In this document: positions 1 to 42,355 of the stretch, in pieces | Layout of the letters: every line of letters begins with the position of its first letter | How positions within the stretch are numbered: position 1 is the first letter of the stretch | Virus genome (UHGV): UHGV-0194685 | Source of the DNA: a virus | Length of the DNA stretch: 42,355 nucleotides | Reading direction: 5' to 3' (one strand) | Position numbers and translations under genes: made by a program | Notes under the pieces: model-generated | Database searches by the model: none | Told to the model about the DNA's origin: nothing | The model's input: the letters and a program-made list of their open reading frames with translations, nothing else

Positions 1-3
1 ATA

Positions 4-249
4 ATGACTGAAAAAATAGCCTTAGCAGAAACCATCAAATTGCCTCAACTATCAATGCCAAAGGATGAAGCGATTAAGTATTTTGGATTTGAAGGACATG
101 AATCTACATTCCAAAGATTGTTAGCAGAATTCAAAGTACATCCAGATTACAAAAGCGGTTATCGAGCACCGACTTACAAAATTGTACTGATAAATATTAA
201 TCTATTTGATCAATTTTTAGATTGGAAGGACAAAAATAAATTTAAATAA
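4..249 (+). CDS. hypothetical early phage protein (81 aa)
   Basis: ORF-track ORF. Its ATG at position 4 lies 7 nt after AAGGAGG at 42345-42351 if the sequence is circular. Confidence 0.5.
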   Translation: MTEKIALAETIKLPQLSMPKDEAIKYFGFEGHESTFQRLLAEFKVHPDYKSGYRAPTYKIVLININLFDQFLDWKDKNKFK

Positions 250-262
250 AGGAGGCAACAGG

Positions 263-529
263 ATGAAAAAAATTCAATTATCTGATGGGATGCCGAACAG
301 CATTTCAAAAAATGAACTTACCCCAGCCACAAATGAACTATTAGAAAGAATCGAGGAATTATGCAAGGAATCGGAACTATCCTATGTAGAGATAAATAAA
401 GCCCTCTATCTAGCGGATAAAGAGCTTTATACACAATTGCTCCAAGCAATTGTGGGTAGCAAAGAGCAAAACAAAGAAGCTAAGACTCGTGATTATTTAT
501 CTCTTTCAGAGAAGCATAGAAGTAATTAA
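263..529 (+). CDS. hypothetical early protein (88 aa)
   Basis: ORF-track ORF with an AGGAGG RBS 6 nt upstream. Confidence 0.5.
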   Translation: MKKIQLSDGMPNSISKNELTPATNELLERIEELCKESELSYVEINKALYLADKELYTQLLQAIVGSKEQNKEAKTRDYLSLSEKHRSN

Positions 530-659
530 GAATGTCGCTAGTTTGCTCTTTAGAAATGATATTAACTGAAGGCGATCCATCTTTTAAGCGATGATTCGTA
601 ATCATTTGCAATGTTGCAACTGTTAATTCGGTAGCCAACTCTTTATCGGATTTACTCAT
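480..659 (-). CDS. small hypothetical protein (59 aa; MSKSDKELATELTVATLQMITNHRLKDGSP...), absent from the ORF track
   Basis: Hand translation of the minus strand. The ATG is preceded by GGTGGTGAAACC, an identical GGTGGTGAAAC-type RBS context to that of the helicase gene at 4344. Its 3' end overlaps the 263..529 ORF convergently. Confidence 0.3.
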   Translation of the reverse strand: MSKSDKELATELTVATLQMITNHRLKDGSPSVNIISKEQTSDILNYFYASLKEINNHES

Positions 660-670
660 GGTTTCACCAC

Positions 671-706
671 CTTATCAGTTATTTCAGCAGACCACTTGCT
701 GATAAG
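671..706. promoter_or_regulatory. inverted repeat CTTATCAG-N20-CTGATAAG between divergent small ORFs
   Basis: Perfect 8-bp inverted repeat seen directly. It sits between the minus-strand 59-aa ORF and the plus-strand 737 ORF, making it a candidate operator or divergent promoter region. Confidence 0.35.
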
Positions 707-736
707 GAAATTATACAACAGAAAGGAAGTAGCAAA

Positions 737-850
737 ATGAAAACTGGAATTTTTGAAACAAAGTATTACACAGAAGAAGGTCAATTCACATGTAAATGGT
801 TAATGATTTTTGGTAAGTGCCTATTTATTAAGCATAAAAAGGCAGCCTAA
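737..850 (+). CDS. tiny ORF (37 aa, MKTGIFETKYYTEEGQFTCKWLMIFGKCLFIKHKKAA)
   Basis: Its RBS GAAAGGAAGTAGCA is an identical 14-mer to the RBS of the 1090 gene. It is below the ORF-track size cutoff. Confidence 0.25.
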   Translation: MKTGIFETKYYTEEGQFTCKWLMIFGKCLFIKHKKAA

Positions 851-871
851 AGAGACCGCCTCATGGAAAAG

Positions 872-1009
872 TTATTTTGTATACGTTGTTTTATCACAGC
901 TTGGGCACGGTGGTAGCGTGTCCGTACGATCATCAAGTCTTACTTTTTGACCGCAATTTTTACAAGTATACGTTCCTTTTCCTGGTTTTTCACCAGTAGT
1001 ATAAGCCAT
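872..1009 (-). CDS. zinc-ribbon mini-protein (45 aa; CxxC-N17-CxxC), absent from the ORF track
   Basis: Hand translation gives MAYTTGEKPGKGTYTCKNCGQKVRLDDRTDTLPPCPSCDKTTYTK. An RBS GTGAGGTGAAA lies upstream of the ATG at 1007-1009. Confidence 0.4.
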   Translation of the reverse strand: MAYTTGEKPGKGTYTCKNCGQKVRLDDRTDTLPPCPSCDKTTYTK

Positions 1010-1089
1010 AAATTTTCACCTCACTTTCCAAAATAATTATAGCACCACACGAATAATAAAATCGCTTTTTATAAGAAAGGAAGTAGCAC

Positions 1090-1551
1090 ATGAAAAATAA
1101 AAAAATCGCACTAGGAGTTACCGCTGCATTGTTACTAGGATCAACTGTAGGATTCGCAGCAGGCGCTGGGTTCTTCGATAATGCAACGACTGTAGAACAG
1201 AACATCTACAAACTAGCTAACATTGCTACGCAGAACAAGCAGAAGGCAGCAGATGTTCAAAGCAAACTTGATCAAACGACTGGGCAACAAAAGAACCTTC
1301 AAGATCAACTAGACAGTTTGAAACAGCAATTGGCAAACAAACAAAACGAGGTCAATGCGAAGCAGTCTGAAATCGAAGCCAAACAACATGAAGTCGAGTC
1401 TAAGCAACAGGAAGTCACGCAGAAACAGCAAGAGGCGGATAAGCTGCGTAACGAACTATCTAACGCTCAAAATGATTCAGCACAAAAAGACGCACGCATG
1501 GCGGAGTTAGCAAATTTGAGCCAACAAAAAGTAAACGAGTTGGGCCAGTAG
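1090..1551 (+). CDS. secreted Q-rich coiled-coil protein (signal peptide followed by ~120 aa of heptad repeats)
   Basis: The N-terminus MKNKKIALGVTAALLLGSTVGFAAGA is signal-peptide-like. The remainder is Q/K/E-rich coiled coil. A strong RBS is present. Confidence 0.6.
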   Translation: MKNKKIALGVTAALLLGSTVGFAAGAGFFDNATTVEQNIYKLANIATQNKQKAADVQSKLDQTTGQQKNLQDQLDSLKQQLANKQNEVNAKQSEIEAKQHEVESKQQEVTQKQQEADKLRNELSNAQNDSAQKDARMAELANLSQQKVNELGQ

Positions 1552-1563
1552 GGGGTACGTAAC

Positions 1564-1716
1564 ATGAACCGACTAAATTTTCAAACGATACTGCTTCCAA
1601 TGATCGCAATTCCAGTTTTTACATTAGTCAATATTTGGTTGGCCTACGGCTACATTCTAATTTTCTTTCTAGTGTTCGGCTGGGAAAAGAAAAAGCCAAC
1701 CGAGGGGGCTGACTAG
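1564..1716 (+). CDS. small membrane peptide (50 aa; TM helix plus charged tail)
   Basis: Hand translation. The RBS GGGGG lies 7 nt upstream. The peptide has a hydrophobic core (LLPMIAIPVFTLVNIWLAYGYILIFFLVFGW) and a KKKPTEGAD tail. Confidence 0.4.
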   Translation: MNRLNFQTILLPMIAIPVFTLVNIWLAYGYILIFFLVFGWEKKKPTEGAD

Positions 1717-1718
1717 GG

Positions 1719-1835
1719 ATGAATATTGGCGATTGGATAGTAATCGGTGCAACGGTACTAACACTTATAATTACAGTGCCTATCATGATTGAAAATCATA
1801 AGACCTTGAAAAAATTCAATAAAAAAAGGAAATAA
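1719..1835 (+). CDS. small membrane peptide (38 aa; TM helix plus basic tail KTLKKFNKKRK), type I toxin-like topology
   Basis: Hand translation gives MNIGDWIVIGATVLTLIITVPIMIENHKTLKKFNKKRK. It abuts the convergent minus-strand gene at 1836. Confidence 0.35.
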   Translation: MNIGDWIVIGATVLTLIITVPIMIENHKTLKKFNKKRK

Positions 1836-2360
1836 TCATTTGAGATTTTTAATTATTGCTTGGGCAGATTGTTTTATGGCTGTGGCTTCAGAGCTGTCAG
1901 ATCTTTTAGACTCAGCAGACCATAGCAACCGTTTAGACATATCTGTTTTTACATTGAACAAGTCAGTATATATGTTTCCATCTAAGTCCTCGTAAGAAAT
2001 AGAAACAACAATTAATTCATTGAAACTTTCGTCTAGAGAAGATGTGAATTTTTGACCAGGGGCAATAGATCCATCAACAAGGGTCTGTAATTTGTATTTA
2101 TTGTTCCATTCATCTAAGTCAGTTTTAAAGGCTATAGATAAAATTTTTGCAGAAGTATTACCAAAATTCTTTATTACTAAATATTTTTCGAAATAAACCG
2201 TATCTAACGCTTCAACAAATATAGAGACATAAGGTCTATTTGCATCAAATACAGATTTTTCAGTCATCTTTATAGACTTTCTGGTCTGTAGTATGGAAAC
2301 AACAGAAACGAATAAAGAGACGCAGATAGCAATAACTTGAATCCAATCAGAGACATTCAT
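1836..2360 (-). CDS. membrane-anchored hypothetical protein (174 aa), moron-like and oriented against the early operon
   Basis: ORF-track ORF with an N-terminal TM segment WIQVIAICVSLFVSVVSIL. Reverse orientation inside the plus-strand early region. Confidence 0.6.
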   Translation of the reverse strand: MNVSDWIQVIAICVSLFVSVVSILQTRKSIKMTEKSVFDANRPYVSIFVEALDTVYFEKYLVIKNFGNTSAKILSIAFKTDLDEWNNKYKLQTLVDGSIAPGQKFTSSLDESFNELIVVSISYEDLDGNIYTDLFNVKTDMSKRLLWSAESKRSDSSEATAIKQSAQAIIKNLK

Positions 2361-2415
2361 TTAAACACCATCCATTTTTTAACCCATTATACCAAATTGA
2401 AAGGCGGTGATAAGA

Positions 2416-2613
2416 ATGAAGTTAGTTTATATTTTAAGCAATCACGGAAAAAATAAAAACTATGTAAAAAAATTTACAGGCTCATACTGTGGTTTTGGAG
2501 CATTAGAAGAGGCAGCTCCGTTTACTGAAAATATTGCTGAGCAACTTAGGATGTTGCTGGAAAACAATGTAGGTAACGCTTTTGTAATTGATGATTTACG
2601 AAAAAAAGACTAG
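2416..2613 (+). CDS. hypothetical protein (65 aa)
   Basis: In-frame ATG inside the track ORF 2407..2613, with RBS GAAAGGCGGTG. Confidence 0.4.
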   Translation: MKLVYILSNHGKNKNYVKKFTGSYCGFGALEEAAPFTENIAEQLRMLLENNVGNAFVIDDLRKKD

Positions 2614-2670
2614 CCCCGTCTACCAAACTAAGCTAGTCAAACAAATATCTTATAGGAGGAATTATACCAC

Positions 2671-3015
2671 ATGACCATTAGAGATTCACTAGGTGTGCCG
2701 CTAGAACCTGATTATGACGAACCAATTTTGAAAGACGTTTACGGTGACGATGTTTATAAAAACGATACCGTCTATCTAAATTATGAAGGCATTGTGCTAG
2801 AAAAAAATTTGGAACGCTACTCAAAAGAGTACGTGGACGAATTAACAGCAGGCGAAGCAAATGAAGAATTACGAGAGTCTATGTTGCCTAGCGAGTATTC
2901 AGAAATAATTAAAGAAGCATTGCTAACGTGGATTATTGACAACGGTTATGCCGATTATTTCGGATTACAGCCGAAGAGAGGAGAAGATGTTATTGAATCT
3001 AGAAGAAATTACTAA
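2671..3015 (+). CDS. hypothetical acidic protein (114 aa)
   Basis: ORF-track ORF with an AGGAGG RBS. Confidence 0.5.
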   Translation: MTIRDSLGVPLEPDYDEPILKDVYGDDVYKNDTVYLNYEGIVLEKNLERYSKEYVDELTAGEANEELRESMLPSEYSEIIKEALLTWIIDNGYADYFGLQPKRGEDVIESRRNY

Positions 3016-3490
3016 AGAAATCGAAGACTTGCGTCAGCTGATTGGCGCTAAGAAAAATCTTTATGACAATCAAATCGCTCAAATTGTAGAAGTAAAAACA
3101 GCCTTTTCAAGAGAAATGGAGCGAGAGTTAAACGCTGCGTTGGAATTACAGAAACAGTTATTAGGCGATGAGGAATTAGTCGAGACAGCAAACTTTGTCA
3201 TCAGCAAGGAACATCCCAATTTAAAGAGTCGGGCGACTTATAAATTAAATCTTCCGAAAACAAAAGAAGAAAAAGTTCGATTTGAACATTATATGAAGGA
3301 AGAGCATCCAGAACTGATCAAAGAAGAAGTTATTGTTAAACCAATTCAAAATGATATCAAACAACTGATTGTGGATGGTGTCTTCCACCGAACAGAAGAA
3401 GGGTTGTTGATTGATGACAATGGCATGGCGATTCCTAACACGACCGTTAATGTGAAAGGCATGGAAGTGAAAGTGAAGGTGAAAGAGTAA
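2987..3490 (+). CDS. coiled-coil protein, Gp157-like in position (first gene of an Sfi21-type replication module)
   Basis: Internal ATG at 2987 with an AGGAG RBS; the track ORF 2936..3490 is extended upstream of this start. The coiled-coil composition, ~165 aa size and position before the Sak4-like ATPase support the call. Confidence 0.5.
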   Translation: MLLNLEEITKEIEDLRQLIGAKKNLYDNQIAQIVEVKTAFSREMERELNAALELQKQLLGDEELVETANFVISKEHPNLKSRATYKLNLPKTKEEKVRFEHYMKEEHPELIKEEVIVKPIQNDIKQLIVDGVFHRTEEGLLIDDNGMAIPNTTVNVKGMEVKVKVKE

Positions 3491-3678
3491 TGACTGAAAA
3501 ATTAATTTTAAAGGCAGAGAAAGAATCAAAGGCGACAATGCCGGTGTTTATTGATACCGAACAACATCAAAAATTATTAGCTTTAAAAAGCGAAACAGGG
3601 ATTCCTTTGCGCCGCTTGGTTGAAAAATTCATTGAGTTTGGATTGGATAGCGTTGTGATTGAAGGTGACGATCAATGA
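3490..3678 (+). CDS. small protein (62 aa), possibly ribbon-helix-helix-like
   Basis: ORF-track ORF. Its start overlaps the upstream stop (ATGA). The RHH call is tentative. Confidence 0.35.
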   Translation: MTEKLILKAEKESKATMPVFIDTEQHQKLLALKSETGIPLRRLVEKFIEFGLDSVVIEGDDQ

Positions 3679-4427
3679 ATATAAAAAAAGCAACCGACCT
3701 TCGCAAAGACAAAGACTGGCGCATTATGATTTATGCAAAGCCTGGAACGGGTAAGACTTCATTAGTTAACCATTTAAAAGGCAAAACTTTAATTTTAGAT
3801 ATGGATGACTCAACAAAAGTTTTGGCAGGTTTGCCTAATGTAGAAATTATTGAATTTGACAGAGTTCACCCACATGAGTTTATTACTGAATTTATCAAAG
3901 AAGCACCGCAATTAGTAAAAAACTATGACAATCTCGTGATTGATAATATTTCGAGTTTTGAAAAAGACTGGTTTGTAGAACGGGGACGAACATCTAAAAA
4001 TGGAATTTCTAATGAGATTCAGGACTACTCACAATGGACGAACTATTTTGCTCGCATCATGACAACAATCTATCTCTTAAAGAATATCAATATTTTAGTA
4101 ACAGCGTGGGAAAACCAGCGAGAGATTACTACAGAGCGTGGTCAAACATTCAATCAATACGCGCCGCAAATCAGAGATAGTGTCCGAGACAACCTCATGG
4201 GATTAACTGATATTGTTGGCAGAATGATCATTAATCCCGATACCGGAAATCGAGGAATCATTTTGGAAGGTAATGATGCTGTTTATGCTAAAAATCGATT
4301 AGACCAGCGAAAAGCAACGCCGGCAGAAGAATTATTTCTGATTGGTGGTGAAACAGATGTTTCAGCTGAGACCATATCAAAACAATCTGGTAATAGAAGC
4401 GAGAAACCATCTAGCAACGGGGAATAA
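3675..4427 (+). CDS. AAA/RecA-like ATPase (Sak4-like)
   Basis: Walker A motif IYAKPGTGKTS. The size and position match the NTPase gene of Sfi21-type replication modules. Confidence 0.75.
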   Translation: MNIKKATDLRKDKDWRIMIYAKPGTGKTSLVNHLKGKTLILDMDDSTKVLAGLPNVEIIEFDRVHPHEFITEFIKEAPQLVKNYDNLVIDNISSFEKDWFVERGRTSKNGISNEIQDYSQWTNYFARIMTTIYLLKNINILVTAWENQREITTERGQTFNQYAPQIRDSVRDNLMGLTDIVGRMIINPDTGNRGIILEGNDAVYAKNRLDQRKATPAEELFLIGGETDVSAETISKQSGNRSEKPSSNGE

Positions 4428-5877
4428 AGGTGTCCTCATTCAATCGCCGCCAGGAAGCGGCAAGTCAGTAGTGATTGCGGAAATAGTTAGACTGGCAACG
4501 AATAAAGGTGGAAAGGTACTGTTTTTGGCACACAGAAGGGAACTACTCGATAACATCGTTGAAACACTCAACGATAACGATGTGGACTTATCGAAAGTGA
4601 TTGTGTTGTCAGCAGTGATGGCAAAGAACCGTTTATCTACTCTCCCACCGCTCTCTTTGATTGTCACGGATGAAGGCCATCACGGAAAAGCCAAAACGTA
4701 TATGGATATTTACGGACATTTTAAAGACGTGCCACGGTTAGGTTTTACAGCCACACCATATCGATTGAATGGCGAAGGGTTTAAAGACATCTATGATGAA
4801 ATGGTCGAAGGCCCAACTATTCAGTGGTTGATTGATCATCACAATTTAGCGCCTTATCGATGGTTTTCTATACCGCTGATTGATCGAGCGAAAGTCGATT
4901 TTAAAAATATGACGAGAGAGGCGGAATCATCCGCAAAGCTCTTTGAGTCAGACGCAACGATTCAAGGCGATATCATCGGAAACTACAAAAAATACGCTAA
5001 TGGGAAACAAGCGATTGTTTATGCCCCAACAATTGAGGTTAGTAAATTAATCGTGAAGTGGTTCAATCAAGAAGGTATTTATGCGGTACACGCTGACGGA
5101 AAGACTCCTACGAAAGAACGTGATCAAATCATGGCTGATTTTAAAGCAAAGAAAATCACGATTTTATCCAATGTTGATTTGATTTCAGAGGGGTTCAATG
5201 TACCTGATGTAGGAGTGATCATTCTATGCCGACCAACGCAATCAATCGTTCTTCATCTACAGCAGTCTATGCGTGGTATGAGGTATCGTCCTGATAAAAC
5301 ATCTATCATTTTGGACCATGTGGGTAACGGAGCTAATTTAGGATTACCGGCCGATGGGTTTGAATGGTCCATTGAAGGCCGAAAGAAAAAGTCGTCAAGT
5401 AGCAGCGGACCGCCGAAAATGATTTGTACAACTTGTGGACAACAATTTCTTTTAAAAAGTCTTTTGAAAATCAACGATAAACCACATTGCCCGTTTTGCC
5501 TTCAAGAAATTGAAATGAAGGAAAAAGAAACATCTGTCACTTTTGACGAAACGGTGGAAATGGTGGAGCTGAATGCTGAAAAAGCAAAAATTGCACGATT
5601 TTCACGCAAGAAATTTTCAACGAAACAATCACTAGAAATCAATTATGCAATCGCAAAAGCGAAAGTAGAAATGGTCGGAAAAGGAAATCCGCTATTTAAA
5701 ATGTTCGGTTCTTTGACCGCTTATCGAAAGAAAGAATATTCATTAGATGTATTAGAGGAATTTTCTCTACTTTGTAACGTATCGATGGAAAAAGTTTTAA
5801 AGGCCTACGACTGGGCTTATAAAAAATCTTTGGAAAAACCAGAAATGTCCGAATGGGCGAAAAACACATTTTACTAA
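4357..5877 (+). CDS. SF2 DEAD/DEAH-box helicase with a C-terminal zinc finger
   Basis: Motifs LRPYQ, QSPPGSGKS and VTDEGHH are present, with CTTCGQQF...HCPFC at the C-terminus. The ATG at 4357 carries a GGTGGTG RBS, whereas the track start at 4342 is a TTG. The gene overlaps the upstream gene by ~70 nt. Confidence 0.8.
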   Translation: MFQLRPYQNNLVIEARNHLATGNKGVLIQSPPGSGKSVVIAEIVRLATNKGGKVLFLAHRRELLDNIVETLNDNDVDLSKVIVLSAVMAKNRLSTLPPLSLIVTDEGHHGKAKTYMDIYGHFKDVPRLGFTATPYRLNGEGFKDIYDEMVEGPTIQWLIDHHNLAPYRWFSIPLIDRAKVDFKNMTREAESSAKLFESDATIQGDIIGNYKKYANGKQAIVYAPTIEVSKLIVKWFNQEGIYAVHADGKTPTKERDQIMADFKAKKITILSNVDLISEGFNVPDVGVIILCRPTQSIVLHLQQSMRGMRYRPDKTSIILDHVGNGANLGLPADGFEWSIEGRKKKSSSSSGPPKMICTTCGQQFLLKSLLKINDKPHCPFCLQEIEMKEKETSVTFDETVEMVELNAEKAKIARFSRKKFSTKQSLEINYAIAKAKVEMVGKGNPLFKMFGSLTAYRKKEYSLDVLEEFSLLCNVSMEKVLKAYDWAYKKSLEKPEMSEWAKNTFY

Positions 5878-5893
5878 GAAAGAGGTATAAAAA

Positions 5894-6406
5894 ATGGGAT
5901 TTAAAGTAGATTACAACGAAGCACAAGAATTTGGGAACGTAGCAGATGGAGATTATGAAGTAGTGATTTTCAATGTCACTGAAGAAGCAACGAAAAGCGG
6001 AGCGGAAAATATTAATTTTGATATGGTAATCCGTAATGATATTGATCAAAAGTATAAGAATAGCCACCTTTTCCATAAAGTATGGAAAGCGAAAGAAACT
6101 GGTAAATACAATCGAGGGGCTGTAATGGCTCTAGCGAAAAACTTTGGTTTACCTGATGGAAAAAACTATGATTCATTTGATAAATTTTTAGAAGATTTTG
6201 CTCTTCGGACAGCTAAAGTGCGTGTAAAAAATGAACAATCTGAATATAACGGGAAAACGTACGACAATACGAATATTAAGAAATTTGGCCCTAGCGAATA
6301 TCCAGATCTGCAACACCAATGGAAGAAAAAGGAATCCTCACAAACAGATTTTGGGCGCGACAACAGTTCATCAATTAATGTCACAGACGATGATCTGCCA
6401 TTCTAA
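5894..6406 (+). CDS. hypothetical replication-module protein (DUF669-like position)
   Basis: ORF-track ORF. The family assignment is by synteny and size only. Confidence 0.45.
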   Translation: MGFKVDYNEAQEFGNVADGDYEVVIFNVTEEATKSGAENINFDMVIRNDIDQKYKNSHLFHKVWKAKETGKYNRGAVMALAKNFGLPDGKNYDSFDKFLEDFALRTAKVRVKNEQSEYNGKTYDNTNIKKFGPSEYPDLQHQWKKKESSQTDFGRDNSSSINVTDDDLPF

Positions 6407-8745
6407 TGAGTAATTACGAACGCATTCCCTCAGAACTCCGTGAATTAAATCAGTGGGGGATTTATAAGCGTGAGTGGGATGAGGATAGACAGAAATGGAA
6501 GAAAAAACCGCACAATCCTTTTAACGGAAAACTCGGTAGCAGTACAAACGAGGGCACATGGTCTGATTTTCAGACCGCCCTTGATGCTATCAATAAATTT
6601 AAAGCAGATGGATTGGCATTCTATTTCAAACCGCCATACATTGGGATTGATTTAGATGATATTCCTGACGATTTAGAACGGTATCTACAAGGTGATATCG
6701 AAAACAACTTAGTTTATGTGTTTATGAATTCAACTAAAACCTATTCGGAAATATCAATGTCAGGTAAGGGGATCCATATTATCGGAAAGGCTAAAATCCC
6801 TGGAGACCGTAGAAGAAAAAAGAATGTAGAAATGTACACAGATGGTCGATTTTTCGCTATCACTGGAAACTTTTTTGGTAATAACAACGAAGTGAATGAA
6901 GTTCCAAAAACTCAAATGGACTTTCTTTATAAGCGTTATTTAGAGAATGATAATGTGATTACTCACGATTTTTCAAAACCAAATTGGGATGACGGGAATG
7001 ATTTGTCAGTAGATGAAATTGTTCAAACTGCACTTAATTCATCTACAGGACGTCGATTCAAAATGTTTATGGATGGCGGTTGGGAAAAAGTCTATTCTAG
7101 CCAATCAGAGGCAGATTTAGCTTTTGCCAACGATTTAGCCTTCTGGACCGCTGGTGACTTTCAAAAGATGGACGAAATATTCCGAATGTCTGCAATGATG
7201 CGAGAAAAGTATGATCAGAAACGCGGAAAAACGACGTATGGAATCGGGATATTAAATAAAGCAATCTCAGAAAATACGAACCACTACACTGGTAAAAAAA
7301 CAGCAGATGATTACTTTTTATCGATACCAGGCATTACTACAGAAGAAAAAGAAAAGCCTTCAAGATTTTATTCTTATGACGATACTGGGAATTCTGAACG
7401 ATATCTTGATTTGTTTGGAACGTTAACCAAATACAGCTATGTCAATAAGTGTTGGTACTTCTACAACGGGAAGAATTGGGAACAAGACAATATCGGGGCG
7501 ATCCGTAAATGGGTAGATCAATCGATTGACGTTCTTAAAAATGAACCAGTTTCTGTTCCTAAAGATGCTACAGAAGATGAGAAAAAAGCGTACATGGAAG
7601 CGAAAGCAAAACACGTTAAACGATCTCGCAACAATGCTGGTAAAGAGGCAATGACGAGGGAGTTGAAACACAATGTAGCAGCATTGCCTGAAGAATTCGA
7701 TAGTGACGATATGCTTTTTAACACCCAAAACGGATATCTTGATTTATCAAATGGCATTTTAAATGATCATGATATTTCTAAAATGTTTACTCGGATTTCT
7801 AACGCTGAGTACACCGACAAAGATGAGTGTTCTCGTTGGGAATTGTTTCTAAATCAAATATTTGATGGGAATACAGAGTTAATCCGCTACATTCAAAAAG
7901 CAGTCGGCTATTCAATGACTGCATCAGTTAAAGAGCAAGTGATGTTTATTCTATTTGGAAATGGCCGAAATGGTAAATCTGTCTTTCTGGATATTATCGC
8001 AGAGATTATGGGAAGCTACGCAATGGGAATGCAAGCGTCGAGTTTAATGGTAAAACAGGGCAGCAGTAGCGGACACAATGAAGATATTGCCCGTTTAGAT
8101 GGTGCTCGCCTAGTCACCAGTAGTGAACCAAACGAAGGCGTCCGGTTAGATGAGGGATTGATCAAACAGCTAACTGGTGGCGACAAAGTATCCGCGAGCT
8201 TCAAAGGTGGTCATATGTTTGATTACAAACCGAAGTATAAAATTTGGCTGGCCACTAATCACAAACCAATTATTCGAGGAAATGATGACGGTATCTGGCG
8301 GCGGTTACCATTGATCCCTTTTACTGTACAGATACCGCTTGATAAAGTTGATAAAACTTTGAAAGAAAAATTAATGCGTGAATTACCCGGCATCATGAAT
8401 TGGGCCGTCGAGGGCTGTTTAGCGTGGCAGAGAGAGGGACTTAATCCTCCGGCAGACATTCAGAAAGCTACGATGGAATATCGTCAAGAAATGGACGTTA
8501 TTGGAAGCTTCATTGAACAATGTTGCGAAACAGGACCCGGATACGCTATCGGGGCAACGGAATTGTTCAAAGCCTATGATAAGTGGGCAAAAGAAATGAA
8601 CGAACACGGATTTACTCAAACGCAGTTTGGTAAAAAGATTTCGGATAAATATGAAAAAAGAAAAACAAAAATTGGAATGGTCTATAAAGGAGTAAGTATT
8701 AAGAAACAATTTAGAGAATTTGGCGTTAATGTTCCAGGACTCTAA
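6406..8745 (+). CDS. bifunctional primase-polymerase (Prim-Pol) fused to a P4/D5-type SF3 primase-helicase
   Basis: The N-terminus has Prim-Pol-like motifs. The C-terminus has the Walker A motif ILFGNGRNGKSVF, typical of the P4-family primase C-terminal domain. The gene is 779 aa and the origin lies immediately downstream. Confidence 0.85.
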   Translation: MSNYERIPSELRELNQWGIYKREWDEDRQKWKKKPHNPFNGKLGSSTNEGTWSDFQTALDAINKFKADGLAFYFKPPYIGIDLDDIPDDLERYLQGDIENNLVYVFMNSTKTYSEISMSGKGIHIIGKAKIPGDRRRKKNVEMYTDGRFFAITGNFFGNNNEVNEVPKTQMDFLYKRYLENDNVITHDFSKPNWDDGNDLSVDEIVQTALNSSTGRRFKMFMDGGWEKVYSSQSEADLAFANDLAFWTAGDFQKMDEIFRMSAMMREKYDQKRGKTTYGIGILNKAISENTNHYTGKKTADDYFLSIPGITTEEKEKPSRFYSYDDTGNSERYLDLFGTLTKYSYVNKCWYFYNGKNWEQDNIGAIRKWVDQSIDVLKNEPVSVPKDATEDEKKAYMEAKAKHVKRSRNNAGKEAMTRELKHNVAALPEEFDSDDMLFNTQNGYLDLSNGILNDHDISKMFTRISNAEYTDKDECSRWELFLNQIFDGNTELIRYIQKAVGYSMTASVKEQVMFILFGNGRNGKSVFLDIIAEIMGSYAMGMQASSLMVKQGSSSGHNEDIARLDGARLVTSSEPNEGVRLDEGLIKQLTGGDKVSASFKGGHMFDYKPKYKIWLATNHKPIIRGNDDGIWRRLPLIPFTVQIPLDKVDKTLKEKLMRELPGIMNWAVEGCLAWQREGLNPPADIQKATMEYRQEMDVIGSFIEQCCETGPGYAIGATELFKAYDKWAKEMNEHGFTQTQFGKKISDKYEKRKTKIGMVYKGVSIKKQFREFGVNVPGL

Positions 8746-8765
8746 ATACGAACAAATGTTAGGGT

Positions 8766-8785
8766 GTGAAACATTTTTGTTTCAC
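8766..8785. repeat. inverted repeat GTGAAACA-tttt-TGTTTCAC just after the primase stop
   Basis: Seen directly. It has no T-tract, so it is not a canonical terminator. The same GTGAAACAT half-site recurs twice downstream of cro. Confidence 0.4.
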
Positions 8786-8796
8786 TAGAACGTCAA

Positions 8797-9065
8797 GGTG
8801 CATAGTTGGTGAATGGTTGGTGCATAGTTTTTAACAAACCCTTCACCCAAATCAGCCTTAGAGTGACAAGGGATACAGAAGATTGGTGAATAGTATGCAT
8901 AGTTTTTCTATATAGTTAAATTTTAAAATAAATAATAAGAATATATAAAAATACAGAAGCAACCCAGAAAAACTATGCAACCATGCACCTTATGGCTTTT
9001 AGGGTTGATATAACAACGTTTTTGAGAAATCAAACTATGCACCTTTTACTCTAAACCATGCACCT
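8797..9065. repeat. putative origin of replication with iterons flanking an AT-rich block
   Basis: GGTGCATAGTT direct repeats lie at 8797, 8819 and 8896 (the last partial). An AT-rich block spans 8908-8960. Inverted copies AACTATGCA(A/C)C lie at 8971 and 9033, and CCATGCACC at 8981 and 9056. The region sits downstream of the primase gene, as in Sfi21-like phages. Confidence 0.6.
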
Positions 9066-9079
9066 CTAAAGGAGGGTCT

Positions 9080-9394
9080 ATGACAGCAGAAATCGACATC
9101 CAAAACGCAATCAGAAGAGAATTGCCAAAATACGGGCATTTTATTTATCGAGGTAATGTAGGAAAAGTAAAAACCGTGGACGGTCGATGGTTCGATACAG
9201 GACTGCCAAACGGATGGCCGGATTTGTTCGGTTGGACAAATGAAGGTAAGTTTTTTCTGATCGAAGTCAAAAACGAAAAAGGCAAACTCAGACCAGACCA
9301 AATAAAATTCGGTGAGTTTTTAAAGACGCAGCCGGTCCTATATGGGGTCGCAAGGTCTGTAGAGGACGCTTTGCGGATTGTTAATAAGAAATAA
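9080..9394 (+). CDS. VRR-NUC domain nuclease
   Basis: GWPDL...FFLIEVK motif characteristic of VRR-NUC. An AGGAGGG RBS is present. Confidence 0.8.
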   Translation: MTAEIDIQNAIRRELPKYGHFIYRGNVGKVKTVDGRWFDTGLPNGWPDLFGWTNEGKFFLIEVKNEKGKLRPDQIKFGEFLKTQPVLYGVARSVEDALRIVNKK

Positions 9395-9414
9395 AAATAT
9401 TGCAGGTGAAGAAA

Positions 9415-9657
9415 ATGAAAACAATTAATATTTTCGGCGAGTACATCGAAGGTGAAGAAGTAGAGTATACGGATCAGCCGTATAAAAATATCATCATTGT
9501 AGAAGACCACAAAGGCGACAAGCACGTCGTTCATCGTGACACTGTGGATGAAAAACATAAACGCACAAAGAGCCGTGCAGGAGTGAGATTTGATCTGCTT
9601 GCTTGTCAAGCAAACGGACGGAAAGGACCAATTAGAAAATGGAGGCGGATTGGTTGA
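9415..9657 (+). CDS. hypothetical protein (~80 aa)
   Basis: ATG inside the track ORF 9400..9657, with GGTGAAG upstream. Confidence 0.4.
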   Translation: MKTINIFGEYIEGEEVEYTDQPYKNIIIVEDHKGDKHVVHRDTVDEKHKRTKSRAGVRFDLLACQANGRKGPIRKWRRIG

Positions 9658-9848
9658 TGCCCAAAAAATTAATTCGTGAAATAGCTGCCTCATACGGCTA
9701 TCAGCGGCTTAGAAAATACCGCCAATGGGATGATGTTCATTTCTCAGCAGAAGTGAACGGCGTTGTGATTGTGGTGAACATTGAGTCTGGCGAGCTGTAC
9801 GAAAGAAATCCGTTCACTAAAAAGTTGATGAAGCAGGAGGAGAATTAA
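9657..9848 (+). CDS. hypothetical protein (63 aa)
   Basis: ATGA stop/start overlap with the upstream gene. It lies within the track ORF 9639..9848. Confidence 0.4.
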   Translation: MPKKLIREIAASYGYQRLRKYRQWDDVHFSAEVNGVVIVVNIESGELYERNPFTKKLMKQEEN

Positions 9849-10310
9849 ATGTTATCACAGGAAAACAGAAAGAAAATCGTTTCAAATGGCTTGTACCAAA
9901 GAAAGATAGACTGGTCGAGAGTGATAGGAAGTGAACCGTTTTGGTGTACTAACTGGACATTCATTCCCCAAATTGATGAAGACGAAGTAGTGATGATTGA
10001 TAGTTATTACCAAAGCTATCAATATAGCATTCACTATTATATTGATGATAAAAATATCCAAGATTTTGAGTTGATTTTTGATTTTGACGATGTCGAGGAA
10101 GTTCCAGAAAGATTATATCGCGAATATGATGATGAAGATCGTTATCGGGTATCTTGTGATTCGGGTGGCAGAAACTATCCAAAACACTTTGTTAAAAAAT
10201 CCGCTTTGCCATCGAAAGAACGGCAGTTAGAATGTATCGATTTAGAAATAGATTCTTACGAAAGAAAATTAAGATATTTGAAAGAAAAAAGAGAGCCATT
10301 AGTCCGCTAA
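9849..10310 (+). CDS. hypothetical acidic protein (153 aa)
   Basis: ORF-track ORF with an AGGAGGAG RBS. Confidence 0.5.
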   Translation: MLSQENRKKIVSNGLYQRKIDWSRVIGSEPFWCTNWTFIPQIDEDEVVMIDSYYQSYQYSIHYYIDDKNIQDFELIFDFDDVEEVPERLYREYDDEDRYRVSCDSGGRNYPKHFVKKSALPSKERQLECIDLEIDSYERKLRYLKEKREPLVR

Positions 10311-10336
10311 CTGGGGCTATCAAGGAGGTTTTGGTA

Positions 10337-10597
10337 ATGGGAAAATATCGCTGGCATGTCAGCCGAGTAGGAGAAAAACCAGAAATCGTTCGGCACTACA
10401 ACTGGATTACTAAAATGTATCGGTTCATTTTGAGAAATCCAGCTATGTTTGCTGGACGAGAGTTGACGATTTATAAAAATGGAAAGCCCTGTGTTGACCT
10501 TCATTTTGATGAAATAAAGAGAAGATTTGACTTGAATAACAAAGAAGGAATCGAGCGTAAATATATCAACGAATTATCAAAGGAGGACAGCGAATGA
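10337..10597 (+). CDS. hypothetical protein (86 aa)
   Basis: ATG at 10337 with an AAGGAGG RBS, inside the track ORF 10232..10597. Confidence 0.45.
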   Translation: MGKYRWHVSRVGEKPEIVRHYNWITKMYRFILRNPAMFAGRELTIYKNGKPCVDLHFDEIKRRFDLNNKEGIERKYINELSKEDSE

Positions 10598-10815
10598 TTG
10601 CAACGACCATAGTTCACACGATAGTCGGTTTCATAATAGCTGCTATGGGATATATCTTATTCAATGTAAGTGACAAAAGTGAAAAAGGTTGGCGAGTATT
10701 TGGAGCCATTTTGTTTGTTATAGGAGCTTTTATAATTCTTGGTGCTGAATTAAATCTTTACTTCAATGGGACGCAGGAAGAATTAATAAAGTGGATGTTT
10801 TGGATGAAAGATTAG
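10594..10815 (+). CDS. small two-TM membrane protein (73 aa)
   Basis: ORF-track ORF with two hydrophobic helices. An ATGA overlap couples it to the upstream gene. Confidence 0.45.
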   Translation: MIATTIVHTIVGFIIAAMGYILFNVSDKSEKGWRVFGAILFVIGAFIILGAELNLYFNGTQEELIKWMFWMKD

Positions 10816-10855
10816 TTCCGGTAACCACGCCTATTACAGAAAGGAAGTTTTAGAA

Positions 10856-11434
10856 ATGAAATTATATAGCAAAGAAGAATTTGAAAAAATGAAAACTTTA
10901 AAAAGAGAGTTCGTAGAAACAGAAGAAGGTGAGTTATTCACAAAAAATACAGTTAAGCGTCGTCTACGAGCTGGAGAAGAAAAGGCAACACAGCTATTCA
11001 ATGACTTGACCAAACAGGAGGAAATAATGATACCGAAGTTTAGAGCGTGGGATAAAAAATACAAAATGTTGATGCGGGTCAACCAAATCGATTTTTTAAA
11101 AGGAACGGCTTGGCTTGAAGCAGATCAAGGAGATCACGAAACAAGGCATACACTCACAAGATGTTTCGACGATGTGATACTCATGCAATCCACTGGATTG
11201 ATAGACCGTAACGGCGTGGAGATATTTGAGGGGGATGTAGTGAAATGGGGCGACACACTAGATTGGGAAGAAACACCAATTAGAATCGCTACAGTGAAAA
11301 TTGACCCAGATATTCTATTTGATTCAAATGTTGGGATATTTAATTATGGACAATTTGCTTATAAGAATACAGAAAAATTTCTTACTATTTTAGGCAACAT
11401 CTACGAAAATCCAGGGTTACTAAACCTACGCTAA
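10856..11434 (+). CDS. YopX-family protein (paralog 1) with an in-frame 57-aa N-terminal extension; a second start is possible at 11027
   Basis: The C-terminal 135 aa are alignable by eye to the 13603 ORF (MIPKFRAW...ILMQSTGL...GVEIFEGD...TILGNIYE). An AGGAGG RBS precedes the internal ATG at 11027, and an AAAGGAAG RBS precedes 10856. Confidence 0.65.
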   Translation: MKLYSKEEFEKMKTLKREFVETEEGELFTKNTVKRRLRAGEEKATQLFNDLTKQEEIMIPKFRAWDKKYKMLMRVNQIDFLKGTAWLEADQGDHETRHTLTRCFDDVILMQSTGLIDRNGVEIFEGDVVKWGDTLDWEETPIRIATVKIDPDILFDSNVGIFNYGQFAYKNTEKFLTILGNIYENPGLLNLR

Positions 11435-11461
11435 TCACCAATATTAAGGAGGAGAAAGTAA

Positions 11462-11719
11462 ATGAATAAATTGTCAAACGGAAGAGAAAATATGAGTAAA
11501 GAGCAACTGATGGGAGTATGTGATCAATTGGAACAAGAATTGGTTGGAGCTCAAGCTGTAAACAAAGCTTACAAGAAGCATTTAGAGCAAGTAATCGAAT
11601 ACCACTCAGTAGAGAAATACCGATCCATTGTACAAAAAAATAGAGAAGCAGCGGCAACTGCTCCTCTAAAATTTAGCATTGAAGAAGGCTATGGAGATAA
11701 AATTGAAAATCCTTATTGA
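11462..11719 (+). CDS. hypothetical protein (85 aa)
   Basis: ORF-track ORF with an AAGGAGGAG RBS. Confidence 0.45.
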   Translation: MNKLSNGRENMSKEQLMGVCDQLEQELVGAQAVNKAYKKHLEQVIEYHSVEKYRSIVQKNREAAATAPLKFSIEEGYGDKIENPY

Positions 11720-11739
11720 GGAAACACTAAGCTACTTTT

Positions 11740-12093
11740 ATGAAAATTTTCGATTGTTGGCAAAAAAAGAGAGCTTGGAAGTCGAGAAAGTGTAGGTTCA
11801 ATCGGATGATCAAAAAAATAAAAACTTTGATCGATGGTTTTCTGCTAGAAAGAAAACTCGTTAAGGTTAGAGAATTAATAAAGAGTCATATAGATAGCGG
11901 TGAACGTTCAATGTATTGGGTCGCCACTGATAGCGAAAAGCAGAACTTTATGAACATGATCAGATTTTTTGAGATTGCATTCGAAGATGGATATTTTGCG
12001 ACTGGTGAGTATTTTGATGCATCTTCATGGATGTCTTCGAATCCAGAAGAAGTGTGGCAAATTTATTTGGAAATGAAAGAGGTGTCGGAATGA
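11740..12093 (+). CDS. hypothetical protein; the exact start is uncertain
   Basis: ORF-track ORF. Confidence 0.35.
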   Translation: MKIFDCWQKKRAWKSRKCRFNRMIKKIKTLIDGFLLERKLVKVRELIKSHIDSGERSMYWVATDSEKQNFMNMIRFFEIAFEDGYFATGEYFDASSWMSSNPEEVWQIYLEMKEVSE

Positions 12094-12383
12094 ACATGAG
12101 TCAAAATCTATCTATCCCTCAAAAAATAGCAGCGGCACTAGACCAGTGTGAATCTTGGTTCCGCTACGATTGCAAAAACTTATGGATGGGAACATCGGCT
12201 TTGGTTGAGCTTGAGGGTATGACATTTGATGAAGCACAATTAGAAAGAGAAAAAATAAACTCAGTGATTTTTGATTGGGTAAATGATTCTAAAGAGCGGC
12301 AATCTCTTGTCATTGCATATTTGAATCCCGCAACATCACCAAAAGCAGCGCCGTTACTGTGGGCATTGGAGGAGGAAGAATGA
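12090..12383 (+). CDS. hypothetical protein (97 aa)
   Basis: ATG at 12090 with a GAGGTG RBS. It overlaps the upstream stop (ATGA). It lies inside the track ORF 12027..12383. Confidence 0.4.
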   Translation: MNMSQNLSIPQKIAAALDQCESWFRYDCKNLWMGTSALVELEGMTFDEAQLEREKINSVIFDWVNDSKERQSLVIAYLNPATSPKAAPLLWALEEEE

Positions 12384-12478
12384 TGATACCGAATATCGAA
12401 ATCGGGAAAATTTATAAATTATCTGATGCAAACCCGCCAGCATTTGCGGAATGGGGAATGAAAGAGGTGGCAGAATGA
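12380..12478 (+). CDS. tiny ORF (32 aa, MMIPNIEIGKIYKLSDANPPAFAEWGMKEVAE)
   Basis: An AGGAGG RBS lies 6 nt upstream. ATGA overlaps couple it to both neighbours. It is below the ORF-track cutoff. Confidence 0.25.
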   Translation: MMIPNIEIGKIYKLSDANPPAFAEWGMKEVAE

Positions 12479-12711
12479 ATAACAGACATCGAAGAGTTGA
12501 ACGTTTAAGGCGACAACAAGTTATTAGTTCTTGTAAGCAATATGACGTTACACCAGAAATGGTGGAAAAACTATATAAAGACGTATATGAAACAGTGTCT
12601 AACATCGTAGTAGGCGTAGGTACAGCTTTTATCAATATCGGAAAAGCATTTATGGATACAGGGGAAAGATGGAGAAGCACAGGTAATCTGAAAAGAATTA
12701 AGGATAGGTGA
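12475..12711 (+). CDS. hypothetical basic protein (78 aa)
   Basis: ATG at 12475 with a GAGGTGG RBS, inside the track ORF 12451..12711. Confidence 0.4.
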   Translation: MNNRHRRVERLRRQQVISSCKQYDVTPEMVEKLYKDVYETVSNIVVGVGTAFINIGKAFMDTGERWRSTGNLKRIKDR

Positions 12712-12720
12712 CGGTTCCGC

Positions 12721-12745
12721 TAACCGAAGCGATTGCATAGAAAAG
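12721..12745. repeat. direct repeat copy 1 (TAACCGAAGCGATTGCATAGAAAAG)
   Basis: A near-identical ~24-nt copy lies at 13199-13223. The two copies bracket the 12753..13202 ORF. Confidence 0.5.
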
Positions 12746-12752
12746 AGGTGCT

Positions 12753-13202
12753 ATGTTGCAAGCAATCTTTACATTGCGTAGAAAAGGCTTTAACAAAAAA
12801 ATCAAAGTTGGAGAAATTTTTAACTATAAAGATGAAAAATATGTTTTGACACACATTGTTGAAATTAAACATTTTTATAGTAGTTCCGCTCGGATGGAAG
12901 TGGAAGGAGTAGCCCAGCTAGTTGGTGGTAAATCCGATTTTAGCCAATATGAAAGAACAAGTGAATTTGTAAGAAAATACCCCAAAGGTGAGTTCACAGA
13001 AGAAAATCCACTCTACAGGGTTGGAGACATTTTTGTATTTGATGGAATTTGCGGTGAAATAACGAATCTTGAATCAATTGAGTTTGAGTTCGTTGACTTA
13101 GTAGTTACCTATCATTCAAGATTGTTCCGGCCGTGGAGTGATGAGGAAATGAGTCAAGCGATCAAAGAGGATCGGCTATCAAAATTTAAAGTAGTCGGTT
13201 AA
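12753..13202 (+). CDS. hypothetical protein (149 aa) bracketed by 24-nt direct repeats (cassette-like)
   Basis: ORF-track ORF. The flanking direct repeats are seen directly. Confidence 0.5.
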   Translation: MLQAIFTLRRKGFNKKIKVGEIFNYKDEKYVLTHIVEIKHFYSSSARMEVEGVAQLVGGKSDFSQYERTSEFVRKYPKGEFTEENPLYRVGDIFVFDGICGEITNLESIEFEFVDLVVTYHSRLFRPWSDEEMSQAIKEDRLSKFKVVG

Positions 13203-13223
13203 CGAAGCGATTGCATAGAAAAA
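13199..13223. repeat. direct repeat copy 2 (TTAACGAAGCGATTGCATAGAAAAA)
   Basis: Matches 12721-12745 with one indel. Confidence 0.5.
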
Positions 13224-13545
13224 GACCGCTGGGTTTAGGGTGACAGCGGTCAGTGAATTAGGCGTTAATCTAATTCAGAAAAAGAACTTTAGTCTAGTTT
13301 CCGCTAGACTAAAGCATTCTATCATAAAAAAGACCATTGGTTAAATCCAACGGTCTCTGAGCTAGTTGAAATATGCTTCAGATTAATGAAATCAACAAGG
13401 AAGAACCTAGCTCGTTTAAATTATATCACAAAAAAGGACTACCGCGGTATGATACGGCAGTCCATGAGCTAGGGAATGGGGAAGCTAATTAATCGGTAAG
13501 AAGCCTAGCTCGCGCACATATTTTGTCTTCTCAAAAGACAAATAT
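13224..13545. promoter_or_regulatory. hairpin-dense intergenic region with alternating GAGCTAG / CTAGCTC motifs
   Basis: Hairpins lie at 13224-13251 (8 bp), 13287-13314 (11 bp, perfect), 13331-13356, 13436-13463 and 13522-13542. The motif occurs as GAGCTAG at 13359 and 13466 and as its complement CTAGCTC at 13407 and 13505. Confidence 0.4.
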
Positions 13546-13602
13546 ATTTTAACAAGATAGCGTTTTCGAAATCAACCGCGAACGGTAGTAAGGAGGAAAA
13601 TA

Positions 13603-13992
13603 ATGATACCGAAGTTTAGAGCGTGGTGGATACAAGATGAAGTGATGACACACATTTACACATTGGAGTTCTTGCAGGGTGGCATCAGGGTATCTGACGG
13701 ATGTTGGCACGAGAAATTTTTAGGTGATGAAGTCATTCTCATGCAATCAACAGGCCTCAAAGACAAGAACGGCGTTGAGATTTTTGAGGGGGATATAGTT
13801 AATTATGACGATGGAGAGTTTAGTTATATTGGCTCTGTAAAAAAAGACTATTATCAGTTCTATATTAATGGCATAGAACCAGTTGATAGTTATGATTTTA
13901 TTGACGTTTCAAATACTTTTGATGGCACAACTTCATTAACTATTTTAGGCAACATCTACGAAGATAAAGAATTGTTGGAGGCGATAGAATGA
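13603..13992 (+). CDS. YopX-family protein (paralog 2)
   Basis: The 5' end (about 34 nt) and the 3' ACTATTTTAGGCAACATCTACGAA are identical at nucleotide level to paralog 1, while the middle is divergent. An AGGAGG RBS is present. Confidence 0.7.
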   Translation: MIPKFRAWWIQDEVMTHIYTLEFLQGGIRVSDGCWHEKFLGDEVILMQSTGLKDKNGVEIFEGDIVNYDDGEFSYIGSVKKDYYQFYINGIEPVDSYDFIDVSNTFDGTTSLTILGNIYEDKELLEAIE

Positions 13993-14162
13993 AACTAAAA
14001 GAACTAATTGAGCAGCATACGTTAAAAGTTGTTTTCTGTGGTCACTGCGAATGTGGAGAGCGCAAATATGATTTGATCACAGATCAGAATCTAGCTTATC
14101 CGCCAATTCATGAGTCGACTATTAAGGAAGTAAAACCAGAGTTGTTGGAGGTGGAACAATGA
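13989..14162 (+). CDS. small Cys-rich protein (57 aa, ...CGHCECGE...)
   Basis: Hand translation. ATGA overlaps couple it to both neighbours. Confidence 0.4.
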   Translation: MKLKELIEQHTLKVVFCGHCECGERKYDLITDQNLAYPPIHESTIKEVKPELLEVEQ

Positions 14163-14527
14163 AAAAATGTCCGATTTGTGATGAAACTTTCAGACAGTTT
14201 GAAGATATTGTGGAAGTTGAATATAAATATTATCACGAAGATTGTTTGGAAATTGTCCCCATCAGATATTGTGCTTACAATCCCAATGAAGATCCTGAGG
14301 ATAGTTTCATTGGACAATTTGATAATGATGATAAATCTTGGGTTAGCGACATGATGGATGAGGGCGATTACTTAGAAGAGAAGAGATTTAAGGTATCATT
14401 TGTAAGTCCTTTGACTGCTTCAAATCCAGTACAGTCTATTGACATATTCGCTCTTGACGAAGATGAGGCTAAAGAAAGAATTAGTTCTGAGTATCGCCAA
14501 GTATTAACAGTGAAGTTGGTCAACTAA
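14159..14527 (+). CDS. Cys/His-containing acidic protein (122 aa, MKKCPICDE...HEDC)
   Basis: ORF-track ORF. Confidence 0.5.
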   Translation: MKKCPICDETFRQFEDIVEVEYKYYHEDCLEIVPIRYCAYNPNEDPEDSFIGQFDNDDKSWVSDMMDEGDYLEEKRFKVSFVSPLTASNPVQSIDIFALDEDEAKERISSEYRQVLTVKLVN

Positions 14528-14553
14528 CGTCGCCAATAAAGGAGGTTTAGAAA

Positions 14554-14730
14554 ATGGATATCGTCAAAATGTTTTTTGAAGTTATGGACCACGTTTTAAG
14601 TATTATTTGGGATTTACTATTACTTAATTGGCTTATGTACGGTGGAAAATGGATAATTGGTGAAAAGTATCTCGAATTAACAATTCCTCCAATGTTGAAA
14701 AAAAGTAAAAGGGCCTATAAGGGAGATTAG
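14554..14730 (+). CDS. small hydrophobic protein (58 aa)
   Basis: An AAGGAGG RBS lies 8 nt upstream. It is below the ORF-track cutoff. Confidence 0.35.
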   Translation: MDIVKMFFEVMDHVLSIIWDLLLLNWLMYGGKWIIGEKYLELTIPPMLKKSKRAYKGD

Positions 14731-14867
14731 AATTAATTTCATGCATCACAGAAATGCATAAGGCACAACATATTGTATGCGAAAATGAGTTCCCACGATA
14801 TATTGTGGATAAACCTGTTAATATGTGCATAACAAAATGTAAATGTTGATTGAGTGGGGGATAAGCA

Positions 14868-15284
14868 GTGTCAGAATTAACTAAAACTAAGTTAGCGGAT
14901 TTGGAAGAGGATTTCCGATCATACAAAAAAATACCGAGCAAAATAGCCGAGGCATTAGTTGCTAGGGAATGGAAGCCCGAAGATACTAACTCTTGGATCA
15001 AAGGTAGTCAGACTCATACAGAAAAGGCTCTGACTGATCTAATAAAGAGAGAAGACAATAAGAGTTATCTATATTATTCAAAACTGTACATGGACATTTC
15101 AAAGGCTTATGCGAGCCTTAGCTCAGAGCTGAAAGAGATTGTAGACAAATATTTGTGGGGGGAGCTAAGCTATCTCGAGTGGCGCGAAATTGCTGAATAT
15201 GAACACTGTTCTAAAACAGCAGTATATAAAAAGCGATTTAAAATTTTAGAGAGTTTAGCAATCCAGCAAGGAAAAGTGTTCTAA
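14868..15284 (+). CDS. ArpU-family late transcription regulator
   Basis: The ~138-aa size, the C-terminal WGE/YLEWREIAE-type region and the position just upstream of the packaging module match ArpU/Alt-type activators. The start is a GTG. Confidence 0.65.
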   Translation: MSELTKTKLADLEEDFRSYKKIPSKIAEALVAREWKPEDTNSWIKGSQTHTEKALTDLIKREDNKSYLYYSKLYMDISKAYASLSSELKEIVDKYLWGELSYLEWREIAEYEHCSKTAVYKKRFKILESLAIQQGKVF

Positions 15285-15704
15285 AACGTGTGGTAGACCA
15301 CCCTGTCAATGCCCTAAAATAGTATTATCAGAGAGTTTTAAATAATCCATCAAGCAGACGACTCAAATTAACTTTATTGGCATGAAGTTTCTCCTTATAC
15401 CTCTTAACATACAAACGTCTAGCTTGGTGGATTTAATGGCGGCACACAAAAAATAAAAGAAGAGGATGTGAAGAAACACTCCTCAACTTTAAAGTTCACG
15501 TGCCGCCTTTATGTCACTGTGGCGGAAAGGCCATCAGATCAGTTGCAACGCTGACAGTGACTTAGACGAAAGGTAGCTTAAATATTAACCACATCAACAT
15601 CGTCAGCGAGTTGATAAAGGTAACTAGCAGACTCTAGGATTTAAGCCAGTCTTACCGATTAGTCTATTATAGTAGCAAGCTTACTGGAGGTAGCTCCTCC
15701 GAGT

Positions 15705-15771
15705 TGGCGTGTAGCTCATTTGGTAGAGCGCCTTAATCAGGAGGTCGCCGGTTCGATCCCGGTCACGTCAA
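15705..15771 (+). tRNA. tRNA-like element (67 nt) with acceptor, D and T arms but only a 2-bp anticodon stem
   Basis: Hand fold. The acceptor stem is TGGCGTG/CACGTCA with one G-T pair. The D arm is GCTC-ATTTGGTA-GAGC. The T arm is GCCGG-TTCGATC-CCGGT. Between them is CC-TTAATCA-GG instead of a 5-bp anticodon stem. There is no CCA, and the first nucleotide is T. It is probably not a functional canonical tRNA. Confidence 0.4.
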
Positions 15772-16268
15772 TATAGAATCTACGGAAACAATCAATCATC
15801 TCGGATGCCGATTGATTGGCTGCATTTACCAGCGTGCTGGAACTCAGTTAAAAGGCATAGAATACTATCTCAGACGTGAGACGCTCTCAGTTGTAGGTTA
15901 GGAGAGGAACATTAAGTTGGATTTGCTAGGAACACGGCAAGTTGCCATACGCAGGCTTTGTGAGCGGTCTATGAGCAGATACATCAATGCAATCATAGTT
16001 AAATGAGTTTGCTTTGATCAGGGGCGGTATTCTGATCCAGTGTTCAACATCGGCTATCTCGTCATAGCCCTAACGAAGCAACCGAGCATTCCTATCTGCC
16101 GGATACGGATAAACAGTGGGTTCCATAATGGAGTAGGTTGCTTAATTTAATGTCAATGCTCTCATTCCTGTATAGGCAGATATGTTCTGAGGTGAGAGCT
16201 TTAATACATACCAGTACCGCAAACGCCTCTTAACAATGCGGACCACTTGCGGTCGTAATACATAATCA

Positions 16269-16299
16269 AGATCACTCGTTTGAGTGGTCTTTTTATTTT
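16269..16299 (+). terminator. Rho-independent terminator
   Basis: AGATCACTC-gttt-GAGTGGTCT stem (9 bp, one G-T pair) followed by TTTTTATTTT. Confidence 0.6.
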
Positions 16300-16366
16300 A
16301 ACCTTATCGTCCAATCTGCACGATGGGGTTACTGCTAATAAGGTCATCGAAGAAAGGACTGATCCA

Positions 16367-16571
16367 AATGAGAAACCACTGGTACATTTCATTGGCGGGT
16401 AACTATCCGCAGCGCGCAATGTCAGCGCAGATAGCAAAGCGTTATACCATTGTTGAGCTGACGGACGAAGCGACACCGAATGAGATTGATCAGTACAAGT
16501 TGGTTCTCGTTGGTATCGGTTGGTTTAATGACAAACACATTCAAGAGAATATAAAGAGGTGGTTAAGGTGA
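16367..16571 (+). CDS. possible small ORF (67 aa) downstream of the ncRNA terminator
   Basis: ATG with GAAAGGA upstream, inside the track ORF 16323..16571. Low confidence; this could be non-coding. Confidence 0.2.
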
Positions 16572-16755
16572 CATACTTTGAATACTTGCGGCAGTGCTTT
16601 AATCACGCTAAGACAAAGCTACCTGACAGCTACACTGTAGATGATGTAGCTATATTTGTATTGAAGACTTAGATTCATAGCTATCCTGATGGTAGCAGCA
16701 AAGAGCAGACGCTCGCATGGTTAAAGTTCTTTAAGTGGATTAAGGAGGAAGAGTA

Positions 16756-17286
16756 ATGTTTTGGAATAAAAAAGAAAATCCTTTTGTTGTTAGACAAGAC
16801 TTTAATTATCCGAAGGTGCTTATCAAAACGCCTCATAAAGATTTAGAAGGTTATATTGAAGAAGTTGATTTCGAATACTTAGATGAAAGAAGCAAGGTGT
16901 TTATAGTTCATGCAGAAAGAGAACACCCGATAACAAGAGAAAGAATAGGAACTGTGTTCGGAGTATCTATTAAAGAAGTAGAGGCGAACGATTGGTACAT
17001 GAAGATAACACATGATGGGGAAACGTTATACGAGACGGTAACTAAGAACACTGAACCTAACCTACTAGAAATCAAACTGAAGGATACTGATTCGGTCCCT
17101 GAAGTGTATTACAAAGGTGAGAGGTTGGATGAGCTGCCCAAAGCTTTGGTGGATATCTCGTATCATTACAGGACGACCGGAGAGTGGCCTGATGATTCAG
17201 CTAACGACATCAACATAGAATACTACTCAACATCGAATGATAAGTACCTCGATAAGAAGATCATTGGACACAAGCGGGACATGTAG
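16756..17286 (+). CDS. hypothetical protein (176 aa)
   Basis: ORF-track ORF with an AGGAGGAAGAG RBS. Its Arg codon usage (AGA/AGG) differs by eye from the early genes. Confidence 0.55.
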   Translation: MFWNKKENPFVVRQDFNYPKVLIKTPHKDLEGYIEEVDFEYLDERSKVFIVHAEREHPITRERIGTVFGVSIKEVEANDWYMKITHDGETLYETVTKNTEPNLLEIKLKDTDSVPEVYYKGERLDELPKALVDISYHYRTTGEWPDDSANDINIEYYSTSNDKYLDKKIIGHKRDM

Positions 17287-17598
17287 ATGATTGAAGTAAC
17301 AACTAAAGCAGACAGAGCTAAGTTCTATTCATCGAGCGAGTGGAAGCAGCTAAGGCAAGAAGTGCTGGAACGTGATCACTACGAGTGTCTGTGGTGTAAA
17401 GAAGAGGGTAAGGTTACAACTGTTAACGATTCTATCTTGGAAGTGGATCACATTAAAGAGCTTGAATATCATCCAGAATTTGCGACTGATATAGATAATC
17501 TAAGAACATTGTGCAAAGAATGCCACAACAAGCGGCATAGTCGTATGAATTATCGCGGCGCAGAACGTAAGAAAAAATTTGATGATGAATGGTGGTAG
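17287..17598 (+). CDS. HNH endonuclease (terminase-associated)
   Basis: HNH motifs CLWCKEEGK...EVDHI...LCKECHNKRH. It lies directly upstream of the small terminase, as in HK97-like cos phages. Confidence 0.85.
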   Translation: MIEVTTKADRAKFYSSSEWKQLRQEVLERDHYECLWCKEEGKVTTVNDSILEVDHIKELEYHPEFATDIDNLRTLCKECHNKRHSRMNYRGAERKKKFDDEWW

Positions 17599-17728
17599 GA
17601 AATCATACCCCCCGGTCGAAATATTTTGGCTAAAAATAAAAATTTTGGAAACCGGTGGATGGGTCAACTCCACAGATCCATTGATGATACGCGTATAACC
17701 CCCTCCCCAGAAGAAAGGAAGTGATTGG
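17599..17728. other. candidate cos / packaging-site region
   Basis: GC-rich motifs CATACCCCCCGGTCG and TAACCCCCTCCCC lie in an AT-rich 130-nt gap between the HNH and TerS genes. This is inference from position only. Confidence 0.25.
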
Positions 17729-18088
17729 ATGGCGGATTTAAAAATCAGGAATGAAAAGGTAGCAGCTGAGGAAAAACGATTGAATGAATTGTTTTTTGAT
17801 TTGGCTGACGATAAGAAAAAAGTTGTTTCTGGATTAGTAACTCAAGCGGCACGATTAAAAATATTACTAGACGAAATGTGGATTGATATTTCTGAAAAAG
17901 GAGATTATGAATTATTCTCTCAGTCAGAAAATCAGATTCCTTACGAACGGGAGCGGCCGGTGGCAAAACAATACAATGCACGAGATCAATCGTATCAGCG
18001 GATTGTCAAGCAGTTAACTGACTATTTGCCAGAAGAAAAACGAGATGCGGCTGCTTCTGCTGCGTTAGATGGTAGTGATCTTCTATGA
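17729..18088 (+). CDS. terS: terminase small subunit (P27-like)
   Basis: 119 aa, placed between the HNH and TerL genes. An AAGGAAG RBS is present. Confidence 0.7.
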   Translation: MADLKIRNEKVAAEEKRLNELFFDLADDKKKVVSGLVTQAARLKILLDEMWIDISEKGDYELFSQSENQIPYERERPVAKQYNARDQSYQRIVKQLTDYLPEEKRDAAASAALDGSDLL

Positions 18089-19728
18089 CGTTGCTACAAC
18101 CTTATTTTTTTGATGAATACGTAGATCTCTACGAACGCGGAGTAATCCCATTCAATAAAGAACGTATTCAATTAGTCGAGTATCTTAAAAAAGAAGTTCT
18201 AATCAGAGATGATATTTATTTTGATGATGAAATGATTCAAAAATTTATCCGATACGCTGAAAAGAATTTCTTCCCATTAGCTAAATATCAGAAATTTATA
18301 ACGCCTTTCATTTTCCTTTACAAAAAAGAAGATGATGAGGTGTTTTTTAATGAAATTTTGAACTCTATTGCTCGTGGTGGGGGGAAGAACGGCTTCATGT
18401 CTGCTAGGGATTCATTTTTTATTTCGCCTCTTTATGGCGTTCACAATTATGATGTGACAATTACTGCTAATTCTGAGAAACAAGGGAAAGTCAGTTTTAA
18501 AGAAGTATATGAAACTGTTCAGGCTAAACGATTAGAACAGCAATTTTATCTGACAAAAATGGCAATTACCAATCGAGTGACCAATTCGATTTTTAGTTAT
18601 CGGACCAACAACCCAAAAACAATGGACAGCGCGCGTGACGGCTGCCTTGAATTTGATGAAATACACATGTTCGAAAATTCAGATATCGTGGATATCCAAC
18701 GGAGCGGTTTAGGAAAAATTCAACATCCTCGCACCTTTTACAACGGGACGAATGGCCATGTGCGTGAAGGTTTCTATGACCGAATGTTAGAACGCGCACA
18801 GAAAATATTCACTGGTGAAAACAAGAATGACCGTTTGTTTCCATTTATTTGTAAACTCGACACGATCGAAGAGATGGAAAAACAGGAATTATGGTCTAAA
18901 GCGAATCCGATGTTCGAAGAAGATTCTCCTTACGCCAAACGCTTGTATCAAACTGTTATGGACGAATACCTAAAGTTAGAAGAAGAGCCGTCTGGTCGCC
19001 GGGAGTTTGTCGTCAAACGGATGAATTTTACCGAAGGCGATATGGAAACCGATATTACTACTCACGAAAAGTTAATGGCTACGGATCAGCCGATTGGTGA
19101 TTTAAAAGGAAAGTCTTGTGTTGCTGGATTTGACTATGCGGAGATTCGAGATTTTGCAAGCGTTGGCTTGTTGTTCAAACACGATGAGAAATTTATTTGG
19201 TTACAACATAGTTTTGCTCGAAAGGAATTTTTAGACACCTTTAAAATCAAGGCACCGATCAAAGAATGGGCAGATAAAGGAATATTTACAATCGTAGATG
19301 CTCCTTCAATTTCTCCTCAACTACTAATTGATTGGTTGAATGAAAAACGTGAATTGTATCAGATTGAAATGGTGTGTGCAGATGGTTATCGAATGGACCT
19401 GCTGCAACCGCTATTGGAAAAAGAAGGGTATAACTATGAATTTATTCGAAATATTCGTGGCGTGCAATCGAAAGTGGCGCCAATTATTGAAGATGGTTTT
19501 GCGAACGAAAAATTTATTTTTGGCGATGATCCATCGATGCGATGGTACACAAATAACAGCTATGCAAAAGTAGACAAATCAGGAAATAAAACATTCTTGA
19601 AAAAAGAACCAGTCCGAAGAAAGACAGATGGTTTTCATGCCTTCTTAGCGGCTTTATATAAACGAGAAGAAATTCAAGATGTTGATTTAGAAGGCTTTTT
19701 TGACATGATGGAAAATTGGGACTTTTAA
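18085..19728 (+). CDS. terL: terminase large subunit
   Basis: 547 aa with an ATPase motif region (ARGGGKNG) and a C-terminal nuclease-like acidic motif. An ATGA overlap couples it to terS. Confidence 0.9.
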   Translation: MTLLQPYFFDEYVDLYERGVIPFNKERIQLVEYLKKEVLIRDDIYFDDEMIQKFIRYAEKNFFPLAKYQKFITPFIFLYKKEDDEVFFNEILNSIARGGGKNGFMSARDSFFISPLYGVHNYDVTITANSEKQGKVSFKEVYETVQAKRLEQQFYLTKMAITNRVTNSIFSYRTNNPKTMDSARDGCLEFDEIHMFENSDIVDIQRSGLGKIQHPRTFYNGTNGHVREGFYDRMLERAQKIFTGENKNDRLFPFICKLDTIEEMEKQELWSKANPMFEEDSPYAKRLYQTVMDEYLKLEEEPSGRREFVVKRMNFTEGDMETDITTHEKLMATDQPIGDLKGKSCVAGFDYAEIRDFASVGLLFKHDEKFIWLQHSFARKEFLDTFKIKAPIKEWADKGIFTIVDAPSISPQLLIDWLNEKRELYQIEMVCADGYRMDLLQPLLEKEGYNYEFIRNIRGVQSKVAPIIEDGFANEKFIFGDDPSMRWYTNNSYAKVDKSGNKTFLKKEPVRRKTDGFHAFLAALYKREEIQDVDLEGFFDMMENWDF

Positions 19729-19750
19729 AGCAGTGAAGGGGGGTGTGTAA

Positions 19751-20908
19751 ATGGGAGTATTTCAATCGTTTTTTGATATTTTCAAAAAAAATTCAGAGAT
19801 TGAATCAAGCTATGATTTTGATGCGTTAATCGATGAATACCATACACTTTACTTGAAACACCTAGCCGTCGATACGTGTGCTGAGTTTTTAGCTCGGTCT
19901 TTTGGGCGTTCAGAATTTAGGATTCGAAAAAATGGGCAACCGCTTAAAAATGAATGGACGTATTTGCTGAACGTCCGACCGAATTTAGACCAATCTGCAT
20001 CATCATTTTGGCAACAAGTCGTTTATAAGTTGATCACGCAAAATGAGGTTTTAATTGTTTTGTCTGATGATGACCAATTATTAATCGCAGAAAGTTATGT
20101 CAGAAAAGAATATGCATTGTACGAAGATTATTTCGAAAGCGTGTGGTTGAAAGGGTATGAGTTCAAACGAAAGTTTCCAATGAGTGAAGTAATTTTTCTC
20201 CAGTATAACAACAATGATTTGAGTCGATATGTACGTGGCCTGTATGAAGACTATGCCTCTCTCTACAATCGCATGGTTGAAGTGGCAATGCGCAACCATC
20301 AGATTAGAGCAACTGTTACTGGTAAAGAAGGTCGCGGGTTTGATGACAAGCTGCAAAAGAGAGCGCAATCGTATATTGATAAAGTTTATGCGAAATTCAG
20401 CAAAGAATCTATTGCAATTGTCCCTGTGCAAGCCGGACTCGAGTACAACGAACTAACAAATACAGTTGGAGAAACGAATCAGTCGATTGATGAACTGAAA
20501 AAGTTAAAACGACAGTTCGTGGATGAAGTCGCTGATATTTTAGGGATCCCTTCTACAATATTGCATGGTGAATTAGCAGATTTAGAAAGTGCGCAAACAG
20601 TACTGAATAAATATTGTTTGAAGTCATTGAATAAAAAAATTGAAGATGAGTTAAACGCTAAAATCATTGATAAAACCGAATTTGTTAATGGGACGGAAAT
20701 CAAAGTTGTAGGCGTGGATAAAAAAGATATTTTCGATTTGGCAGATGCAGTAGACAAGTTGATTTCAAGTGGTGGATTCAATCGAAATGAGATTCGAAAA
20801 GAAGTCGATTATGAAAGTATCGATGGTGGCGATGAGTTTTACATCACCAAAAACTATGAGAAGGCAGCGAAAGGAGGGGAGGAAGTAGATGACGAAACTG
20901 GAAATTAA
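19751..20908 (+). CDS. portal protein
   Basis: 385 aa, placed directly after TerL and before the protease. Confidence 0.8.
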   Translation: MGVFQSFFDIFKKNSEIESSYDFDALIDEYHTLYLKHLAVDTCAEFLARSFGRSEFRIRKNGQPLKNEWTYLLNVRPNLDQSASSFWQQVVYKLITQNEVLIVLSDDDQLLIAESYVRKEYALYEDYFESVWLKGYEFKRKFPMSEVIFLQYNNNDLSRYVRGLYEDYASLYNRMVEVAMRNHQIRATVTGKEGRGFDDKLQKRAQSYIDKVYAKFSKESIAIVPVQAGLEYNELTNTVGETNQSIDELKKLKRQFVDEVADILGIPSTILHGELADLESAQTVLNKYCLKSLNKKIEDELNAKIIDKTEFVNGTEIKVVGVDKKDIFDLADAVDKLISSGGFNRNEIRKEVDYESIDGGDEFYITKNYEKAAKGGEEVDDETGN

Positions 20909-21596
20909 AGGAACGATTATTTCTAATAATCAAAAATGGATTTACGATTTGTTTGAAATGGACAGCACATCACCGAAAGATATTTTATTGCCTGAAAACA
21001 ACGAACCACTAGAGGTCGTGATTAATTCGGGAGGTGGTGACGTATATGCAGGCAGTGAGATTTATACAGCTTTGCGGGCTTATCAAGGTGACGTGACTGT
21101 GAAAATCGTAGGTATTGCTGCAAGCGCCGCAAGCGTGATTGCAATGGCTGGAAACACAATTGAAATCAGCCCGACTGCTCAAATTATGATTCATAATGTT
21201 TCAAGCGCTGCTGCTGGCGATCATCGAACGTTAGCCCACGAAGCAGAAGTATTGAAAAATTATAACTCATCAATCGCGAATGCTTATATTGCAAAAACAG
21301 GCATTGAAGAAACCGAGTTGCTGGAATTAATGAATCACGAAACTTGGCTTACCGCTGAACAAGCAGTAGAAAACGGTTTTGCTGATAAAGTCATGTTTGA
21401 AAGCACCGAAGCACCTTTACTAGTAGCAAGTGTCTCGCCGGTTATTCCGCCAGACGCGATTTCAAAATTAGCAGAAAAGTTAAAACCGCAGTTTGATTTA
21501 GATGAATTGGCAAACAAAGTAGCGGAAAAACTAAATACTGAAAAACAAGAATCGATTGAACCAGAAAATGCTGGTTTGAAACGGTTCTTTTTTTAA
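20889..21596 (+). CDS. ClpP-family (S14) prohead protease
   Basis: VVINSGGGDVYAGSEIY...IVGIAASAASVIAMAG matches the ClpP Ser-His region. Confidence 0.85.
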   Translation: MTKLEIKGTIISNNQKWIYDLFEMDSTSPKDILLPENNEPLEVVINSGGGDVYAGSEIYTALRAYQGDVTVKIVGIAASAASVIAMAGNTIEISPTAQIMIHNVSSAAAGDHRTLAHEAEVLKNYNSSIANAYIAKTGIEETELLELMNHETWLTAEQAVENGFADKVMFESTEAPLLVASVSPVIPPDAISKLAEKLKPQFDLDELANKVAEKLNTEKQESIEPENAGLKRFFF

Positions 21597-21621
21597 TAAA
21601 AAAATAAGGAGGTCATACTGA

Positions 21622-22737
21622 ATGACTATGAAACTATCAAACGAATTCAAAACAATTCGTGACAACTTCTTAGCTGCTGTTAATAATAACGAGCCAGCTG
21701 AAAAACAAAATGAACTATACGGTGCAATGCTCGATGAATTGCTGAACGAAGCAAAAAAACAAGCGCGTGCTGAGGCAGAAGGATTAATTGCTGAAAATCC
21801 GGCAGATGCGAAACTATCTGCTCGTGAGCGTAAATTTTTTAATGCTATCAGCACGGACGTCGGTTATAAAGAAGAAAAATTGTTGCCGCAAGAAACCATT
21901 GATCGAATCTTTGAGAACTTAACTACTGCCCATCCACTATTAGCTGAAATCGGTTTAGTAAACGCAGGGCTACGATTGAAATTCTTGAAATCTGAAACAA
22001 GTGGTGTTGCTGTATGGGGAAAAATTTTCGGCGAGATCAAAGGCCAGTTAGATGCAGCGTTCAGCGAAGAAGAAGCAATTCAAAGCAAATTGACGGCGTT
22101 TGTAGTTGTTCCTAAGGATTTGAAAGACTTCGGACCAGCTTGGATTGAATCATTTGTGGCTACTCAAATTGATGAAGCTTTTGCAGTGGCTTTAGAGGCT
22201 GCTTTTTTATCAGGAGATGGAAATGACAAGCCGATTGGTTTAAATCGTCAAGTTCAAGAAGGTGTAGCCATTACTGGTGGTGTTTATCCAGAAAAAACTT
22301 CAATGGGCGATTTAACATTTGCTGATTCAGCAACGACTGTTAAAGAACTAACGAATGTTTACAAACATCATTCAACTGACGAAAAAGGTCACGCAGTTGC
22401 TGTAGATGGAAAAGTTGTCATGGTAGTTAATACTAGTGATGCTTGGGATGTCAAACGTCAATATACTTCATTAAATGCGCAAGGAGTATATGTAACTGCG
22501 TTACCTTACAATTTGAAAATTGTTGAATCATTAGCGCAAGCAACTGAAAAAGTTTTAACGTTCGTAAACGGCCGATACGATGCATATATTGGTGGGGGCA
22601 TTACTTTACGTAAATACGATCAAACATTGGCAATCGAAGATTTAGATCTATACACTGCTAAGCAATTCGCATATGGAAAAGCTAAAGACGATAAGGCTGC
22701 TGCAGTTTGGGGATTAAAAGTATCCGAGGGAAAATAG
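21622..22737 (+). CDS. major capsid protein (HK97-like)
   Basis: 371 aa directly after the protease, with an AGGAGG RBS. The gene ends at the slippery heptamer G_GGA_AAA followed by TAG. Confidence 0.85.
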   Translation: MTMKLSNEFKTIRDNFLAAVNNNEPAEKQNELYGAMLDELLNEAKKQARAEAEGLIAENPADAKLSARERKFFNAISTDVGYKEEKLLPQETIDRIFENLTTAHPLLAEIGLVNAGLRLKFLKSETSGVAVWGKIFGEIKGQLDAAFSEEEAIQSKLTAFVVVPKDLKDFGPAWIESFVATQIDEAFAVALEAAFLSGDGNDKPIGLNRQVQEGVAITGGVYPEKTSMGDLTFADSATTVKELTNVYKHHSTDEKGHAVAVDGKVVMVVNTSDAWDVKRQYTSLNAQGVYVTALPYNLKIVESLAQATEKVLTFVNGRYDAYIGGGITLRKYDQTLAIEDLDLYTAKQFAYGKAKDDKAAAVWGLKVSEGK

Positions 22738-22799
22738 AGTCCCCCGCAGTTATTAATGTTGAACCGACAAGCGACGGAGCAACAATTGCACTGCAATAG
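22728..22799 (+). other. putative -1 programmed frameshift site (G_GGA_AAA at 22728-22734) plus a 21-codon -1-frame extension of the capsid protein
   Basis: The canonical X_XXY_YYZ heptamer abuts the zero-frame stop. The -1 frame reads IESPAVINVEPTSDGATIALQ* and has no internal start codon. The peptide is conserved with the extension after the major tail gene. Confidence 0.4.
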
Positions 22800-22814
22800 A
22801 AAGGGGCGTTTCTA

Positions 22815-23117
22815 TTGGATGAGAAATTGCTAAAAGATTTCAAATCGCGGATGCGAATCTTTCATGCTGCTGACGACGACAACTTAGAAAATATTTTGGA
22901 AAGTTCAAAAGTAGCTGTTAAGCGATGGTGTGGGACTGACAATGTTTCAAATCCTGAAATTCGAGAACTCGTGATTGAACGCAGCCGATATGTCTACAAT
23001 GATTCGTTAGAATTTTTCAATGATAACTTTCAATCGGAATTGATGGCTGTCTCTTTAGCGAATTATGAAGAGGGAGTTGATGGAAAAGATGAAGTACCAG
23101 AAACCCAAAGTCAATAA
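22815..23117 (+). CDS. putative head-tail connector / DNA-packaging protein
   Basis: 100 aa; assigned by position. The start is a TTG. Confidence 0.5.
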   Translation: MDEKLLKDFKSRMRIFHAADDDNLENILESSKVAVKRWCGTDNVSNPEIRELVIERSRYVYNDSLEFFNDNFQSELMAVSLANYEEGVDGKDEVPETQSQ

Positions 23118-23454
23118 CGGAGCTATGAGAACACCTGTTGAATTTTTTCAATATCGACCGCATAAAGGCCCTGAGCCAGGCGAGCAAGAAAAGCAAACCA
23201 TTTTTAATTGTTTTGCTGAGATCTATAACCCCTCAATGAAAGATTTAGAAATTTTAAACTCTAAAACGACTAAACAAGCAGTAACTCTCACGATTAGAGA
23301 TCCGCAAACTGACTACATTGTTTCAAACAAGCATTATGTGGAGGTTATGGATCGGAGATATTCAGGCATTCGTTGGAACATCGTTGACGTTCGAAATGAT
23401 TTCACTGACAACCGATTCATCACGATTTTATTAGCGGTGTATGGCGATGAATAA
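23065..23454 (+). CDS. putative head closure / head-tail adaptor protein
   Basis: Position and size. The start is ambiguous (ATGs at 23065, 23080 and 23092). Confidence 0.5.
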   Translation: MKRELMEKMKYQKPKVNNGAMRTPVEFFQYRPHKGPEPGEQEKQTIFNCFAEIYNPSMKDLEILNSKTTKQAVTLTIRDPQTDYIVSNKHYVEVMDRRYSGIRWNIVDVRNDFTDNRFITILLAVYGDE

Positions 23455-23851
23455 TGTTGATTTTAAAGGCGTAAATGAGACCTTACGAGCGATTGAAAAC
23501 CGTCTAGGTGACAAGAAAGTCAGGTCAATAGCTCGAAAAGCTATCAATTCTGGTGCTGAAAAAGTCGAGAAACGACTACAATCTGACATGCTCGTTTTCA
23601 AAGATACTGGCTACACAATTGATGAAGTTGTCCGTAAAAACGCAACGTACAGAAACTACAAAGCTGAGGCTGAGATAGGATGGAACGGACCCCATCAGCG
23701 GTACAGGCTTATTCATTTGAACGAATGGGGATATACGAGAAACGGTCGTCAAATAAAACCACGTGGGTTTGGCGTCATCACAAAATCGTTAAAGAATTCT
23801 GAACCCGTGTACTTCGAGACAGTGGCATCGGAGGTAAAGAGAAACCTATGA
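23441..23851 (+). CDS. putative neck protein (HK97 gp10-like position)
   Basis: Position and size (136 aa). Confidence 0.5.
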   Translation: MAMNNVDFKGVNETLRAIENRLGDKKVRSIARKAINSGAEKVEKRLQSDMLVFKDTGYTIDEVVRKNATYRNYKAEAEIGWNGPHQRYRLIHLNEWGYTRNGRQIKPRGFGVITKSLKNSEPVYFETVASEVKRNL

Positions 23852-24258
23852 AAGATATGCTTGGTAATATCTATGAATTGCTGTGTAACAATGAATACAT
23901 CAAAAACATGACGTTCAATGATGAAACAGAAGAATATCGTATCAAGTATTATGAACAGCCCGAAACGACGGATAAGACTGGGGCGTTCATCACAATTAGA
24001 CCTGTGGACGTCCCAAACGAAGCTTATCACGGAAGCGATAAAGAACTTTCTATTGAACATCTAATACAAATTGATGTTGAGTCTAAGTACAGAGCAACAT
24101 GCAAACAAATGCAATATGAAATTAAAAAAGAGATGAAGAAGCTTGGCTTTGGGCAAGTAAATGGTCAAGGTTTAGACGAATACTTCTCGGAGACTAGACG
24201 TTATGTAGACGCTCGACGATATGACGGGAATACACGAATTTACGATACACAATATTAA
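23848..24258 (+). CDS. putative tail completion protein
   Basis: Position and size (136 aa). Confidence 0.5.
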   Translation: MKDMLGNIYELLCNNEYIKNMTFNDETEEYRIKYYEQPETTDKTGAFITIRPVDVPNEAYHGSDKELSIEHLIQIDVESKYRATCKQMQYEIKKEMKKLGFGQVNGQGLDEYFSETRRYVDARRYDGNTRIYDTQY

Positions 24259-24277
24259 AACAGAATAACAGGAATTA

Positions 24278-24303
24278 AGACACGAAAACTCGTGTCTTTT
24301 TTT
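24278..24303 (+). terminator. Rho-independent terminator
   Basis: AGACACGA-aaac-TCGTGTCT stem followed by TTTTTTT. Confidence 0.6.
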
Positions 24304-24327
24304 GTTGTCAAAAAAAATTGAAAGAGA

Positions 24328-24921
24328 GTGATTATATTGACACTTGTAGGATTTAAAAAAATGACAATCGGAATTTTTGATAAGGACGGTAAAATTCCAA
24401 CAGCTAATCAATTTGTTATTGAAGGTAAACAGGACAAAGGTGCAACAGTATCCGCAGAAATTAGCGGTTTATCAAAAGAATCTACGAAAGTTTATGGATC
24501 AGATATTGCATACTACATTTCACAAAAAGGGACAGGCGATGTTTCAGCGACATTTGGATTGTTAGATTTACCAGAAGATTTGAACGATAAAATTTTAGGA
24601 TATAAAACTAATGAAAATAAAATTAGCTTCTTAGGCGAAGATACTGAACCTCCGTATTGCGCAGTGTTGATGGAGTCTTCTGATCTAAGTGGTGAAACAG
24701 CTATGTTAACTATTTTTAAAGGTAAATTCAGTCGAGAATCAATTAATTTGAATACAACTACTAACGAAGCATTCGAACCCGAAGCAGAAGAGTATGTATT
24801 CTCTGCTATCGCTAATGATGCAGAAGGCGATGCAAAAGGACAATCCGTTGCTAAATATGTCGGTAAGGAAGAAGCAGCTATCACAGCATTGCGTACTATG
24901 ACTTTTCCAGCGGGGGAGTAG
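24328..24921 (+). CDS. major tail protein
   Basis: 197 aa between the neck genes and the chaperone. The start is uncertain (GTG at 24328, TTG at 24337 or ATG at 24361). The gene ends ...GCG GGG GAG TAG. Confidence 0.7.
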   Translation: MIILTLVGFKKMTIGIFDKDGKIPTANQFVIEGKQDKGATVSAEISGLSKESTKVYGSDIAYYISQKGTGDVSATFGLLDLPEDLNDKILGYKTNENKISFLGEDTEPPYCAVLMESSDLSGETAMLTIFKGKFSRESINLNTTTNEAFEPEAEEYVFSAIANDAEGDAKGQSVAKYVGKEEAAITALRTMTFPAGE

Positions 24922-24983
24922 TTAGCCCTGTCGTTGGAAAAGTTACCCCGACGACAACAGGGGCAACAATCGCATTAAGTTAG
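24912..24983 (+). other. putative -1 frameshift (G-run GGGGGAG next to the stop) plus a 23-codon -1-frame extension of the major tail protein
   Basis: The -1 frame reads GGVVSPVVGKVTPTTTGATIALS*. The peptide matches the capsid extension over 12 of 21 positions, with different codon families used for the shared Ser and Leu. A bulged hairpin CCCTGTCGT...ACGACAACAGGG starts 7 nt after the G-run. Confidence 0.35.
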
Positions 24984-24987
24984 GAGA

Positions 24988-25335
24988 ATGAGTGTGGTAG
25001 ATACATTTAGAATTTATAAAAAAGATGGAACAAAAGTAGTGGAGGGCACAAGCCCTCTTTCTATCACTGGTATTGCAGCGAATACACAAGTTGCAAAGGG
25101 TGATTATCAAGCAACTCGGTTGGTTAAAGGTGTAGAATCGGCGAAAGTTGATATTCCAGCATTTAAGACACTGGCTGAGCAAGAACCGGAAACACCTAGC
25201 TTTGATCCTGAAGGAGATGTAAAGCCAACAAATGCGAATACCGTTGAAGAAATAAAAGCATGGTTGACAGCACAGGGCATTGATTACACCGGAAAGACGC
25301 TTAAATCAGAATTACTTGCATTAGTACCAGCATAG
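24988..25335 (+). CDS. tail-associated protein with an Ig-like N-terminus and a helix-hairpin-helix-like C-terminus
   Basis: 115 aa with an AGGAGA RBS. The Ig-like/HeH call is by eye only. Confidence 0.45.
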   Translation: MSVVDTFRIYKKDGTKVVEGTSPLSITGIAANTQVAKGDYQATRLVKGVESAKVDIPAFKTLAEQEPETPSFDPEGDVKPTNANTVEEIKAWLTAQGIDYTGKTLKSELLALVPA

Positions 25336-25341
25336 TTTTTT

Positions 25342-25370
25342 AGAGGACTGTAGTAGTCCTCTTTTTTATT
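25342..25370 (+). terminator. Rho-independent terminator
   Basis: AGAGGACT-gtagt-AGTCCTCT stem followed by TTTTTTAT. Confidence 0.7.
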
Positions 25371-25395
25371 TGAAAATATTAGGAGGAAATCATAG

Positions 25396-25707
25396 ATGGC
25401 ACAAGTTCGAATTGAATTAAAAAATAAAAAAGGCAAAAAAGAAGTCTTTGAGAAATTAGAAACAACCGGGAAAGACTATCGTTTAGCTTTGCAAACAATT
25501 AAAAAATTAAATGCAGAAAAAATCATGGTGTGGGATCAGTTAGATATTTATTTAGCTTTTGCAGTGGAAATTTTCAAAGCAGACAAATTGACCTCTGATC
25601 AAATTTTAGATGGGTTGCCTTCTGAAACAACTCGCGAAACATTAGACGGTCTATTAGGACAGGTAATGGGCGTTGAGGATGATCCTGATCCAGATGCAAA
25701 AAAGTAA
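25396..25707 (+). CDS. tail assembly chaperone (G)
   Basis: 103 aa immediately upstream of the tape measure. The gene ends at A_AAA_AAG followed by TAA. Confidence 0.7.
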   Translation: MAQVRIELKNKKGKKEVFEKLETTGKDYRLALQTIKKLNAEKIMVWDQLDIYLAFAVEIFKADKLTSDQILDGLPSETTRETLDGLLGQVMGVEDDPDPDAKK

Positions 25708-25886
25708 CCCCAGAAGAAGCGGAAGAAATGTATATGGAACTGTGTAGAGAATTAACGAAACAGGGATGGTCTCTCTCTGATATTGAAAATAATTCTTTTG
25801 ACACGTTAATTGAAATTGCTTGTGTAAGTCCGAAAAAAGAAAAATCAAAAGAAGTCGACCTAAAAGATTTCGTCAAATCCATTTAG
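25396..25886 (+). CDS. tail assembly chaperone G-T fusion via a -1 frameshift at A_AAA_AAG (25698-25704)
   Basis: The -1 frame continues for 58 codons (VTPEEAEEMYMELCRELTKQGW...KDFVKSI*). It ends 15 nt before the tape measure start. This is the canonical siphovirus G/G-T arrangement. Confidence 0.6.
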
Positions 25887-25901
25887 GAAAGGAGGAAAAT
25901 T

Positions 25902-28900
25902 ATGGCAAACGGAAAACCAATTGGAAATATGAAGGTTATTTTGGATTTGGATAGTTCCGCCTTTTCTAAAGGACTAGAAGGTGCTAAAAAAAGCGTCGCT
26001 TATAACACAAAGGCTATGAAGGCCCAGATGCAAGTGATGAATTACTCAGGCGACAAAGTGGGTGCTTTGCAAGCCAAATATGACGGACTTAGCAAAACGC
26101 TTAGCTCTAACGAAAAGTACATGAGTAAGTTAAAGACTCAGTATGATAAAAGCTTCGACGCGAATGGTAAAGCAACGGCTTCCACTGCTAAATATGCAAA
26201 TGAATTGAATCAAGCGATTGCTAAGTCTGCTAGTTATGAAGCTCAGATGAAAACTACTACAGGGCAGATTGCCCGCATGAAGGTAGAAACAGAAGGCGTA
26301 ACTGGGAAACTTAAAGCACAATCTGATCAGTGGATTAAATCGGGTAAGAAAATTGAATCTTTCGGTAAAAAAATGTCTAGCATAGGAAGCACATTGACCA
26401 TGTCTGTTACAGCGCCGATCGCTGCTGGGTTTGGATTGGCTACTAAGAAGGCTGTTGATTTTCAAACTCAAATTGGTGAAATTGGTCCATTGTTGACCAA
26501 CGGTGGGAAAATGACGACCGAATATCGCAATCAATTAGATCAGATGTCTGATAGCTCAAAAAAATGGGCGAAGGAATATGGTGTTTCTACTACTGAAATA
26601 AATACTGGTTTAGCAGAAATTGTTCGTAAAGGTTATGACGCGAATCAAACGCTTGGTGTAATGCCTTCTATTTTAGATGCTACTAAAGCATCCGGGGATG
26701 ACTTCAACGATGTAATGAATGTAACTACTGAGGTAATCAGTCAGTTTAATTTAAAAGGCAAAGATTACAATAGTACTGTTAAGAACGCAACACGTGTGAC
26801 GGATGCGTTGACTTATGTGGCTAATGCAACTTCTGCTGGTTTCTCAGATCTAGGTTTAGCAATGGGATATGTTGGTCCAGTAGCAAATAGTTTGGGTATG
26901 GATGTAGAAGAAACTGCTTCTGCTATCGGTTTGCTTAGCGATGCAGGTATTGGCGGAGAAAAAGCTGGGACTGCATTACGTGGAGCATTAACTCGTTTAT
27001 TGAAGCCATCAAAACAAAACATTGCCGGATTTGAAAAACTAGGTATTTCTGTAGATGAGTTTAAAAATGGTACGTTAACTCTTCCAGATATGTTGAATAA
27101 GATTAAGCAAAACACTGAAGGCTGGACGGATGCGCAACGTACATCTGCAATAGCTTTAGCGTTCGGTACCGAATCTCAATCAGCGATGAACGTATTAGTT
27201 GGGCAAGGCGGTGACGCGTTAAAAGGATTAACTAAAGAAACTTATAACGCTAACGGCGCCACTAAAGAAATTGCAAAATCAATGAATGATTTACCAGCTA
27301 ATAAGGTAGCCCGATTTAAAGAATCGTTAAATGTTTTAGCCATTACCGCTGGAGAGAAATTGCTTCCAGTGTTTACACCTATACTTGAGAAAGCAACTCA
27401 GTTGATCAACAAATTCTCTGAGTTGGATGATGAAACTCAACAGAACATTCTCAAATGGGGGCTTATGGCGGCCGCTGCCGGTCCAACATTAAAACTATTT
27501 GGCACCGGGGCTACAGTAATAGGTAAGACTCAAACTGCTGTCGGCAAATTGACTGGTGGGATTGTAGACTTAGCCGCTAAAGCAGCTGAGAAGAAAGCAA
27601 TTGCAGGATTTAGTACGACTGTTGCATCAGTAGGTACTGCTTCTGCTACTGCTGCTGGGGCAAGTGGTGTGGCTGGGTTAGGAGCGTCTATCGCTGGCTT
27701 GGCAGGGCCTATTGGAATTGGATTAGTAGCATTAGGAGCGGTGGCCGGTGCTGTTGTTGTAGGTAAAAAAGCCTACGATGATTATCAATTATCTGGTGGC
27801 AAGTGGGGAACAGAGGTTACTGGAACCCAAGACAAAGTAATAACAAAATCGAACGAGTTAAAAGAAAAAGGCGTTCAGTATATGAACGAGTACCAAGACG
27901 GTGTCAATACCAATGCTGAAAAAATCAAAAAGGCAAATAAAGGTATTCAAGACGCGATTGAAGGAACGCTGGAAAAAGAAGAACAACGTCGTGAAAAGAT
28001 TACTAAATTAAGCTTTTTGGATGAAGAAACAAAAGCTTGGTATGAGCAAGTTATTGCTGCACAGAAAAAAGTTGATGAGAAAACAGCCGAAACGGTTAAA
28101 ACGCAAATTGATAAGATTAACGGAATATACAAAAATGCTTCTGATAATAATCGACAATTATCTGATCAAGAAATGCAGTATATTAGATCGTCATACGCTA
28201 ACTTATCTGATGATCAATTAAAAGCAGCTGGTTTTACTAAGTCACAGCGCTTGGCAATCGAAACAGCTTATCAGGATGATTTGTCGAAGTTGAGTGAAAA
28301 AGAAGTAAGTACACGAATTAAAACGTTAGAAAAATCCTTGGATAAGGAAAAGACCTCTTATGATAAGCAACGTAAAGAGATTGAAAGTAACGAAACTCTT
28401 AGCTCATCTGTCAGAAAAAGATTATTAAACGATTTAAAAGAAAATTATAAGAAAAGCACTAGTGAAATGATTACGGCTCTTGGTAATCTTACTGAAAAAT
28501 CAGGATCTTCATTAGATTCGGTTTGGTTCAAATGGGAAAAGTACGGATACAACGTTGAAGAAGTGACTGCATTAGTGTCTAGCAGTGTCAAAGATACCAC
28601 TAAAGACCTAAGCTTATTCGCTAAAGGAACCTCAGAAGCAGACATGCAATGGAATGCTTTAAGTCTTGATCCCAAAACTGGGGAAGTTAAAACGAATATG
28701 ACCGATGTTTTAACTGAAATCGCTCAGACTGATGATGGCTGGAATCAGCTTAAATTTATGGTTAAGGAAGCTAAACTAACTTCTAACGCCAAAGAAGAAG
28801 TCGCAATTGCTATGGGGGAAGCCGGTAAATGGGATCAGTTGTGGTTGACCGAAAAAATGTTATTGGTCAATGGCGATGAAGCAAAGCTAGAGCTTTATGA

Positions 28901-31900
28901 AACTATCAATGCTATGGGTGCGTGGAACCAGTATGTGCTGGACAGAAAAGCACTAGGAATTGATAATGCCGATGCTGTTTATAAATTATTTACAACACAA
29001 GAACAAATAAAACAGTGGAATACGTTGCCTGTAGATCAGAAAAAACTGTTAGCAGACAACACAGATTTAACTACTAAAATATTTGCTTCTACGGAATCAT
29101 ACACAGCTTGGACTCAAATGCCCGATAACATTAAACATATGCTTGCTGATGATGTTGATTTGAAAACAAAGCTTTATGCCAGTAAAGAAGGTATTGAGCA
29201 ATACAATCAGGTGTTACCGTTACTCAAAAAAATGTACGGTGATAATTATGACGTAACGACAAAAACAGCAAAAGCTAAAAATGAAATTGATGATTATAAC
29301 AAAAATCATCATCCAGAACAAAAAGTGTTAACTGGTAACAATTCTGATGTATTGAACAAGGAACAAGCCGCTAGAGAAAAATTAAATCAGTATAATGGCG
29401 TTCAAGTTCCTGAAAAGACGATGACTGCTAAAGATGACGTTACACCAAACGTTAAAAAAGTTGTTAAGTCTTATCAAGAAGTTTCGGTATTACAGGATAA
29501 AACTATTAGTTTCAAGCTTACTGCATTCTTTGATGATACTTGGGACAAAGTTAAGAAAGCGTTCAATCAAAAAGGAAATAGTATTACTGGTAATTACGCC
29601 AATGGTACAAACTACCATCAAGGCGGATTAGCCCTAGTAAACGATCAATTAGGAGCGAGGTACAAAGAGCTTGTCAAACTTCCGAATGGTCACGCGTTTA
29701 TTCCACAAGAACGAAATACATTGCTTGATTTACCACGTGGTTCAGCAGTTTTAAAAGCTTCTCAAACAGCAAAATTATTTCCTCGTTACGCTGAAGGAAT
29801 TGGAGCGGTAGAAGTAGGAAACCCGCAAATCACTGAATTGATTCGAGTAATCAATGAGCTGATTTTAACGTTTAAAACTATGCAACCACAAACCGCTGAT
29901 TCCGATACAGTGGGAACGATGACTGAAAAATCGGTTGTACCTGGTGTGCAAGGATCCGCAAGTGTATCTGCAATGACGCCAGACCAATTGATTGCACAAG
30001 GCGAACAGTACATTACAATTGGCTCAATGTGGATGACTAATCTCATGAACGGCTGGAATTCAATTGTCCCGCAGTACATGGCAAGCGAAACACTATTTAT
30101 TTCGGACTATCTAACGCAATTGAGTAACCAAAACAATCCGAATTATTTGCAGGGTGTCACTTGGAATAGAAACTTAATGAATGGTTGGAACAGTTTAACA
30201 GGAACATTCATTAATCTAATCAAGACGTTCTGCAACCAAGCAATGACAACTCTTCGTAGTTACAATGCGCCTATGTACAACAATGGTCGTGCATGGCAAC
30301 AGAACAATTTAAATGGTTGGAATTCGTTATATGGTTCATTTATTGCAAGAGTGAATCAATTGGGTAACGATTCTATCAATAACTTACGTTCTAAAAATGG
30401 TGGTTTCTATAACGCTGGGCGCTTCTTGATGCAATCGCTAATTAACGGCCTAAATTCAATGGGTGGCTCTCTCTCGGCAACCATGAACGGTGTCGCAAAC
30501 AAAATGGTCGGCGGGATTGGTAAAGGTGTTAATGGTGTTATCGGTGGCGTGAATTATGTGCTGAAAGAAGTCGAATCTGACAAGAAACTTGGCAACTGGA
30601 CTGTTCCACAATACGCAAAAGGGACAGACGGCCACCCCGGTGGTTTAGCACTAATCAATGACCAAAATGGCCCTGTACACGAAGAATACGTACAAATGCC
30701 AGACGGTCGTGGGTTTATTGCTAAAGGGAAGGATCTGTTGGTTAACCTTCCTAAAGGGGCGCAAGTACTGAATGCAAGTCTTACTAAGAAATTAAAGAAA
30801 GGTTTCGATATTCCGCATTATGCCAATGGAACGGATGACTTTGATATCTTTGATTTGATTGATGATGAGGGAGCGTTTAGGAAAGTTGTAGACCAAAGAA
30901 TTGACTACAATAGTATCGCGGAACCTTGGAAGGGAATGACAAAAGATGGCGTTAAGTTAATGACGGGGGCGGCCTATCCTTTTGCACAAAAGCAAGTCGA
31001 AGATTCTTTTGGTGGTGGCAGTTTTGATGGAGCTATGAATGCCAATAATGTATACCAATACTTAGTGGATATTGCACAAAAAGTTATGTCAAAATTTGGA
31101 GGACTAACTATCACTTCTGGTTACAGACCGGGAGATCCTTATTGGCATGGTAAGCATCAAGCGTTAGATATCTCGGGTTATCCTTACGGAAGCCCTAGAT
31201 ACACGGAAGCAGCAAATTGGGTCTTCGAGAAATTCCCTAAACAGATTGCTTATGTGATTACGAATGGTAGGGTACGTGACCGTGTGGGAATGTCAGGCCA
31301 AGCTGCAACAGGACAATGGGTCCCTTGGCCAGATGGCGATCATTATGATCATATTCATTTGAACGGTTCTTTGGGATCAGGAAACATATATAAAGCTGGA
31401 ACGGATGTGGCAGGAGGACTTCCTACACCAAGTGGGGCTTCTGTTGAACGCTGGCGTCCTTCTATTAAGAAAGCACTGAAAATGAATGGACTGCCTACTT
31501 CTCAAGCATATGTGAATGCCTGGATGTCTCAGATTCAGACCGAATCAGGAGGTAATCCTTCAGCAATTGGAGGTAATGATGGTCTGGCTGACGGAAACGC
31601 AACTGGATTATTACAGACTAAACCAGGAACTTTTGCTGCAAATGCTTTTCCAGGACACGGTAATATCATGAACGGTTTTGATAATATGTTGGCAGCAATC
31701 CGTTATGCTAAAAATCGATACGGAGCGAATATGCTAGGAGTGATCGGCCGAGGACATGGTTACGAAAATGGCGGCTTGATCAATAAAGATGGTCTTTACA
31801 GAGCTGGTGAAGGTAACAAGCCAGAGATGGTTATTCCTTTGACTCGAAAAACAAGAGCTATTGAACTGATGGGTCAGGCTTTGGCTTTCTTATCGGGGGA

Positions 31901-32123
31901 TAATAAAAACACTTCGAAACAGTCTGCAAGAGTTGATAATACAGCAGAATTAGTAGCACTGATTAAGCAACAACAAAAACAACACAGTGATTTGATGAGG
32001 ATTTTGAGAGCGATATTGAATAAAGAAAGTGGAATAACTAAGGAATCAATTGGGAGAGCTGCAAACGATTTGATGGGTAACGATCTAAATAAATTAGGTT
32101 ACACGATAGGAGATGGCTTCTAA
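25902..32123 (+). CDS. tape measure protein with C-terminal LAS-type zinc peptidase and lytic transglycosylase domains
   Basis: 2073 aa with coiled-coil and TM stretches. Peptidase motifs are GYRPGDPYWHGKHQALDIS and DHYDHIHL. An SLT-like motif is QIQTESGGNPSAIGGND...GLLQTKPGTF. Confidence 0.9.
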   Translation: MANGKPIGNMKVILDLDSSAFSKGLEGAKKSVAYNTKAMKAQMQVMNYSGDKVGALQAKYDGLSKTLSSNEKYMSKLKTQYDKSFDANGKATASTAKYANELNQAIAKSASYEAQMKTTTGQIARMKVETEGVTGKLKAQSDQWIKSGKKIESFGKKMSSIGSTLTMSVTAPIAAGFGLATKKAVDFQTQIGEIGPLLTNGGKMTTEYRNQLDQMSDSSKKWAKEYGVSTTEINTGLAEIVRKGYDANQTLGVMPSILDATKASGDDFNDVMNVTTEVISQFNLKGKDYNSTVKNATRVTDALTYVANATSAGFSDLGLAMGYVGPVANSLGMDVEETASAIGLLSDAGIGGEKAGTALRGALTRLLKPSKQNIAGFEKLGISVDEFKNGTLTLPDMLNKIKQNTEGWTDAQRTSAIALAFGTESQSAMNVLVGQGGDALKGLTKETYNANGATKEIAKSMNDLPANKVARFKESLNVLAITAGEKLLPVFTPILEKATQLINKFSELDDETQQNILKWGLMAAAAGPTLKLFGTGATVIGKTQTAVGKLTGGIVDLAAKAAEKKAIAGFSTTVASVGTASATAAGASGVAGLGASIAGLAGPIGIGLVALGAVAGAVVVGKKAYDDYQLSGGKWGTEVTGTQDKVITKSNELKEKGVQYMNEYQDGVNTNAEKIKKANKGIQDAIEGTLEKEEQRREKITKLSFLDEETKAWYEQVIAAQKKVDEKTAETVKTQIDKINGIYKNASDNNRQLSDQEMQYIRSSYANLSDDQLKAAGFTKSQRLAIETAYQDDLSKLSEKEVSTRIKTLEKSLDKEKTSYDKQRKEIESNETLSSSVRKRLLNDLKENYKKSTSEMITALGNLTEKSGSSLDSVWFKWEKYGYNVEEVTALVSSSVKDTTKDLSLFAKGTSEADMQWNALSLDPKTGEVKTNMTDVLTEIAQTDDGWNQLKFMVKEAKLTSNAKEEVAIAMGEAGKWDQLWLTEKMLLVNGDEAKLELYETINAMGAWNQYVLDRKALGIDNADAVYKLFTTQEQIKQWNTLPVDQKKLLADNTDLTTKIFASTESYTAWTQMPDNIKHMLADDVDLKTKLYASKEGIEQYNQVLPLLKKMYGDNYDVTTKTAKAKNEIDDYNKNHHPEQKVLTGNNSDVLNKEQAAREKLNQYNGVQVPEKTMTAKDDVTPNVKKVVKSYQEVSVLQDKTISFKLTAFFDDTWDKVKKAFNQKGNSITGNYANGTNYHQGGLALVNDQLGARYKELVKLPNGHAFIPQERNTLLDLPRGSAVLKASQTAKLFPRYAEGIGAVEVGNPQITELIRVINELILTFKTMQPQTADSDTVGTMTEKSVVPGVQGSASVSAMTPDQLIAQGEQYITIGSMWMTNLMNGWNSIVPQYMASETLFISDYLTQLSNQNNPNYLQGVTWNRNLMNGWNSLTGTFINLIKTFCNQAMTTLRSYNAPMYNNGRAWQQNNLNGWNSLYGSFIARVNQLGNDSINNLRSKNGGFYNAGRFLMQSLINGLNSMGGSLSATMNGVANKMVGGIGKGVNGVIGGVNYVLKEVESDKKLGNWTVPQYAKGTDGHPGGLALINDQNGPVHEEYVQMPDGRGFIAKGKDLLVNLPKGAQVLNASLTKKLKKGFDIPHYANGTDDFDIFDLIDDEGAFRKVVDQRIDYNSIAEPWKGMTKDGVKLMTGAAYPFAQKQVEDSFGGGSFDGAMNANNVYQYLVDIAQKVMSKFGGLTITSGYRPGDPYWHGKHQALDISGYPYGSPRYTEAANWVFEKFPKQIAYVITNGRVRDRVGMSGQAATGQWVPWPDGDHYDHIHLNGSLGSGNIYKAGTDVAGGLPTPSGASVERWRPSIKKALKMNGLPTSQAYVNAWMSQIQTESGGNPSAIGGNDGLADGNATGLLQTKPGTFAANAFPGHGNIMNGFDNMLAAIRYAKNRYGANMLGVIGRGHGYENGGLINKDGLYRAGEGNKPEMVIPLTRKTRAIELMGQALAFLSGDNKNTSKQSARVDNTAELVALIKQQQKQHSDLMRILRAILNKESGITKESIGRAANDLMGNDLNKLGYTIGDGF
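30040..30480 (+). repeat. intragenic tandem repeats in the tape measure (four ~37-aa units with N-L/F-M/L-N-G-W-N-S)
   Basis: Seen in the translation as TNLMNGWNSIV..., RNLMNGWNSLT..., QNNLNGWNSLY... and QSLINGLNSMG.... Confidence 0.5.
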
Positions 32124-32945
32124 TTGTTTTATAAATTATTGTTTAACCAGAATGGAAAAATATTTGACCCACAAGTTAAAGATAAAATAGTATGCAAGGA
32201 GATTAAAAGACAAGCTCCTATATACGAGGTTAAATATGAAGAATTTGAAGGGACGAATGGAAGCAGAGAATCATATGCATCTTTTCGTCCTTTCGAGTTA
32301 GTTCTTACTTTTGACATATTCTATAAAAATGAATATGACAAAGAACTGATTGTATCAGAACTGCATCAAATTTTTATTCCTGGTTTTCAGTATTATGTGA
32401 CACATGAACTGAGTCCAGGAAAAAGATTTAGAGTGAATCCAGTTAATTTTGAACTTACTGAAGAAGAAAACGACTACTCGACTATAGAAATCACCTTCGA
32501 TGTTCCTAGTGCTTGTTCTGAATCTCTCTCAACCACACTGTCAGAATTTAACTTATCGAATGAGTGGCAGTTCTCACAAAATCTTGAAGCTGCGGATTAC
32601 AAGTACAGTTTTGATGTAAGCCGTTTCCAAGTATTTAATGCTGGAGACTTTGCGATTGATCCAAGAGAAAACGAACTGAACATCACGCTTCAAGGTGAGT
32701 CGTTAGGCAACGCAACAATTTTCAATCGAACTACGGGTGATCGATTTATTTACTATCCTGAATTTTCAACAAATCTTGGACAGACAGTTACAATTGATCG
32801 TGTCTATCCTAAGCTAAACGGTGTGAATCGTGGAATAGATACGAATTTAGGACTGATTACTTTAGCTCCTGGCATTAATGAAATAGAAATACAAAATGTG
32901 GCTAATGTGAAATCTCTTTGGGATTTCCGTTATCTGTATAAGTAG
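32124..32945 (+). CDS. distal tail protein (Dit-like)
   Basis: 273 aa directly after the tape measure. The start is a TTG. Confidence 0.65.
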   Translation: MFYKLLFNQNGKIFDPQVKDKIVCKEIKRQAPIYEVKYEEFEGTNGSRESYASFRPFELVLTFDIFYKNEYDKELIVSELHQIFIPGFQYYVTHELSPGKRFRVNPVNFELTEEENDYSTIEITFDVPSACSESLSTTLSEFNLSNEWQFSQNLEAADYKYSFDVSRFQVFNAGDFAIDPRENELNITLQGESLGNATIFNRTTGDRFIYYPEFSTNLGQTVTIDRVYPKLNGVNRGIDTNLGLITLAPGINEIEIQNVANVKSLWDFRYLYK

Positions 32946-33971
32946 GTGATTCGAATAGATATCATCATTCAAAATTACGAAAAAACAAAACGGGAGATCC
33001 TTGTCGAATATGATAAGGACTCTTTTTTTGAAAATTGGCAAGAAAACGAAACGTGGGAAGTCAGTTTCAATGTAACTAAAACAGATTTAAATAGTACAGC
33101 GTTTGATTTAGTTGATTACGAAAGCTCGGTAATTTTCAACGGTCAAGAATTCATTATCAAACAAATGACCACGTCTGCAGAAGGTAAAGCAGTGAGTAAA
33201 AGTGTTACGGCTACACATGTTTATTACACGATTCAGGATGGAAGGCAATACGATACATTAACAGGGAAACGCTCTATCATCCAGTTACTCACTCATATCT
33301 TTAGCGCAGGCCATCGGGGGTTCAGCTGGGAAGTTGTTGACCCAAATAAAAAGTTTCTGACTGTTGAACAGGAAAACTTTGGTAATGCGAATTACTTAAA
33401 ACTAATTGAAGAAATACTCGGGGATTATGATGCGGTGGTCATCCCTGACAACAAACACTTAACTTTTTATCCACGATCAGACTTTGGAGGCAAGACTCAA
33501 GAACAGATTCGATACAAGTACAATACGGATTCAGTAAAATTTGACATCGATACGTATTCAATGAAGACCCAGATCAAAGGTTTCGGAAAGAAAAAAGAAG
33601 ATGATACGTATTATTTTTCTCCGATCACTTACACTTCTCCTGAATCGGAAAAATGGGGAATACGAATACAAGATCCGGTAGAAGATGAGCGATACACGGT
33701 TGTTGGTAACATGATGGAACGACTAAAAAAAGATTTACAAGATTATCCTTCAATCAGTGGTTCAGTAACCTTAAAATGGCGGATCACTCCACAAAAAAGT
33801 GACTATGTACCTTTTATTTACGAACCCTTAAATATAAAAACGTACATTCAAATTGTGGGAATTAAGACGTACCCTGCATTGCCTAATAAGCCGCCTGAAA
33901 TCACGTTATCAAATACGAAGAAAACAATGACATCAATACTAGCGAACTTAGCTAGGAAAGGAGTGATTTAG
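32946..33971 (+). CDS. tail protein (Tal / tail-endopeptidase-like position)
   Basis: 341 aa after Dit. The start is a GTG. Confidence 0.5.
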   Translation: MIRIDIIIQNYEKTKREILVEYDKDSFFENWQENETWEVSFNVTKTDLNSTAFDLVDYESSVIFNGQEFIIKQMTTSAEGKAVSKSVTATHVYYTIQDGRQYDTLTGKRSIIQLLTHIFSAGHRGFSWEVVDPNKKFLTVEQENFGNANYLKLIEEILGDYDAVVIPDNKHLTFYPRSDFGGKTQEQIRYKYNTDSVKFDIDTYSMKTQIKGFGKKKEDDTYYFSPITYTSPESEKWGIRIQDPVEDERYTVVGNMMERLKKDLQDYPSISGSVTLKWRITPQKSDYVPFIYEPLNIKTYIQIVGIKTYPALPNKPPEITLSNTKKTMTSILANLARKGVI

Positions 33972-35014
33972 TGGAACTACTAAAACTCATTAAAAATCGG
34001 ATTTCAACAGAATGGAAAAAAACGTTCAACGATAATGTGGATATTTTGAACGGAATCACTCGTGATCAAGATCAGAAAATCGATGTTACGAATAAGCGCA
34101 TTGATAATGTTGTCTTGCATAGTGGTGGAGATTCACCGAACGAAATTGTGGATGCGCGTGTGAATAATAAAGGTGAAACATTCGATACTTTGGAATCGAG
34201 ATTGCTCACTTCAGAGGATAAACACGATGAAGATGTTGAATTAGCGAACCGTCAAATTTTGGAAAATAAAGCGCAACTTGCTCAATTAAACGAAGTTGTA
34301 AGAATGCTCTATAATACAGCGGGTTCAAATATCGCTATTTATGTTTCAAAAGAAAGAGGAAGCGATGTTGCTGGTGACGGAACACAAGAGAAACCGTTTC
34401 AAACGATTCAAACTGCCGTTAATCAAATACCTCTGATTAATCGCTCGAATACAACTATTTTTATTGAAGATGGAACCTATTTAGAGGACGTACGCATTTC
34501 TAACTGTTCAGCTGCATCAATTTATATTCGATCTATTCAAAATGTTGACAGTTTAGATATTAAAACAAATATCATGCCGGTTAAGGTCAGATCGATTGGA
34601 TTCCTATATTGCCAAGGATACTTTAATTTATATGGTTTAGAATTTGTCGATCAATCGAATGCTATCAGCGTAGCTAACGTGAAACTGGCTGCTTTTTGCG
34701 AGCAAGGGGGTTACTTGTCACTTAGCAAATGTGGATTTAGAGAAAATACAAAATCTTTTGAACATAATGCTCTTTATGTTGGCGGTAACGGTCAAATGTC
34801 TGTATACGACTCTATGTTTGTGAATCAAAACGTTATCGCGAAAGCCAACTTGATGGCTGACCTAAATTTCCAAAGTCCAAACGGATCGGGCAATTCGATC
34901 GGTGTAATTTCTGCTACAGCTACTGTCAGAACCTCAAGTCTTGCGTCAATAGCGACTACGCCTACAAAAACTGAGGGTAATGGATTAATTATTACTAAAG
35001 GGACGGTGTTGTAA
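33971..35014 (+). CDS. tail protein with a pectate-lyase-like right-handed beta-helix signature (putative polysaccharide depolymerase)
   Basis: GSDVAGDGTQEKPFQTIQTAVNQIP...NTTIFIEDGTYLEDVRI resembles the N-terminal motif of pectin-lyase-fold proteins. The start is a GTG with an AAAGGAG RBS. Confidence 0.5.
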   Translation: MELLKLIKNRISTEWKKTFNDNVDILNGITRDQDQKIDVTNKRIDNVVLHSGGDSPNEIVDARVNNKGETFDTLESRLLTSEDKHDEDVELANRQILENKAQLAQLNEVVRMLYNTAGSNIAIYVSKERGSDVAGDGTQEKPFQTIQTAVNQIPLINRSNTTIFIEDGTYLEDVRISNCSAASIYIRSIQNVDSLDIKTNIMPVKVRSIGFLYCQGYFNLYGLEFVDQSNAISVANVKLAAFCEQGGYLSLSKCGFRENTKSFEHNALYVGGNGQMSVYDSMFVNQNVIAKANLMADLNFQSPNGSGNSIGVISATATVRTSSLASIATTPTKTEGNGLIITKGTVL

Positions 35015-36862
35015 TTGTTTAAGACAAAAGAAGAAGTCATCGTCATTCAAGCAGAAGCCACTGATCCGATAACAACTGGAGTCGTTTTCTGGTCGCATGA
35101 TAAAGGGACAGCGAAGCTGTTGTTCCAGCTTAAAAAAGGTACTGTCAGTCAAACACTGGCCAAAGGAACGATTGTGCCGATTTGCCTTGTATTTAATGGA
35201 GGACGGCACATCTATCACGCAGTGATTGAGGATGCGGTAAATGGAATTGTATCAATTGTTCTAGAAGATAATATTTTAGGCTACGTTGGTCGCGTAGAGG
35301 GGTCAATTTATATTGAGTTACCTGATTCGCGTTCACTCGATACCGCTGGACGGTTTACGTTTGATATTAAACGATCACCAATAGATGAGAATGTTCCTGA
35401 GTTAAAAGACTATTACTGGCAAGGATTTAACGAGATCATGGCGCAATATCATCAAACAATAGCTACTATCAAACTAGAAGCTAAAGCATTACTTGATAGT
35501 CTAACTGCTGATGTTACGACAGCTCAAAGTAAGATCACTCAGTTAGAACAAAGTATCACGACAGCTAACACGAATTTGAATGCTCGCATCGATGAAATAA
35601 ATAAGAAGATTGATGACAATGACGTATTCACGAAAGCAGAATCCTCCGCAAACGTGATCGATCAAGTAAGTGGTAAAGAAAAAACGACAATTAATTTCGT
35701 AATGGATTTTAAGAATAAAACCGCTGGCTCAGATGTTGAAAATCCTCATCGGTGGTCGGCTCAGTCTTTTGGTACGCTGTTATCACCAACTTCAGCTTGG
35801 TTACCTAATGGTCAGAATAGAATTGATCAAATCAAGAATTTAGATGGAGTCGTCACAGGCACATCGACTTCAACAAATGGACGAATGGAGCAAAATTTAG
35901 CAGCTTGGAATATCTTTGAAATTGTAAAACGGCGATTAGGAGATGAGTATTTCACCTCGCAAGGAGCAATAACAACTGCTAGCAAAGTAGCGATTTTGAG
36001 AAAGATTATTACAAAGGCTAATTATAAAACGTACGGATTTGGCTTGGGTGCATCGGGTAATAAAATCAGCAGTACAGTTTTTGGTAATGTTGAAAAATCA
36101 TACTCACTTGAAACTTCGCACTCAAATTCAACAATTACAGAAATAGGTGCTGATATACCTACTGATCAGTTAGATACCTTCATTTCGGAGGAGGGCGTCA
36201 TTTTTATAAACACTTATGCTGGTGCTACTGACGGTGTTATCCCTTCAAAAATAAGCGTTGACTACGTTAGTGTTGAATTCACTATTGAAGTATCAGCAAA
36301 TGAAATTATTAAGTCAGAGATCGCGGCCAATCACAGAGAAAATCTTGCTACTCAAGAAGAGGCAGAATTAGGTGAAGACAATACAAAAACGATGACACCT
36401 CTCAGAACTGCCCAACAAATTGATGAAAAAGCAGTGAGTATAGTTGGTAATCAGACTGTCTTAGGAACCAAAGATTTCCAAGATGGGATTTTAGTAGCAG
36501 GAAAAAAGCCCGTGCTGACGAAAGCAACCACGGATTACGCAATCACCGATTCTACGGTGAATCCCGCAATGTTCGGTGGAGGATACATCAAACTCTATCG
36601 CCGAGGAGATTTAGTTTATCTAACTGCATCTTTCAAATTAGCAGTTGAAAAGTTTAATCAAGGGGTTTGGTTTAATCCGCCGGATTGGGCAAGACCTATA
36701 GACAATGCGCGATTTAATTTGAAGCGTGAGGATAATACAAACGCGCTTTTTATATTTAATTCACCAGGTAACGGAGACAATACAATTATTTGTTCAGATA
36801 ACATTGCTGCGAATACTTGGCTTAATGGTTCAGCAAGTTGGATGGCAAGAGACCCATACTAA
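35015..36862 (+). CDS. tail fibre / receptor-binding protein
   Basis: 615 aa with a central coiled-coil segment and a large C-terminal domain; assigned by position. The start is a TTG. Confidence 0.55.
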   Translation: MFKTKEEVIVIQAEATDPITTGVVFWSHDKGTAKLLFQLKKGTVSQTLAKGTIVPICLVFNGGRHIYHAVIEDAVNGIVSIVLEDNILGYVGRVEGSIYIELPDSRSLDTAGRFTFDIKRSPIDENVPELKDYYWQGFNEIMAQYHQTIATIKLEAKALLDSLTADVTTAQSKITQLEQSITTANTNLNARIDEINKKIDDNDVFTKAESSANVIDQVSGKEKTTINFVMDFKNKTAGSDVENPHRWSAQSFGTLLSPTSAWLPNGQNRIDQIKNLDGVVTGTSTSTNGRMEQNLAAWNIFEIVKRRLGDEYFTSQGAITTASKVAILRKIITKANYKTYGFGLGASGNKISSTVFGNVEKSYSLETSHSNSTITEIGADIPTDQLDTFISEEGVIFINTYAGATDGVIPSKISVDYVSVEFTIEVSANEIIKSEIAANHRENLATQEEAELGEDNTKTMTPLRTAQQIDEKAVSIVGNQTVLGTKDFQDGILVAGKKPVLTKATTDYAITDSTVNPAMFGGGYIKLYRRGDLVYLTASFKLAVEKFNQGVWFNPPDWARPIDNARFNLKREDNTNALFIFNSPGNGDNTIICSDNIAANTWLNGSASWMARDPY

Positions 36863-36878
36863 AGGGAGGAAAATATAA

Positions 36879-37223
36879 ATGAAGAAAATATATAAGGTTC
36901 AATATCCGATCGGATTTGAAGTCCATGAGGTAGAAGATGACTTTCCAACTTCTATTCCGTTTGTGGAAGATGTGCCGATTCAGAATTTGAAAGATCCGCA
37001 ATCTCAGTTCTATAATTTCTCTAAAAATAAATGGGAAGAAGTCTTCACTCAGAATTACTCTGAACAAATTGAAATGCTTGAAGTACTTACGGAAGCAGTT
37101 CAAAGAGAAAACGAAGAGCTTAAGAAAGCAGCTGAAGAGCAGGCGATTCAAACGACGGATACGCAACTAGCGATAGCCGAAGTTTATGAGATGTTGGTTT
37201 CTGCAAGCAAGGAGGCTAAATAA
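36879..37223 (+). CDS. hypothetical tail-module protein (114 aa)
   Basis: ORF-track ORF with a GGGAGGAAAA RBS. Confidence 0.5.
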   Translation: MKKIYKVQYPIGFEVHEVEDDFPTSIPFVEDVPIQNLKDPQSQFYNFSKNKWEEVFTQNYSEQIEMLEVLTEAVQRENEELKKAAEEQAIQTTDTQLAIAEVYEMLVSASKEAK

Positions 37224-37337
37224 ATGGCAAATATTTACGTCAATTTGATTCAGAAAGGTCTGAGAACTATTGAAGAAGTACCTAAAACAATCAGAAATGA
37301 AGTACAAGCAATCCTGGATGCAGAAACTGCGGATTAG
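37224..37337 (+). CDS. XkdX-like small protein (37 aa)
   Basis: MANIYVNLIQKGLRTIEEVPKTIRNEV... with an AAGGAGG RBS. It is below the track cutoff. Confidence 0.45.
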   Translation: MANIYVNLIQKGLRTIEEVPKTIRNEVQAILDAETAD

Positions 37338-37374
37338 GATTGCTTTTTATTTACTGCAAAAGGAGGTGAAAGAA

Positions 37375-37500
37375 ATGTTAGTAGTCTATGCGACGTTAAT
37401 TATCAAAGGTAAGAAGACGATCGAACAAGTACCTGGTCTGATCCGCGAACAAGTGAGAGAAATTTTGATGGATATGGATTTGCCTGAATTGGCAGAGTAA
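37375..37500 (+). CDS. XkdX-like small protein, paralog (41 aa)
   Basis: MLVVYATLIIKGKKTIEQVPGLIREQV... with an AAAGGAGGTG RBS. It lies inside the track ORF 37270..37500. Confidence 0.45.
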   Translation: MLVVYATLIIKGKKTIEQVPGLIREQVREILMDMDLPELAE

Positions 37501-37537
37501 CAATTTAGCCTCGTTTTTAACGGGGCTAATTATTTAG

Positions 37538-37798
37538 TTGGAAGGCGGGGGAGTTTTGAAAGATGATACTGCACAAGATGTTATTGAGCGCTTAGTGCGC
37601 ATTGAAACAAAACTTGATAATTACGAGGCATTGAGAGAGAAGGCGGATGCTGCGAAAGATGTGGCGGATCACGCATATTCTATTGCACTCAACAATGCTG
37701 ATGACATCAAAGAAATTAAAGCAAATAACAAATGGTCATGGGGGTACATGATCGGTTTAGGTATTACTATATTAGGCTATTTCTTAACTAAGTTATAG
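37538..37798 (+). CDS. XhlA-like protein (coiled coil plus C-terminal TM)
   Basis: 86 aa, with the C-terminal segment WSWGYMIGLGITILGYFLTKL hydrophobic. Confidence 0.5.
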   Translation: MEGGGVLKDDTAQDVIERLVRIETKLDNYEALREKADAAKDVADHAYSIALNNADDIKEIKANNKWSWGYMIGLGITILGYFLTKL

Positions 37799-37801
37799 GA
37801 G

Positions 37802-38023
37802 GTGAATCGCATGCAAAATAAGACGTTTGAGATTTTAAAATGGATTGCATTAATTGTCATACCCGCATTGGCCACTTTTGTTGGCTTAGTAGGAAAGGCA
37901 GTCAACTGGGAATATACCGATGTTGTAGTAATTATCATTACTGGATTAGGAGCTTTTCTGGGAACAGTTTTAGGGGTGTCCAACCGGACATACAAGATGT
38001 TTCCCAATGATGAAAAAGAATAG
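37802..38023 (+). CDS. holin (two TM helices)
   Basis: 73 aa with two hydrophobic helices. It lies directly upstream of the endolysin. An ATG at 37811 is the likely real start. Confidence 0.7.
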   Translation: MNRMQNKTFEILKWIALIVIPALATFVGLVGKAVNWEYTDVVVIIITGLGAFLGTVLGVSNRTYKMFPNDEKE

Positions 38024-38036
38024 TAGGAGGAACAAA

Positions 38037-39044
38037 ATGAAAAAGAAAATTACTTTATTGAGCCTTTTAATGGTTCTTTTTTTATTGCCGACAACAGGCT
38101 TTGCATATACCATCAATAACGAATTTAATTTAGGCCCTGGTGAGGGAAGTTCAATCCGAGCGAATCCAAATTATATTGTGGCGCATGATACTGCAAATCC
38201 AAATGCAACAGGTCGTAACGAAGCGACGTTCATGAAACGGAATTGGGCAAATGCCTATACTGCTTATATCGTTGGTGATGGAATTGTTTACCAAGTAGGT
38301 GAACCAGGTTATGTGCAGTACGGAGGCGGCTCTTATGCCAATGCAAATTCACCAGTACAAATTGAATTGCAAGCGACGCCGAATCCTGCACTATTTAAAC
38401 AGAATTATAAGGTTTATATTGAATTAATTCGTGACAGCGCGAAACGGTTTAATATCCCTCTTACTGTAGACAGTCCAGTAGGCGGCAAAGGGGTCATCAG
38501 TCACCAATACATTTCTACGAATTGGTGGGGCGATCATACGGACCCGTATGGCTATTTAGCAAGTCAGGGTGTGTCTCAAGCGCAATTTGCGCATGATGTG
38601 AAGTATGGGTTTGAATCAAACGAGAACAAGCCTGCACCGACTCCAAGCAAACCCGTAGATCCAACTACCGCAGGATCAGGGTATTCTGTACTGAACGATG
38701 GCAAAGGAAACCATGCTCATGTTGATCAATGGGGACGAATCGGAAACACCTTGAAGGCTCGTGGGTGGCATATTGCTAATTACAAGTATCAATATGTATT
38801 TATTATTGATCGGACCACTGGCAAAGAATTGGCACGCCAGAAAGCACCTGGAGTTTCACGGCCGGATGTGAATACAGCATATAAAACGGCTGGAAGTGTT
38901 GGCTACGATGTGAACTTTAATGCGAAACAATTTAGTGGCAAATCAATTGTCGTGATGACCCGTGCGACAAATGATGCTAGTGGTAACGTTAGTGGAGGTC
39001 ATCAAGATTTTTATGAAACTCGCTGGTATCACGATATTAAATAA
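38037..39044 (+). CDS. endolysin with an N-terminal signal peptide (amidase-like catalytic domain plus C-terminal binding domain)
   Basis: MKKKITLLSLLMVLFLLPTTGFA is a signal sequence. It is followed by a catalytic region NYIVAHDTANPNATGRNEATFM. An AGGAGG RBS is present. It is the last late gene before attP. Confidence 0.7.
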   Translation: MKKKITLLSLLMVLFLLPTTGFAYTINNEFNLGPGEGSSIRANPNYIVAHDTANPNATGRNEATFMKRNWANAYTAYIVGDGIVYQVGEPGYVQYGGGSYANANSPVQIELQATPNPALFKQNYKVYIELIRDSAKRFNIPLTVDSPVGGKGVISHQYISTNWWGDHTDPYGYLASQGVSQAQFAHDVKYGFESNENKPAPTPSKPVDPTTAGSGYSVLNDGKGNHAHVDQWGRIGNTLKARGWHIANYKYQYVFIIDRTTGKELARQKAPGVSRPDVNTAYKTAGSVGYDVNFNAKQFSGKSIVVMTRATNDASGNVSGGHQDFYETRWYHDIK

Positions 39045-39053
39045 AGGAAAACA

Positions 39054-39092
39054 CCCTCTACAGCCTTAGTTGGTTGTGGAGGGTTTATTTTT
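39054..39092 (+). terminator. Rho-independent terminator after the lysis genes
   Basis: CCCTCTACA-N12-TGTGGAGGG stem followed by TTTATTTTT. Confidence 0.6.
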
Positions 39093-39100
39093 ATGCATAA

Positions 39101-39131
39101 AAAAGGGGCAAAAAAGGGGCAAATGTTTGCC
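39101..39131. repeat. attP-region repeats: AAAAGGGGCA x2, then GGCAAA-TG-TTTGCC palindrome
   Basis: Seen directly. The same arrangement recurs at 39307-39340, overlapping the integrase stop. Confidence 0.45.
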
Positions 39132-39268
39132 AATGTTATCAAATAATCAGTAATAAAGCGTTGCGGAAAGGTCGGAAAAACATTGATATGACAACAATTA
39201 GCAACATTTGTTTAGCAGTAATCCAACTAAGTAGGATCCGGCATGTGTCTTTTATAAACTGCGTAACA

Positions 39269-39296
39269 GCAAGCCTGAGAGCTTGCTTTTTTATTT
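39269..39296 (+). terminator. hairpin plus T-tract (GCAAGC-ctgaga-GCTTGC-TTTTTTATTT)
   Basis: Seen directly. It lies within the lysin-integrase (attP) gap and may be a second terminator for late read-through. Confidence 0.4.
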
Positions 39297-39306
39297 GTCA
39301 AAAACC

Positions 39307-39340
39307 AAAAGGGGCAGAAAAGGGGCAAAACTCATTTGCC
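39307..39340. repeat. attP-region repeats: AAAAGGGGCA, GAAAAGGGGCA, then GGCAAA-actca-TTTGCC
   Basis: Second copy of the 39101-39131 arrangement. These are candidate integrase arm/core binding sites. Confidence 0.45.
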
Positions 39341-40468
39341 TTTAGCATTAAGCCTTTCAACAATACTAGCCTTTGTCTTCTTGGTTACATGGGTGTATAT
39401 CTTCATTGTTGTTTCCATGTCGGAGTGTCCTACACGTTCCATGATCGCTTTTACAGGTATGTTCAATTCAGCAAGTAGCGAGATGTGAGAGTGTCTAAAA
39501 ATATGGCTAGACATTTTCTTTTTGATAGCATCTTTACCAAGCTTGTCATTCATAGTCTTTAGCGAGTTATTAAATGCATTGATTTGAATCGGCTTGCCTG
39601 TCTTACCAACAAAGAGGTAAGGAGTTCTACACTTAAATTTTAACTTATTTTCTAAAATCAATTCATCGAGTATCTCAATCGCTCGATTAGATAGATCGAT
39701 TTCACGATATGATGCTAGGGTCTTAGGCATCTCTTTTTTTGCATTTTTATAGCCGTCCGAATAATCTAAAGTACCAATAACCTTTATAGTTTGGCTATTC
39801 GGATCGTAATCATCAATTGTGAGGCTTATAGCTTCGCCTGCACGCAGTCCAGTTAAATACATGAACTCAGCTAACCTTCCGTGATGGACGCTCTGAAACG
39901 TGCTGTAATAGACGTTCAATAGCTTGTTGATTTCTTCTTCTTCTAAATACTTATCTTCCACTCTTTCATAATTTTCTTTTGTTAAAGCTGGTTTAGGAAC
40001 TTTCGCCCTGTTAATAGGATTAATTTTGATCATTTCCATATCCACTGCATAATCAAGCGCCATTTTTAGCACACTTCGAAACTTCTTCTTATATTCGTAA
40101 GATTGAGGTAACTCATTTATGAAATCTTGATAAAATCTTGTGTCTGTATTTCGCACCACCGCAGCAGTGTTAATATTCTTTCGTATGTATTTCAAAAGTT
40201 TTTCATAATTAACTTGTGATGATTGGCGAATAGAAACCTTATGCTGATTCCACCACGCATCTAATAGCTCGCCAAGTGTAATCTTGATTTGATTCTTTTC
40301 TTCGATCTTCTTATCAATTTTTTCTTGAAGTTCTATGTTTGCTTGCTTCTTAGCTTGATTAGATTTGCTGTTAAGTGTGAGGGAAACTTTTCTGCTTTTT
40401 TCTGTGTATGGGTCAATGTATCGTTCAGAATATTTGTATTTACCGTTCGGTAATTCTTCAATCCACAT
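39332..40468 (-). CDS. int: tyrosine integrase
   Basis: 378 aa with C-terminal motifs HIFRHSHISLL...VGHSDMETTMKIYTHV (R..H.xR...Y catalytic region). Confidence 0.9.
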   Translation of the reverse strand: MWIEELPNGKYKYSERYIDPYTEKSRKVSLTLNSKSNQAKKQANIELQEKIDKKIEEKNQIKITLGELLDAWWNQHKVSIRQSSQVNYEKLLKYIRKNINTAAVVRNTDTRFYQDFINELPQSYEYKKKFRSVLKMALDYAVDMEMIKINPINRAKVPKPALTKENYERVEDKYLEEEEINKLLNVYYSTFQSVHHGRLAEFMYLTGLRAGEAISLTIDDYDPNSQTIKVIGTLDYSDGYKNAKKEMPKTLASYREIDLSNRAIEILDELILENKLKFKCRTPYLFVGKTGKPIQINAFNNSLKTMNDKLGKDAIKKKMSSHIFRHSHISLLAELNIPVKAIMERVGHSDMETTMKIYTHVTKKTKASIVERLNAKGK

Positions 40469-40541
40469 GTTTATTCAACTCCTTAAATGGAACGTATGTT
40501 CTTTTTTATTGTTAGTAAAGAGCCCCAGAAGTGGGGCAGCA

Positions 40542-41156
40542 TTAGTATGAACCAACCCATGAAGCATTAGCAAAATAAACTTCATAATCAGGCGTATCAT
40601 TCATTATATCGAAATAAGCGATACCTGTAGCAGATTTACTCGGTTGAATTGTTTCGGAATAAAAATCTCTTGAATTTAGTTCGGCTTTCATATTGTTACC
40701 ATCATAGAAATCTAATTGATGCGACGTAGCTTCAAAAGGTTGGTCGCCCAAATTTGTCACTGTAAAAGTAACTTTAGCAAAGTATCCGTTTTGAGGAATA
40801 TAATAGTCTCCATCCCCCATATCTTTTTCCACTGAATCAATCTTTACATCAATCATATCTCCGGACTCACTTTTAAACGGTTGGCTTTGACCGATAGAGG
40901 CAGAGGCGGCATTACTCGGGCTAGAACTGTCATCACCGACATATTCAGAATCGGGCTTAGGAGCGTTTTCGTCTGAAACTTGCTGCTTTGCCTTCTCAAA
41001 TTCCGAGTCGAAATCGTAACTGCTTGTTCCAGAAATTGAAGATTCAGTTTCGCTAGAATTGCTATTCACTATTCCGCTAATAATGAATATTGAAGCAACA
41101 ATAAACAATCCTAATATTACCCAAATAATTGGATTTTTAAATTCACTTTTATTCAT
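40542..41156 (-). CDS. membrane-anchored protein with an extracytoplasmic beta-rich domain (DUF4352-like), in the lysogeny operon
   Basis: An N-terminal TM segment IIWVILGLFIVASIFIISGIV is followed by an S/D-rich linker and a ~110-aa domain. It is co-oriented with, and immediately downstream of, the repressor gene. Confidence 0.55.
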   Translation of the reverse strand: MNKSEFKNPIIWVILGLFIVASIFIISGIVNSNSSETESSISGTSSYDFDSEFEKAKQQVSDENAPKPDSEYVGDDSSSPSNAASASIGQSQPFKSESGDMIDVKIDSVEKDMGDGDYYIPQNGYFAKVTFTVTNLGDQPFEATSHQLDFYDGNNMKAELNSRDFYSETIQPSKSATGIAYFDIMNDTPDYEVYFANASWVGSY

Positions 41157-41170
41157 TTTATTCCCTCCGA

Positions 41171-41827
41171 TTAATATTTTCTTTTACTGGGATTAGCCAT
41201 ATCCCACACAACTTTTCCTTCTATGCAAATCTCACTAAGCGTAATTGGGTCATCTATCATCCATGGTTTGAAACTATCATCATAAGAATCGGGCTGTAGC
41301 ACTAAGAGATTTTTCCCGCATATAACTCTTTTTACAGTCGTCTCATCTCCGTTTATTCTGACTGCGTAAACTAAACCAGATTCGATCTCTGCATCAGGAT
41401 CAATAACTAATAATTGTCCGTCTGGAAATAACCTATTCATCGATTCACCCGATGTTTCGAGAAGATAGCCATTTGGATAATTTTCCTTAATCTCTGCGGG
41501 CACTTGGATTTCTTCGGGATTTGAGTAGGTGACTAAAGGTTTACCCGCAACTATGGTTCCTATTAAAGGCATGGTTTCTCTAGAACCTATCAACCTTGGT
41601 TTAACAACTCCTGGTAAAGAATAGTAATCAATACTGTACAGGTTTGATAGTTTAATCAAAATTGAATCTGGAAACGGCAATTTCCCATTTTCGTATTTAG
41701 ATAGTGTAGCATTATTAAGCCCCAATTTAGGAGCTATTTCCAGTTGGCTTAACTTCTTTTCTTTTCTTGCTTGTTTCATTATTGCTGCAACTTTTAATTG
41801 ATCTTCATTTAATTTATCTATCGCCAT
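41171..41827 (-). CDS. cI: CI-like repressor (XRE HTH plus S24 LexA-like autopeptidase)
   Basis: HTH region LSQLEIAPKLGLNNATLSKYENGK. The S24 region has the motifs GESM and VKRV. An ATG at 41825-41827 is the likely start, whereas the track starts at a TTG (41830). Confidence 0.85.
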   Translation of the reverse strand: MAIDKLNEDQLKVAAIMKQARKEKKLSQLEIAPKLGLNNATLSKYENGKLPFPDSILIKLSNLYSIDYYSLPGVVKPRLIGSRETMPLIGTIVAGKPLVTYSNPEEIQVPAEIKENYPNGYLLETSGESMNRLFPDGQLLVIDPDAEIESGLVYAVRINGDETTVKRVICGKNLLVLQPDSYDDSFKPWMIDDPITLSEICIEGKVVWDMANPSKRKY

Positions 41828-41861
41828 CAATAAACACCACTTTTCCTTTAGAACTAAATTT

Positions 41862-41943
41862 ACTATAACATTTTTGCTTTATAGGCAAAAGAATTATTTT
41901 AATCAAAAAATAGTTTGCTTGTAGGCAAATATCGTGTTATAGT
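41862..41943. promoter_or_regulatory. divergent lysogeny/lytic promoters with operators O1 (41873-41889) and O2 (41914-41929)
   Basis: Operator sites are TTTGCTTTATAGGCAAA and TTTGCTTGTAGGCAAA. Plus strand: -35 TTGCTT at 41915, a 17-nt spacer, then extended -10 TGtTATAGT at 41935-41943. A mirrored TGtTATAGT lies on the minus strand at 41862-41870. Confidence 0.55.
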
Positions 41944-41975
41944 CAATTTGTAATAACGAAGGGAGGTAAAAATAA

Positions 41976-42203
41976 GTGTTATTAAATTTAAAAAAAATCG
42001 AAACAACGAGAAAGTCTAACAAGAAAAGTGTTACTGAAATGGGATTAATAATGGGAATGAATGGCGCTTCTTATTGGAAAAAGGAAAATGGAATTTATTC
42101 TTTTAATGCCAATGAGTTGCCTATTTTAATGGACGCTTTGGGGAAGGACATCACTGAATTACCTGAATTTTTTTTAGATGACAATTTGCCCATAAGCAAA
42201 TAA
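41976..42203 (+). CDS. cro: Cro-like HTH regulator
   Basis: 75 aa divergent from cI, with a GTG start and a GGGAGG RBS. Has an HTH-like segment. Confidence 0.65.
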   Translation: MLLNLKKIETTRKSNKKSVTEMGLIMGMNGASYWKKENGIYSFNANELPILMDALGKDITELPEFFLDDNLPISK

Positions 42204-42215
42204 TTTGTTATTTAT

Positions 42216-42232
42216 TTTGCTTTTAAAGCAAA
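42216..42232. promoter_or_regulatory. perfect palindrome TTTGCTTTTAAAGCAAA (operator O3) downstream of cro
   Basis: Belongs to the same TTTGC-N-GCAAA family as O1 and O2. A further match, TTTGCCCATAAGCAAA, lies at 42185-42200. Confidence 0.45.
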
Positions 42233-42355
42233 AAGGCAAATACTTGTTCTGCTGTGAAACATTACAATAGACAAAAGTTATTTAGTTGTTATGGAAATTC
42301 ATAAAAGCTGTGAAACATATTGTCCCAATTTATTAAATAACGTAAAGGAGGATAA

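What the first reader, a model, noticed from the sequence alone, without database searches (positions are those of the whole stretch)
15285..16300. ~1 kb ORF-free, G+C-richer, stem-dense region after the late activator gene: candidate large ornate ncRNA (GOLLD/ROOL-type) with an embedded tRNA-like element
The AT-rich phage genome is otherwise packed with genes, yet 15285-16300 has no ORF of 60 aa or more on the plus strand. The region is visibly richer in G+C. It contains many perfect 6-11 bp stems, some with long-range partners. Examples are GGCGGCAC/GTGCCGCC enclosing GTGAA/TTCAC, GTCACTGT/ACAGTGAC, GGAGG-tagct-CCTCC, CAATCAATC/GATTGATTG, GATCAG/CTGATC, GGCTAT/ATAGCC, TATCTGCC/GGCAGATA ~70 nt apart, and ACCGCAA/TTGCGGT. 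The region ends in a clean intrinsic terminator at 16269-16299. It sits between the ArpU-type late activator and the packaging genes, so it would be transcribed late. As I recall, GOLLD and ROOL RNAs are large (~600-800 nt) structured RNAs described from Lactobacillales prophages and phages, frequently next to or containing tRNAs, with GOLLD induced during lytic growth. That context matches.
Basis: partly seen in the sequence, partly recalled or inferred. Interest (0 to 1): 0.85.

Follow-up and report, generated by a model that had tools for sequence, protein, structure and literature searches.

The report
Modular phage leader RNA with tRNA-like parts
The gene-free kilobase is a real, conserved non-coding RNA region at the start of an Enterococcus-type phage's late transcript, but it is a string of swappable small RNA modules rather than a GOLLD or ROOL RNA; the modules include two broken tRNA look-alikes and a stray copy of the RNA antidote to the bacterial AbiF suicide toxin.

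Summary
15285-16200 is the largest stretch without an ORF on either strand, G+C rises to 0.45, the listed stems exist, and a strong terminator ends the region. The GOLLD/ROOL label does not hold: Rfam models give no hit even at E<=10, although the ROOL model scores 264 bits in a related phage. Sixty-odd related Enterococcus-phage loci show a mosaic of at least ten locally folding modules, each present, absent or swapped independently. Several carry compensatory base changes. Two modules are tRNA-shaped. One is a tRNA-Leu-like frame that has lost its T arm here. The other is a tRNA-Lys(UUU) derivative with a 6-nt deletion in its anticodon arm. Hairpin 16216-16253 is an abiF-type antitoxin RNA. 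Its core is identical to a copy lying 42 nt upstream of an Abi_2 gene elsewhere, yet the window has no Abi_2 gene. Most of 120 viral copies are likewise orphan, and they are enriched next to tRNAs. My best reading (confidence 0.5) is a late-promoter-driven, tRNA-punctuated array of small RNAs, at least one of which is an anti-AbiF decoy. The functions of the other modules are unknown.

The parts
15285..15330 (+). Probable late promoter region: a dyad/inverted repeat just after the regulator's stop codon, then an invariant -10-like TAAAAT (15315-15320). The inferred RNA start is about 15327-15337.
   Evidence: TAAAAT is invariant in 6 related loci, while the upstream inverted repeat covaries. 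Ltr/ArpU/RinA activators bind repeats immediately distal to their own gene, upstream of the late promoter (PMC3753634). The start site itself is inferred, not mapped.
15346..15431 (+). Module M0: a long hairpin, CCATCAAGCAGACG paired with CGTCTAGCTTGGTGG.
   Evidence: MFE z = -4.1. It is present at 92-95% identity in L004, L009, L013, L022 and L023 and absent from other relatives.
15438..15507 (+). Module M1: outer stem GGCGGCAC/GTGCCGCC enclosing the GAGGA/TCCTC hairpin and GTGAA/TTCAC.
   Evidence: z = -6.6. The outer stem changes in a compensatory way, to GACGGCAC/GTGCCGTC in L012, L055 and L060.
15513..15562 (+). TLS1: a reduced tRNA-Leu-like frame with acceptor stem GTCACTGT/ACAGTGAC and D-arm-like GGC-GGAAAG-GCC. 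The T arm is missing in this phage.
   Evidence: In 22 distinct relatives the same frame keeps a 7-bp acceptor stem, a class-II D arm and a T arm (GCAAGG-TTCGATT-CCTTGC), with compensatory changes. It carries 17-190 nt of variable cargo in place of the anticodon arm. In the window, z = -2.6.
15563..15704 (+). Module M2, ending in the invariant hairpin GGAGG-TAGCT-CCTCC (15686-15700) 4 nt before TLS2.
   Evidence: 88% identical to Enterococcus phage EH-TP1, upstream of its tRNA-Lys. Compensatory change: ATCAAC/GTTGAT becomes ATCAG/CTGAT in L022. The hairpin precedes the tRNA slot in all 9 variants. M2 plus TLS2 is an optional insert, absent in L013, L008, L024 and L002.
15705..15771 (+). TLS2: a tRNA-Lys(UUU)-derived tRNA-like element with a 6-nt deletion (TGACTT) that removes part of the anticodon stem and loop. 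The acceptor, D and T arms are intact and no CCA is encoded.
   Evidence: Rfam tRNA scores 48.5 bits with 5 instead of 11 central positions. ARAGORN finds no tRNA. The deletion is seen against intact tRNA-Lys in EH-TP1, L003 and L009. It folds as a cloverleaf with a shortened third arm.
15772..15914 (+). Module M3: a pseudoknotted core that always starts right after a tRNA(-like) 3' end. Its helices are: P0, AATCTACG 15777-15784 with TGTAGGTT 15892-15899. P1, 15789-15797 with 15810-15818. P2, CTG 15820-15822 with CAG 15845-15847, plus CCAG 15829-15832 with CTGG 15837-15840. A candidate pseudoknot, ATGCC 15805-15809 with GGCAT 15854-15858. P3, 15868-15872 with 15877-15881. P4, 15884-15888 with 15902-15906.
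   Evidence: Across 22 distinct sequences, 99.7% of cells are paired, 4 pairs change on both sides, and 0 of 500 shuffles reach the covariation score. RNAalifold independently predicts P0, P1 and P3. M3 is 85% identical to the unit downstream of ROOL in Schiekvirus phages. Energy alone is unremarkable, z = +0.2.
15915..16075 (+). Block C: variable-length domain containing hairpins GATCAG/CTGATC (16016-16021 with 16032-16037) and GGCTAT/ATAGCC (16052-16057 with 16064-16069).
   Evidence: Homologous blocks occur in L013, L008, the L024 group and L060. GATCAG/CTGATC corresponds to GAACAG/CTGTTC (L024) and CTAGA/TCTAG (L008), around a conserved loop GACGGTATT. The block is absent in L022, L009 and L002.
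16076..16145 (+). Block D: frame GCAACC(GAG) 16078-16086 paired with (GTA)GGTTGC 16133-16141, enclosing phage-specific cargo that includes hairpin CCG-GATA-CGG (16099-16108).
   Evidence: The frame is conserved in nearly all loci, with at least 7 unrelated cargo sequences of 25-75 nt. The CCG/CGG hairpin corresponds to CCA/TGG in L013, L004 and L022. z = -2.35.
16146..16210 (+). Module F: hairpin GCTCTCA/TGAGAGC (16158-16164 with 16193-16199), ending in junction TAATACATA (16202-16210).
   Evidence: Shared only with L022, at 94.5%. Exact TAATACATA occurs only twice in the window, at 16202 and 16256, flanking the next module.
16216..16264 (+). Orphan abiF-type antitoxin hairpin: outer stem ACCGCAA/TTGCGGT, inner stem CGC/GCG, loop CUCUUAACAAU. 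It is followed by the second TAATACATA junction (16256-16264).
   Evidence: Rfam abiF RF03085 scores 30.2 bits (gathering score 37), E = 0.008. The core ACGCCTCTTAACAATGCGGACCAC is identical to L159, whose copy lies 42 nt upstream of an Abi_2 gene (PF07751, 2.7e-50), and to L145, which reaches 37.8 bits. Sixty-nine distinct viral hairpins pair at least 6 of 7 positions in the same register, against 1.3% expected. L060 has a homologue with a fully compensatory outer stem. There is no Abi_2 gene in the window.
16268..16296 (+). Intrinsic terminator: AAGATCACTC-GTTT-GAGTGGTCTT followed by TTTTTATTTT.
   Evidence: z = -5.8. It is conserved with stem variation at the 3' end of the unit in most relatives, preceded by TACATA(A/T)T(C/T)A(A/G).

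Best explanation
The interval is the non-coding first ~970 nt of the late transcription unit of an Enterococcus-type temperate phage. It starts at an activator-dependent promoter directly behind the RinA/ArpU-family late regulator gene and ends at the intrinsic terminator 16268-16296. It is not one large fold. It is a 'beads on a string' array of at least ten locally folding RNA modules that related phages shuffle, swap and lose independently. Two beads are tRNA-shaped but cannot decode. I infer that they serve as punctuation: RNase P cuts at their 5' ends and RNase Z at their CCA-less 3' ends, and they may stabilise the pieces. The transcript would then be cut into separate small RNAs, as happens in the phage tRNA arrays from which the locus evidently derives. 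One bead (16216-16253) is a copy of the abiF antitoxin RNA with no abiF gene beside it. I infer that it acts in trans as a decoy that binds and silences the host's AbiF/Abi_2 HEPN abortive-infection toxin during lytic growth. The other conserved beads (M3, block C, block D, M0-M2) have unknown targets; the conserved frames with hypervariable cargo suggest further decoy or anti-defence roles. Partial read-through of the terminator must supply the downstream packaging genes. Shown: the non-coding status, the modular mosaic, the covariation, the tRNA-likeness, the abiF-motif identity and its orphan status. Inferred: the promoter and start site, RNase P/Z processing, the decoy activity and the read-through.
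For: (1) Non-coding and strand-specific: it is the largest ORF-free gap, and the tRNA-like elements, terminator and all motifs lie on the + strand. (2) Mosaic: BLAST and motif maps over about 60 related loci show that M0, M1, M2+TLS2, M3, C, F and the abiF module are each present or absent independently. For example, L023 has M0-M1-TLS1-M2-tRNA-D-terminator with no M3, L013 lacks M2+TLS2, and L022 lacks C. (3) RNA structure is under selection, shown by compensatory changes in M3, TLS1, TLS2, M1, M2, C and D. (4) The tRNA frames are conserved while the decoding parts are destroyed in different ways. The TLS2 slot holds intact tRNA-Lys(UUU), UAU, UCA or UUA anticodon variants, anticodon-less forms, or the window's 6-nt deletion; the acceptor and T arms are always kept. 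M3 or D always begins right after a tRNA(-like) 3' end. (5) The abiF hairpin identity and orphan status rest. The abiF-motif RNA neutralises AbiF by direct binding, in cis and in trans (PMC12373285; review PMC13064643). Abi_2 homologues occur on Enterococcus plasmids. (6) The same logic is seen more widely. Of 120 viral contigs with this hairpin, only 2 have an Abi_2 ORF nearby. Twenty-three lie within 100 nt of a tRNA against 5.1 expected, 32 of 34 are on the same strand as that tRNA, and nine end 4-7 nt before a tRNA 5' end. L125 has tRNA-abiF-ROOL-tRNA on one strand. (7) Promoter: invariant TAAAAT behind the regulator gene, three direct repeats plus TGATATTAT in L024 and L003, and a published Ltr mechanism. 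No promoter-like site lies between the terminator and the first late gene. In L024 the RBS follows the terminator's T run within about 10 nt. (8) There is precedent for phage RNA mimicry of a type III antitoxin: pseudo-ToxI (PMC3475682).
Against: There are no expression or processing data. In this particular phage TLS1 has lost its T arm, so it may not be an RNase P/Z substrate. The abiF hairpin scores below Rfam's gathering score (30.2 against 37), is single-copy, and here is not adjacent to a tRNA-like element. RCd22 needs its two motifs and overall structure, so one hairpin may bind weakly. A decoy made only from the late promoter might come too late to block abortive infection. The strong terminator with no proven read-through mechanism is unexplained. 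For M3, C and D no target or function is known. M3 is confined to closely related Enterococcus phages, so the covariation rests on few independent events. The orphan count used only two Abi_2 seeds and limited flanks.
Confidence: 0.5

Rival explanations
1. A single large ornate RNA of a new class, functionally analogous to GOLLD/ROOL. The whole ~1 kb (or the TLS1-to-terminator part) folds as one architecture, perhaps multimeric, with a variable 5' domain, an embedded tRNA and a conserved 3' domain, as in GOLLD.
For: The size, prophage setting, late-lytic position and embedded tRNA-like element all match the published descriptions of GOLLD and ROOL. In Schiekvirus phages the homologous TLS1-M3-D unit directly follows ROOL. 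M3 has a closing helix and candidate pseudoknots. Recurrent AACC...GTAGGTT elements could form inter-domain contacts.
Against: No GOLLD or ROOL covariance-model hit appears even at E<=10. Every block, including M3, is dispensable in some relative. No conserved long-range pairing between blocks was found: the only candidate, TATCTGCC/GGCAGATA, lacks its partner in L013 and L004. Folding energy of the central part is no better than that of shuffled sequence.
Confidence: 0.15
2. A cis-acting regulatory leader of the late operon. Its structures control read-through of the terminator at 16268-16296, by attenuation or by processive antitermination in the manner of HK022 put RNA, and so set the timing of packaging-gene expression.
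For: The unit sits between the inferred late promoter and the late genes. A strong terminator is followed by genes without a promoter-like site. In L024 the RBS abuts the terminator. Further terminator-like hairpins lie inside the late region.
Against: The same modules occur inside a tRNA array of lytic Schiekvirus phages, followed by more tRNAs rather than a late operon. In other loci they form a stand-alone unit behind a divergent gene. The genes downstream of the terminator differ between loci. No alternative pairing with the terminator's 5' strand was seen. Module content is far too variable for one conserved switch.
Confidence: 0.15
3. A decaying remnant of a phage tRNA gene cluster and its spacers, carried along without function.
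For: Both tRNA-like elements are defective. The tRNA slot shows many different lesions across relatives. The region is highly variable.
Against: Compensatory changes keep the stems intact. M3 is about 85% conserved between unrelated lytic (Herelleviridae) and temperate phages. The acceptor and T arms are preserved while the anticodon arms are not. Compact phage genomes rarely keep 1 kb of junk, and here the locus recurs in dozens of phages.
Confidence: 0.1
4. A DNA-level element: a packaging (cos/pac) site, a replication origin, or protein-binding repeats such as the recurring GTGTAGG boxes.
For: It lies close to the HNH and terminase genes. GTGTAGG-like boxes recur in the L024 promoter repeats, the M3 P4 loop and block D. 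The sk1 cos region is reported to protect against AbiF.
Against: In HNH-type cos phages the cos site is expected between the HNH and terS genes, about 17600-17730 (general knowledge, not tested). The covariation patterns, tRNA orientation, terminator and abiF hairpin are all strand-specific RNA features.
Confidence: 0.04

Closest known systems
GOLLD RNA (Rfam RF01998)
   Same: Phage or prophage location, association with tRNAs, a tRNA sometimes embedded, a variable 5' part and a more conserved 3' part, and a total size of 0.7-1 kb (as described in PMC12990946).
   Different: No covariance-model match at any threshold tried. The parts are individually dispensable and there is no evidence of a global fold.
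ROOL RNA (Rfam RF03087)
   Same: Lives in phage tRNA arrays. In Schiekvirus phages a true ROOL is followed 13 nt later by the homologue of TLS1-M3-D-terminator. In L125 ROOL neighbours an abiF hairpin and tRNAs.
   Different: The window itself contains no ROOL, and the position upstream of TLS1 is occupied by the unrelated hairpins M0 and M1.
abiF motif / AbiFr / RCd22 antitoxin RNA of AbiF (Abi_2) type III toxin-antitoxin systems (Rfam RF03085)
   Same: The hairpin 16216-16253 has the same two-stem architecture and loop sequence. Its core is identical to a copy placed 42 nt upstream of an Abi_2 gene.
   Different: It is orphan, with no Abi_2 gene in the phage. It is single-copy, embedded in a longer ncRNA, and scores 30.2 bits against a gathering score of 37.
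pseudo-ToxI of phage PhiTE (RNA mimic of the ToxI antitoxin; PMC3475682)
   Same: A phage-encoded RNA that resembles the antitoxin of a host type III abortive-infection system, with no toxin gene in the phage. It is the mechanistic model for the decoy idea.
   Different: It belongs to a different toxin family (ToxN rather than AbiF) and is built of tandem repeats rather than a single hairpin. Activity has been shown for PhiTE and is only inferred here.
tRNA punctuation and tRNA-like processing signals (phage tRNA arrays; from my own knowledge also T4 tRNA-cluster stable RNAs, MALAT1/mascRNA and mitochondrial transcripts)
   Same: tRNA-shaped elements without decoding capacity sit exactly at the boundaries of other RNAs. 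They lack an encoded CCA, which fits RNase Z.
   Different: Processing has not been demonstrated here, and TLS1 in this phage lacks the T arm.

Membership tests
GOLLD RNA (RF01998) | Match to the family covariance model at or above the gathering score | tested here: not met
   No hit at gathering score on the whole window. No hit at E<=10 with permissive filters on 14600-16900. None in 6 related loci at E<=5.
GOLLD RNA (RF01998) | Phage or prophage location close to or containing tRNAs | tested here: met
   The window is a temperate phage (integrase and CI repressor) with a tRNA-like element inside the region. This is contextual evidence only.
ROOL RNA (RF03087) | Match to the family covariance model at or above the gathering score (99.1 bits) | tested here: not met
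   No hit in the window. The same model scores 231-268 bits in L002, L014, L016, L020 and L125, so the test has power.
tRNA (RF00005) | Cloverleaf with acceptor, D and T arms | tested here: met
   48.5 bits against a gathering score of 29 at 15705-15771. It folds as a cloverleaf.
tRNA (RF00005) | 5-bp anticodon stem with a 7-nt loop presenting an anticodon | tested here: not met
   A 6-nt deletion relative to the intact tRNA-Lys(UUU) of EH-TP1, L003 and L009. ARAGORN finds no tRNA. The element is therefore tRNA-like, not a tRNA gene.
abiF motif RNA (RF03085) | Match to the covariance model at or above the gathering score (37 bits) | tested here: not met
   30.2 bits, E = 0.008 in a 2.3-kb search. 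The sister sequence L145 has the same core and reaches 37.8 bits.
abiF motif RNA (RF03085) | 6-7 bp outer stem, 3-bp inner stem and conserved loop CUCU(C/U)AAC(G/A)AU | tested here: met
   Alignment to the model with all positions matched. The 24-nt core is identical to L159, L148 and L145. Sixty-nine distinct viral hairpins pair in the same register with varied stem sequences, and position 9-25 shows C-G, A-U, U-A and G-C.
abiF motif RNA (RF03085) | Location immediately upstream of an abiF/Abi_2 toxin gene | tested here: not met
   No Abi_2 homologue anywhere in the window. The copies in L151 and L159 do sit 35-42 nt upstream of Abi_2 genes. The window copy is therefore an orphan.
Phage antitoxin-RNA mimic (pseudo-ToxI type counter-defence) | Neutralises the cognate host toxin in trans and rescues phage growth | not testable with these tools
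   This needs co-expression with an Enterococcus Abi_2 toxin and plating of a deletion mutant.
RNase P / RNase Z substrates (tRNA-like punctuation) | Acceptor-T minihelix with a discriminator base and no encoded CCA | tested here: met
   TLS2 has a 7-bp acceptor stem (UGGCGUG/CACGUCA), T arm GCCGG-UUCGAUC-CCGGU and discriminator A followed by UAU. TLS1 in the window has only the acceptor stem. Actual cleavage was not tested.

The most novel reading that the evidence does not exclude
Phage tRNA arrays, and tRNA-less descendants such as this late-leader locus, are RNA counter-defence islands. They would be operons of small structured RNAs cut apart by the host's own tRNA-processing enzymes. Their cargo would include orphan AbiF-antitoxin mimics, non-decoding tRNA decoys for anticodon nucleases, and hypervariable hairpins displayed in conserved frames (TLS1, block D). 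ROOL and GOLLD, which sit in the same arrays, would be members of the same functional guild.
Probability: 0.3. Interest if true: 0.85.

Novelty: new variant of a known kind. Interest (0 to 1): 0.65.

Why it matters
If the reading is right, the locus links three things that have so far been treated separately: phage tRNA arrays, the enigmatic large phage RNAs found in them (ROOL and GOLLD), and RNA-based escape from abortive infection. It offers a concrete handle that can be tested at once, namely an orphan AbiF antitoxin hairpin. The same hairpin is also common in other viral contigs, where it is enriched next to tRNAs, often ending a few nucleotides before a tRNA 5' end. The reading also points to natural 'tRNA scaffolds' that display variable RNA cargo. 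It would explain why temperate Enterococcus phages keep up to 1 kb of non-coding sequence at the head of their late operon. None of the modules except the tRNA-like and abiF elements is in Rfam, and none is annotated in the deposited phage genomes that match.

Tried and rejected
GOLLD, ROOL, HEARO, introns, riboswitches and ribozymes: no Rfam family other than tRNA reaches its threshold. Sub-threshold hits other than abiF (SodC thermometer, SNORD112, IMES-5, tfoR; E of 5-10) were treated as chance.

Hidden or decayed protein gene: no ORF of 40 aa or more lies on the + strand, and the stems show compensatory rather than codon-like variation. I did not run a formal coding-potential test.

Close relatives among sequenced phages: there are none. 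Only 220-nt and 143-nt pieces match, so whole-region alignment was impossible and the analysis had to go module by module.

Wider distribution of M3: the genome scan found only 3 Enterococcus species plus one MAG. The metagenome scan found 24 near-identical copies and 4 chance hits, so it added little covariation power.

Abi_2 gene in the phage: none found.

Rfam abiF for the L060 homologue: not reported at E<=5 in a 60-kb search.

TAATACATA as a general repeated signal: with one mismatch it occurs no more often than chance, and only the two exact copies flanking the abiF module stand out.

Resemblance of GUGUAGGUUAGG (M3 P4 loop) to the 23S rRNA L1-stalk sequence: this was recalled from memory only, was not tested, and is not used.

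Literature: I found no paper in the searchable library on this RNA, on orphan abiF hairpins as anti-defence, or on a ROOL/GOLLD defence role. One cyanophage paper lists an abiF Rfam hit without interpreting it (PMC9964418). The primary AbiF-Cas13 paper was not available.
Full report
**1. The observation**

The interval lies between a 138-aa gene (14868-15284) and the packaging genes. The 138-aa gene matches phage transcriptional regulators only weakly: phrog_36 at 1.9e-9, and RinA TIGR01636 at 23.6 bits, below its cutoff, with sigma-70 region-4-like matches. The packaging genes are HNH 17287-17598 and TerL 18085-19728. The window is a temperate phage with an integrase, a CI-type repressor and a replication module. 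Its few DNA relatives are Enterococcus phages.

15285-16200 is the largest stretch of the window with no ORF of 60 aa or more on either strand. G+C is 0.44-0.46 over 15501-16500, against about 0.35-0.40 for most of the window. A 10-bp terminator with a T run lies at 16268-16296.

Folding energy alone is only modestly unusual: mean z in 150-nt windows is -0.96 inside against -0.29 outside, p = 0.03. It is strong for the 5' hairpins (z -4.1 and -6.6) and the terminator (-5.8), but no better than shuffles for 15772-16010.

**2. Known families**

Rfam at gathering score gives one hit in the whole window: tRNA, 48.5 bits, at 15705-15771. ARAGORN calls no tRNA there. With permissive filters on 14600-16900 there is still no GOLLD, ROOL, HEARO or intron hit at E<=10. 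The only other notable match is abiF (RF03085) at 16217-16253, at 30.2 bits against a gathering score of 37, E = 0.008.

It scores 231-268 bits in Schiekvirus-type and other contigs.

**3. Relatives and mosaic structure**

BLAST against sequenced phages finds only pieces. 15552-15771 is 88% identical to Enterococcus phage EH-TP1, where it lies upstream of and includes a tRNA-Lys. 15772-15914 is 85% identical to several ~150-kb Schiekvirus phages, where the stretch is unannotated. In those phages it lies about 127 nt downstream of a true ROOL, inside a tRNA array.

Pattern scans of IMG/VR, GTDB genomes and metagenomes brought in about 85 related loci. All are Enterococcus-type. Mapping the window onto them shows a mosaic. 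In the window the blocks run in this order:
- M0, 15346-15431
- M1, 15438-15507
- TLS1, 15513-15562
- M2, 15563-15704
- TLS2, 15705-15771
- M3, 15772-15914
- C, 15915-16075
- D, 16076-16145
- F, 16146-16210
- the abiF module, 16216-16264
- the terminator

Each block is present, absent or replaced independently in relatives:
- L013 and the Schiekvirus loci go from TLS1 straight to M3.
- L023 has a tRNA followed directly by D, with no M3.
- L022 lacks C.
- L009 has M3, a short spacer, D and the terminator.
- Only L060 shares the abiF module, and only L022 shares F.

Block D is a conserved frame (GCAACCGAG ... GTGTAGGTTGC) around at least seven unrelated cargo sequences. Optional 3' modules are bounded by a repeated TA(A/T)TACATA junction. 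In the window the only two exact TAATACATA copies flank the abiF module.

**4. Structure under selection**

For M3 I used 22 distinct sequences. In these, 99.7% of cells pair in the proposed helices and four pairs change on both sides: CAATCAATC/GATTGATTG against CAATTCATC/GATGAATTG, and TCTCA/TGAGA against GCACA/TGTGC and GCGCA/TGCGC. No shuffle of 500 reaches the covariation score, and slid controls collapse to about 30% paired. RNAalifold independently predicts a closing helix AACCTACG/TGTAGGTT.

Compensatory changes are also seen in:
- the TLS1 acceptor and T stems;
- the TLS2 T stem;
- the M1 outer stem;
- M2, C and D hairpins;
- the abiF outer stem.

The sequences are closely related, so the number of independent events is small. 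This is good evidence that RNA stems matter, but it is not proof of any particular tertiary fold.

**5. The tRNA-like elements**

In most relatives TLS1 has these parts:
- a 7-bp acceptor stem (GTCACTG/CAGTGAC);
- a class-II, tRNA-Leu-like D arm (GCG-GAAAGGGTAGA-CGC);
- a canonical T arm (GCAAGG-TTCGATT-CCTTGC);
- a discriminator base, with no CCA.

Where the anticodon and variable arms should be, it carries 17-190 nt of unrelated sequence. In the window (and in L004 and L023) the T arm is gone and only the acceptor-like stem with two small hairpins remains.

TLS2 is a tRNA-Lys(UUU) derivative. Relative to the intact genes in EH-TP1, L003 and L009, six bases (TGACTT) of the anticodon stem and loop are deleted. 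In other relatives the same slot holds UAU, UCA or UUA anticodon variants, or forms with no anticodon arm at all. The acceptor and T arms are always retained, and the invariant hairpin GGAGG-UAGCU-CCUCC sits just upstream.

M3, or D where M3 is absent, always starts immediately after a tRNA(-like) 3' end. In Schiekvirus, TLS1 starts 13 nt after the ROOL match ends. I infer from standard tRNA processing that these elements are kept as RNase P and RNase Z sites and stabilising ends, not for decoding. Cleavage was not tested.

**6. The abiF hairpin**

Nearly all have the same architecture, with outer stems of quite different sequence. Sixty-nine distinct hairpins pair at least 6 of 7 positions in exactly the window's register, against 1.3% expected for random flanks. 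The inner pair at positions 9-25 shows C-G, A-U, U-A and G-C.

Rfam calls many of these abiF at 49-55 bits. L145 has the same core sub-variant as the window and reaches 37.8 bits. L151 and L159 carry the hairpin 35-42 nt upstream of genes that match Pfam Abi_2 at 1e-53 and 3e-50, and L159's 24-nt core is identical to the window's. The window hairpin is therefore an abiF-type RNA in all but Rfam score.

Published work shows that this RNA is the antitoxin of AbiF. It binds the HEPN toxin directly and neutralises it in cis and in trans (PMC12373285; PMC13064643).

The window has no Abi_2 homologue, so its copy is an orphan. Abi_2 homologues are present on Enterococcus plasmids. By analogy with pseudo-ToxI of phage PhiTE (PMC3475682), the most economical reading is a decoy against host AbiF.

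**7. A wider pattern**

Only 2 of the 120 viral contigs have an Abi_2-like ORF in the flanks I held. That search used only two seed proteins, so it is a rough count. Twenty-three hairpins lie within 100 nt of a tRNA, against 5.1 expected if placed at random in the same loci. Of the 34 that lie within 500 nt, 32 are on the tRNA's strand, and nine end 4-7 nt before a tRNA 5' end. L125 has tRNA-Met, an abiF hairpin, ROOL and further tRNAs on one strand. The window's locus therefore looks like a tRNA-array-type RNA island that has lost its decoding tRNAs.

**8. Transcription**

Ltr (RinA/ArpU) activators bind direct repeats immediately distal to their own gene, upstream of the late promoter (PMC3753634). 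L024 and L003 show three such repeats followed by TGATATTAT. The window's subgroup shows a covarying inverted repeat followed by an invariant TAAAAT, at 15315-15320 in the window.

No promoter-like site lies between the terminator and the first late gene. In L024 the RBS follows the terminator directly. The RNA is therefore most likely the 5' part of the late transcript, and the late genes need read-through. How that read-through happens is unknown.

In another group of loci the unit stands alone behind a divergent gene. In Schiekvirus it sits among tRNAs. Both argue against a purely cis-regulatory role.

**9. Verdict**

The GOLLD/ROOL assignment fails its defining test, and the single-fold idea is disfavoured by the mosaic.

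The best-supported model, at confidence 0.5, is a late-promoter-driven, tRNA-punctuated array of small structured RNAs with at least one anti-AbiF decoy. The functions of M3, C, D and M0-M2 remain unknown.

The rivals are a new ornate RNA class (0.15), a cis-acting leader (0.15), a decaying tRNA cluster (0.10) and a DNA-level site (0.04). None of the modules apart from the tRNA-like and abiF elements matches Rfam, and the matching stretches in deposited phage genomes are unannotated.

Noticed in passing
L061-L180 (IMG/VR contigs): Orphan abiF-type antitoxin hairpins are common in viral contigs: only 2 of 120 have an Abi_2 gene nearby. They are strongly enriched next to co-oriented tRNAs (23 within 100 nt against 5.1 expected), and nine end 4-7 nt before a tRNA 5' end.
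   Followed up: partly
L125 about 7290-9480 (minus strand of the locus): One strand carries tRNA-Met, an abiF-type hairpin, a ROOL RNA (231 bits) and further tRNAs. ROOL, abiF hairpins and tRNAs therefore share arrays outside Enterococcus phages too.
   Followed up: no
L002 2288-3260 (Enterococcus phage EFP01, KY549443.1); also L014, L016, L020: In Schiekvirus phages ROOL is followed within 13 nt by a tRNA-like frame (TLS1), then M3, block D and a terminator. The M3 and D sequence of the temperate L003 group is nearly identical to the Schiekvirus one, which suggests recent exchange of RNA modules between lytic and temperate phages.
   Followed up: partly
L011, L022, L023 (the tRNA slot homologous to window 15705-15771): In relatives the same slot holds tRNAs that ARAGORN calls Ile(UAU), 'SeC'(UCA) and a suppressor-like tRNA with anticodon UUA. 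So the slot carries anticodon-loop variants, including possible nonsense suppressors.
   Followed up: no
window 13203-13602: This is a second ORF-free gap of 400 nt with very stable folding (z about -5). It holds four 'AAAAAG + hairpin' units about 105 nt apart, which read as intrinsic terminators or small-RNA-like hairpins on the minus strand. It lies upstream of the YopX gene and has no Rfam hit.
   Followed up: partly
window 16202-16210 and 16256-16264: The only two exact copies of TAATACATA in the window flank the abiF module, like a junction duplication. The same TA(A/T)TACATA junction bounds other optional 3' modules in relatives.
   Followed up: partly
L148 9183-9237: A type-P5 twister ribozyme (61.5 bits) lies in a viral contig that also carries an abiF-type hairpin next to a tRNA-Thr.
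   Followed up: no
L004 667-789 and L009 1406-1523: Weak matches (29 bits, gathering score 90) to Enterococcus sRNA Ref1C lie just downstream of the RNA unit's terminator in two relatives. On the RNA unit's own strand both matches are antisense. They include the hairpin GAGGGCTACTGTTTCCGCAATAGTCCTC. The window has no counterpart.
   Followed up: no
window 13738-13803: A 66-nt stretch inside the YopX gene is 91% identical to Campylobacter phage CJLB-5, which is an odd cross-phylum DNA match.
   Followed up: no

What the first reader, a model, noticed from the sequence alone, without database searches (positions are those of the whole stretch)
15705..15771. tRNA-like module with intact acceptor, D and T arms but a 2-bp anticodon stem
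The 67-nt segment folds by hand into a cloverleaf. The acceptor is TGGCGTG/CACGTCA. The D arm is GCTC/GAGC with loop ATTTGGTA. The T arm is GCCGG-TTCGATC-CCGGT. Between the D and T arms there is only CC-TTAATCA-GG where a 17-nt anticodon arm should be. The 5' nucleotide is T and there is no encoded CCA. It is therefore neither a normal tRNA gene nor a 3'-half attP remnant, since the 5' half is present. A mini-tRNA-like structure inside a large structured RNA is reminiscent of tRNA-like domains used as processing (RNase P/Z) or mimicry elements.
Basis: seen in the sequence. Interest (0 to 1): 0.55.

Follow-up and report, generated by a model that had tools for sequence, protein, structure and literature searches.

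The report
Phage lysine tRNA missing its anticodon
This 67-base element is a phage lysine-tRNA gene that lost six bases including its anticodon, so it can no longer decode, but it keeps the parts that tRNA-cutting enzymes recognise and sits inside a roughly 1-kb mosaic non-coding RNA locus.

Summary
Window 15705-15771 (+) matches the Rfam tRNA model (48.5 bits, cut-off 29), while ARAGORN calls no tRNA. It is not a new kind of mini-tRNA. Related phages carry an intact tRNA-Lys(UUU) at the same position. The window copy equals that tRNA minus 6 nt (G30-U35, or equivalently U29-U34), leaving an 11-nt hairpin (CCU-UAAUC-AGG).

The allele is genuine: three independent assemblies are identical. Two other phage backbones (L060, L061) carry it too. 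It is rare, with 0 deleted against 17 intact junctions in IMG/VR.

U1:A72 is shared by the intact relatives. A missing CCA is normal, at least in Streptococcus and Lactococcus.

The element lies in an ORF-free, terminator-ended, roughly 970-nt mosaic of separately folded RNA modules. That locus holds a second tRNA-derived stump (15513-15561). In relatives the slot holds an intact tRNA-Lys, odd non-canonical tRNA-likes or internally deleted stumps. All keep the acceptor stem, and all but the shortest stump keep a T arm.

Best reading: a non-decoding tRNA relic that RNase P and RNase Z probably still cut, separating the neighbouring RNA modules. That step is inferred. A functionless pseudogene is the main rival. 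Interest is moderate, and most of it lies in the surrounding locus.

The parts
15705..15771 (+). TL2: a tRNA-Lys(UUU)-derived tRNA-like element, 67 nt, lacking 6 nt of the anticodon arm
   Evidence: Rfam tRNA 48.5 bits; no ARAGORN call; aligned to intact tRNA-Lys of L015, L001 and L004 with a single 6-column gap
15705..15711 (+). Acceptor stem 5' strand UGGCGUG. It pairs with 15764-15770 and carries G3 of the G3.U70 wobble.
   Evidence: Acceptor helix is 98.6% paired across 20 distinct slot sequences; the 5' strand was part of the search pattern for most of them.
15714..15729 (+). D arm GCUC-AUUUGGUA-GAGC. G18 and G19 are present. Position 15 is U, where relatives have G.
   Evidence: D stem is 94.7% paired, with 3 of 4 pairs changed on both sides across the family.
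15731..15741 (+). Residual anticodon arm CCU-UAAUC-AGG. The 6-nt deletion (G30-U35, or equivalently U29-U34) falls between C15732/U15733 and U15734.
   Evidence: Alignment A3. The intact relative L015 reads CCUGACUUUUAAUCAGG.
15742..15746 (+). Variable loop AGGUC
15747..15763 (+). T arm GCCGG-UUCGAUC-CCGGU with a canonical T-loop
   Evidence: T stem is 97% paired, with 2 pairs changed on both sides.
15764..15771 (+). Acceptor stem 3' strand CACGUCA plus discriminator A. The next bases are UAUAG and no CCA is encoded. This is the predicted RNase Z site.
   Evidence: RNase Z cuts immediately after the discriminator of CCA-less tRNAs (PMC8549757). Cleavage here is inferred.
15513..15561 (+). TL1: a 49-nt stump of a second tRNA-derived element (GUCACUG ... 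CAGUGAC). It keeps the acceptor-like helix and the start of a D arm resembling that of long-variable-arm tRNAs. The T arm is lost here.
   Evidence: Full forms in relatives are 88-161 nt. The two helices are 99.5% paired, with 4 pairs changed on both sides.
15562..15704 (+). UP module: a conserved non-coding module that starts right after the TL1 3' end and ends in the hairpin GGAGGUAGCUCCUCC, 4 nt before TL2
   Evidence: 88-93% identical in L001, L004-L012 and L023
15772..15906 (+). M3 module: a closed domain of about 125 nt with four internal hairpins. The closing helix is 15777-15784 with 15892-15899.
   Evidence: RNAalifold finds 31 pairs, 4 with compensatory changes. In all 14 distinct contexts it follows directly after a tRNA-like 3' end. 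It also lies next to ROOL in Schiekvirus. No Rfam family matches.
15339..15512 (+). M0/M1: the 5' part of the non-coding locus, made of long hairpins
   Evidence: Shared at 92-96% with L005, L011, L015, L026, L050 and L060; fold
15907..16255 (+). M4 and M5 modules. In other phages each of these directly follows the tRNA-like element.
16268..16301 (+). Intrinsic terminator (10-bp stem, then a T-run) that closes the non-coding locus
   Evidence: The block 16256-16300 is conserved in most related loci.

Best explanation
The element is a copy of a phage tRNA-Lys(UUU) gene that has lost six nucleotides from its anticodon arm (G30-U35, or equivalently U29-U34). The deletion removes part of the 5' stem strand, U33 and at least one base of the UUU anticodon. 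It therefore cannot decode, and it lacks the anticodon bases that LysRS normally reads.

Everything else survives: the 7-bp acceptor stem, the A73 discriminator, the D arm with G18G19, and a canonical T arm. Those are the parts that make the upper half of the tRNA L-shape.

I infer the following steps. The element is transcribed as part of a roughly 970-nt non-coding RNA that runs from just after the late-regulator gene to the terminator at 16268-16301. Host RNase P still cuts at its 5' end (15704/15705). Host RNase Z still cuts after A15771. These cuts would separate the upstream block (M0-TL1-UP) from the downstream block (M3-M4-M5). The loss of decoding is tolerated, or irrelevant, in this slot.

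What is shown: the identity as an anticodon-deleted tRNA-Lys derivative, the synteny, the reality and spread of the allele, and the retained helices. What is inferred: transcription as one RNA, cleavage by RNase P and RNase Z, and any benefit from that cleavage.
For: **Identity.**
- Rfam tRNA 48.5 bits at 15705-15771.
- EH-TP1 has an intact 70-bit tRNA-Lys(UUU) at the same position, with 88% identity over 15552-15771.
- L015 differs only by the 6-nt indel and 2 T-stem bases.

**The allele is real and has spread.**
- Three independent assemblies are identical.
- The same deletion is present in L060 and L061. Their backbones share only short patches with the window and diverge from each other outside the locus.

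**The slot keeps tRNA shape rather than decoding.**
- Twenty distinct sequences occupy the slot: 7 canonical tRNA-Lys, 10 class B (G33 and G37; Rfam scores from below about 25 up to 38 bits), and one each of classes C, D and E, the window being the twentieth.
- A 38-nt stump in L050 keeps only the acceptor helix.
- Across these sequences the acceptor, D and T helices are 97.2% paired. Five pairs change on both sides. No shuffle out of 500 reached the observed pairing.

**Punctuation geometry.**
- M3 starts directly after a tRNA-like 3' end in all 14 distinct contexts.
- The UP module always starts directly after the TL1 3' end and ends 4 nt before TL2.
- The modules are separately closed domains with covariation.
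- They are gained and lost as cassettes.

**Locus.** ORF-free, terminator-ended, z = -5.9 on 20 shuffles.

**Enzymology.**
- RNase Z cuts right after the discriminator of CCA-less tRNAs in Streptococcus (PMC8549757).
- RNase P reads the acceptor/T-stem stack (PMC10424219).
- That minihelices lacking an anticodon arm are substrates for both enzymes is established knowledge, not tested here.
Against: - There are no expression or RNA-end data of any kind.
- The deleted allele is rare: 0 against 17 intact junctions in IMG/VR. The genome collection gave no true hit. The metagenome collection gave only 2 contigs.
- The 45-nt core is identical between the window and L060, so the allele has little time depth.
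- TL2 evolves at about the same rate as its flanks. By my own count on the aligned sequences, window against L004 is about 91% identical within TL2, against about 89% overall.
- The window/L015 lineage carries other derived changes at functionally important positions. A3 to G creates G3.U70. G15 to U breaks the G15:C48 Levitt pair. Both look like relaxed constraint.
- Most related loci were found with patterns that include the 5' acceptor strand. Conservation of that strand is therefore partly an ascertainment effect.
- Identity of class C between L005 and L017 reflects a shared recombined block, not selection.
Confidence: 0.55

Rival explanations
1. It is a plain pseudogene. A phage tRNA-Lys(UUU) gene was recently inactivated by a 6-nt slippage deletion and is decaying. 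Any cleavage by RNase P or RNase Z is incidental and has no consequence for the phage.
For: - The deleted junction is rare: 0 against 17 intact in IMG/VR.
- The nearest relative, L015, still has the intact arm.
- The lineage has extra derived changes at key positions: U15 and G3.U70 in the window, an A.G mismatch in the L015 T stem, and A1xA72 in L060.
- The same slot shows larger internal deletions: a 38-nt stump in L050 and the 49-nt TL1 stump in the window. This looks like a decay series.
- TL2 is no more conserved than its flanks (my count on the alignments).
Against: - The allele is carried in at least three different phage backbones and several samples without being purged.
- Across the family, every variant recovered, however deleted or rewritten inside, keeps both acceptor strands paired. 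All but the L050 stump keep a T arm.
- Module boundaries coincide exactly with tRNA-like ends.
- The majority of distinct sequences in the slot (13 of 20) are not canonical tRNAs. Decoding therefore does not seem to be what the slot conserves.
Confidence: 0.32
2. It is a selected tRNA mimic with a job beyond punctuation. After CCA addition it could be charged with alanine, because G3.U70 plus A73 are the main AlaRS identity elements. Alternatively it could act as a decoy or sponge for a tRNA-binding host factor, such as a defence nuclease or a modification enzyme.
For: - G3.U70 and A73 are present, and the LysRS anticodon determinants are gone.
- AlaRS charges even minihelices that carry G3:U70. 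This is established knowledge, not tested here.
- Anticodon-less tRNA mimics exist in bacteria (the tmRNA tRNA-like domain, YrlA).
- A relative (L050) carries an RtcB RNA-ligase gene near the locus.
Against: - G3.U70 occurs only in the window and L015 lineage. It is absent from the other carriers of the deletion (L060 and L061 have A3-U70), so it is not linked to the deletion.
- The first pair is U1:A72 rather than G1:C72.
- No nuclease, Rsr or RtcB gene was identified in the window (ORF sizes only).
- A decoy for an anticodon nuclease would need the anticodon loop, which is exactly what is missing.
Confidence: 0.08
3. It is a functional decoding tRNA with an unusual anticodon arm, using the alternative 5-bp stem and 6-nt loop.
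For: The minimum-free-energy fold draws GCCUU/GAGGU with loop AAUCAG.
Against: - The loop has 6 nt, there is no U33-anticodon-R37 layout, and the variable loop shrinks to 1 nt.
- ARAGORN rejects the element.
- Rfam aligns only a 3-bp stem and 5 loop bases where the model has 11.
- All homologues with a working arm read CUUUUAA.
Confidence: 0.02
4. It is a sequencing or assembly artefact.
For: None.
Against: Three independent assemblies from different samples have the identical sequence. Two further contigs carry the same deletion.
Confidence: 0.01

Closest known systems
Phage-encoded tRNA-Lys(UUU) genes of Enterococcus-type temperate phages, for example Enterococcus phage EH-TP1 (PQ571301) and IMG/VR loci L004 and L015
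   Same: Same genomic slot, between the late-regulator gene and the packaging genes. Same acceptor stem (UGACGUG/CACGUCA, A73). Same D arm, T arm and flanking modules. 88-94% nucleotide identity.
   Different: Six nucleotides of the anticodon arm are missing. The Rfam score drops from 61-70 bits to 48.5, and ARAGORN no longer calls it.
tRNA islands and tRNA-linked large phage RNAs (ROOL, GOLLD)
   Same: [quoted passage not shown] Module M3, directly 3' of the element, also lies about 130 nt after a ROOL RNA in Schiekvirus phages, behind a TL1 element.
   Different: There is no ROOL or GOLLD match in the window, even at E up to 10 across the locus. The window RNA is a chain of small, separately closed modules, not one large conserved fold.
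tRNA-like elements that define the ends of neighbouring non-coding RNAs through RNase P and RNase Z (MALAT1/mascRNA; murine gammaherpesvirus 68 tRNA-miRNA transcripts). Named from my own knowledge.
   Same: A non-decoding tRNA-shaped unit abuts structured RNAs, with module boundaries exactly at the tRNA-like 5' and 3' ends.
   Different: Those are eukaryotic or eukaryote-virus systems. Cleavage has been shown for them and has not been tested here.
Bacterial anticodon-less tRNA mimics: the tmRNA tRNA-like domain and Y RNA-like YrlA (RF02553)
   Same: Acceptor-like helix, T arm and D-loop elements without a decoding anticodon. G3.U70 is present, as in tmRNA.
   Different: ARAGORN finds no tmRNA. 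The window has no YrlA match. L060 gives only 21.5 bits against a cut-off of 69, caused by the TL1 T arm lying next to the TL2 D arm. The element is a contiguous cloverleaf derived from tRNA-Lys, not a permuted or split mimic.

Membership tests
Canonical decoding tRNA (Rfam RF00005 / ARAGORN) | 7-bp acceptor stem with a discriminator base | tested here: met
   UGGCGUG/CACGUCA plus A
Canonical decoding tRNA (Rfam RF00005 / ARAGORN) | D arm with G18G19, and a T arm with a UUCRANY loop | tested here: met
   GCUC-AUUUGGUA-GAGC and GCCGG-UUCGAUC-CCGGU
Canonical decoding tRNA (Rfam RF00005 / ARAGORN) | 5-bp anticodon stem and 7-nt loop with U33, anticodon and R37 | tested here: not met
   Only 11 nt are present. 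Rfam aligns 3 bp and 5 loop bases where the model has 11. ARAGORN makes no call. The alternative fold has a 6-nt loop.
Canonical decoding tRNA (Rfam RF00005 / ARAGORN) | Covariance-model score above the curated cut-off | tested here: met
   48.5 bits against 29
Phage tRNA-Lys(UUU) lineage of this locus (homology, not function) | Sequence homology and the same genomic position as intact tRNA-Lys(UUU) genes | tested here: met
tRNA-like structure (criteria in PMC10424219) | Folds into the full or partial shape of a tRNA | tested here: met
   The minimum-free-energy structure is a cloverleaf (z = -2.5). The helices are kept across the family, with covariation in the D and T stems. This is a prediction only.
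tRNA-like structure (criteria in PMC10424219) | Interacts with a tRNA-specific enzyme (RNase P, RNase Z, CCA-adding enzyme, aminoacyl-tRNA synthetase) | not testable with these tools
   Needs in vitro cleavage or charging assays, or RNA-end mapping
tmRNA | tRNA-like domain plus a tag reading frame, detectable by ARAGORN or RF00023 | tested here: not met
   No tmRNA is called
YrlA / bacterial Y RNA (RF02553) | Match to the covariance model | tested here: not met
   No hit in the window at E up to 10. L060 gives 21.5 bits against 69.
YrlA / bacterial Y RNA (RF02553) | Neighbouring rsr (Ro60) gene | not tested
   Only ORF sizes in the window were inspected. The ORFs were not scanned against protein families.
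tRNA embedded in or next to GOLLD or ROOL | A GOLLD or ROOL RNA in the same locus | tested here: not met
   No match in the window. ROOL is found only in the Schiekvirus loci that share module M3.
attP/attB tRNA 3'-half remnant | Only the 3' part of a tRNA, lying next to an integrase | tested here: not met
   Both halves are present. The probable integrase ORF at 39332-40468, identified by size and position only, is about 24 kb away.

The most novel reading that the evidence does not exclude
TL2 and its neighbour TL1 could be selected, anticodon-less tRNA mimics. In this reading they are integral parts of an undescribed family of modular phage non-coding RNAs: cassette arrays punctuated by tRNA-like units, found in Lactobacillales temperate phages and next to ROOL in Schiekvirus. 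The tRNA shape itself would be the functional unit, serving processing, CCA tailing or alanylation through G3.U70/A73, or docking to tRNA-binding host machinery. Repeated loss or rewriting of the anticodon domain would then be adaptive rather than decay.
Probability: 0.15. Interest if true: 0.7.

Novelty: new variant of a known kind. Interest (0 to 1): 0.4.

Why it matters
Taken alone, the element is a broken phage tRNA, which is ordinary.

The interest lies in its setting. The slot sits in a roughly 0.5-1-kb mosaic non-coding locus, between the late regulator and the packaging genes, in many Enterococcus-type phages. That slot repeatedly carries tRNA-shaped units that cannot decode but keep an acceptor stem and, in nearly all cases, a T arm. 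The neighbouring structured modules begin and end exactly at those units. One of those modules also lies beside ROOL RNA in large Enterococcus phages.

If RNase P and RNase Z do cut these units, the locus would be a bacterial-virus example of tRNA-punctuated maturation of non-coding RNAs. It would also give an experimental handle on the unexplained association between large phage RNAs and tRNAs.

Tried and rejected
- **Deleted junction in IMG/VR.** 0 hits.
- **Deleted junction in GTDB genomes.** One hit (L003), which lies inside a protein-coding region with no tRNA features and no other similarity to the window. It is a chance match.
- **GOLLD, ROOL or any other Rfam family over 14700-17300 at E up to 10.** Only the tRNA hit, a sub-threshold abiF motif and a noise hit.
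- **tmRNA and YrlA.** Rejected.
- **Class B slot occupants as true suppressor tRNAs for recoded late genes.** ARAGORN labels them tRNA-Stop (UUA) or SeC (UCA). Their phages have intact terminase and portal reading frames (549 and 385 codons, assigned by size and by synteny with the window's annotated genes) in the standard code. Genome-wide recoding is therefore not in use.
- **Identity of the anticodon-less class C element in L005 and L017 as evidence of selection.** Rejected. The two share a roughly 240-nt near-identical recombined block.
- **Named close relatives of the whole phage.** Megablast of 9000-24000 gave only short patches. The large terminase is 67% identical to Streptococcus Javan prophage terminases.
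- **Literature searches for a description of this locus or of tRNA-like elements in Enterococcus prophages.** Nothing found.
- **G3.U70 as a feature linked to the deletion.** Rejected, because L060 and L061 carry the deletion with A3-U70.

Full report
**1. The observation**

Window 15705-15771 (+) reads UGGCGUG-UA-GCUC-AUUUGGUA-GAGC-G-CCUUAAUCAGG-AGGUC-GCCGG-UUCGAUC-CCGGU-CACGUCA-A.

- The Rfam tRNA model matches exactly these coordinates with 48.5 bits (gathering score 29, E = 1.7e-07). It aligns every part except the anticodon arm, where it finds 3 bp and 5 loop bases instead of 11.
- ARAGORN calls no tRNA or tmRNA anywhere in the window.
- The 67-mer folds on its own into a cloverleaf-like structure (-24.5 kcal/mol, z = -2.5). 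The energy model prefers a 5-bp stem (GCCUU/GAGGU) with a 6-nt loop, which swallows G26 and the variable loop. No fold gives a 7-nt anticodon loop.

**2. What it is**

A search of phage records showed that the stretch just before and including the element (15552-15771) is 88% identical to Enterococcus hirae phage EH-TP1.

- At that position EH-TP1 has an intact tRNA-Lys(UUU): ARAGORN calls it, and Rfam scores it 70.1 bits.
- IMG/VR locus L015 carries a tRNA-Lys(UUU) identical to the window element except for six extra bases and two T-stem bases. It reads CCUGACUUUUAAUCAGG where the window has CCUUAAUCAGG.
- The element is thus a tRNA-Lys(UUU) gene with a 6-nt deletion (G30-U35, or equivalently U29-U34). 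The deletion removes part of the 5' stem strand, U33 and at least one anticodon base.

- The 5' U pairs as U1:A72, and nearly all relatives share it, including the intact tRNA-Lys genes.
- No CCA is encoded. All tRNA genes of Streptococcus and Lactococcus lack CCA and are finished by RNase Z (PMC8549757).

**3. Is the deleted allele real, and how common is it?**

- The 176-aa protein encoded 1 kb downstream is found on contigs from many samples.
- Three independent assemblies are 100% identical to the window over 14800-16800, deletion included. They are an ENA 42.4-kb scaffold that is probably the source of the window, a Logan assembly, and another ENA contig.
- A junction-specific pattern found nothing in IMG/VR.
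- In one-genome-per-species GTDB it found only a chance hit inside a coding region.
- In the metagenome collection it found two contigs, L060 and L061 (the latter from human gut).
- Those two carry the same deletion on a 45-nt core identical to the window, but in another setting. The UP module is missing, apparently deleted between two GACG repeats. The element follows a full-length TL1 after 3 nt. Position 1 is mismatched (A1xA72) and the D loop differs.
- L060 and L061 are nearly identical across the non-coding locus but diverge strongly outside it. Each shares only short patches with the window.
- The allele therefore sits in at least three phage backbones. It is still rare: the matching intact junction occurs 17 times in IMG/VR and the deleted one never.

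**4. The slot in related phages**

Two conserved flanking modules served as anchors: UP (15562-15704) and M3 (15772-15906). Together with the hairpin that precedes the element, they recovered about 45 related loci. The slot holds 20 distinct sequences:

| Form | Distinct sequences | Notes |
|---|---|---|
| Canonical tRNA-Lys(UUU) | 7 | Rfam 61-70 bits where scored (L001, L015, L042) |
| Window element | 1 | 67 nt, 6-nt deletion |
| Class B | 10 | 75-76 nt. ARAGORN labels it tRNA-Stop (UUA) or SeC (UCA). It has G33 and G37, and scores from below about 25 up to 38 bits in Rfam. |
| Class C | 1 | 64 nt, no anticodon arm |
| Classes D and E | 1 each | D is called Ile (UAU) by ARAGORN; E is not called. 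Both have C37 and aberrant T loops. |

Supporting calls for the table: 32, 36, 69, 70.

- Phages carrying class B have intact terminase and portal reading frames in the standard code, so they are not recoded.
- A relative found through a protein rather than a nucleotide anchor (L050) has only a 38-nt stump that keeps the paired acceptor strands.
- Over the 20 sequences the acceptor, D and T helices are 97.2% paired. Five pairs change on both sides. None of 500 shuffles reached the observed pairing. Slid controls pair at 29-50%.
- What the slot conserves is the tRNA frame, not a decoding anticodon.

Two caveats apply. Most loci were found with a pattern that includes the 5' acceptor strand. Some identities reflect shared recombined blocks rather than selection.

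**5. The surrounding locus**

No ORF of 50 codons or more lies between 15284 and 16201 on either strand.

- Upstream is a PHROG transcription-regulator gene (14868-15284).
- Downstream are small genes, then HNH, phrog_1066 (function unknown; it sits where the small terminase is expected), large terminase and portal.
- A strong intrinsic terminator lies at 16268-16301.
- The 976 nt from 15330 to 16305 fold with z = -5.9 on 20 shuffles.

Comparison with the related loci shows a mosaic of cassettes that are present or absent independently: M0/M1, TL1, UP, TL2, M3, M4 and M5.

- M3 is a closed domain of about 125 nt with compensatory changes. Its closing helix pairs 15777-15784 with 15892-15899.
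- In all 14 distinct contexts M3 starts directly after a tRNA-like 3' end.
- M3 is also 85% identical to a stretch about 130 nt after a ROOL RNA (265 bits) inside the tRNA array of Enterococcus Schiekvirus phages.
- In those phages M3 is preceded by TL1.

TL1 is a second tRNA-derived element.

- It has a 7-bp acceptor-like helix (GUCACUG/CAGUGAC).
- It has a D arm that resembles those of tRNAs with long variable arms (my own recognition).
- Its interior is hypervariable, so the whole element ranges from 88 to 161 nt.
- Its T arm completes the frame. The two helices are 99.5% paired, with 4 pairs changed on both sides.
- In the window TL1 is cut down to a 49-nt stump (15513-15561).

The window itself has no ROOL or GOLLD.

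**6. How it most likely works**

Shown:
- The element cannot decode.
- It keeps all the helices and loop bases of the upper half of the tRNA.
- It lies between two conserved structured modules whose ends coincide with its own.

Established background:
- RNase Z cuts just after the discriminator of CCA-less precursors (PMC8549757).
- RNase P reads the acceptor/T-stem stack (PMC10424219).
- From general knowledge, both enzymes accept substrates that lack an anticodon arm.

Inferred:
- The locus is transcribed as one RNA.
- The relic still directs RNase P and RNase Z cuts at 15704/15705 and 15771/15772, releasing the flanking modules.
- Loss of the anticodon is tolerated in this slot.

I put this at about 0.55.

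The main rival, at about 0.32, is a functionless, recently broken pseudogene. It is supported by four things:
- the rarity of the allele;
- its shallow history;
- the extra derived changes in the lineage (G3.U70, U15, the L015 T-stem mismatch, A1xA72 in L060);
- the series of larger internal deletions in the same slot.

A selected mimic role, such as alanylation through G3.U70/A73 or a decoy function, is possible but weak. G3.U70 is not linked to the deletion, and a decoy for an anticodon nuclease would need the missing loop. A decoding tRNA and an artefact are both excluded for practical purposes.

**7. Comparison with known systems, and novelty**

- By descent the element belongs to the phage tRNA-Lys(UUU) lineage.
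- It fails one defining feature of a working tRNA, the anticodon arm.
- It meets the structural criterion for a tRNA-like structure. The enzymatic criterion cannot be tested here.
- It is not tmRNA or YrlA, and it is not embedded in GOLLD or ROOL.
- In function it most resembles tRNA-like units that set the ends of neighbouring non-coding RNAs, such as MALAT1/mascRNA and the MHV68 tRNA-miRNA transcripts. That comparison comes from my own knowledge.
- I found no paper that describes this locus.

The element itself is a new variant of a known kind. The modular locus around it (TL1, M3, the link to ROOL neighbourhoods) is the more novel part and deserves its own study.

Noticed in passing
window 15513-15561; L002 about 2925-3000; L060 6302-6432 (- strand): TL1, a second tRNA-derived element. 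It has a 7-bp helix (GUCACUG/CAGUGAC), a D arm like that of long-variable-arm tRNAs (UGGCGGAA..GGUAGACGC), a hypervariable interior (whole element 88-161 nt) and a T arm. ARAGORN and Rfam do not call it. It is a 49-nt stump in the window and lies directly after ROOL in Schiekvirus phages.
   Followed up: partly
window 15772-15906: M3, a closed structured RNA domain of about 125 nt with compensatory changes and no Rfam family. It is shared at about 85% identity between temperate Enterococcus-type phages and 150-kb Schiekvirus phages, and it always starts right after a tRNA-like 3' end.
   Followed up: partly
window 16217-16253; L043 601-637: A hairpin matches the Rfam abiF RNA motif at 30.2 bits, below the cut-off of 37, just before the locus terminator. 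It could be a phage copy of a defence-associated RNA motif, or it could be chance.
   Followed up: no
L011, L023, L026, L028 and others (class B occupants of the slot): Elements of 75-76 nt that ARAGORN labels tRNA-Stop (UUA) or SeC (UCA). They have G33 and G37 and are the commonest distinct form in the slot. Their phages' late genes read normally in the standard code.
   Followed up: partly
L015 1094-1166: An intact Lys (UUU) anticodon arm combined with G3.U70 and A73, the main alanine identity elements. This could be a Lys-codon reader charged with alanine. Its T stem has an A.G mismatch.
   Followed up: no
L050 1-382 and 2653-2690: A relative that shares the 176-aa protein has an RtcB RNA-ligase gene upstream of the locus. 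Its tRNA-like element is reduced to a 38-nt stump that keeps only the paired acceptor strands.
   Followed up: no
window 15448-15525: GGCGGCAC...GUGCCGCC forms a long hairpin. Its 3' strand CCGCC could instead pair with GGCGG at the start of TL1, which gives possible alternative structures.
   Followed up: no
window 15339-16301 compared with L001-L061: The whole non-coding locus is a mosaic of cassettes gained and lost at precise junctions. In L060 the UP module is removed between two GACG repeats.
   Followed up: partly

What the first reader, a model, noticed from the sequence alone, without database searches (positions are those of the whole stretch)
22728..24983. Major capsid and major tail genes both end at a -1 slippery site and are followed by a conserved 21-codon -1-frame peptide (SPxVxxVxPTxxGATIAL)
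The capsid gene ends ...GAG GGA AAA TAG: the canonical heptamer G_GGA_AAA sits immediately before the stop. The -1 frame then reads IESPAVINVEPTSDGATIALQ* up to 22799. The tail gene ends ...GCG GGG GAG TAG (a G-run at 24911-24916 next to the stop). Its -1 frame reads GGVVSPVVGKVTPTTTGATIALS* up to 24983, and a bulged hairpin starts 7 nt downstream. The two tails match at 12 of 21 positions. The shared residues use different codon families (Ser TCC versus AGC, Leu CTG versus TTA, plus Pro/Thr/Gly/Ile third-position changes). That argues for selection on the peptide rather than on an RNA element. Neither -1 frame has an internal start codon. Dual cps/tsh 3' frameshifting is known in Listeria phages (PSA, A118-like), but a short shared tag on both proteins is something I do not recognise.
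Basis: partly seen in the sequence, partly recalled or inferred. Interest (0 to 1): 0.8.

Follow-up and report, generated by a model that had tools for sequence, protein, structure and literature searches.

The report
Frameshift-added docking tags on virion proteins
In this Enterococcus prophage, a ribosomal slip at the end of both the capsid gene and the tail-tube gene probably adds the same 21-residue hairpin, which looks like the missing piece of an incomplete fibronectin-type domain in a small protein encoded next to the tail gene, so one decoration protein could plug onto both head and tail.

Summary

The peptide is translated. In 69 of 81 related loci both capsid and tail-tube genes carry it. 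It is reached by -1 slip, by +1 slip at CCC_stop, or in frame. Third codon positions in the tag frame vary most.

The tag co-occurs with a gene whose product starts M-x-D-T-F-x-I-Y-K (window 24994-25335). That 60-residue module models confidently as an FN3 sandwich with no strands A and B. Its best structural match is Tuc2009 BppA. In the BppA crystal structure, the equivalent domain is completed by a 25-residue C-terminal beta-hairpin of another protein, BppU. Tag plus module align colinearly with the intact FN3 that SPP1 adds to its tail protein by frameshift.

Best reading: a split FN3 docking system. The frameshift tags a fraction of capsid and tail subunits, and the module protein carries a probable HeH payload here and Big_2 elsewhere.

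Nothing was tested experimentally. The only in-silico test of docking I could run was not positive. I rate it a new variant of known kinds.

The parts
21622..22737 (+). Major capsid protein gene (371 aa, 0 frame)
   Evidence: PF05065 E 3e-12. 67-70% identical to Staphylococcus phage capsids and 99% to prophages of E. viikkiensis and E. hermanniensis.
22728..22737 (+). Capsid shift site G_GGA_AAA followed directly by TAG
   Evidence: Read. The same or equivalent sites sit at the stop in relatives: G_GGA_AAG, A_AAA_AAA, C_CCA_AAA, G_GGG_GAG, A_AAA, A_AAG.
22734..22799 (+). Capsid tag, -1 frame: IESPAVINVEPTSDGATIALQ*. Expected product ...VSEGK-IESPAV..., 392 aa.
   Evidence: (tag profile E 9e-12).
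22746..22794 (+). Predicted RNA hairpin 3' of the capsid shift site
   Evidence: -15.3 kcal/mol, z -2.7. Not tested for covariation.
24328..24921 (+). Tail tube (major tail) protein gene; the likely start is TTG 24337
   Evidence: PF04630 Phage_TTP_1 E 4e-15; homologues. The TTG 24337 start is my reading.
24912..24921 (+). Tail shift site G_GGG_GAG followed directly by TAG (non-canonical; tRNA-Gly can re-pair on G_GGG)
   Evidence: CGGGGGAGTAR, CGGGGAAGTAR or CGGGAAAGTAR is conserved at this place in 33 distinct relatives.
24915..24983 (+). Tail tag, -1 frame: GVVSPVVGKVTPTTTGATIALS*. Expected product ...TFPAG-GVVSPVV...
   Evidence: tag profile E 1e-12. Coding signature in this frame.
24921..24976 (+). 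Predicted RNA hairpin 3' of the tail shift site (GCCCU...GGGGC outer stem, GUCGUUGG/CCGACGAC inner stem)
   Evidence: -21.1 kcal/mol, z -3.1. 67% of cells are paired in 19 relatives against 31-48% when slid, with weak covariation. GGG codon bias.
24994..25335 (+). Partner gene: N-terminal incomplete FN3 module plus linker plus probable HeH domain. Start is GTG 24994 (MVDTF...), RBS AGGAG at 24982-86 overlapping the tag's TAG. ATG 24988 is the alternative start.
   Evidence: Module profile E 9e-33. Homologues all start M-x-[DE]-T-F-x-I-Y-K. AF2 pLDDT 87.7.
24994..25173 (+). Incomplete FN3 module (strands C, C', E, F, G)
25240..25326 (+). Probable HeH (helix-extension-helix) payload domain
   Evidence: PF12949 at 15.5 bits, E 0.015, below the 28.9 cut-off. 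Homologues P0011, P0015 and P0017 carry PF12949. AF2 helices at 86-95 and 106-110. The same domain is fused directly to capsids by frameshift in L008, L011, L016, L029, A118 and PSA.
24277..24298 (+). Terminator-like hairpin upstream of the tail gene
25342..25362 (+). Terminator-like hairpin just after the partner gene; with 24277-98 it brackets tail gene plus partner as a unit

Best explanation
This is a split fibronectin-type-III (FN3) docking system fed by programmed frameshifting. (1) A minority of ribosomes finishing the capsid gene (G_GGA_AAA_TAG) and the tail-tube gene (G_GGG_GAG_TAG) slip back one base at the last sense codons. The adjacent stop codon and a downstream hairpin probably provide the pause. 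The slipped ribosomes add a 21-22 residue tail, SPxVxxVxPTxxGATIAL. (2) This tail is a beta-hairpin equivalent to strands A and B of an FN3 domain. (3) The gene immediately after the tail-tube gene (24994-25335) encodes a 113-residue protein. Its first ~60 residues are the other five strands (C-C'-E-F-G) of that FN3, cut exactly in the B-C loop. A linker and a probable HeH domain follow. (4) The hairpin on tagged capsid and tail subunits completes the sandwich and so tethers the payload non-covalently to head and tail. Frameshift efficiency sets how many subunits are decorated. Support by step: steps 1-3 rest on comparative sequence analysis and structure prediction. Step 4 is inferred from the Tuc2009 BppU-BppA crystal structure. 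The role of the HeH payload is unknown.
For: Translation of the tag:
- Paired tags occur in 69 of 81 loci. Most of the rest are truncated contigs or have the second tag downstream.
- The same tag is reached by -1 slip (window), by +1 slip at CCC_TAG (SANTOR1) or CCC_AGC_TAA (phiSLT), or in frame (phiEf11 MTP, L078, L104, L112 capsid).
- Third positions of the tag frame vary most.
- phiEf11 virions show two head-protein bands, 38 and 41 kDa (PMC5221750).

Partner:
- Every tagged locus has a gene starting with the module, after the tail gene or after the capsid gene. The exception is Pediococcus L026, which has a different ORF there (see the Against line).
- Tagless relatives have none: P954, L008-L016, L029-31, PSA, A118, 80alpha.
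- The window has exactly two tags and one module.

Structure:
- AF2 model of the partner has pLDDT 87.7. The stretch where strand E should lie is not assigned as a strand, and the sheet it would join (A-B-E in FN3) lacks A and B.
- BppU ends PPTNLIVSDVTSTSAKISWENGG*. BppA ends YRVYLDG...ESDKSESVAFKTTLPK*.

Colinearity:
- The SPP1 gp17.1* FN3, made by +1 shift at CCC_TAA, aligns across the tag/module junction of the Staphylococcus version (E 1e-6).
- The Tuc2009 composite against the Staphylococcus composite gives 33% identity over 87 residues.
- Enterococcus composites against that set give hhalign 99.6%, 78 columns.

Co-evolution: capsid and tail tags of one genome are more alike than across genomes (0.64 vs 0.55, permutation p about 1e-4).

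Payload logic:
- Relatives attach HeH or Big_2 directly at the same kind of shift sites (L008, A118, PSA).
- Partner homologues carry HeH, Big_2 or He_PIG behind the same module.
Against: - No protein-level evidence exists for this phage. The phiEf11 study found no MS peptide from the extension.
- The tail site is not a canonical heptamer.
- Tag-only similarity to FN3 strands A-B is weak: hhalign P 0.0055, probability 6.6%, though in the right register.
- Pfam does not call FN3 on tag plus module.
- The only in-silico docking test available was not positive. AF2 of a Staphylococcus phage protein that carries module, Big_2 and tag in one chain left the tag without beta structure, at pLDDT 76. 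The geometry may forbid docking in cis, so this is inconclusive rather than contrary.
- Two related loci (L048, L058) have the tail tag only.
- Pediococcus L026 has paired tags but a collagen-like ORF instead of the module.
Confidence: 0.72

Rival explanations
1. The partner protein binds the tags but acts as an assembly factor or chaperone for capsid and tail subunits. It is not a component of the finished virion.
For: The gene sits just upstream of the tail assembly chaperone genes. No virion proteomics shows the partner: the phiEf11 study analysed only six bands.
Against: The module carries surface-display-type payloads (Big_2, He_PIG, HeH) that other phages fuse directly to capsid and tail subunits. 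The structural precedent, BppA, is a virion baseplate component.
Confidence: 0.08
2. The tag works alone. It is a short C-terminal hairpin on some capsid and tail subunits that contacts neighbouring subunits or the host surface, and the neighbouring gene is unrelated to it.
For: L048 and L058 keep a tail tag without a capsid tag. Short C-terminal arms are known on tail tube proteins, such as the 80alpha gp53 C-arm (PMC8718954).
Against: Tag and module co-occur almost perfectly and tagless relatives lack the module. Tag plus module are colinear with an intact FN3. The module is homologous to a domain shown by crystallography to need such a hairpin.
Confidence: 0.1
3. Tail tag and partner are joined into one polypeptide by a second recoding event (read-through or hop). 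This would recreate an SPP1-like tail protein with a whole FN3, and the capsid tag would be a by-product.
For: In phiEf11 the tail gene's stop and the partner's ATG are 15 nt apart and in frame. In Stau2 one of two junctions is in frame.
Against: In the window the two frames differ, and in Stau2 the second junction is out of frame. The partner always has its own RBS and start and a conserved Met-x-Asp N-terminus. In SANTOR1, Kurthia, L111 and L116 the partner follows the capsid gene while the tail gene is also tagged. No fused protein appeared among the database hits.
Confidence: 0.04
4. The conserved stretches are RNA elements (terminators, or stability or regulatory hairpins after two highly expressed genes) and are not translated.
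For: Both stretches fold better than shuffles (z -2.7 and -3.1). There is strong GGG bias at one codon.
Against: Third-position variation in the tag frame. In-frame versions exist. The two window copies share residues through different codons. There is no + strand terminator pattern at either tag and no Rfam hit. Covariation is weak.
Confidence: 0.03
5. The tags are decaying remnants of once-complete Ig or FN3 extensions and no longer function.
For: Relatives carry complete domains at the same place (L008, A118, SPP1).
Against: Length and sequence are conserved across dozens of diverged phages of Enterococcus, Staphylococcus, Kurthia and Brochothrix hosts. The ends are precise and the slip sites are retained. 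The two tags co-evolve within genomes.
Confidence: 0.03

Closest known systems
Lactococcus phage Tuc2009 BppU C-terminal hairpin with BppA domain 2 (PDB 5E7T; Legrand et al. 2016, PMC4742702)
   Different: The Tuc2009 case is a baseplate pair, the hairpin is in frame, and the incomplete domain is at the C-terminus of BppA. Here the hairpin is on the capsid and tail-tube proteins, is added by frameshift, and the incomplete domain is at the N-terminus of a small payload protein.
Bacillus phage SPP1 gp17.1* (tail tube protein with an FN3 domain added by +1 frameshift at CCC_TAA)
   Same: A 3' frameshift at the stop codon of the tail tube gene adds FN3 sequence. The SPP1 extension aligns across the tag/module junction. 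The extended form is substoichiometric, about 3:1 short to long (PMC8718954).
   Different: SPP1 encodes the whole FN3 in one chain and only on the tail. Here the domain is cut in the B-C loop into a tag and a separate protein, and the capsid carries the tag too.
Listeria phages A118, A500 and PSA: dual cps/tsh 3' frameshifting (Zimmer 2003, Dorscht 2009; summarised in PMC5009743)
   Same: Both capsid and tail genes are recoded at their 3' ends at the same kinds of sites (G_GGA_AAC_TAA, CCC_TGA). The payloads are HeH and Big_2.
   Different: In Listeria phages the payload domain itself is the extension and it differs between capsid and tail. Here both receive the same short adaptor and the payload is a separate gene product.
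Enterococcus phage phiEf11 head protein ORF10 (Stevens et al. 2016, PMC5221750)
   Same: A homologous tag (KKIEAPKVESVIPTTDGASIVLS*) in the -1 frame after A_AAA_AAA_TAG. The authors proposed a 21-residue -1 extension to explain two head-protein bands.
   Different: The paper did not notice the same motif at the in-frame C-terminus of the tail protein ORF15, or any link to ORF16, and it offered no function. The capsid family is different (the portal is SPP1-like).
T7 gene 10A/10B and T3 capsid -1 frameshift extensions
   Same: -1 frameshifting at the end of the capsid gene gives a minor, C-terminally extended subunit (PMC5009743). That the extension is surface-exposed is my own knowledge.
   Different: No partner protein or split domain is involved.
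Engineered split-domain tag/catcher pairs (SpyTag/SpyCatcher; my own knowledge, not tested here)
   Same: A short peptide tag supplies the missing strand(s) of an Ig-like domain carried by a partner.
   Different: Those pairs are engineered and lock with an isopeptide bond. No invariant Lys, Asn or Asp is seen in the tags, so binding here would be non-covalent.

Membership tests
-1 programmed ribosomal frameshift site | Slippery heptamer X_XXY_YYZ in the 0 frame | tested here: met
   Capsid: G_GGA_AAA at 22728-34. Relatives have G_GGA_AAG, A_AAA_AAA and C_CCA_AAA.
-1 programmed ribosomal frameshift site | Slippery heptamer at the tail gene | tested here: not met
   G_GGG_GAG is not X_XXY_YYZ; only the P-site tRNA-Gly can re-pair perfectly. 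Other relatives have canonical G_GGA_AAG at the same place. The window's tail site therefore works like a shift site but is a non-canonical one.
-1 programmed ribosomal frameshift site | Stimulatory RNA structure a few nucleotides 3' of the site | tested here: inconclusive
   Hairpins are predicted (z -2.7 and -3.1). The tail hairpin is 67% paired in relatives against 31-48% when slid, but covariation is weak and confounded by the coding constraint. GGG codon bias is 28/33.
-1 programmed ribosomal frameshift site | Conserved open shifted frame with a coding signature | tested here: met
   (position variability 0.30/0.26/0.54). In-frame variants.
-1 programmed ribosomal frameshift site | Trans-frame protein demonstrated | not testable with these tools
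   Only indirect evidence: two head-protein bands in phiEf11 with no extension peptide found.
Split FN3 (hairpin-completed sandwich, Tuc2009 BppU/BppA type) | The partner domain has an FN3-like sandwich with strands A-B absent from its own chain | tested here: met
Split FN3 (hairpin-completed sandwich, Tuc2009 BppU/BppA type) | The tag corresponds to strands A-B and ends where the B-C loop begins | tested here: inconclusive
   Colinear alignments across the junction. Tags alone are only weakly similar (P 0.0055). The tag is always at the extreme C-terminus, and the module is at the extreme N-terminus in these phages.
Split FN3 (hairpin-completed sandwich, Tuc2009 BppU/BppA type) | Physical complementation of the module by the tag | not testable with these tools
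The cis test on a natural module-Big_2-tag protein showed no docking. The precedent is the 5E7T crystal structure.
Ig-like or FN3 domain added whole by 3' frameshift (Fraser et al. 2006 class; SPP1, A118 Tsh) | A complete domain (~80-90 residues) encoded in the shifted frame | tested here: not met
   The shifted frames close after 21-22 codons, and the next gene starts 16 nt (capsid) or 5-11 nt (tail) later.
HeH/LEM domain (PF12949) | Pfam score above the gathering threshold | tested here: inconclusive
   15.5 bits against a 28.9 cut-off. Close homologues are annotated PF12949. A two-helix motif appears in the AF2 model.
HK97-type major capsid protein and Phage_TTP_1 tail tube protein | Pfam match above threshold | tested here: met
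   PF05065 at 46.8 bits and PF04630 at 56.1 bits.

The most novel reading that the evidence does not exclude
Many Firmicute phages use a natural, non-covalent tag-and-catcher system. These include Enterococcus prophages and Efquatrovirus, Staphylococcus Triavirus including the PVL phage phiSLT, and Herelleviridae. A ~20-residue FN3 A-B hairpin, placed on capsid, tail-tube or other proteins (often by -1 or +1 frameshifting that sets the dose), recruits any protein that begins with the five-strand remainder of the domain. This would let one payload gene decorate head and tail alike. In Stau2 it would let proteins be chained head to tail.
Probability: 0.7. Interest if true: 0.8.

Novelty: new variant of a known kind. 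Interest (0 to 1): 0.7.

Why it matters
This reading would explain a recurrent, unannotated feature of many sequenced phages. Public records of SANTOR1 and phiSLT annotate neither the shifts nor the tags, and they call the partner 'major tail protein'. If the reading is right, it shows a general way for phages to attach exchangeable surface domains: a frameshift-dosed adaptor peptide on the two most abundant virion proteins plus a plug-in payload protein. That links three separately known things: 3' recoding of capsid and tail genes, Ig-like virion decoration, and the BppU-BppA hairpin complementation. It also offers a natural, genetically compact display handle for engineering Enterococcus and Staphylococcus therapeutic phages. 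Finally, it gives a clean system for asking why decoration is kept substoichiometric.

Tried and rejected
- Near-identical DNA search in phage records found nothing. The window is an Enterococcus prophage.
- Pfam on tag plus module concatenations gave only sub-threshold Ig-like hits, Big_3_5 and Big_6 at E ~0.02, and only for the Staphylococcus version.
- PDB sequence searches found no close solved homologue. The A1 profile gave only Big_2 hits, and the module-only profile gave FN3 hits at E ~1.
- The substitute test was AF2 of a natural one-chain module-Big_2-tag protein (P0052). The model was confident (pLDDT 93), but the tag had no strands and pLDDT 76, and the module's E strand was still unpaired. 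Docking in cis was therefore not predicted.
- RNAalifold on 19 tail-tag regions did not recover the hairpin. It returned only a 3-pair stem involving the slip site.
- No Rfam family matched.
- P954 shares different acidic in-frame C-termini on its capsid and tail proteins (..EDTEETL..EDTETL). I did not follow this up. It is not the same tag and no module is present.
- 80alpha was checked because its tail protein's last 24 residues are unresolved in cryo-EM. It has no module and goes straight to the chaperone gene.
- Ten literature searches found no description of a shared split-domain tag on capsid and tail. Dorscht 2009 could not be read.

Full report
OBSERVATION. The capsid ORF (21622-22737, PF05065) ends GAG GGA AAA TAG. 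The -1 frame then reads IESPAVINVEPTSDGATIALQ* to 22799. The tail-tube ORF (24328-24921, PF04630) ends GCG GGG GAG TAG, and its -1 frame reads GGVVSPVVGKVTPTTTGATIALS* to 24983. An open shifted frame of this length is common here: 34% of post-stop out-of-frame reads stay open that long. The similarity of the two peptides is not common: 12/21 identities against a maximum of 7 in 1035 comparable pairs. A profile of related tags hits only these two places in the window. The tail shift site is not a canonical heptamer. The capsid -1 frame contains one TTG (22707) without a clear ribosome-binding site, and the tail -1 frame has no start codon.

THE TAG IS A TRANSLATED, CONSERVED PEPTIDE. The window is an Enterococcus prophage, 99% identical in capsid protein to prophages of E. 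viikkiensis and E. hermanniensis. I collected 34 genome loci through the capsid protein and 80 viral contigs through the downstream gene. Of 81 loci (window included), 65 have a -1 tag after both the tail gene and a >=200-codon gene about 2 kb upstream. Four more have an in-frame tail tag plus a -1 capsid tag. Most of the remaining loci are truncated contigs or have the partner after the capsid gene with the second tag further downstream. Only L048 and L058 have a tail tag alone.

The same peptide family is reached in three ways:
- by -1 slip at G_GGA_AAA, G_GGA_AAG, A_AAA_AAA, C_CCA_AAA, G_GGG_GAG, A_AAA or A_AAG, always at or one codon before the stop;
- by +1 slip at CCC_TAG in Efquatrovirus SANTOR1, or at CCC_AGC_TAA in the PVL phage phiSLT;
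- with no shift at all (phiEf11 tail protein ...ESVTPTFDGASTELS*, L078, L104, L112 capsid).

Among 33 distinct tail tags, pairwise differences per codon position in the tag frame are 0.30/0.26/0.54. Within a genome the capsid and tail tags resemble each other more than tags from different genomes do (0.64 vs 0.55, permutation p about 1e-4). For phiEf11, a published study saw two head-protein bands (38 and 41 kDa) from one gene and proposed exactly this 21-residue -1 extension, although no peptide of the extension was detected (PMC5221750).

THE PARTNER. In the window the tail tag's stop codon overlaps the ribosome-binding site (TAGGAG) of the next gene. That gene most likely starts at GTG 24994 (MVDTFRIYKK...) and ends at 25335. 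Every tagged locus has a gene starting M-x-[DE]-T-[FL]-x-[IV]-Y, right after the tail gene or, in SANTOR1, Kurthia, L111 and L116, right after the capsid gene. The one exception is Pediococcus L026. Tagless relatives go straight to the tail chaperone gene and have no such module; these are P954, L008-L016, L029-31, PSA, A118 and 80alpha. Database homologues keep the ~60-residue N-terminal module. Behind it they carry different domains: HeH as here, Big_2, two Big_2, or He_PIG. tblastn finds the module in 386 phage records, mostly from Staphylococcus and Enterococcus. The records I inspected label it 'major tail protein' and annotate no frameshift.

The paper on that structure reports three relevant points. 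BppU carries a 25-residue C-terminal extension that forms a beta-hairpin. [quoted passage not shown] The composite resembles a titin FN3 domain (PMC4742702). The sequences make the parallel plain:
- BppU ends PPTNLIVSDVTSTSAKISWENGG*.
- BppA ends KYRVYLDG...LSFDLENLKAGTSYNVQVSQINGNVESDKSESVAFKTTLPK*.
- The window module reads FRIYKKDG...SPLSITGIAANTQ...YQATRLVKGVESAKVDIPAFKTL.

SPP1's tail protein gains a whole FN3 by +1 shift at CCC_TAA. That extension aligns across the tag/module junction of the Staphylococcus version (41% over 34 residues, E 1e-6). The Tuc2009 composite aligns with the Staphylococcus composite over 87 residues (33%, E 2e-5). A profile of Enterococcus tag-plus-module composites matches a profile of SPP1 FN3, Tuc2009 composite and Staphylococcus composites at 99.6% probability over 78 colinear columns. 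The domain is therefore cut in the B-C loop. The tag is always the extreme C-terminus of its carrier, and the module is the extreme N-terminus of the partner.

HOW IT MOST LIKELY WORKS. A fraction of ribosomes shift at the last codons of the capsid and tail genes. The stop codon directly 3' of the slippery codons probably causes the pause, helped by a downstream hairpin. Hairpins are predicted at 22746-22794 (z -2.7) and 24921-24976 (z -3.1). The tail hairpin's pairs are kept in 67% of cells in relatives against 31-48% for slid controls, with only weak covariation. The conserved Gly of the tag is GGG in 28 of 33 tail tags although GGG is 13% of Gly codons in the window's structural genes. That fits a GCCCY/RGGGC stem superimposed on the coding constraint.

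The tagged subunits display an A-B hairpin on the outer surface. The partner's five-strand module closes over it, tethering the probable HeH domain to head and tail. Frameshift efficiency would set occupancy. In SPP1 the short and long tail proteins occur at 3:1, and the FN3 domain is dispensable for infection (PMC8718954). Relatives that lack the adaptor fuse the payload directly at the same sites. L008 adds HeH to the capsid and Big_2 to the tail. A118 adds HeH by -1 shift at G_GGA_AAC and Big_2 by +1 shift at CCC_TGA. PSA adds HeH by +1 shift. The adaptor lets one gene serve both structures. Shown here: the sequence pattern, its conservation, the co-occurrence, the fold prediction and the homology to a crystallographically complemented domain. 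Inferred: the shift itself, the docking in this phage, presence of the partner in virions, and the payload's role (unknown).

RIVALS.
- An RNA-only element is contradicted by the coding signature, by the in-frame versions, and by the absence of + strand terminator patterns and Rfam hits at the tags.
- A decaying remnant is contradicted by conservation and co-evolution.
- A second recoding event that fuses tail tag and partner is contradicted by differing frames, by the partner's own start, by partners placed after capsid genes, and by the absence of fused proteins in the database.
- A tag that acts alone, or a partner that is only an assembly factor, cannot be excluded. Both fit the payload domains and the BppA precedent less well.

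LIMITS.
- There are no experiments.
- Tags alone are only weakly similar to FN3 strands A-B (P 0.0055).
- Pfam does not call FN3 on the composites.
- Fusion constructs could not be folded.
- The substitute test was AF2 of a natural one-chain module-Big_2-tag protein from a Staphylococcus myophage. It did not dock the tag. The intervening Big_2 may make docking in cis impossible, so I count this as uninformative, but it is not support.

KNOWN OR NEW. Several things are already known: 3' recoding of capsid and tail genes (T7, A2, PSA, A118, SPP1; PMC5009743), the proposed 21-residue extension of the phiEf11 head protein, and hairpin completion of BppA by BppU. In ten full-text searches I found no description of the same adaptor on both capsid and tail, of its identity as half of a split FN3, of its link to the adjacent gene, or of its spread across Enterococcus and Staphylococcus phages. 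I rate it a new variant of known kinds, with interest 0.7.

Noticed in passing
window 25698-25707 (and 25396-25886): A third -1 site of the same style. The tail assembly chaperone gene ends GCA AAA AAG TAA (A_AAA_AAG directly before the stop), and the -1 frame continues KKVTPEEAEEMYMELCRELTKQGW... to 25886. This is the conserved G/GT-type chaperone frameshift. All three shift sites in this phage abut a stop codon.
   Followed up: partly
L124 (Staphylococcus phage Stau2, NC_030933) 3818-5213: Three consecutive genes form a tag-to-module chain. ORF93 ends in frame with a tag (...PKNVTVTAKETTADITAE*). ORF94 is module plus Big_2 plus tag. ORF95 is a module alone. Each gene boundary falls in the FN3 B-C loop. 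About 30 database proteins of 170-176 aa share the module-Big_2-tag layout.
   Followed up: partly
L001 (Staphylococcus phage P954) 5446-5646 and 7376-8017: The capsid and tail proteins of this tagless relative both end in frame with a similar acidic motif (...ALEDTEETL* and ...VTEDTETL*). The PSA Tsh-L extension is also acidic (PETPLELPLENESGIGDDSEETTQD*). This may be another kind of shared C-terminal signal.
   Followed up: no
L026 (Pediococcus stilesii prophage) about 6060-6125, 8240-8300 and 8311-8613: Nearly identical -1 tags follow the capsid gene (G_GGA_AAA_TAA) and the tail gene (G_GGA_AAC_TAA): GKITAPTVGTAKVGAAKLTE* and GKLTSPTVGTAKVGATKLTE*. The gene after the tail gene is a collagen-like repeat protein, not the FN3 module.
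   Followed up: no
L119 (Tuc2009) 4184-4384; L123 (A118) 6082-6240: Genes annotated as separate 'HeH/LEM domain-containing protein' start at the capsid gene's stop codon. In A118 this is the -1 frameshift extension of Cps, and Tuc2009 orf40 looks like the same arrangement.
   Followed up: partly
window 24277-24298 and 25342-25362: Terminator-like hairpins with T-runs on the + strand bracket the tail-tube gene plus the partner gene. This suggests the pair forms its own strongly expressed unit inside the late operon.
   Followed up: no
L120 (SANTOR1) 3601-3822; L121 (phiSLT) 4001-4456: Public records label the module protein 'major tail protein' and annotate neither the shifted extensions of capsid and tail genes nor the tags. 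This is probably a propagated misannotation.
   Followed up: partly
L048 and L058 (viral contigs) 2519-3655 and 2530-3666: These close relatives have a different capsid allele (378 aa, ends ...DPTPEG*) with no tag, while the tail tag and partner are kept. This is a mosaic exchange that leaves a tail-only version of the system.
   Followed up: partly
L112 and L117 (viral contigs) about 5105-6480: A capsid-sized gene ends in frame with the tag (L112: 478 aa, ...TPTGDGATIELS*). Two different module-first genes follow in tandem, so there may be two payloads for one tag.
   Followed up: no
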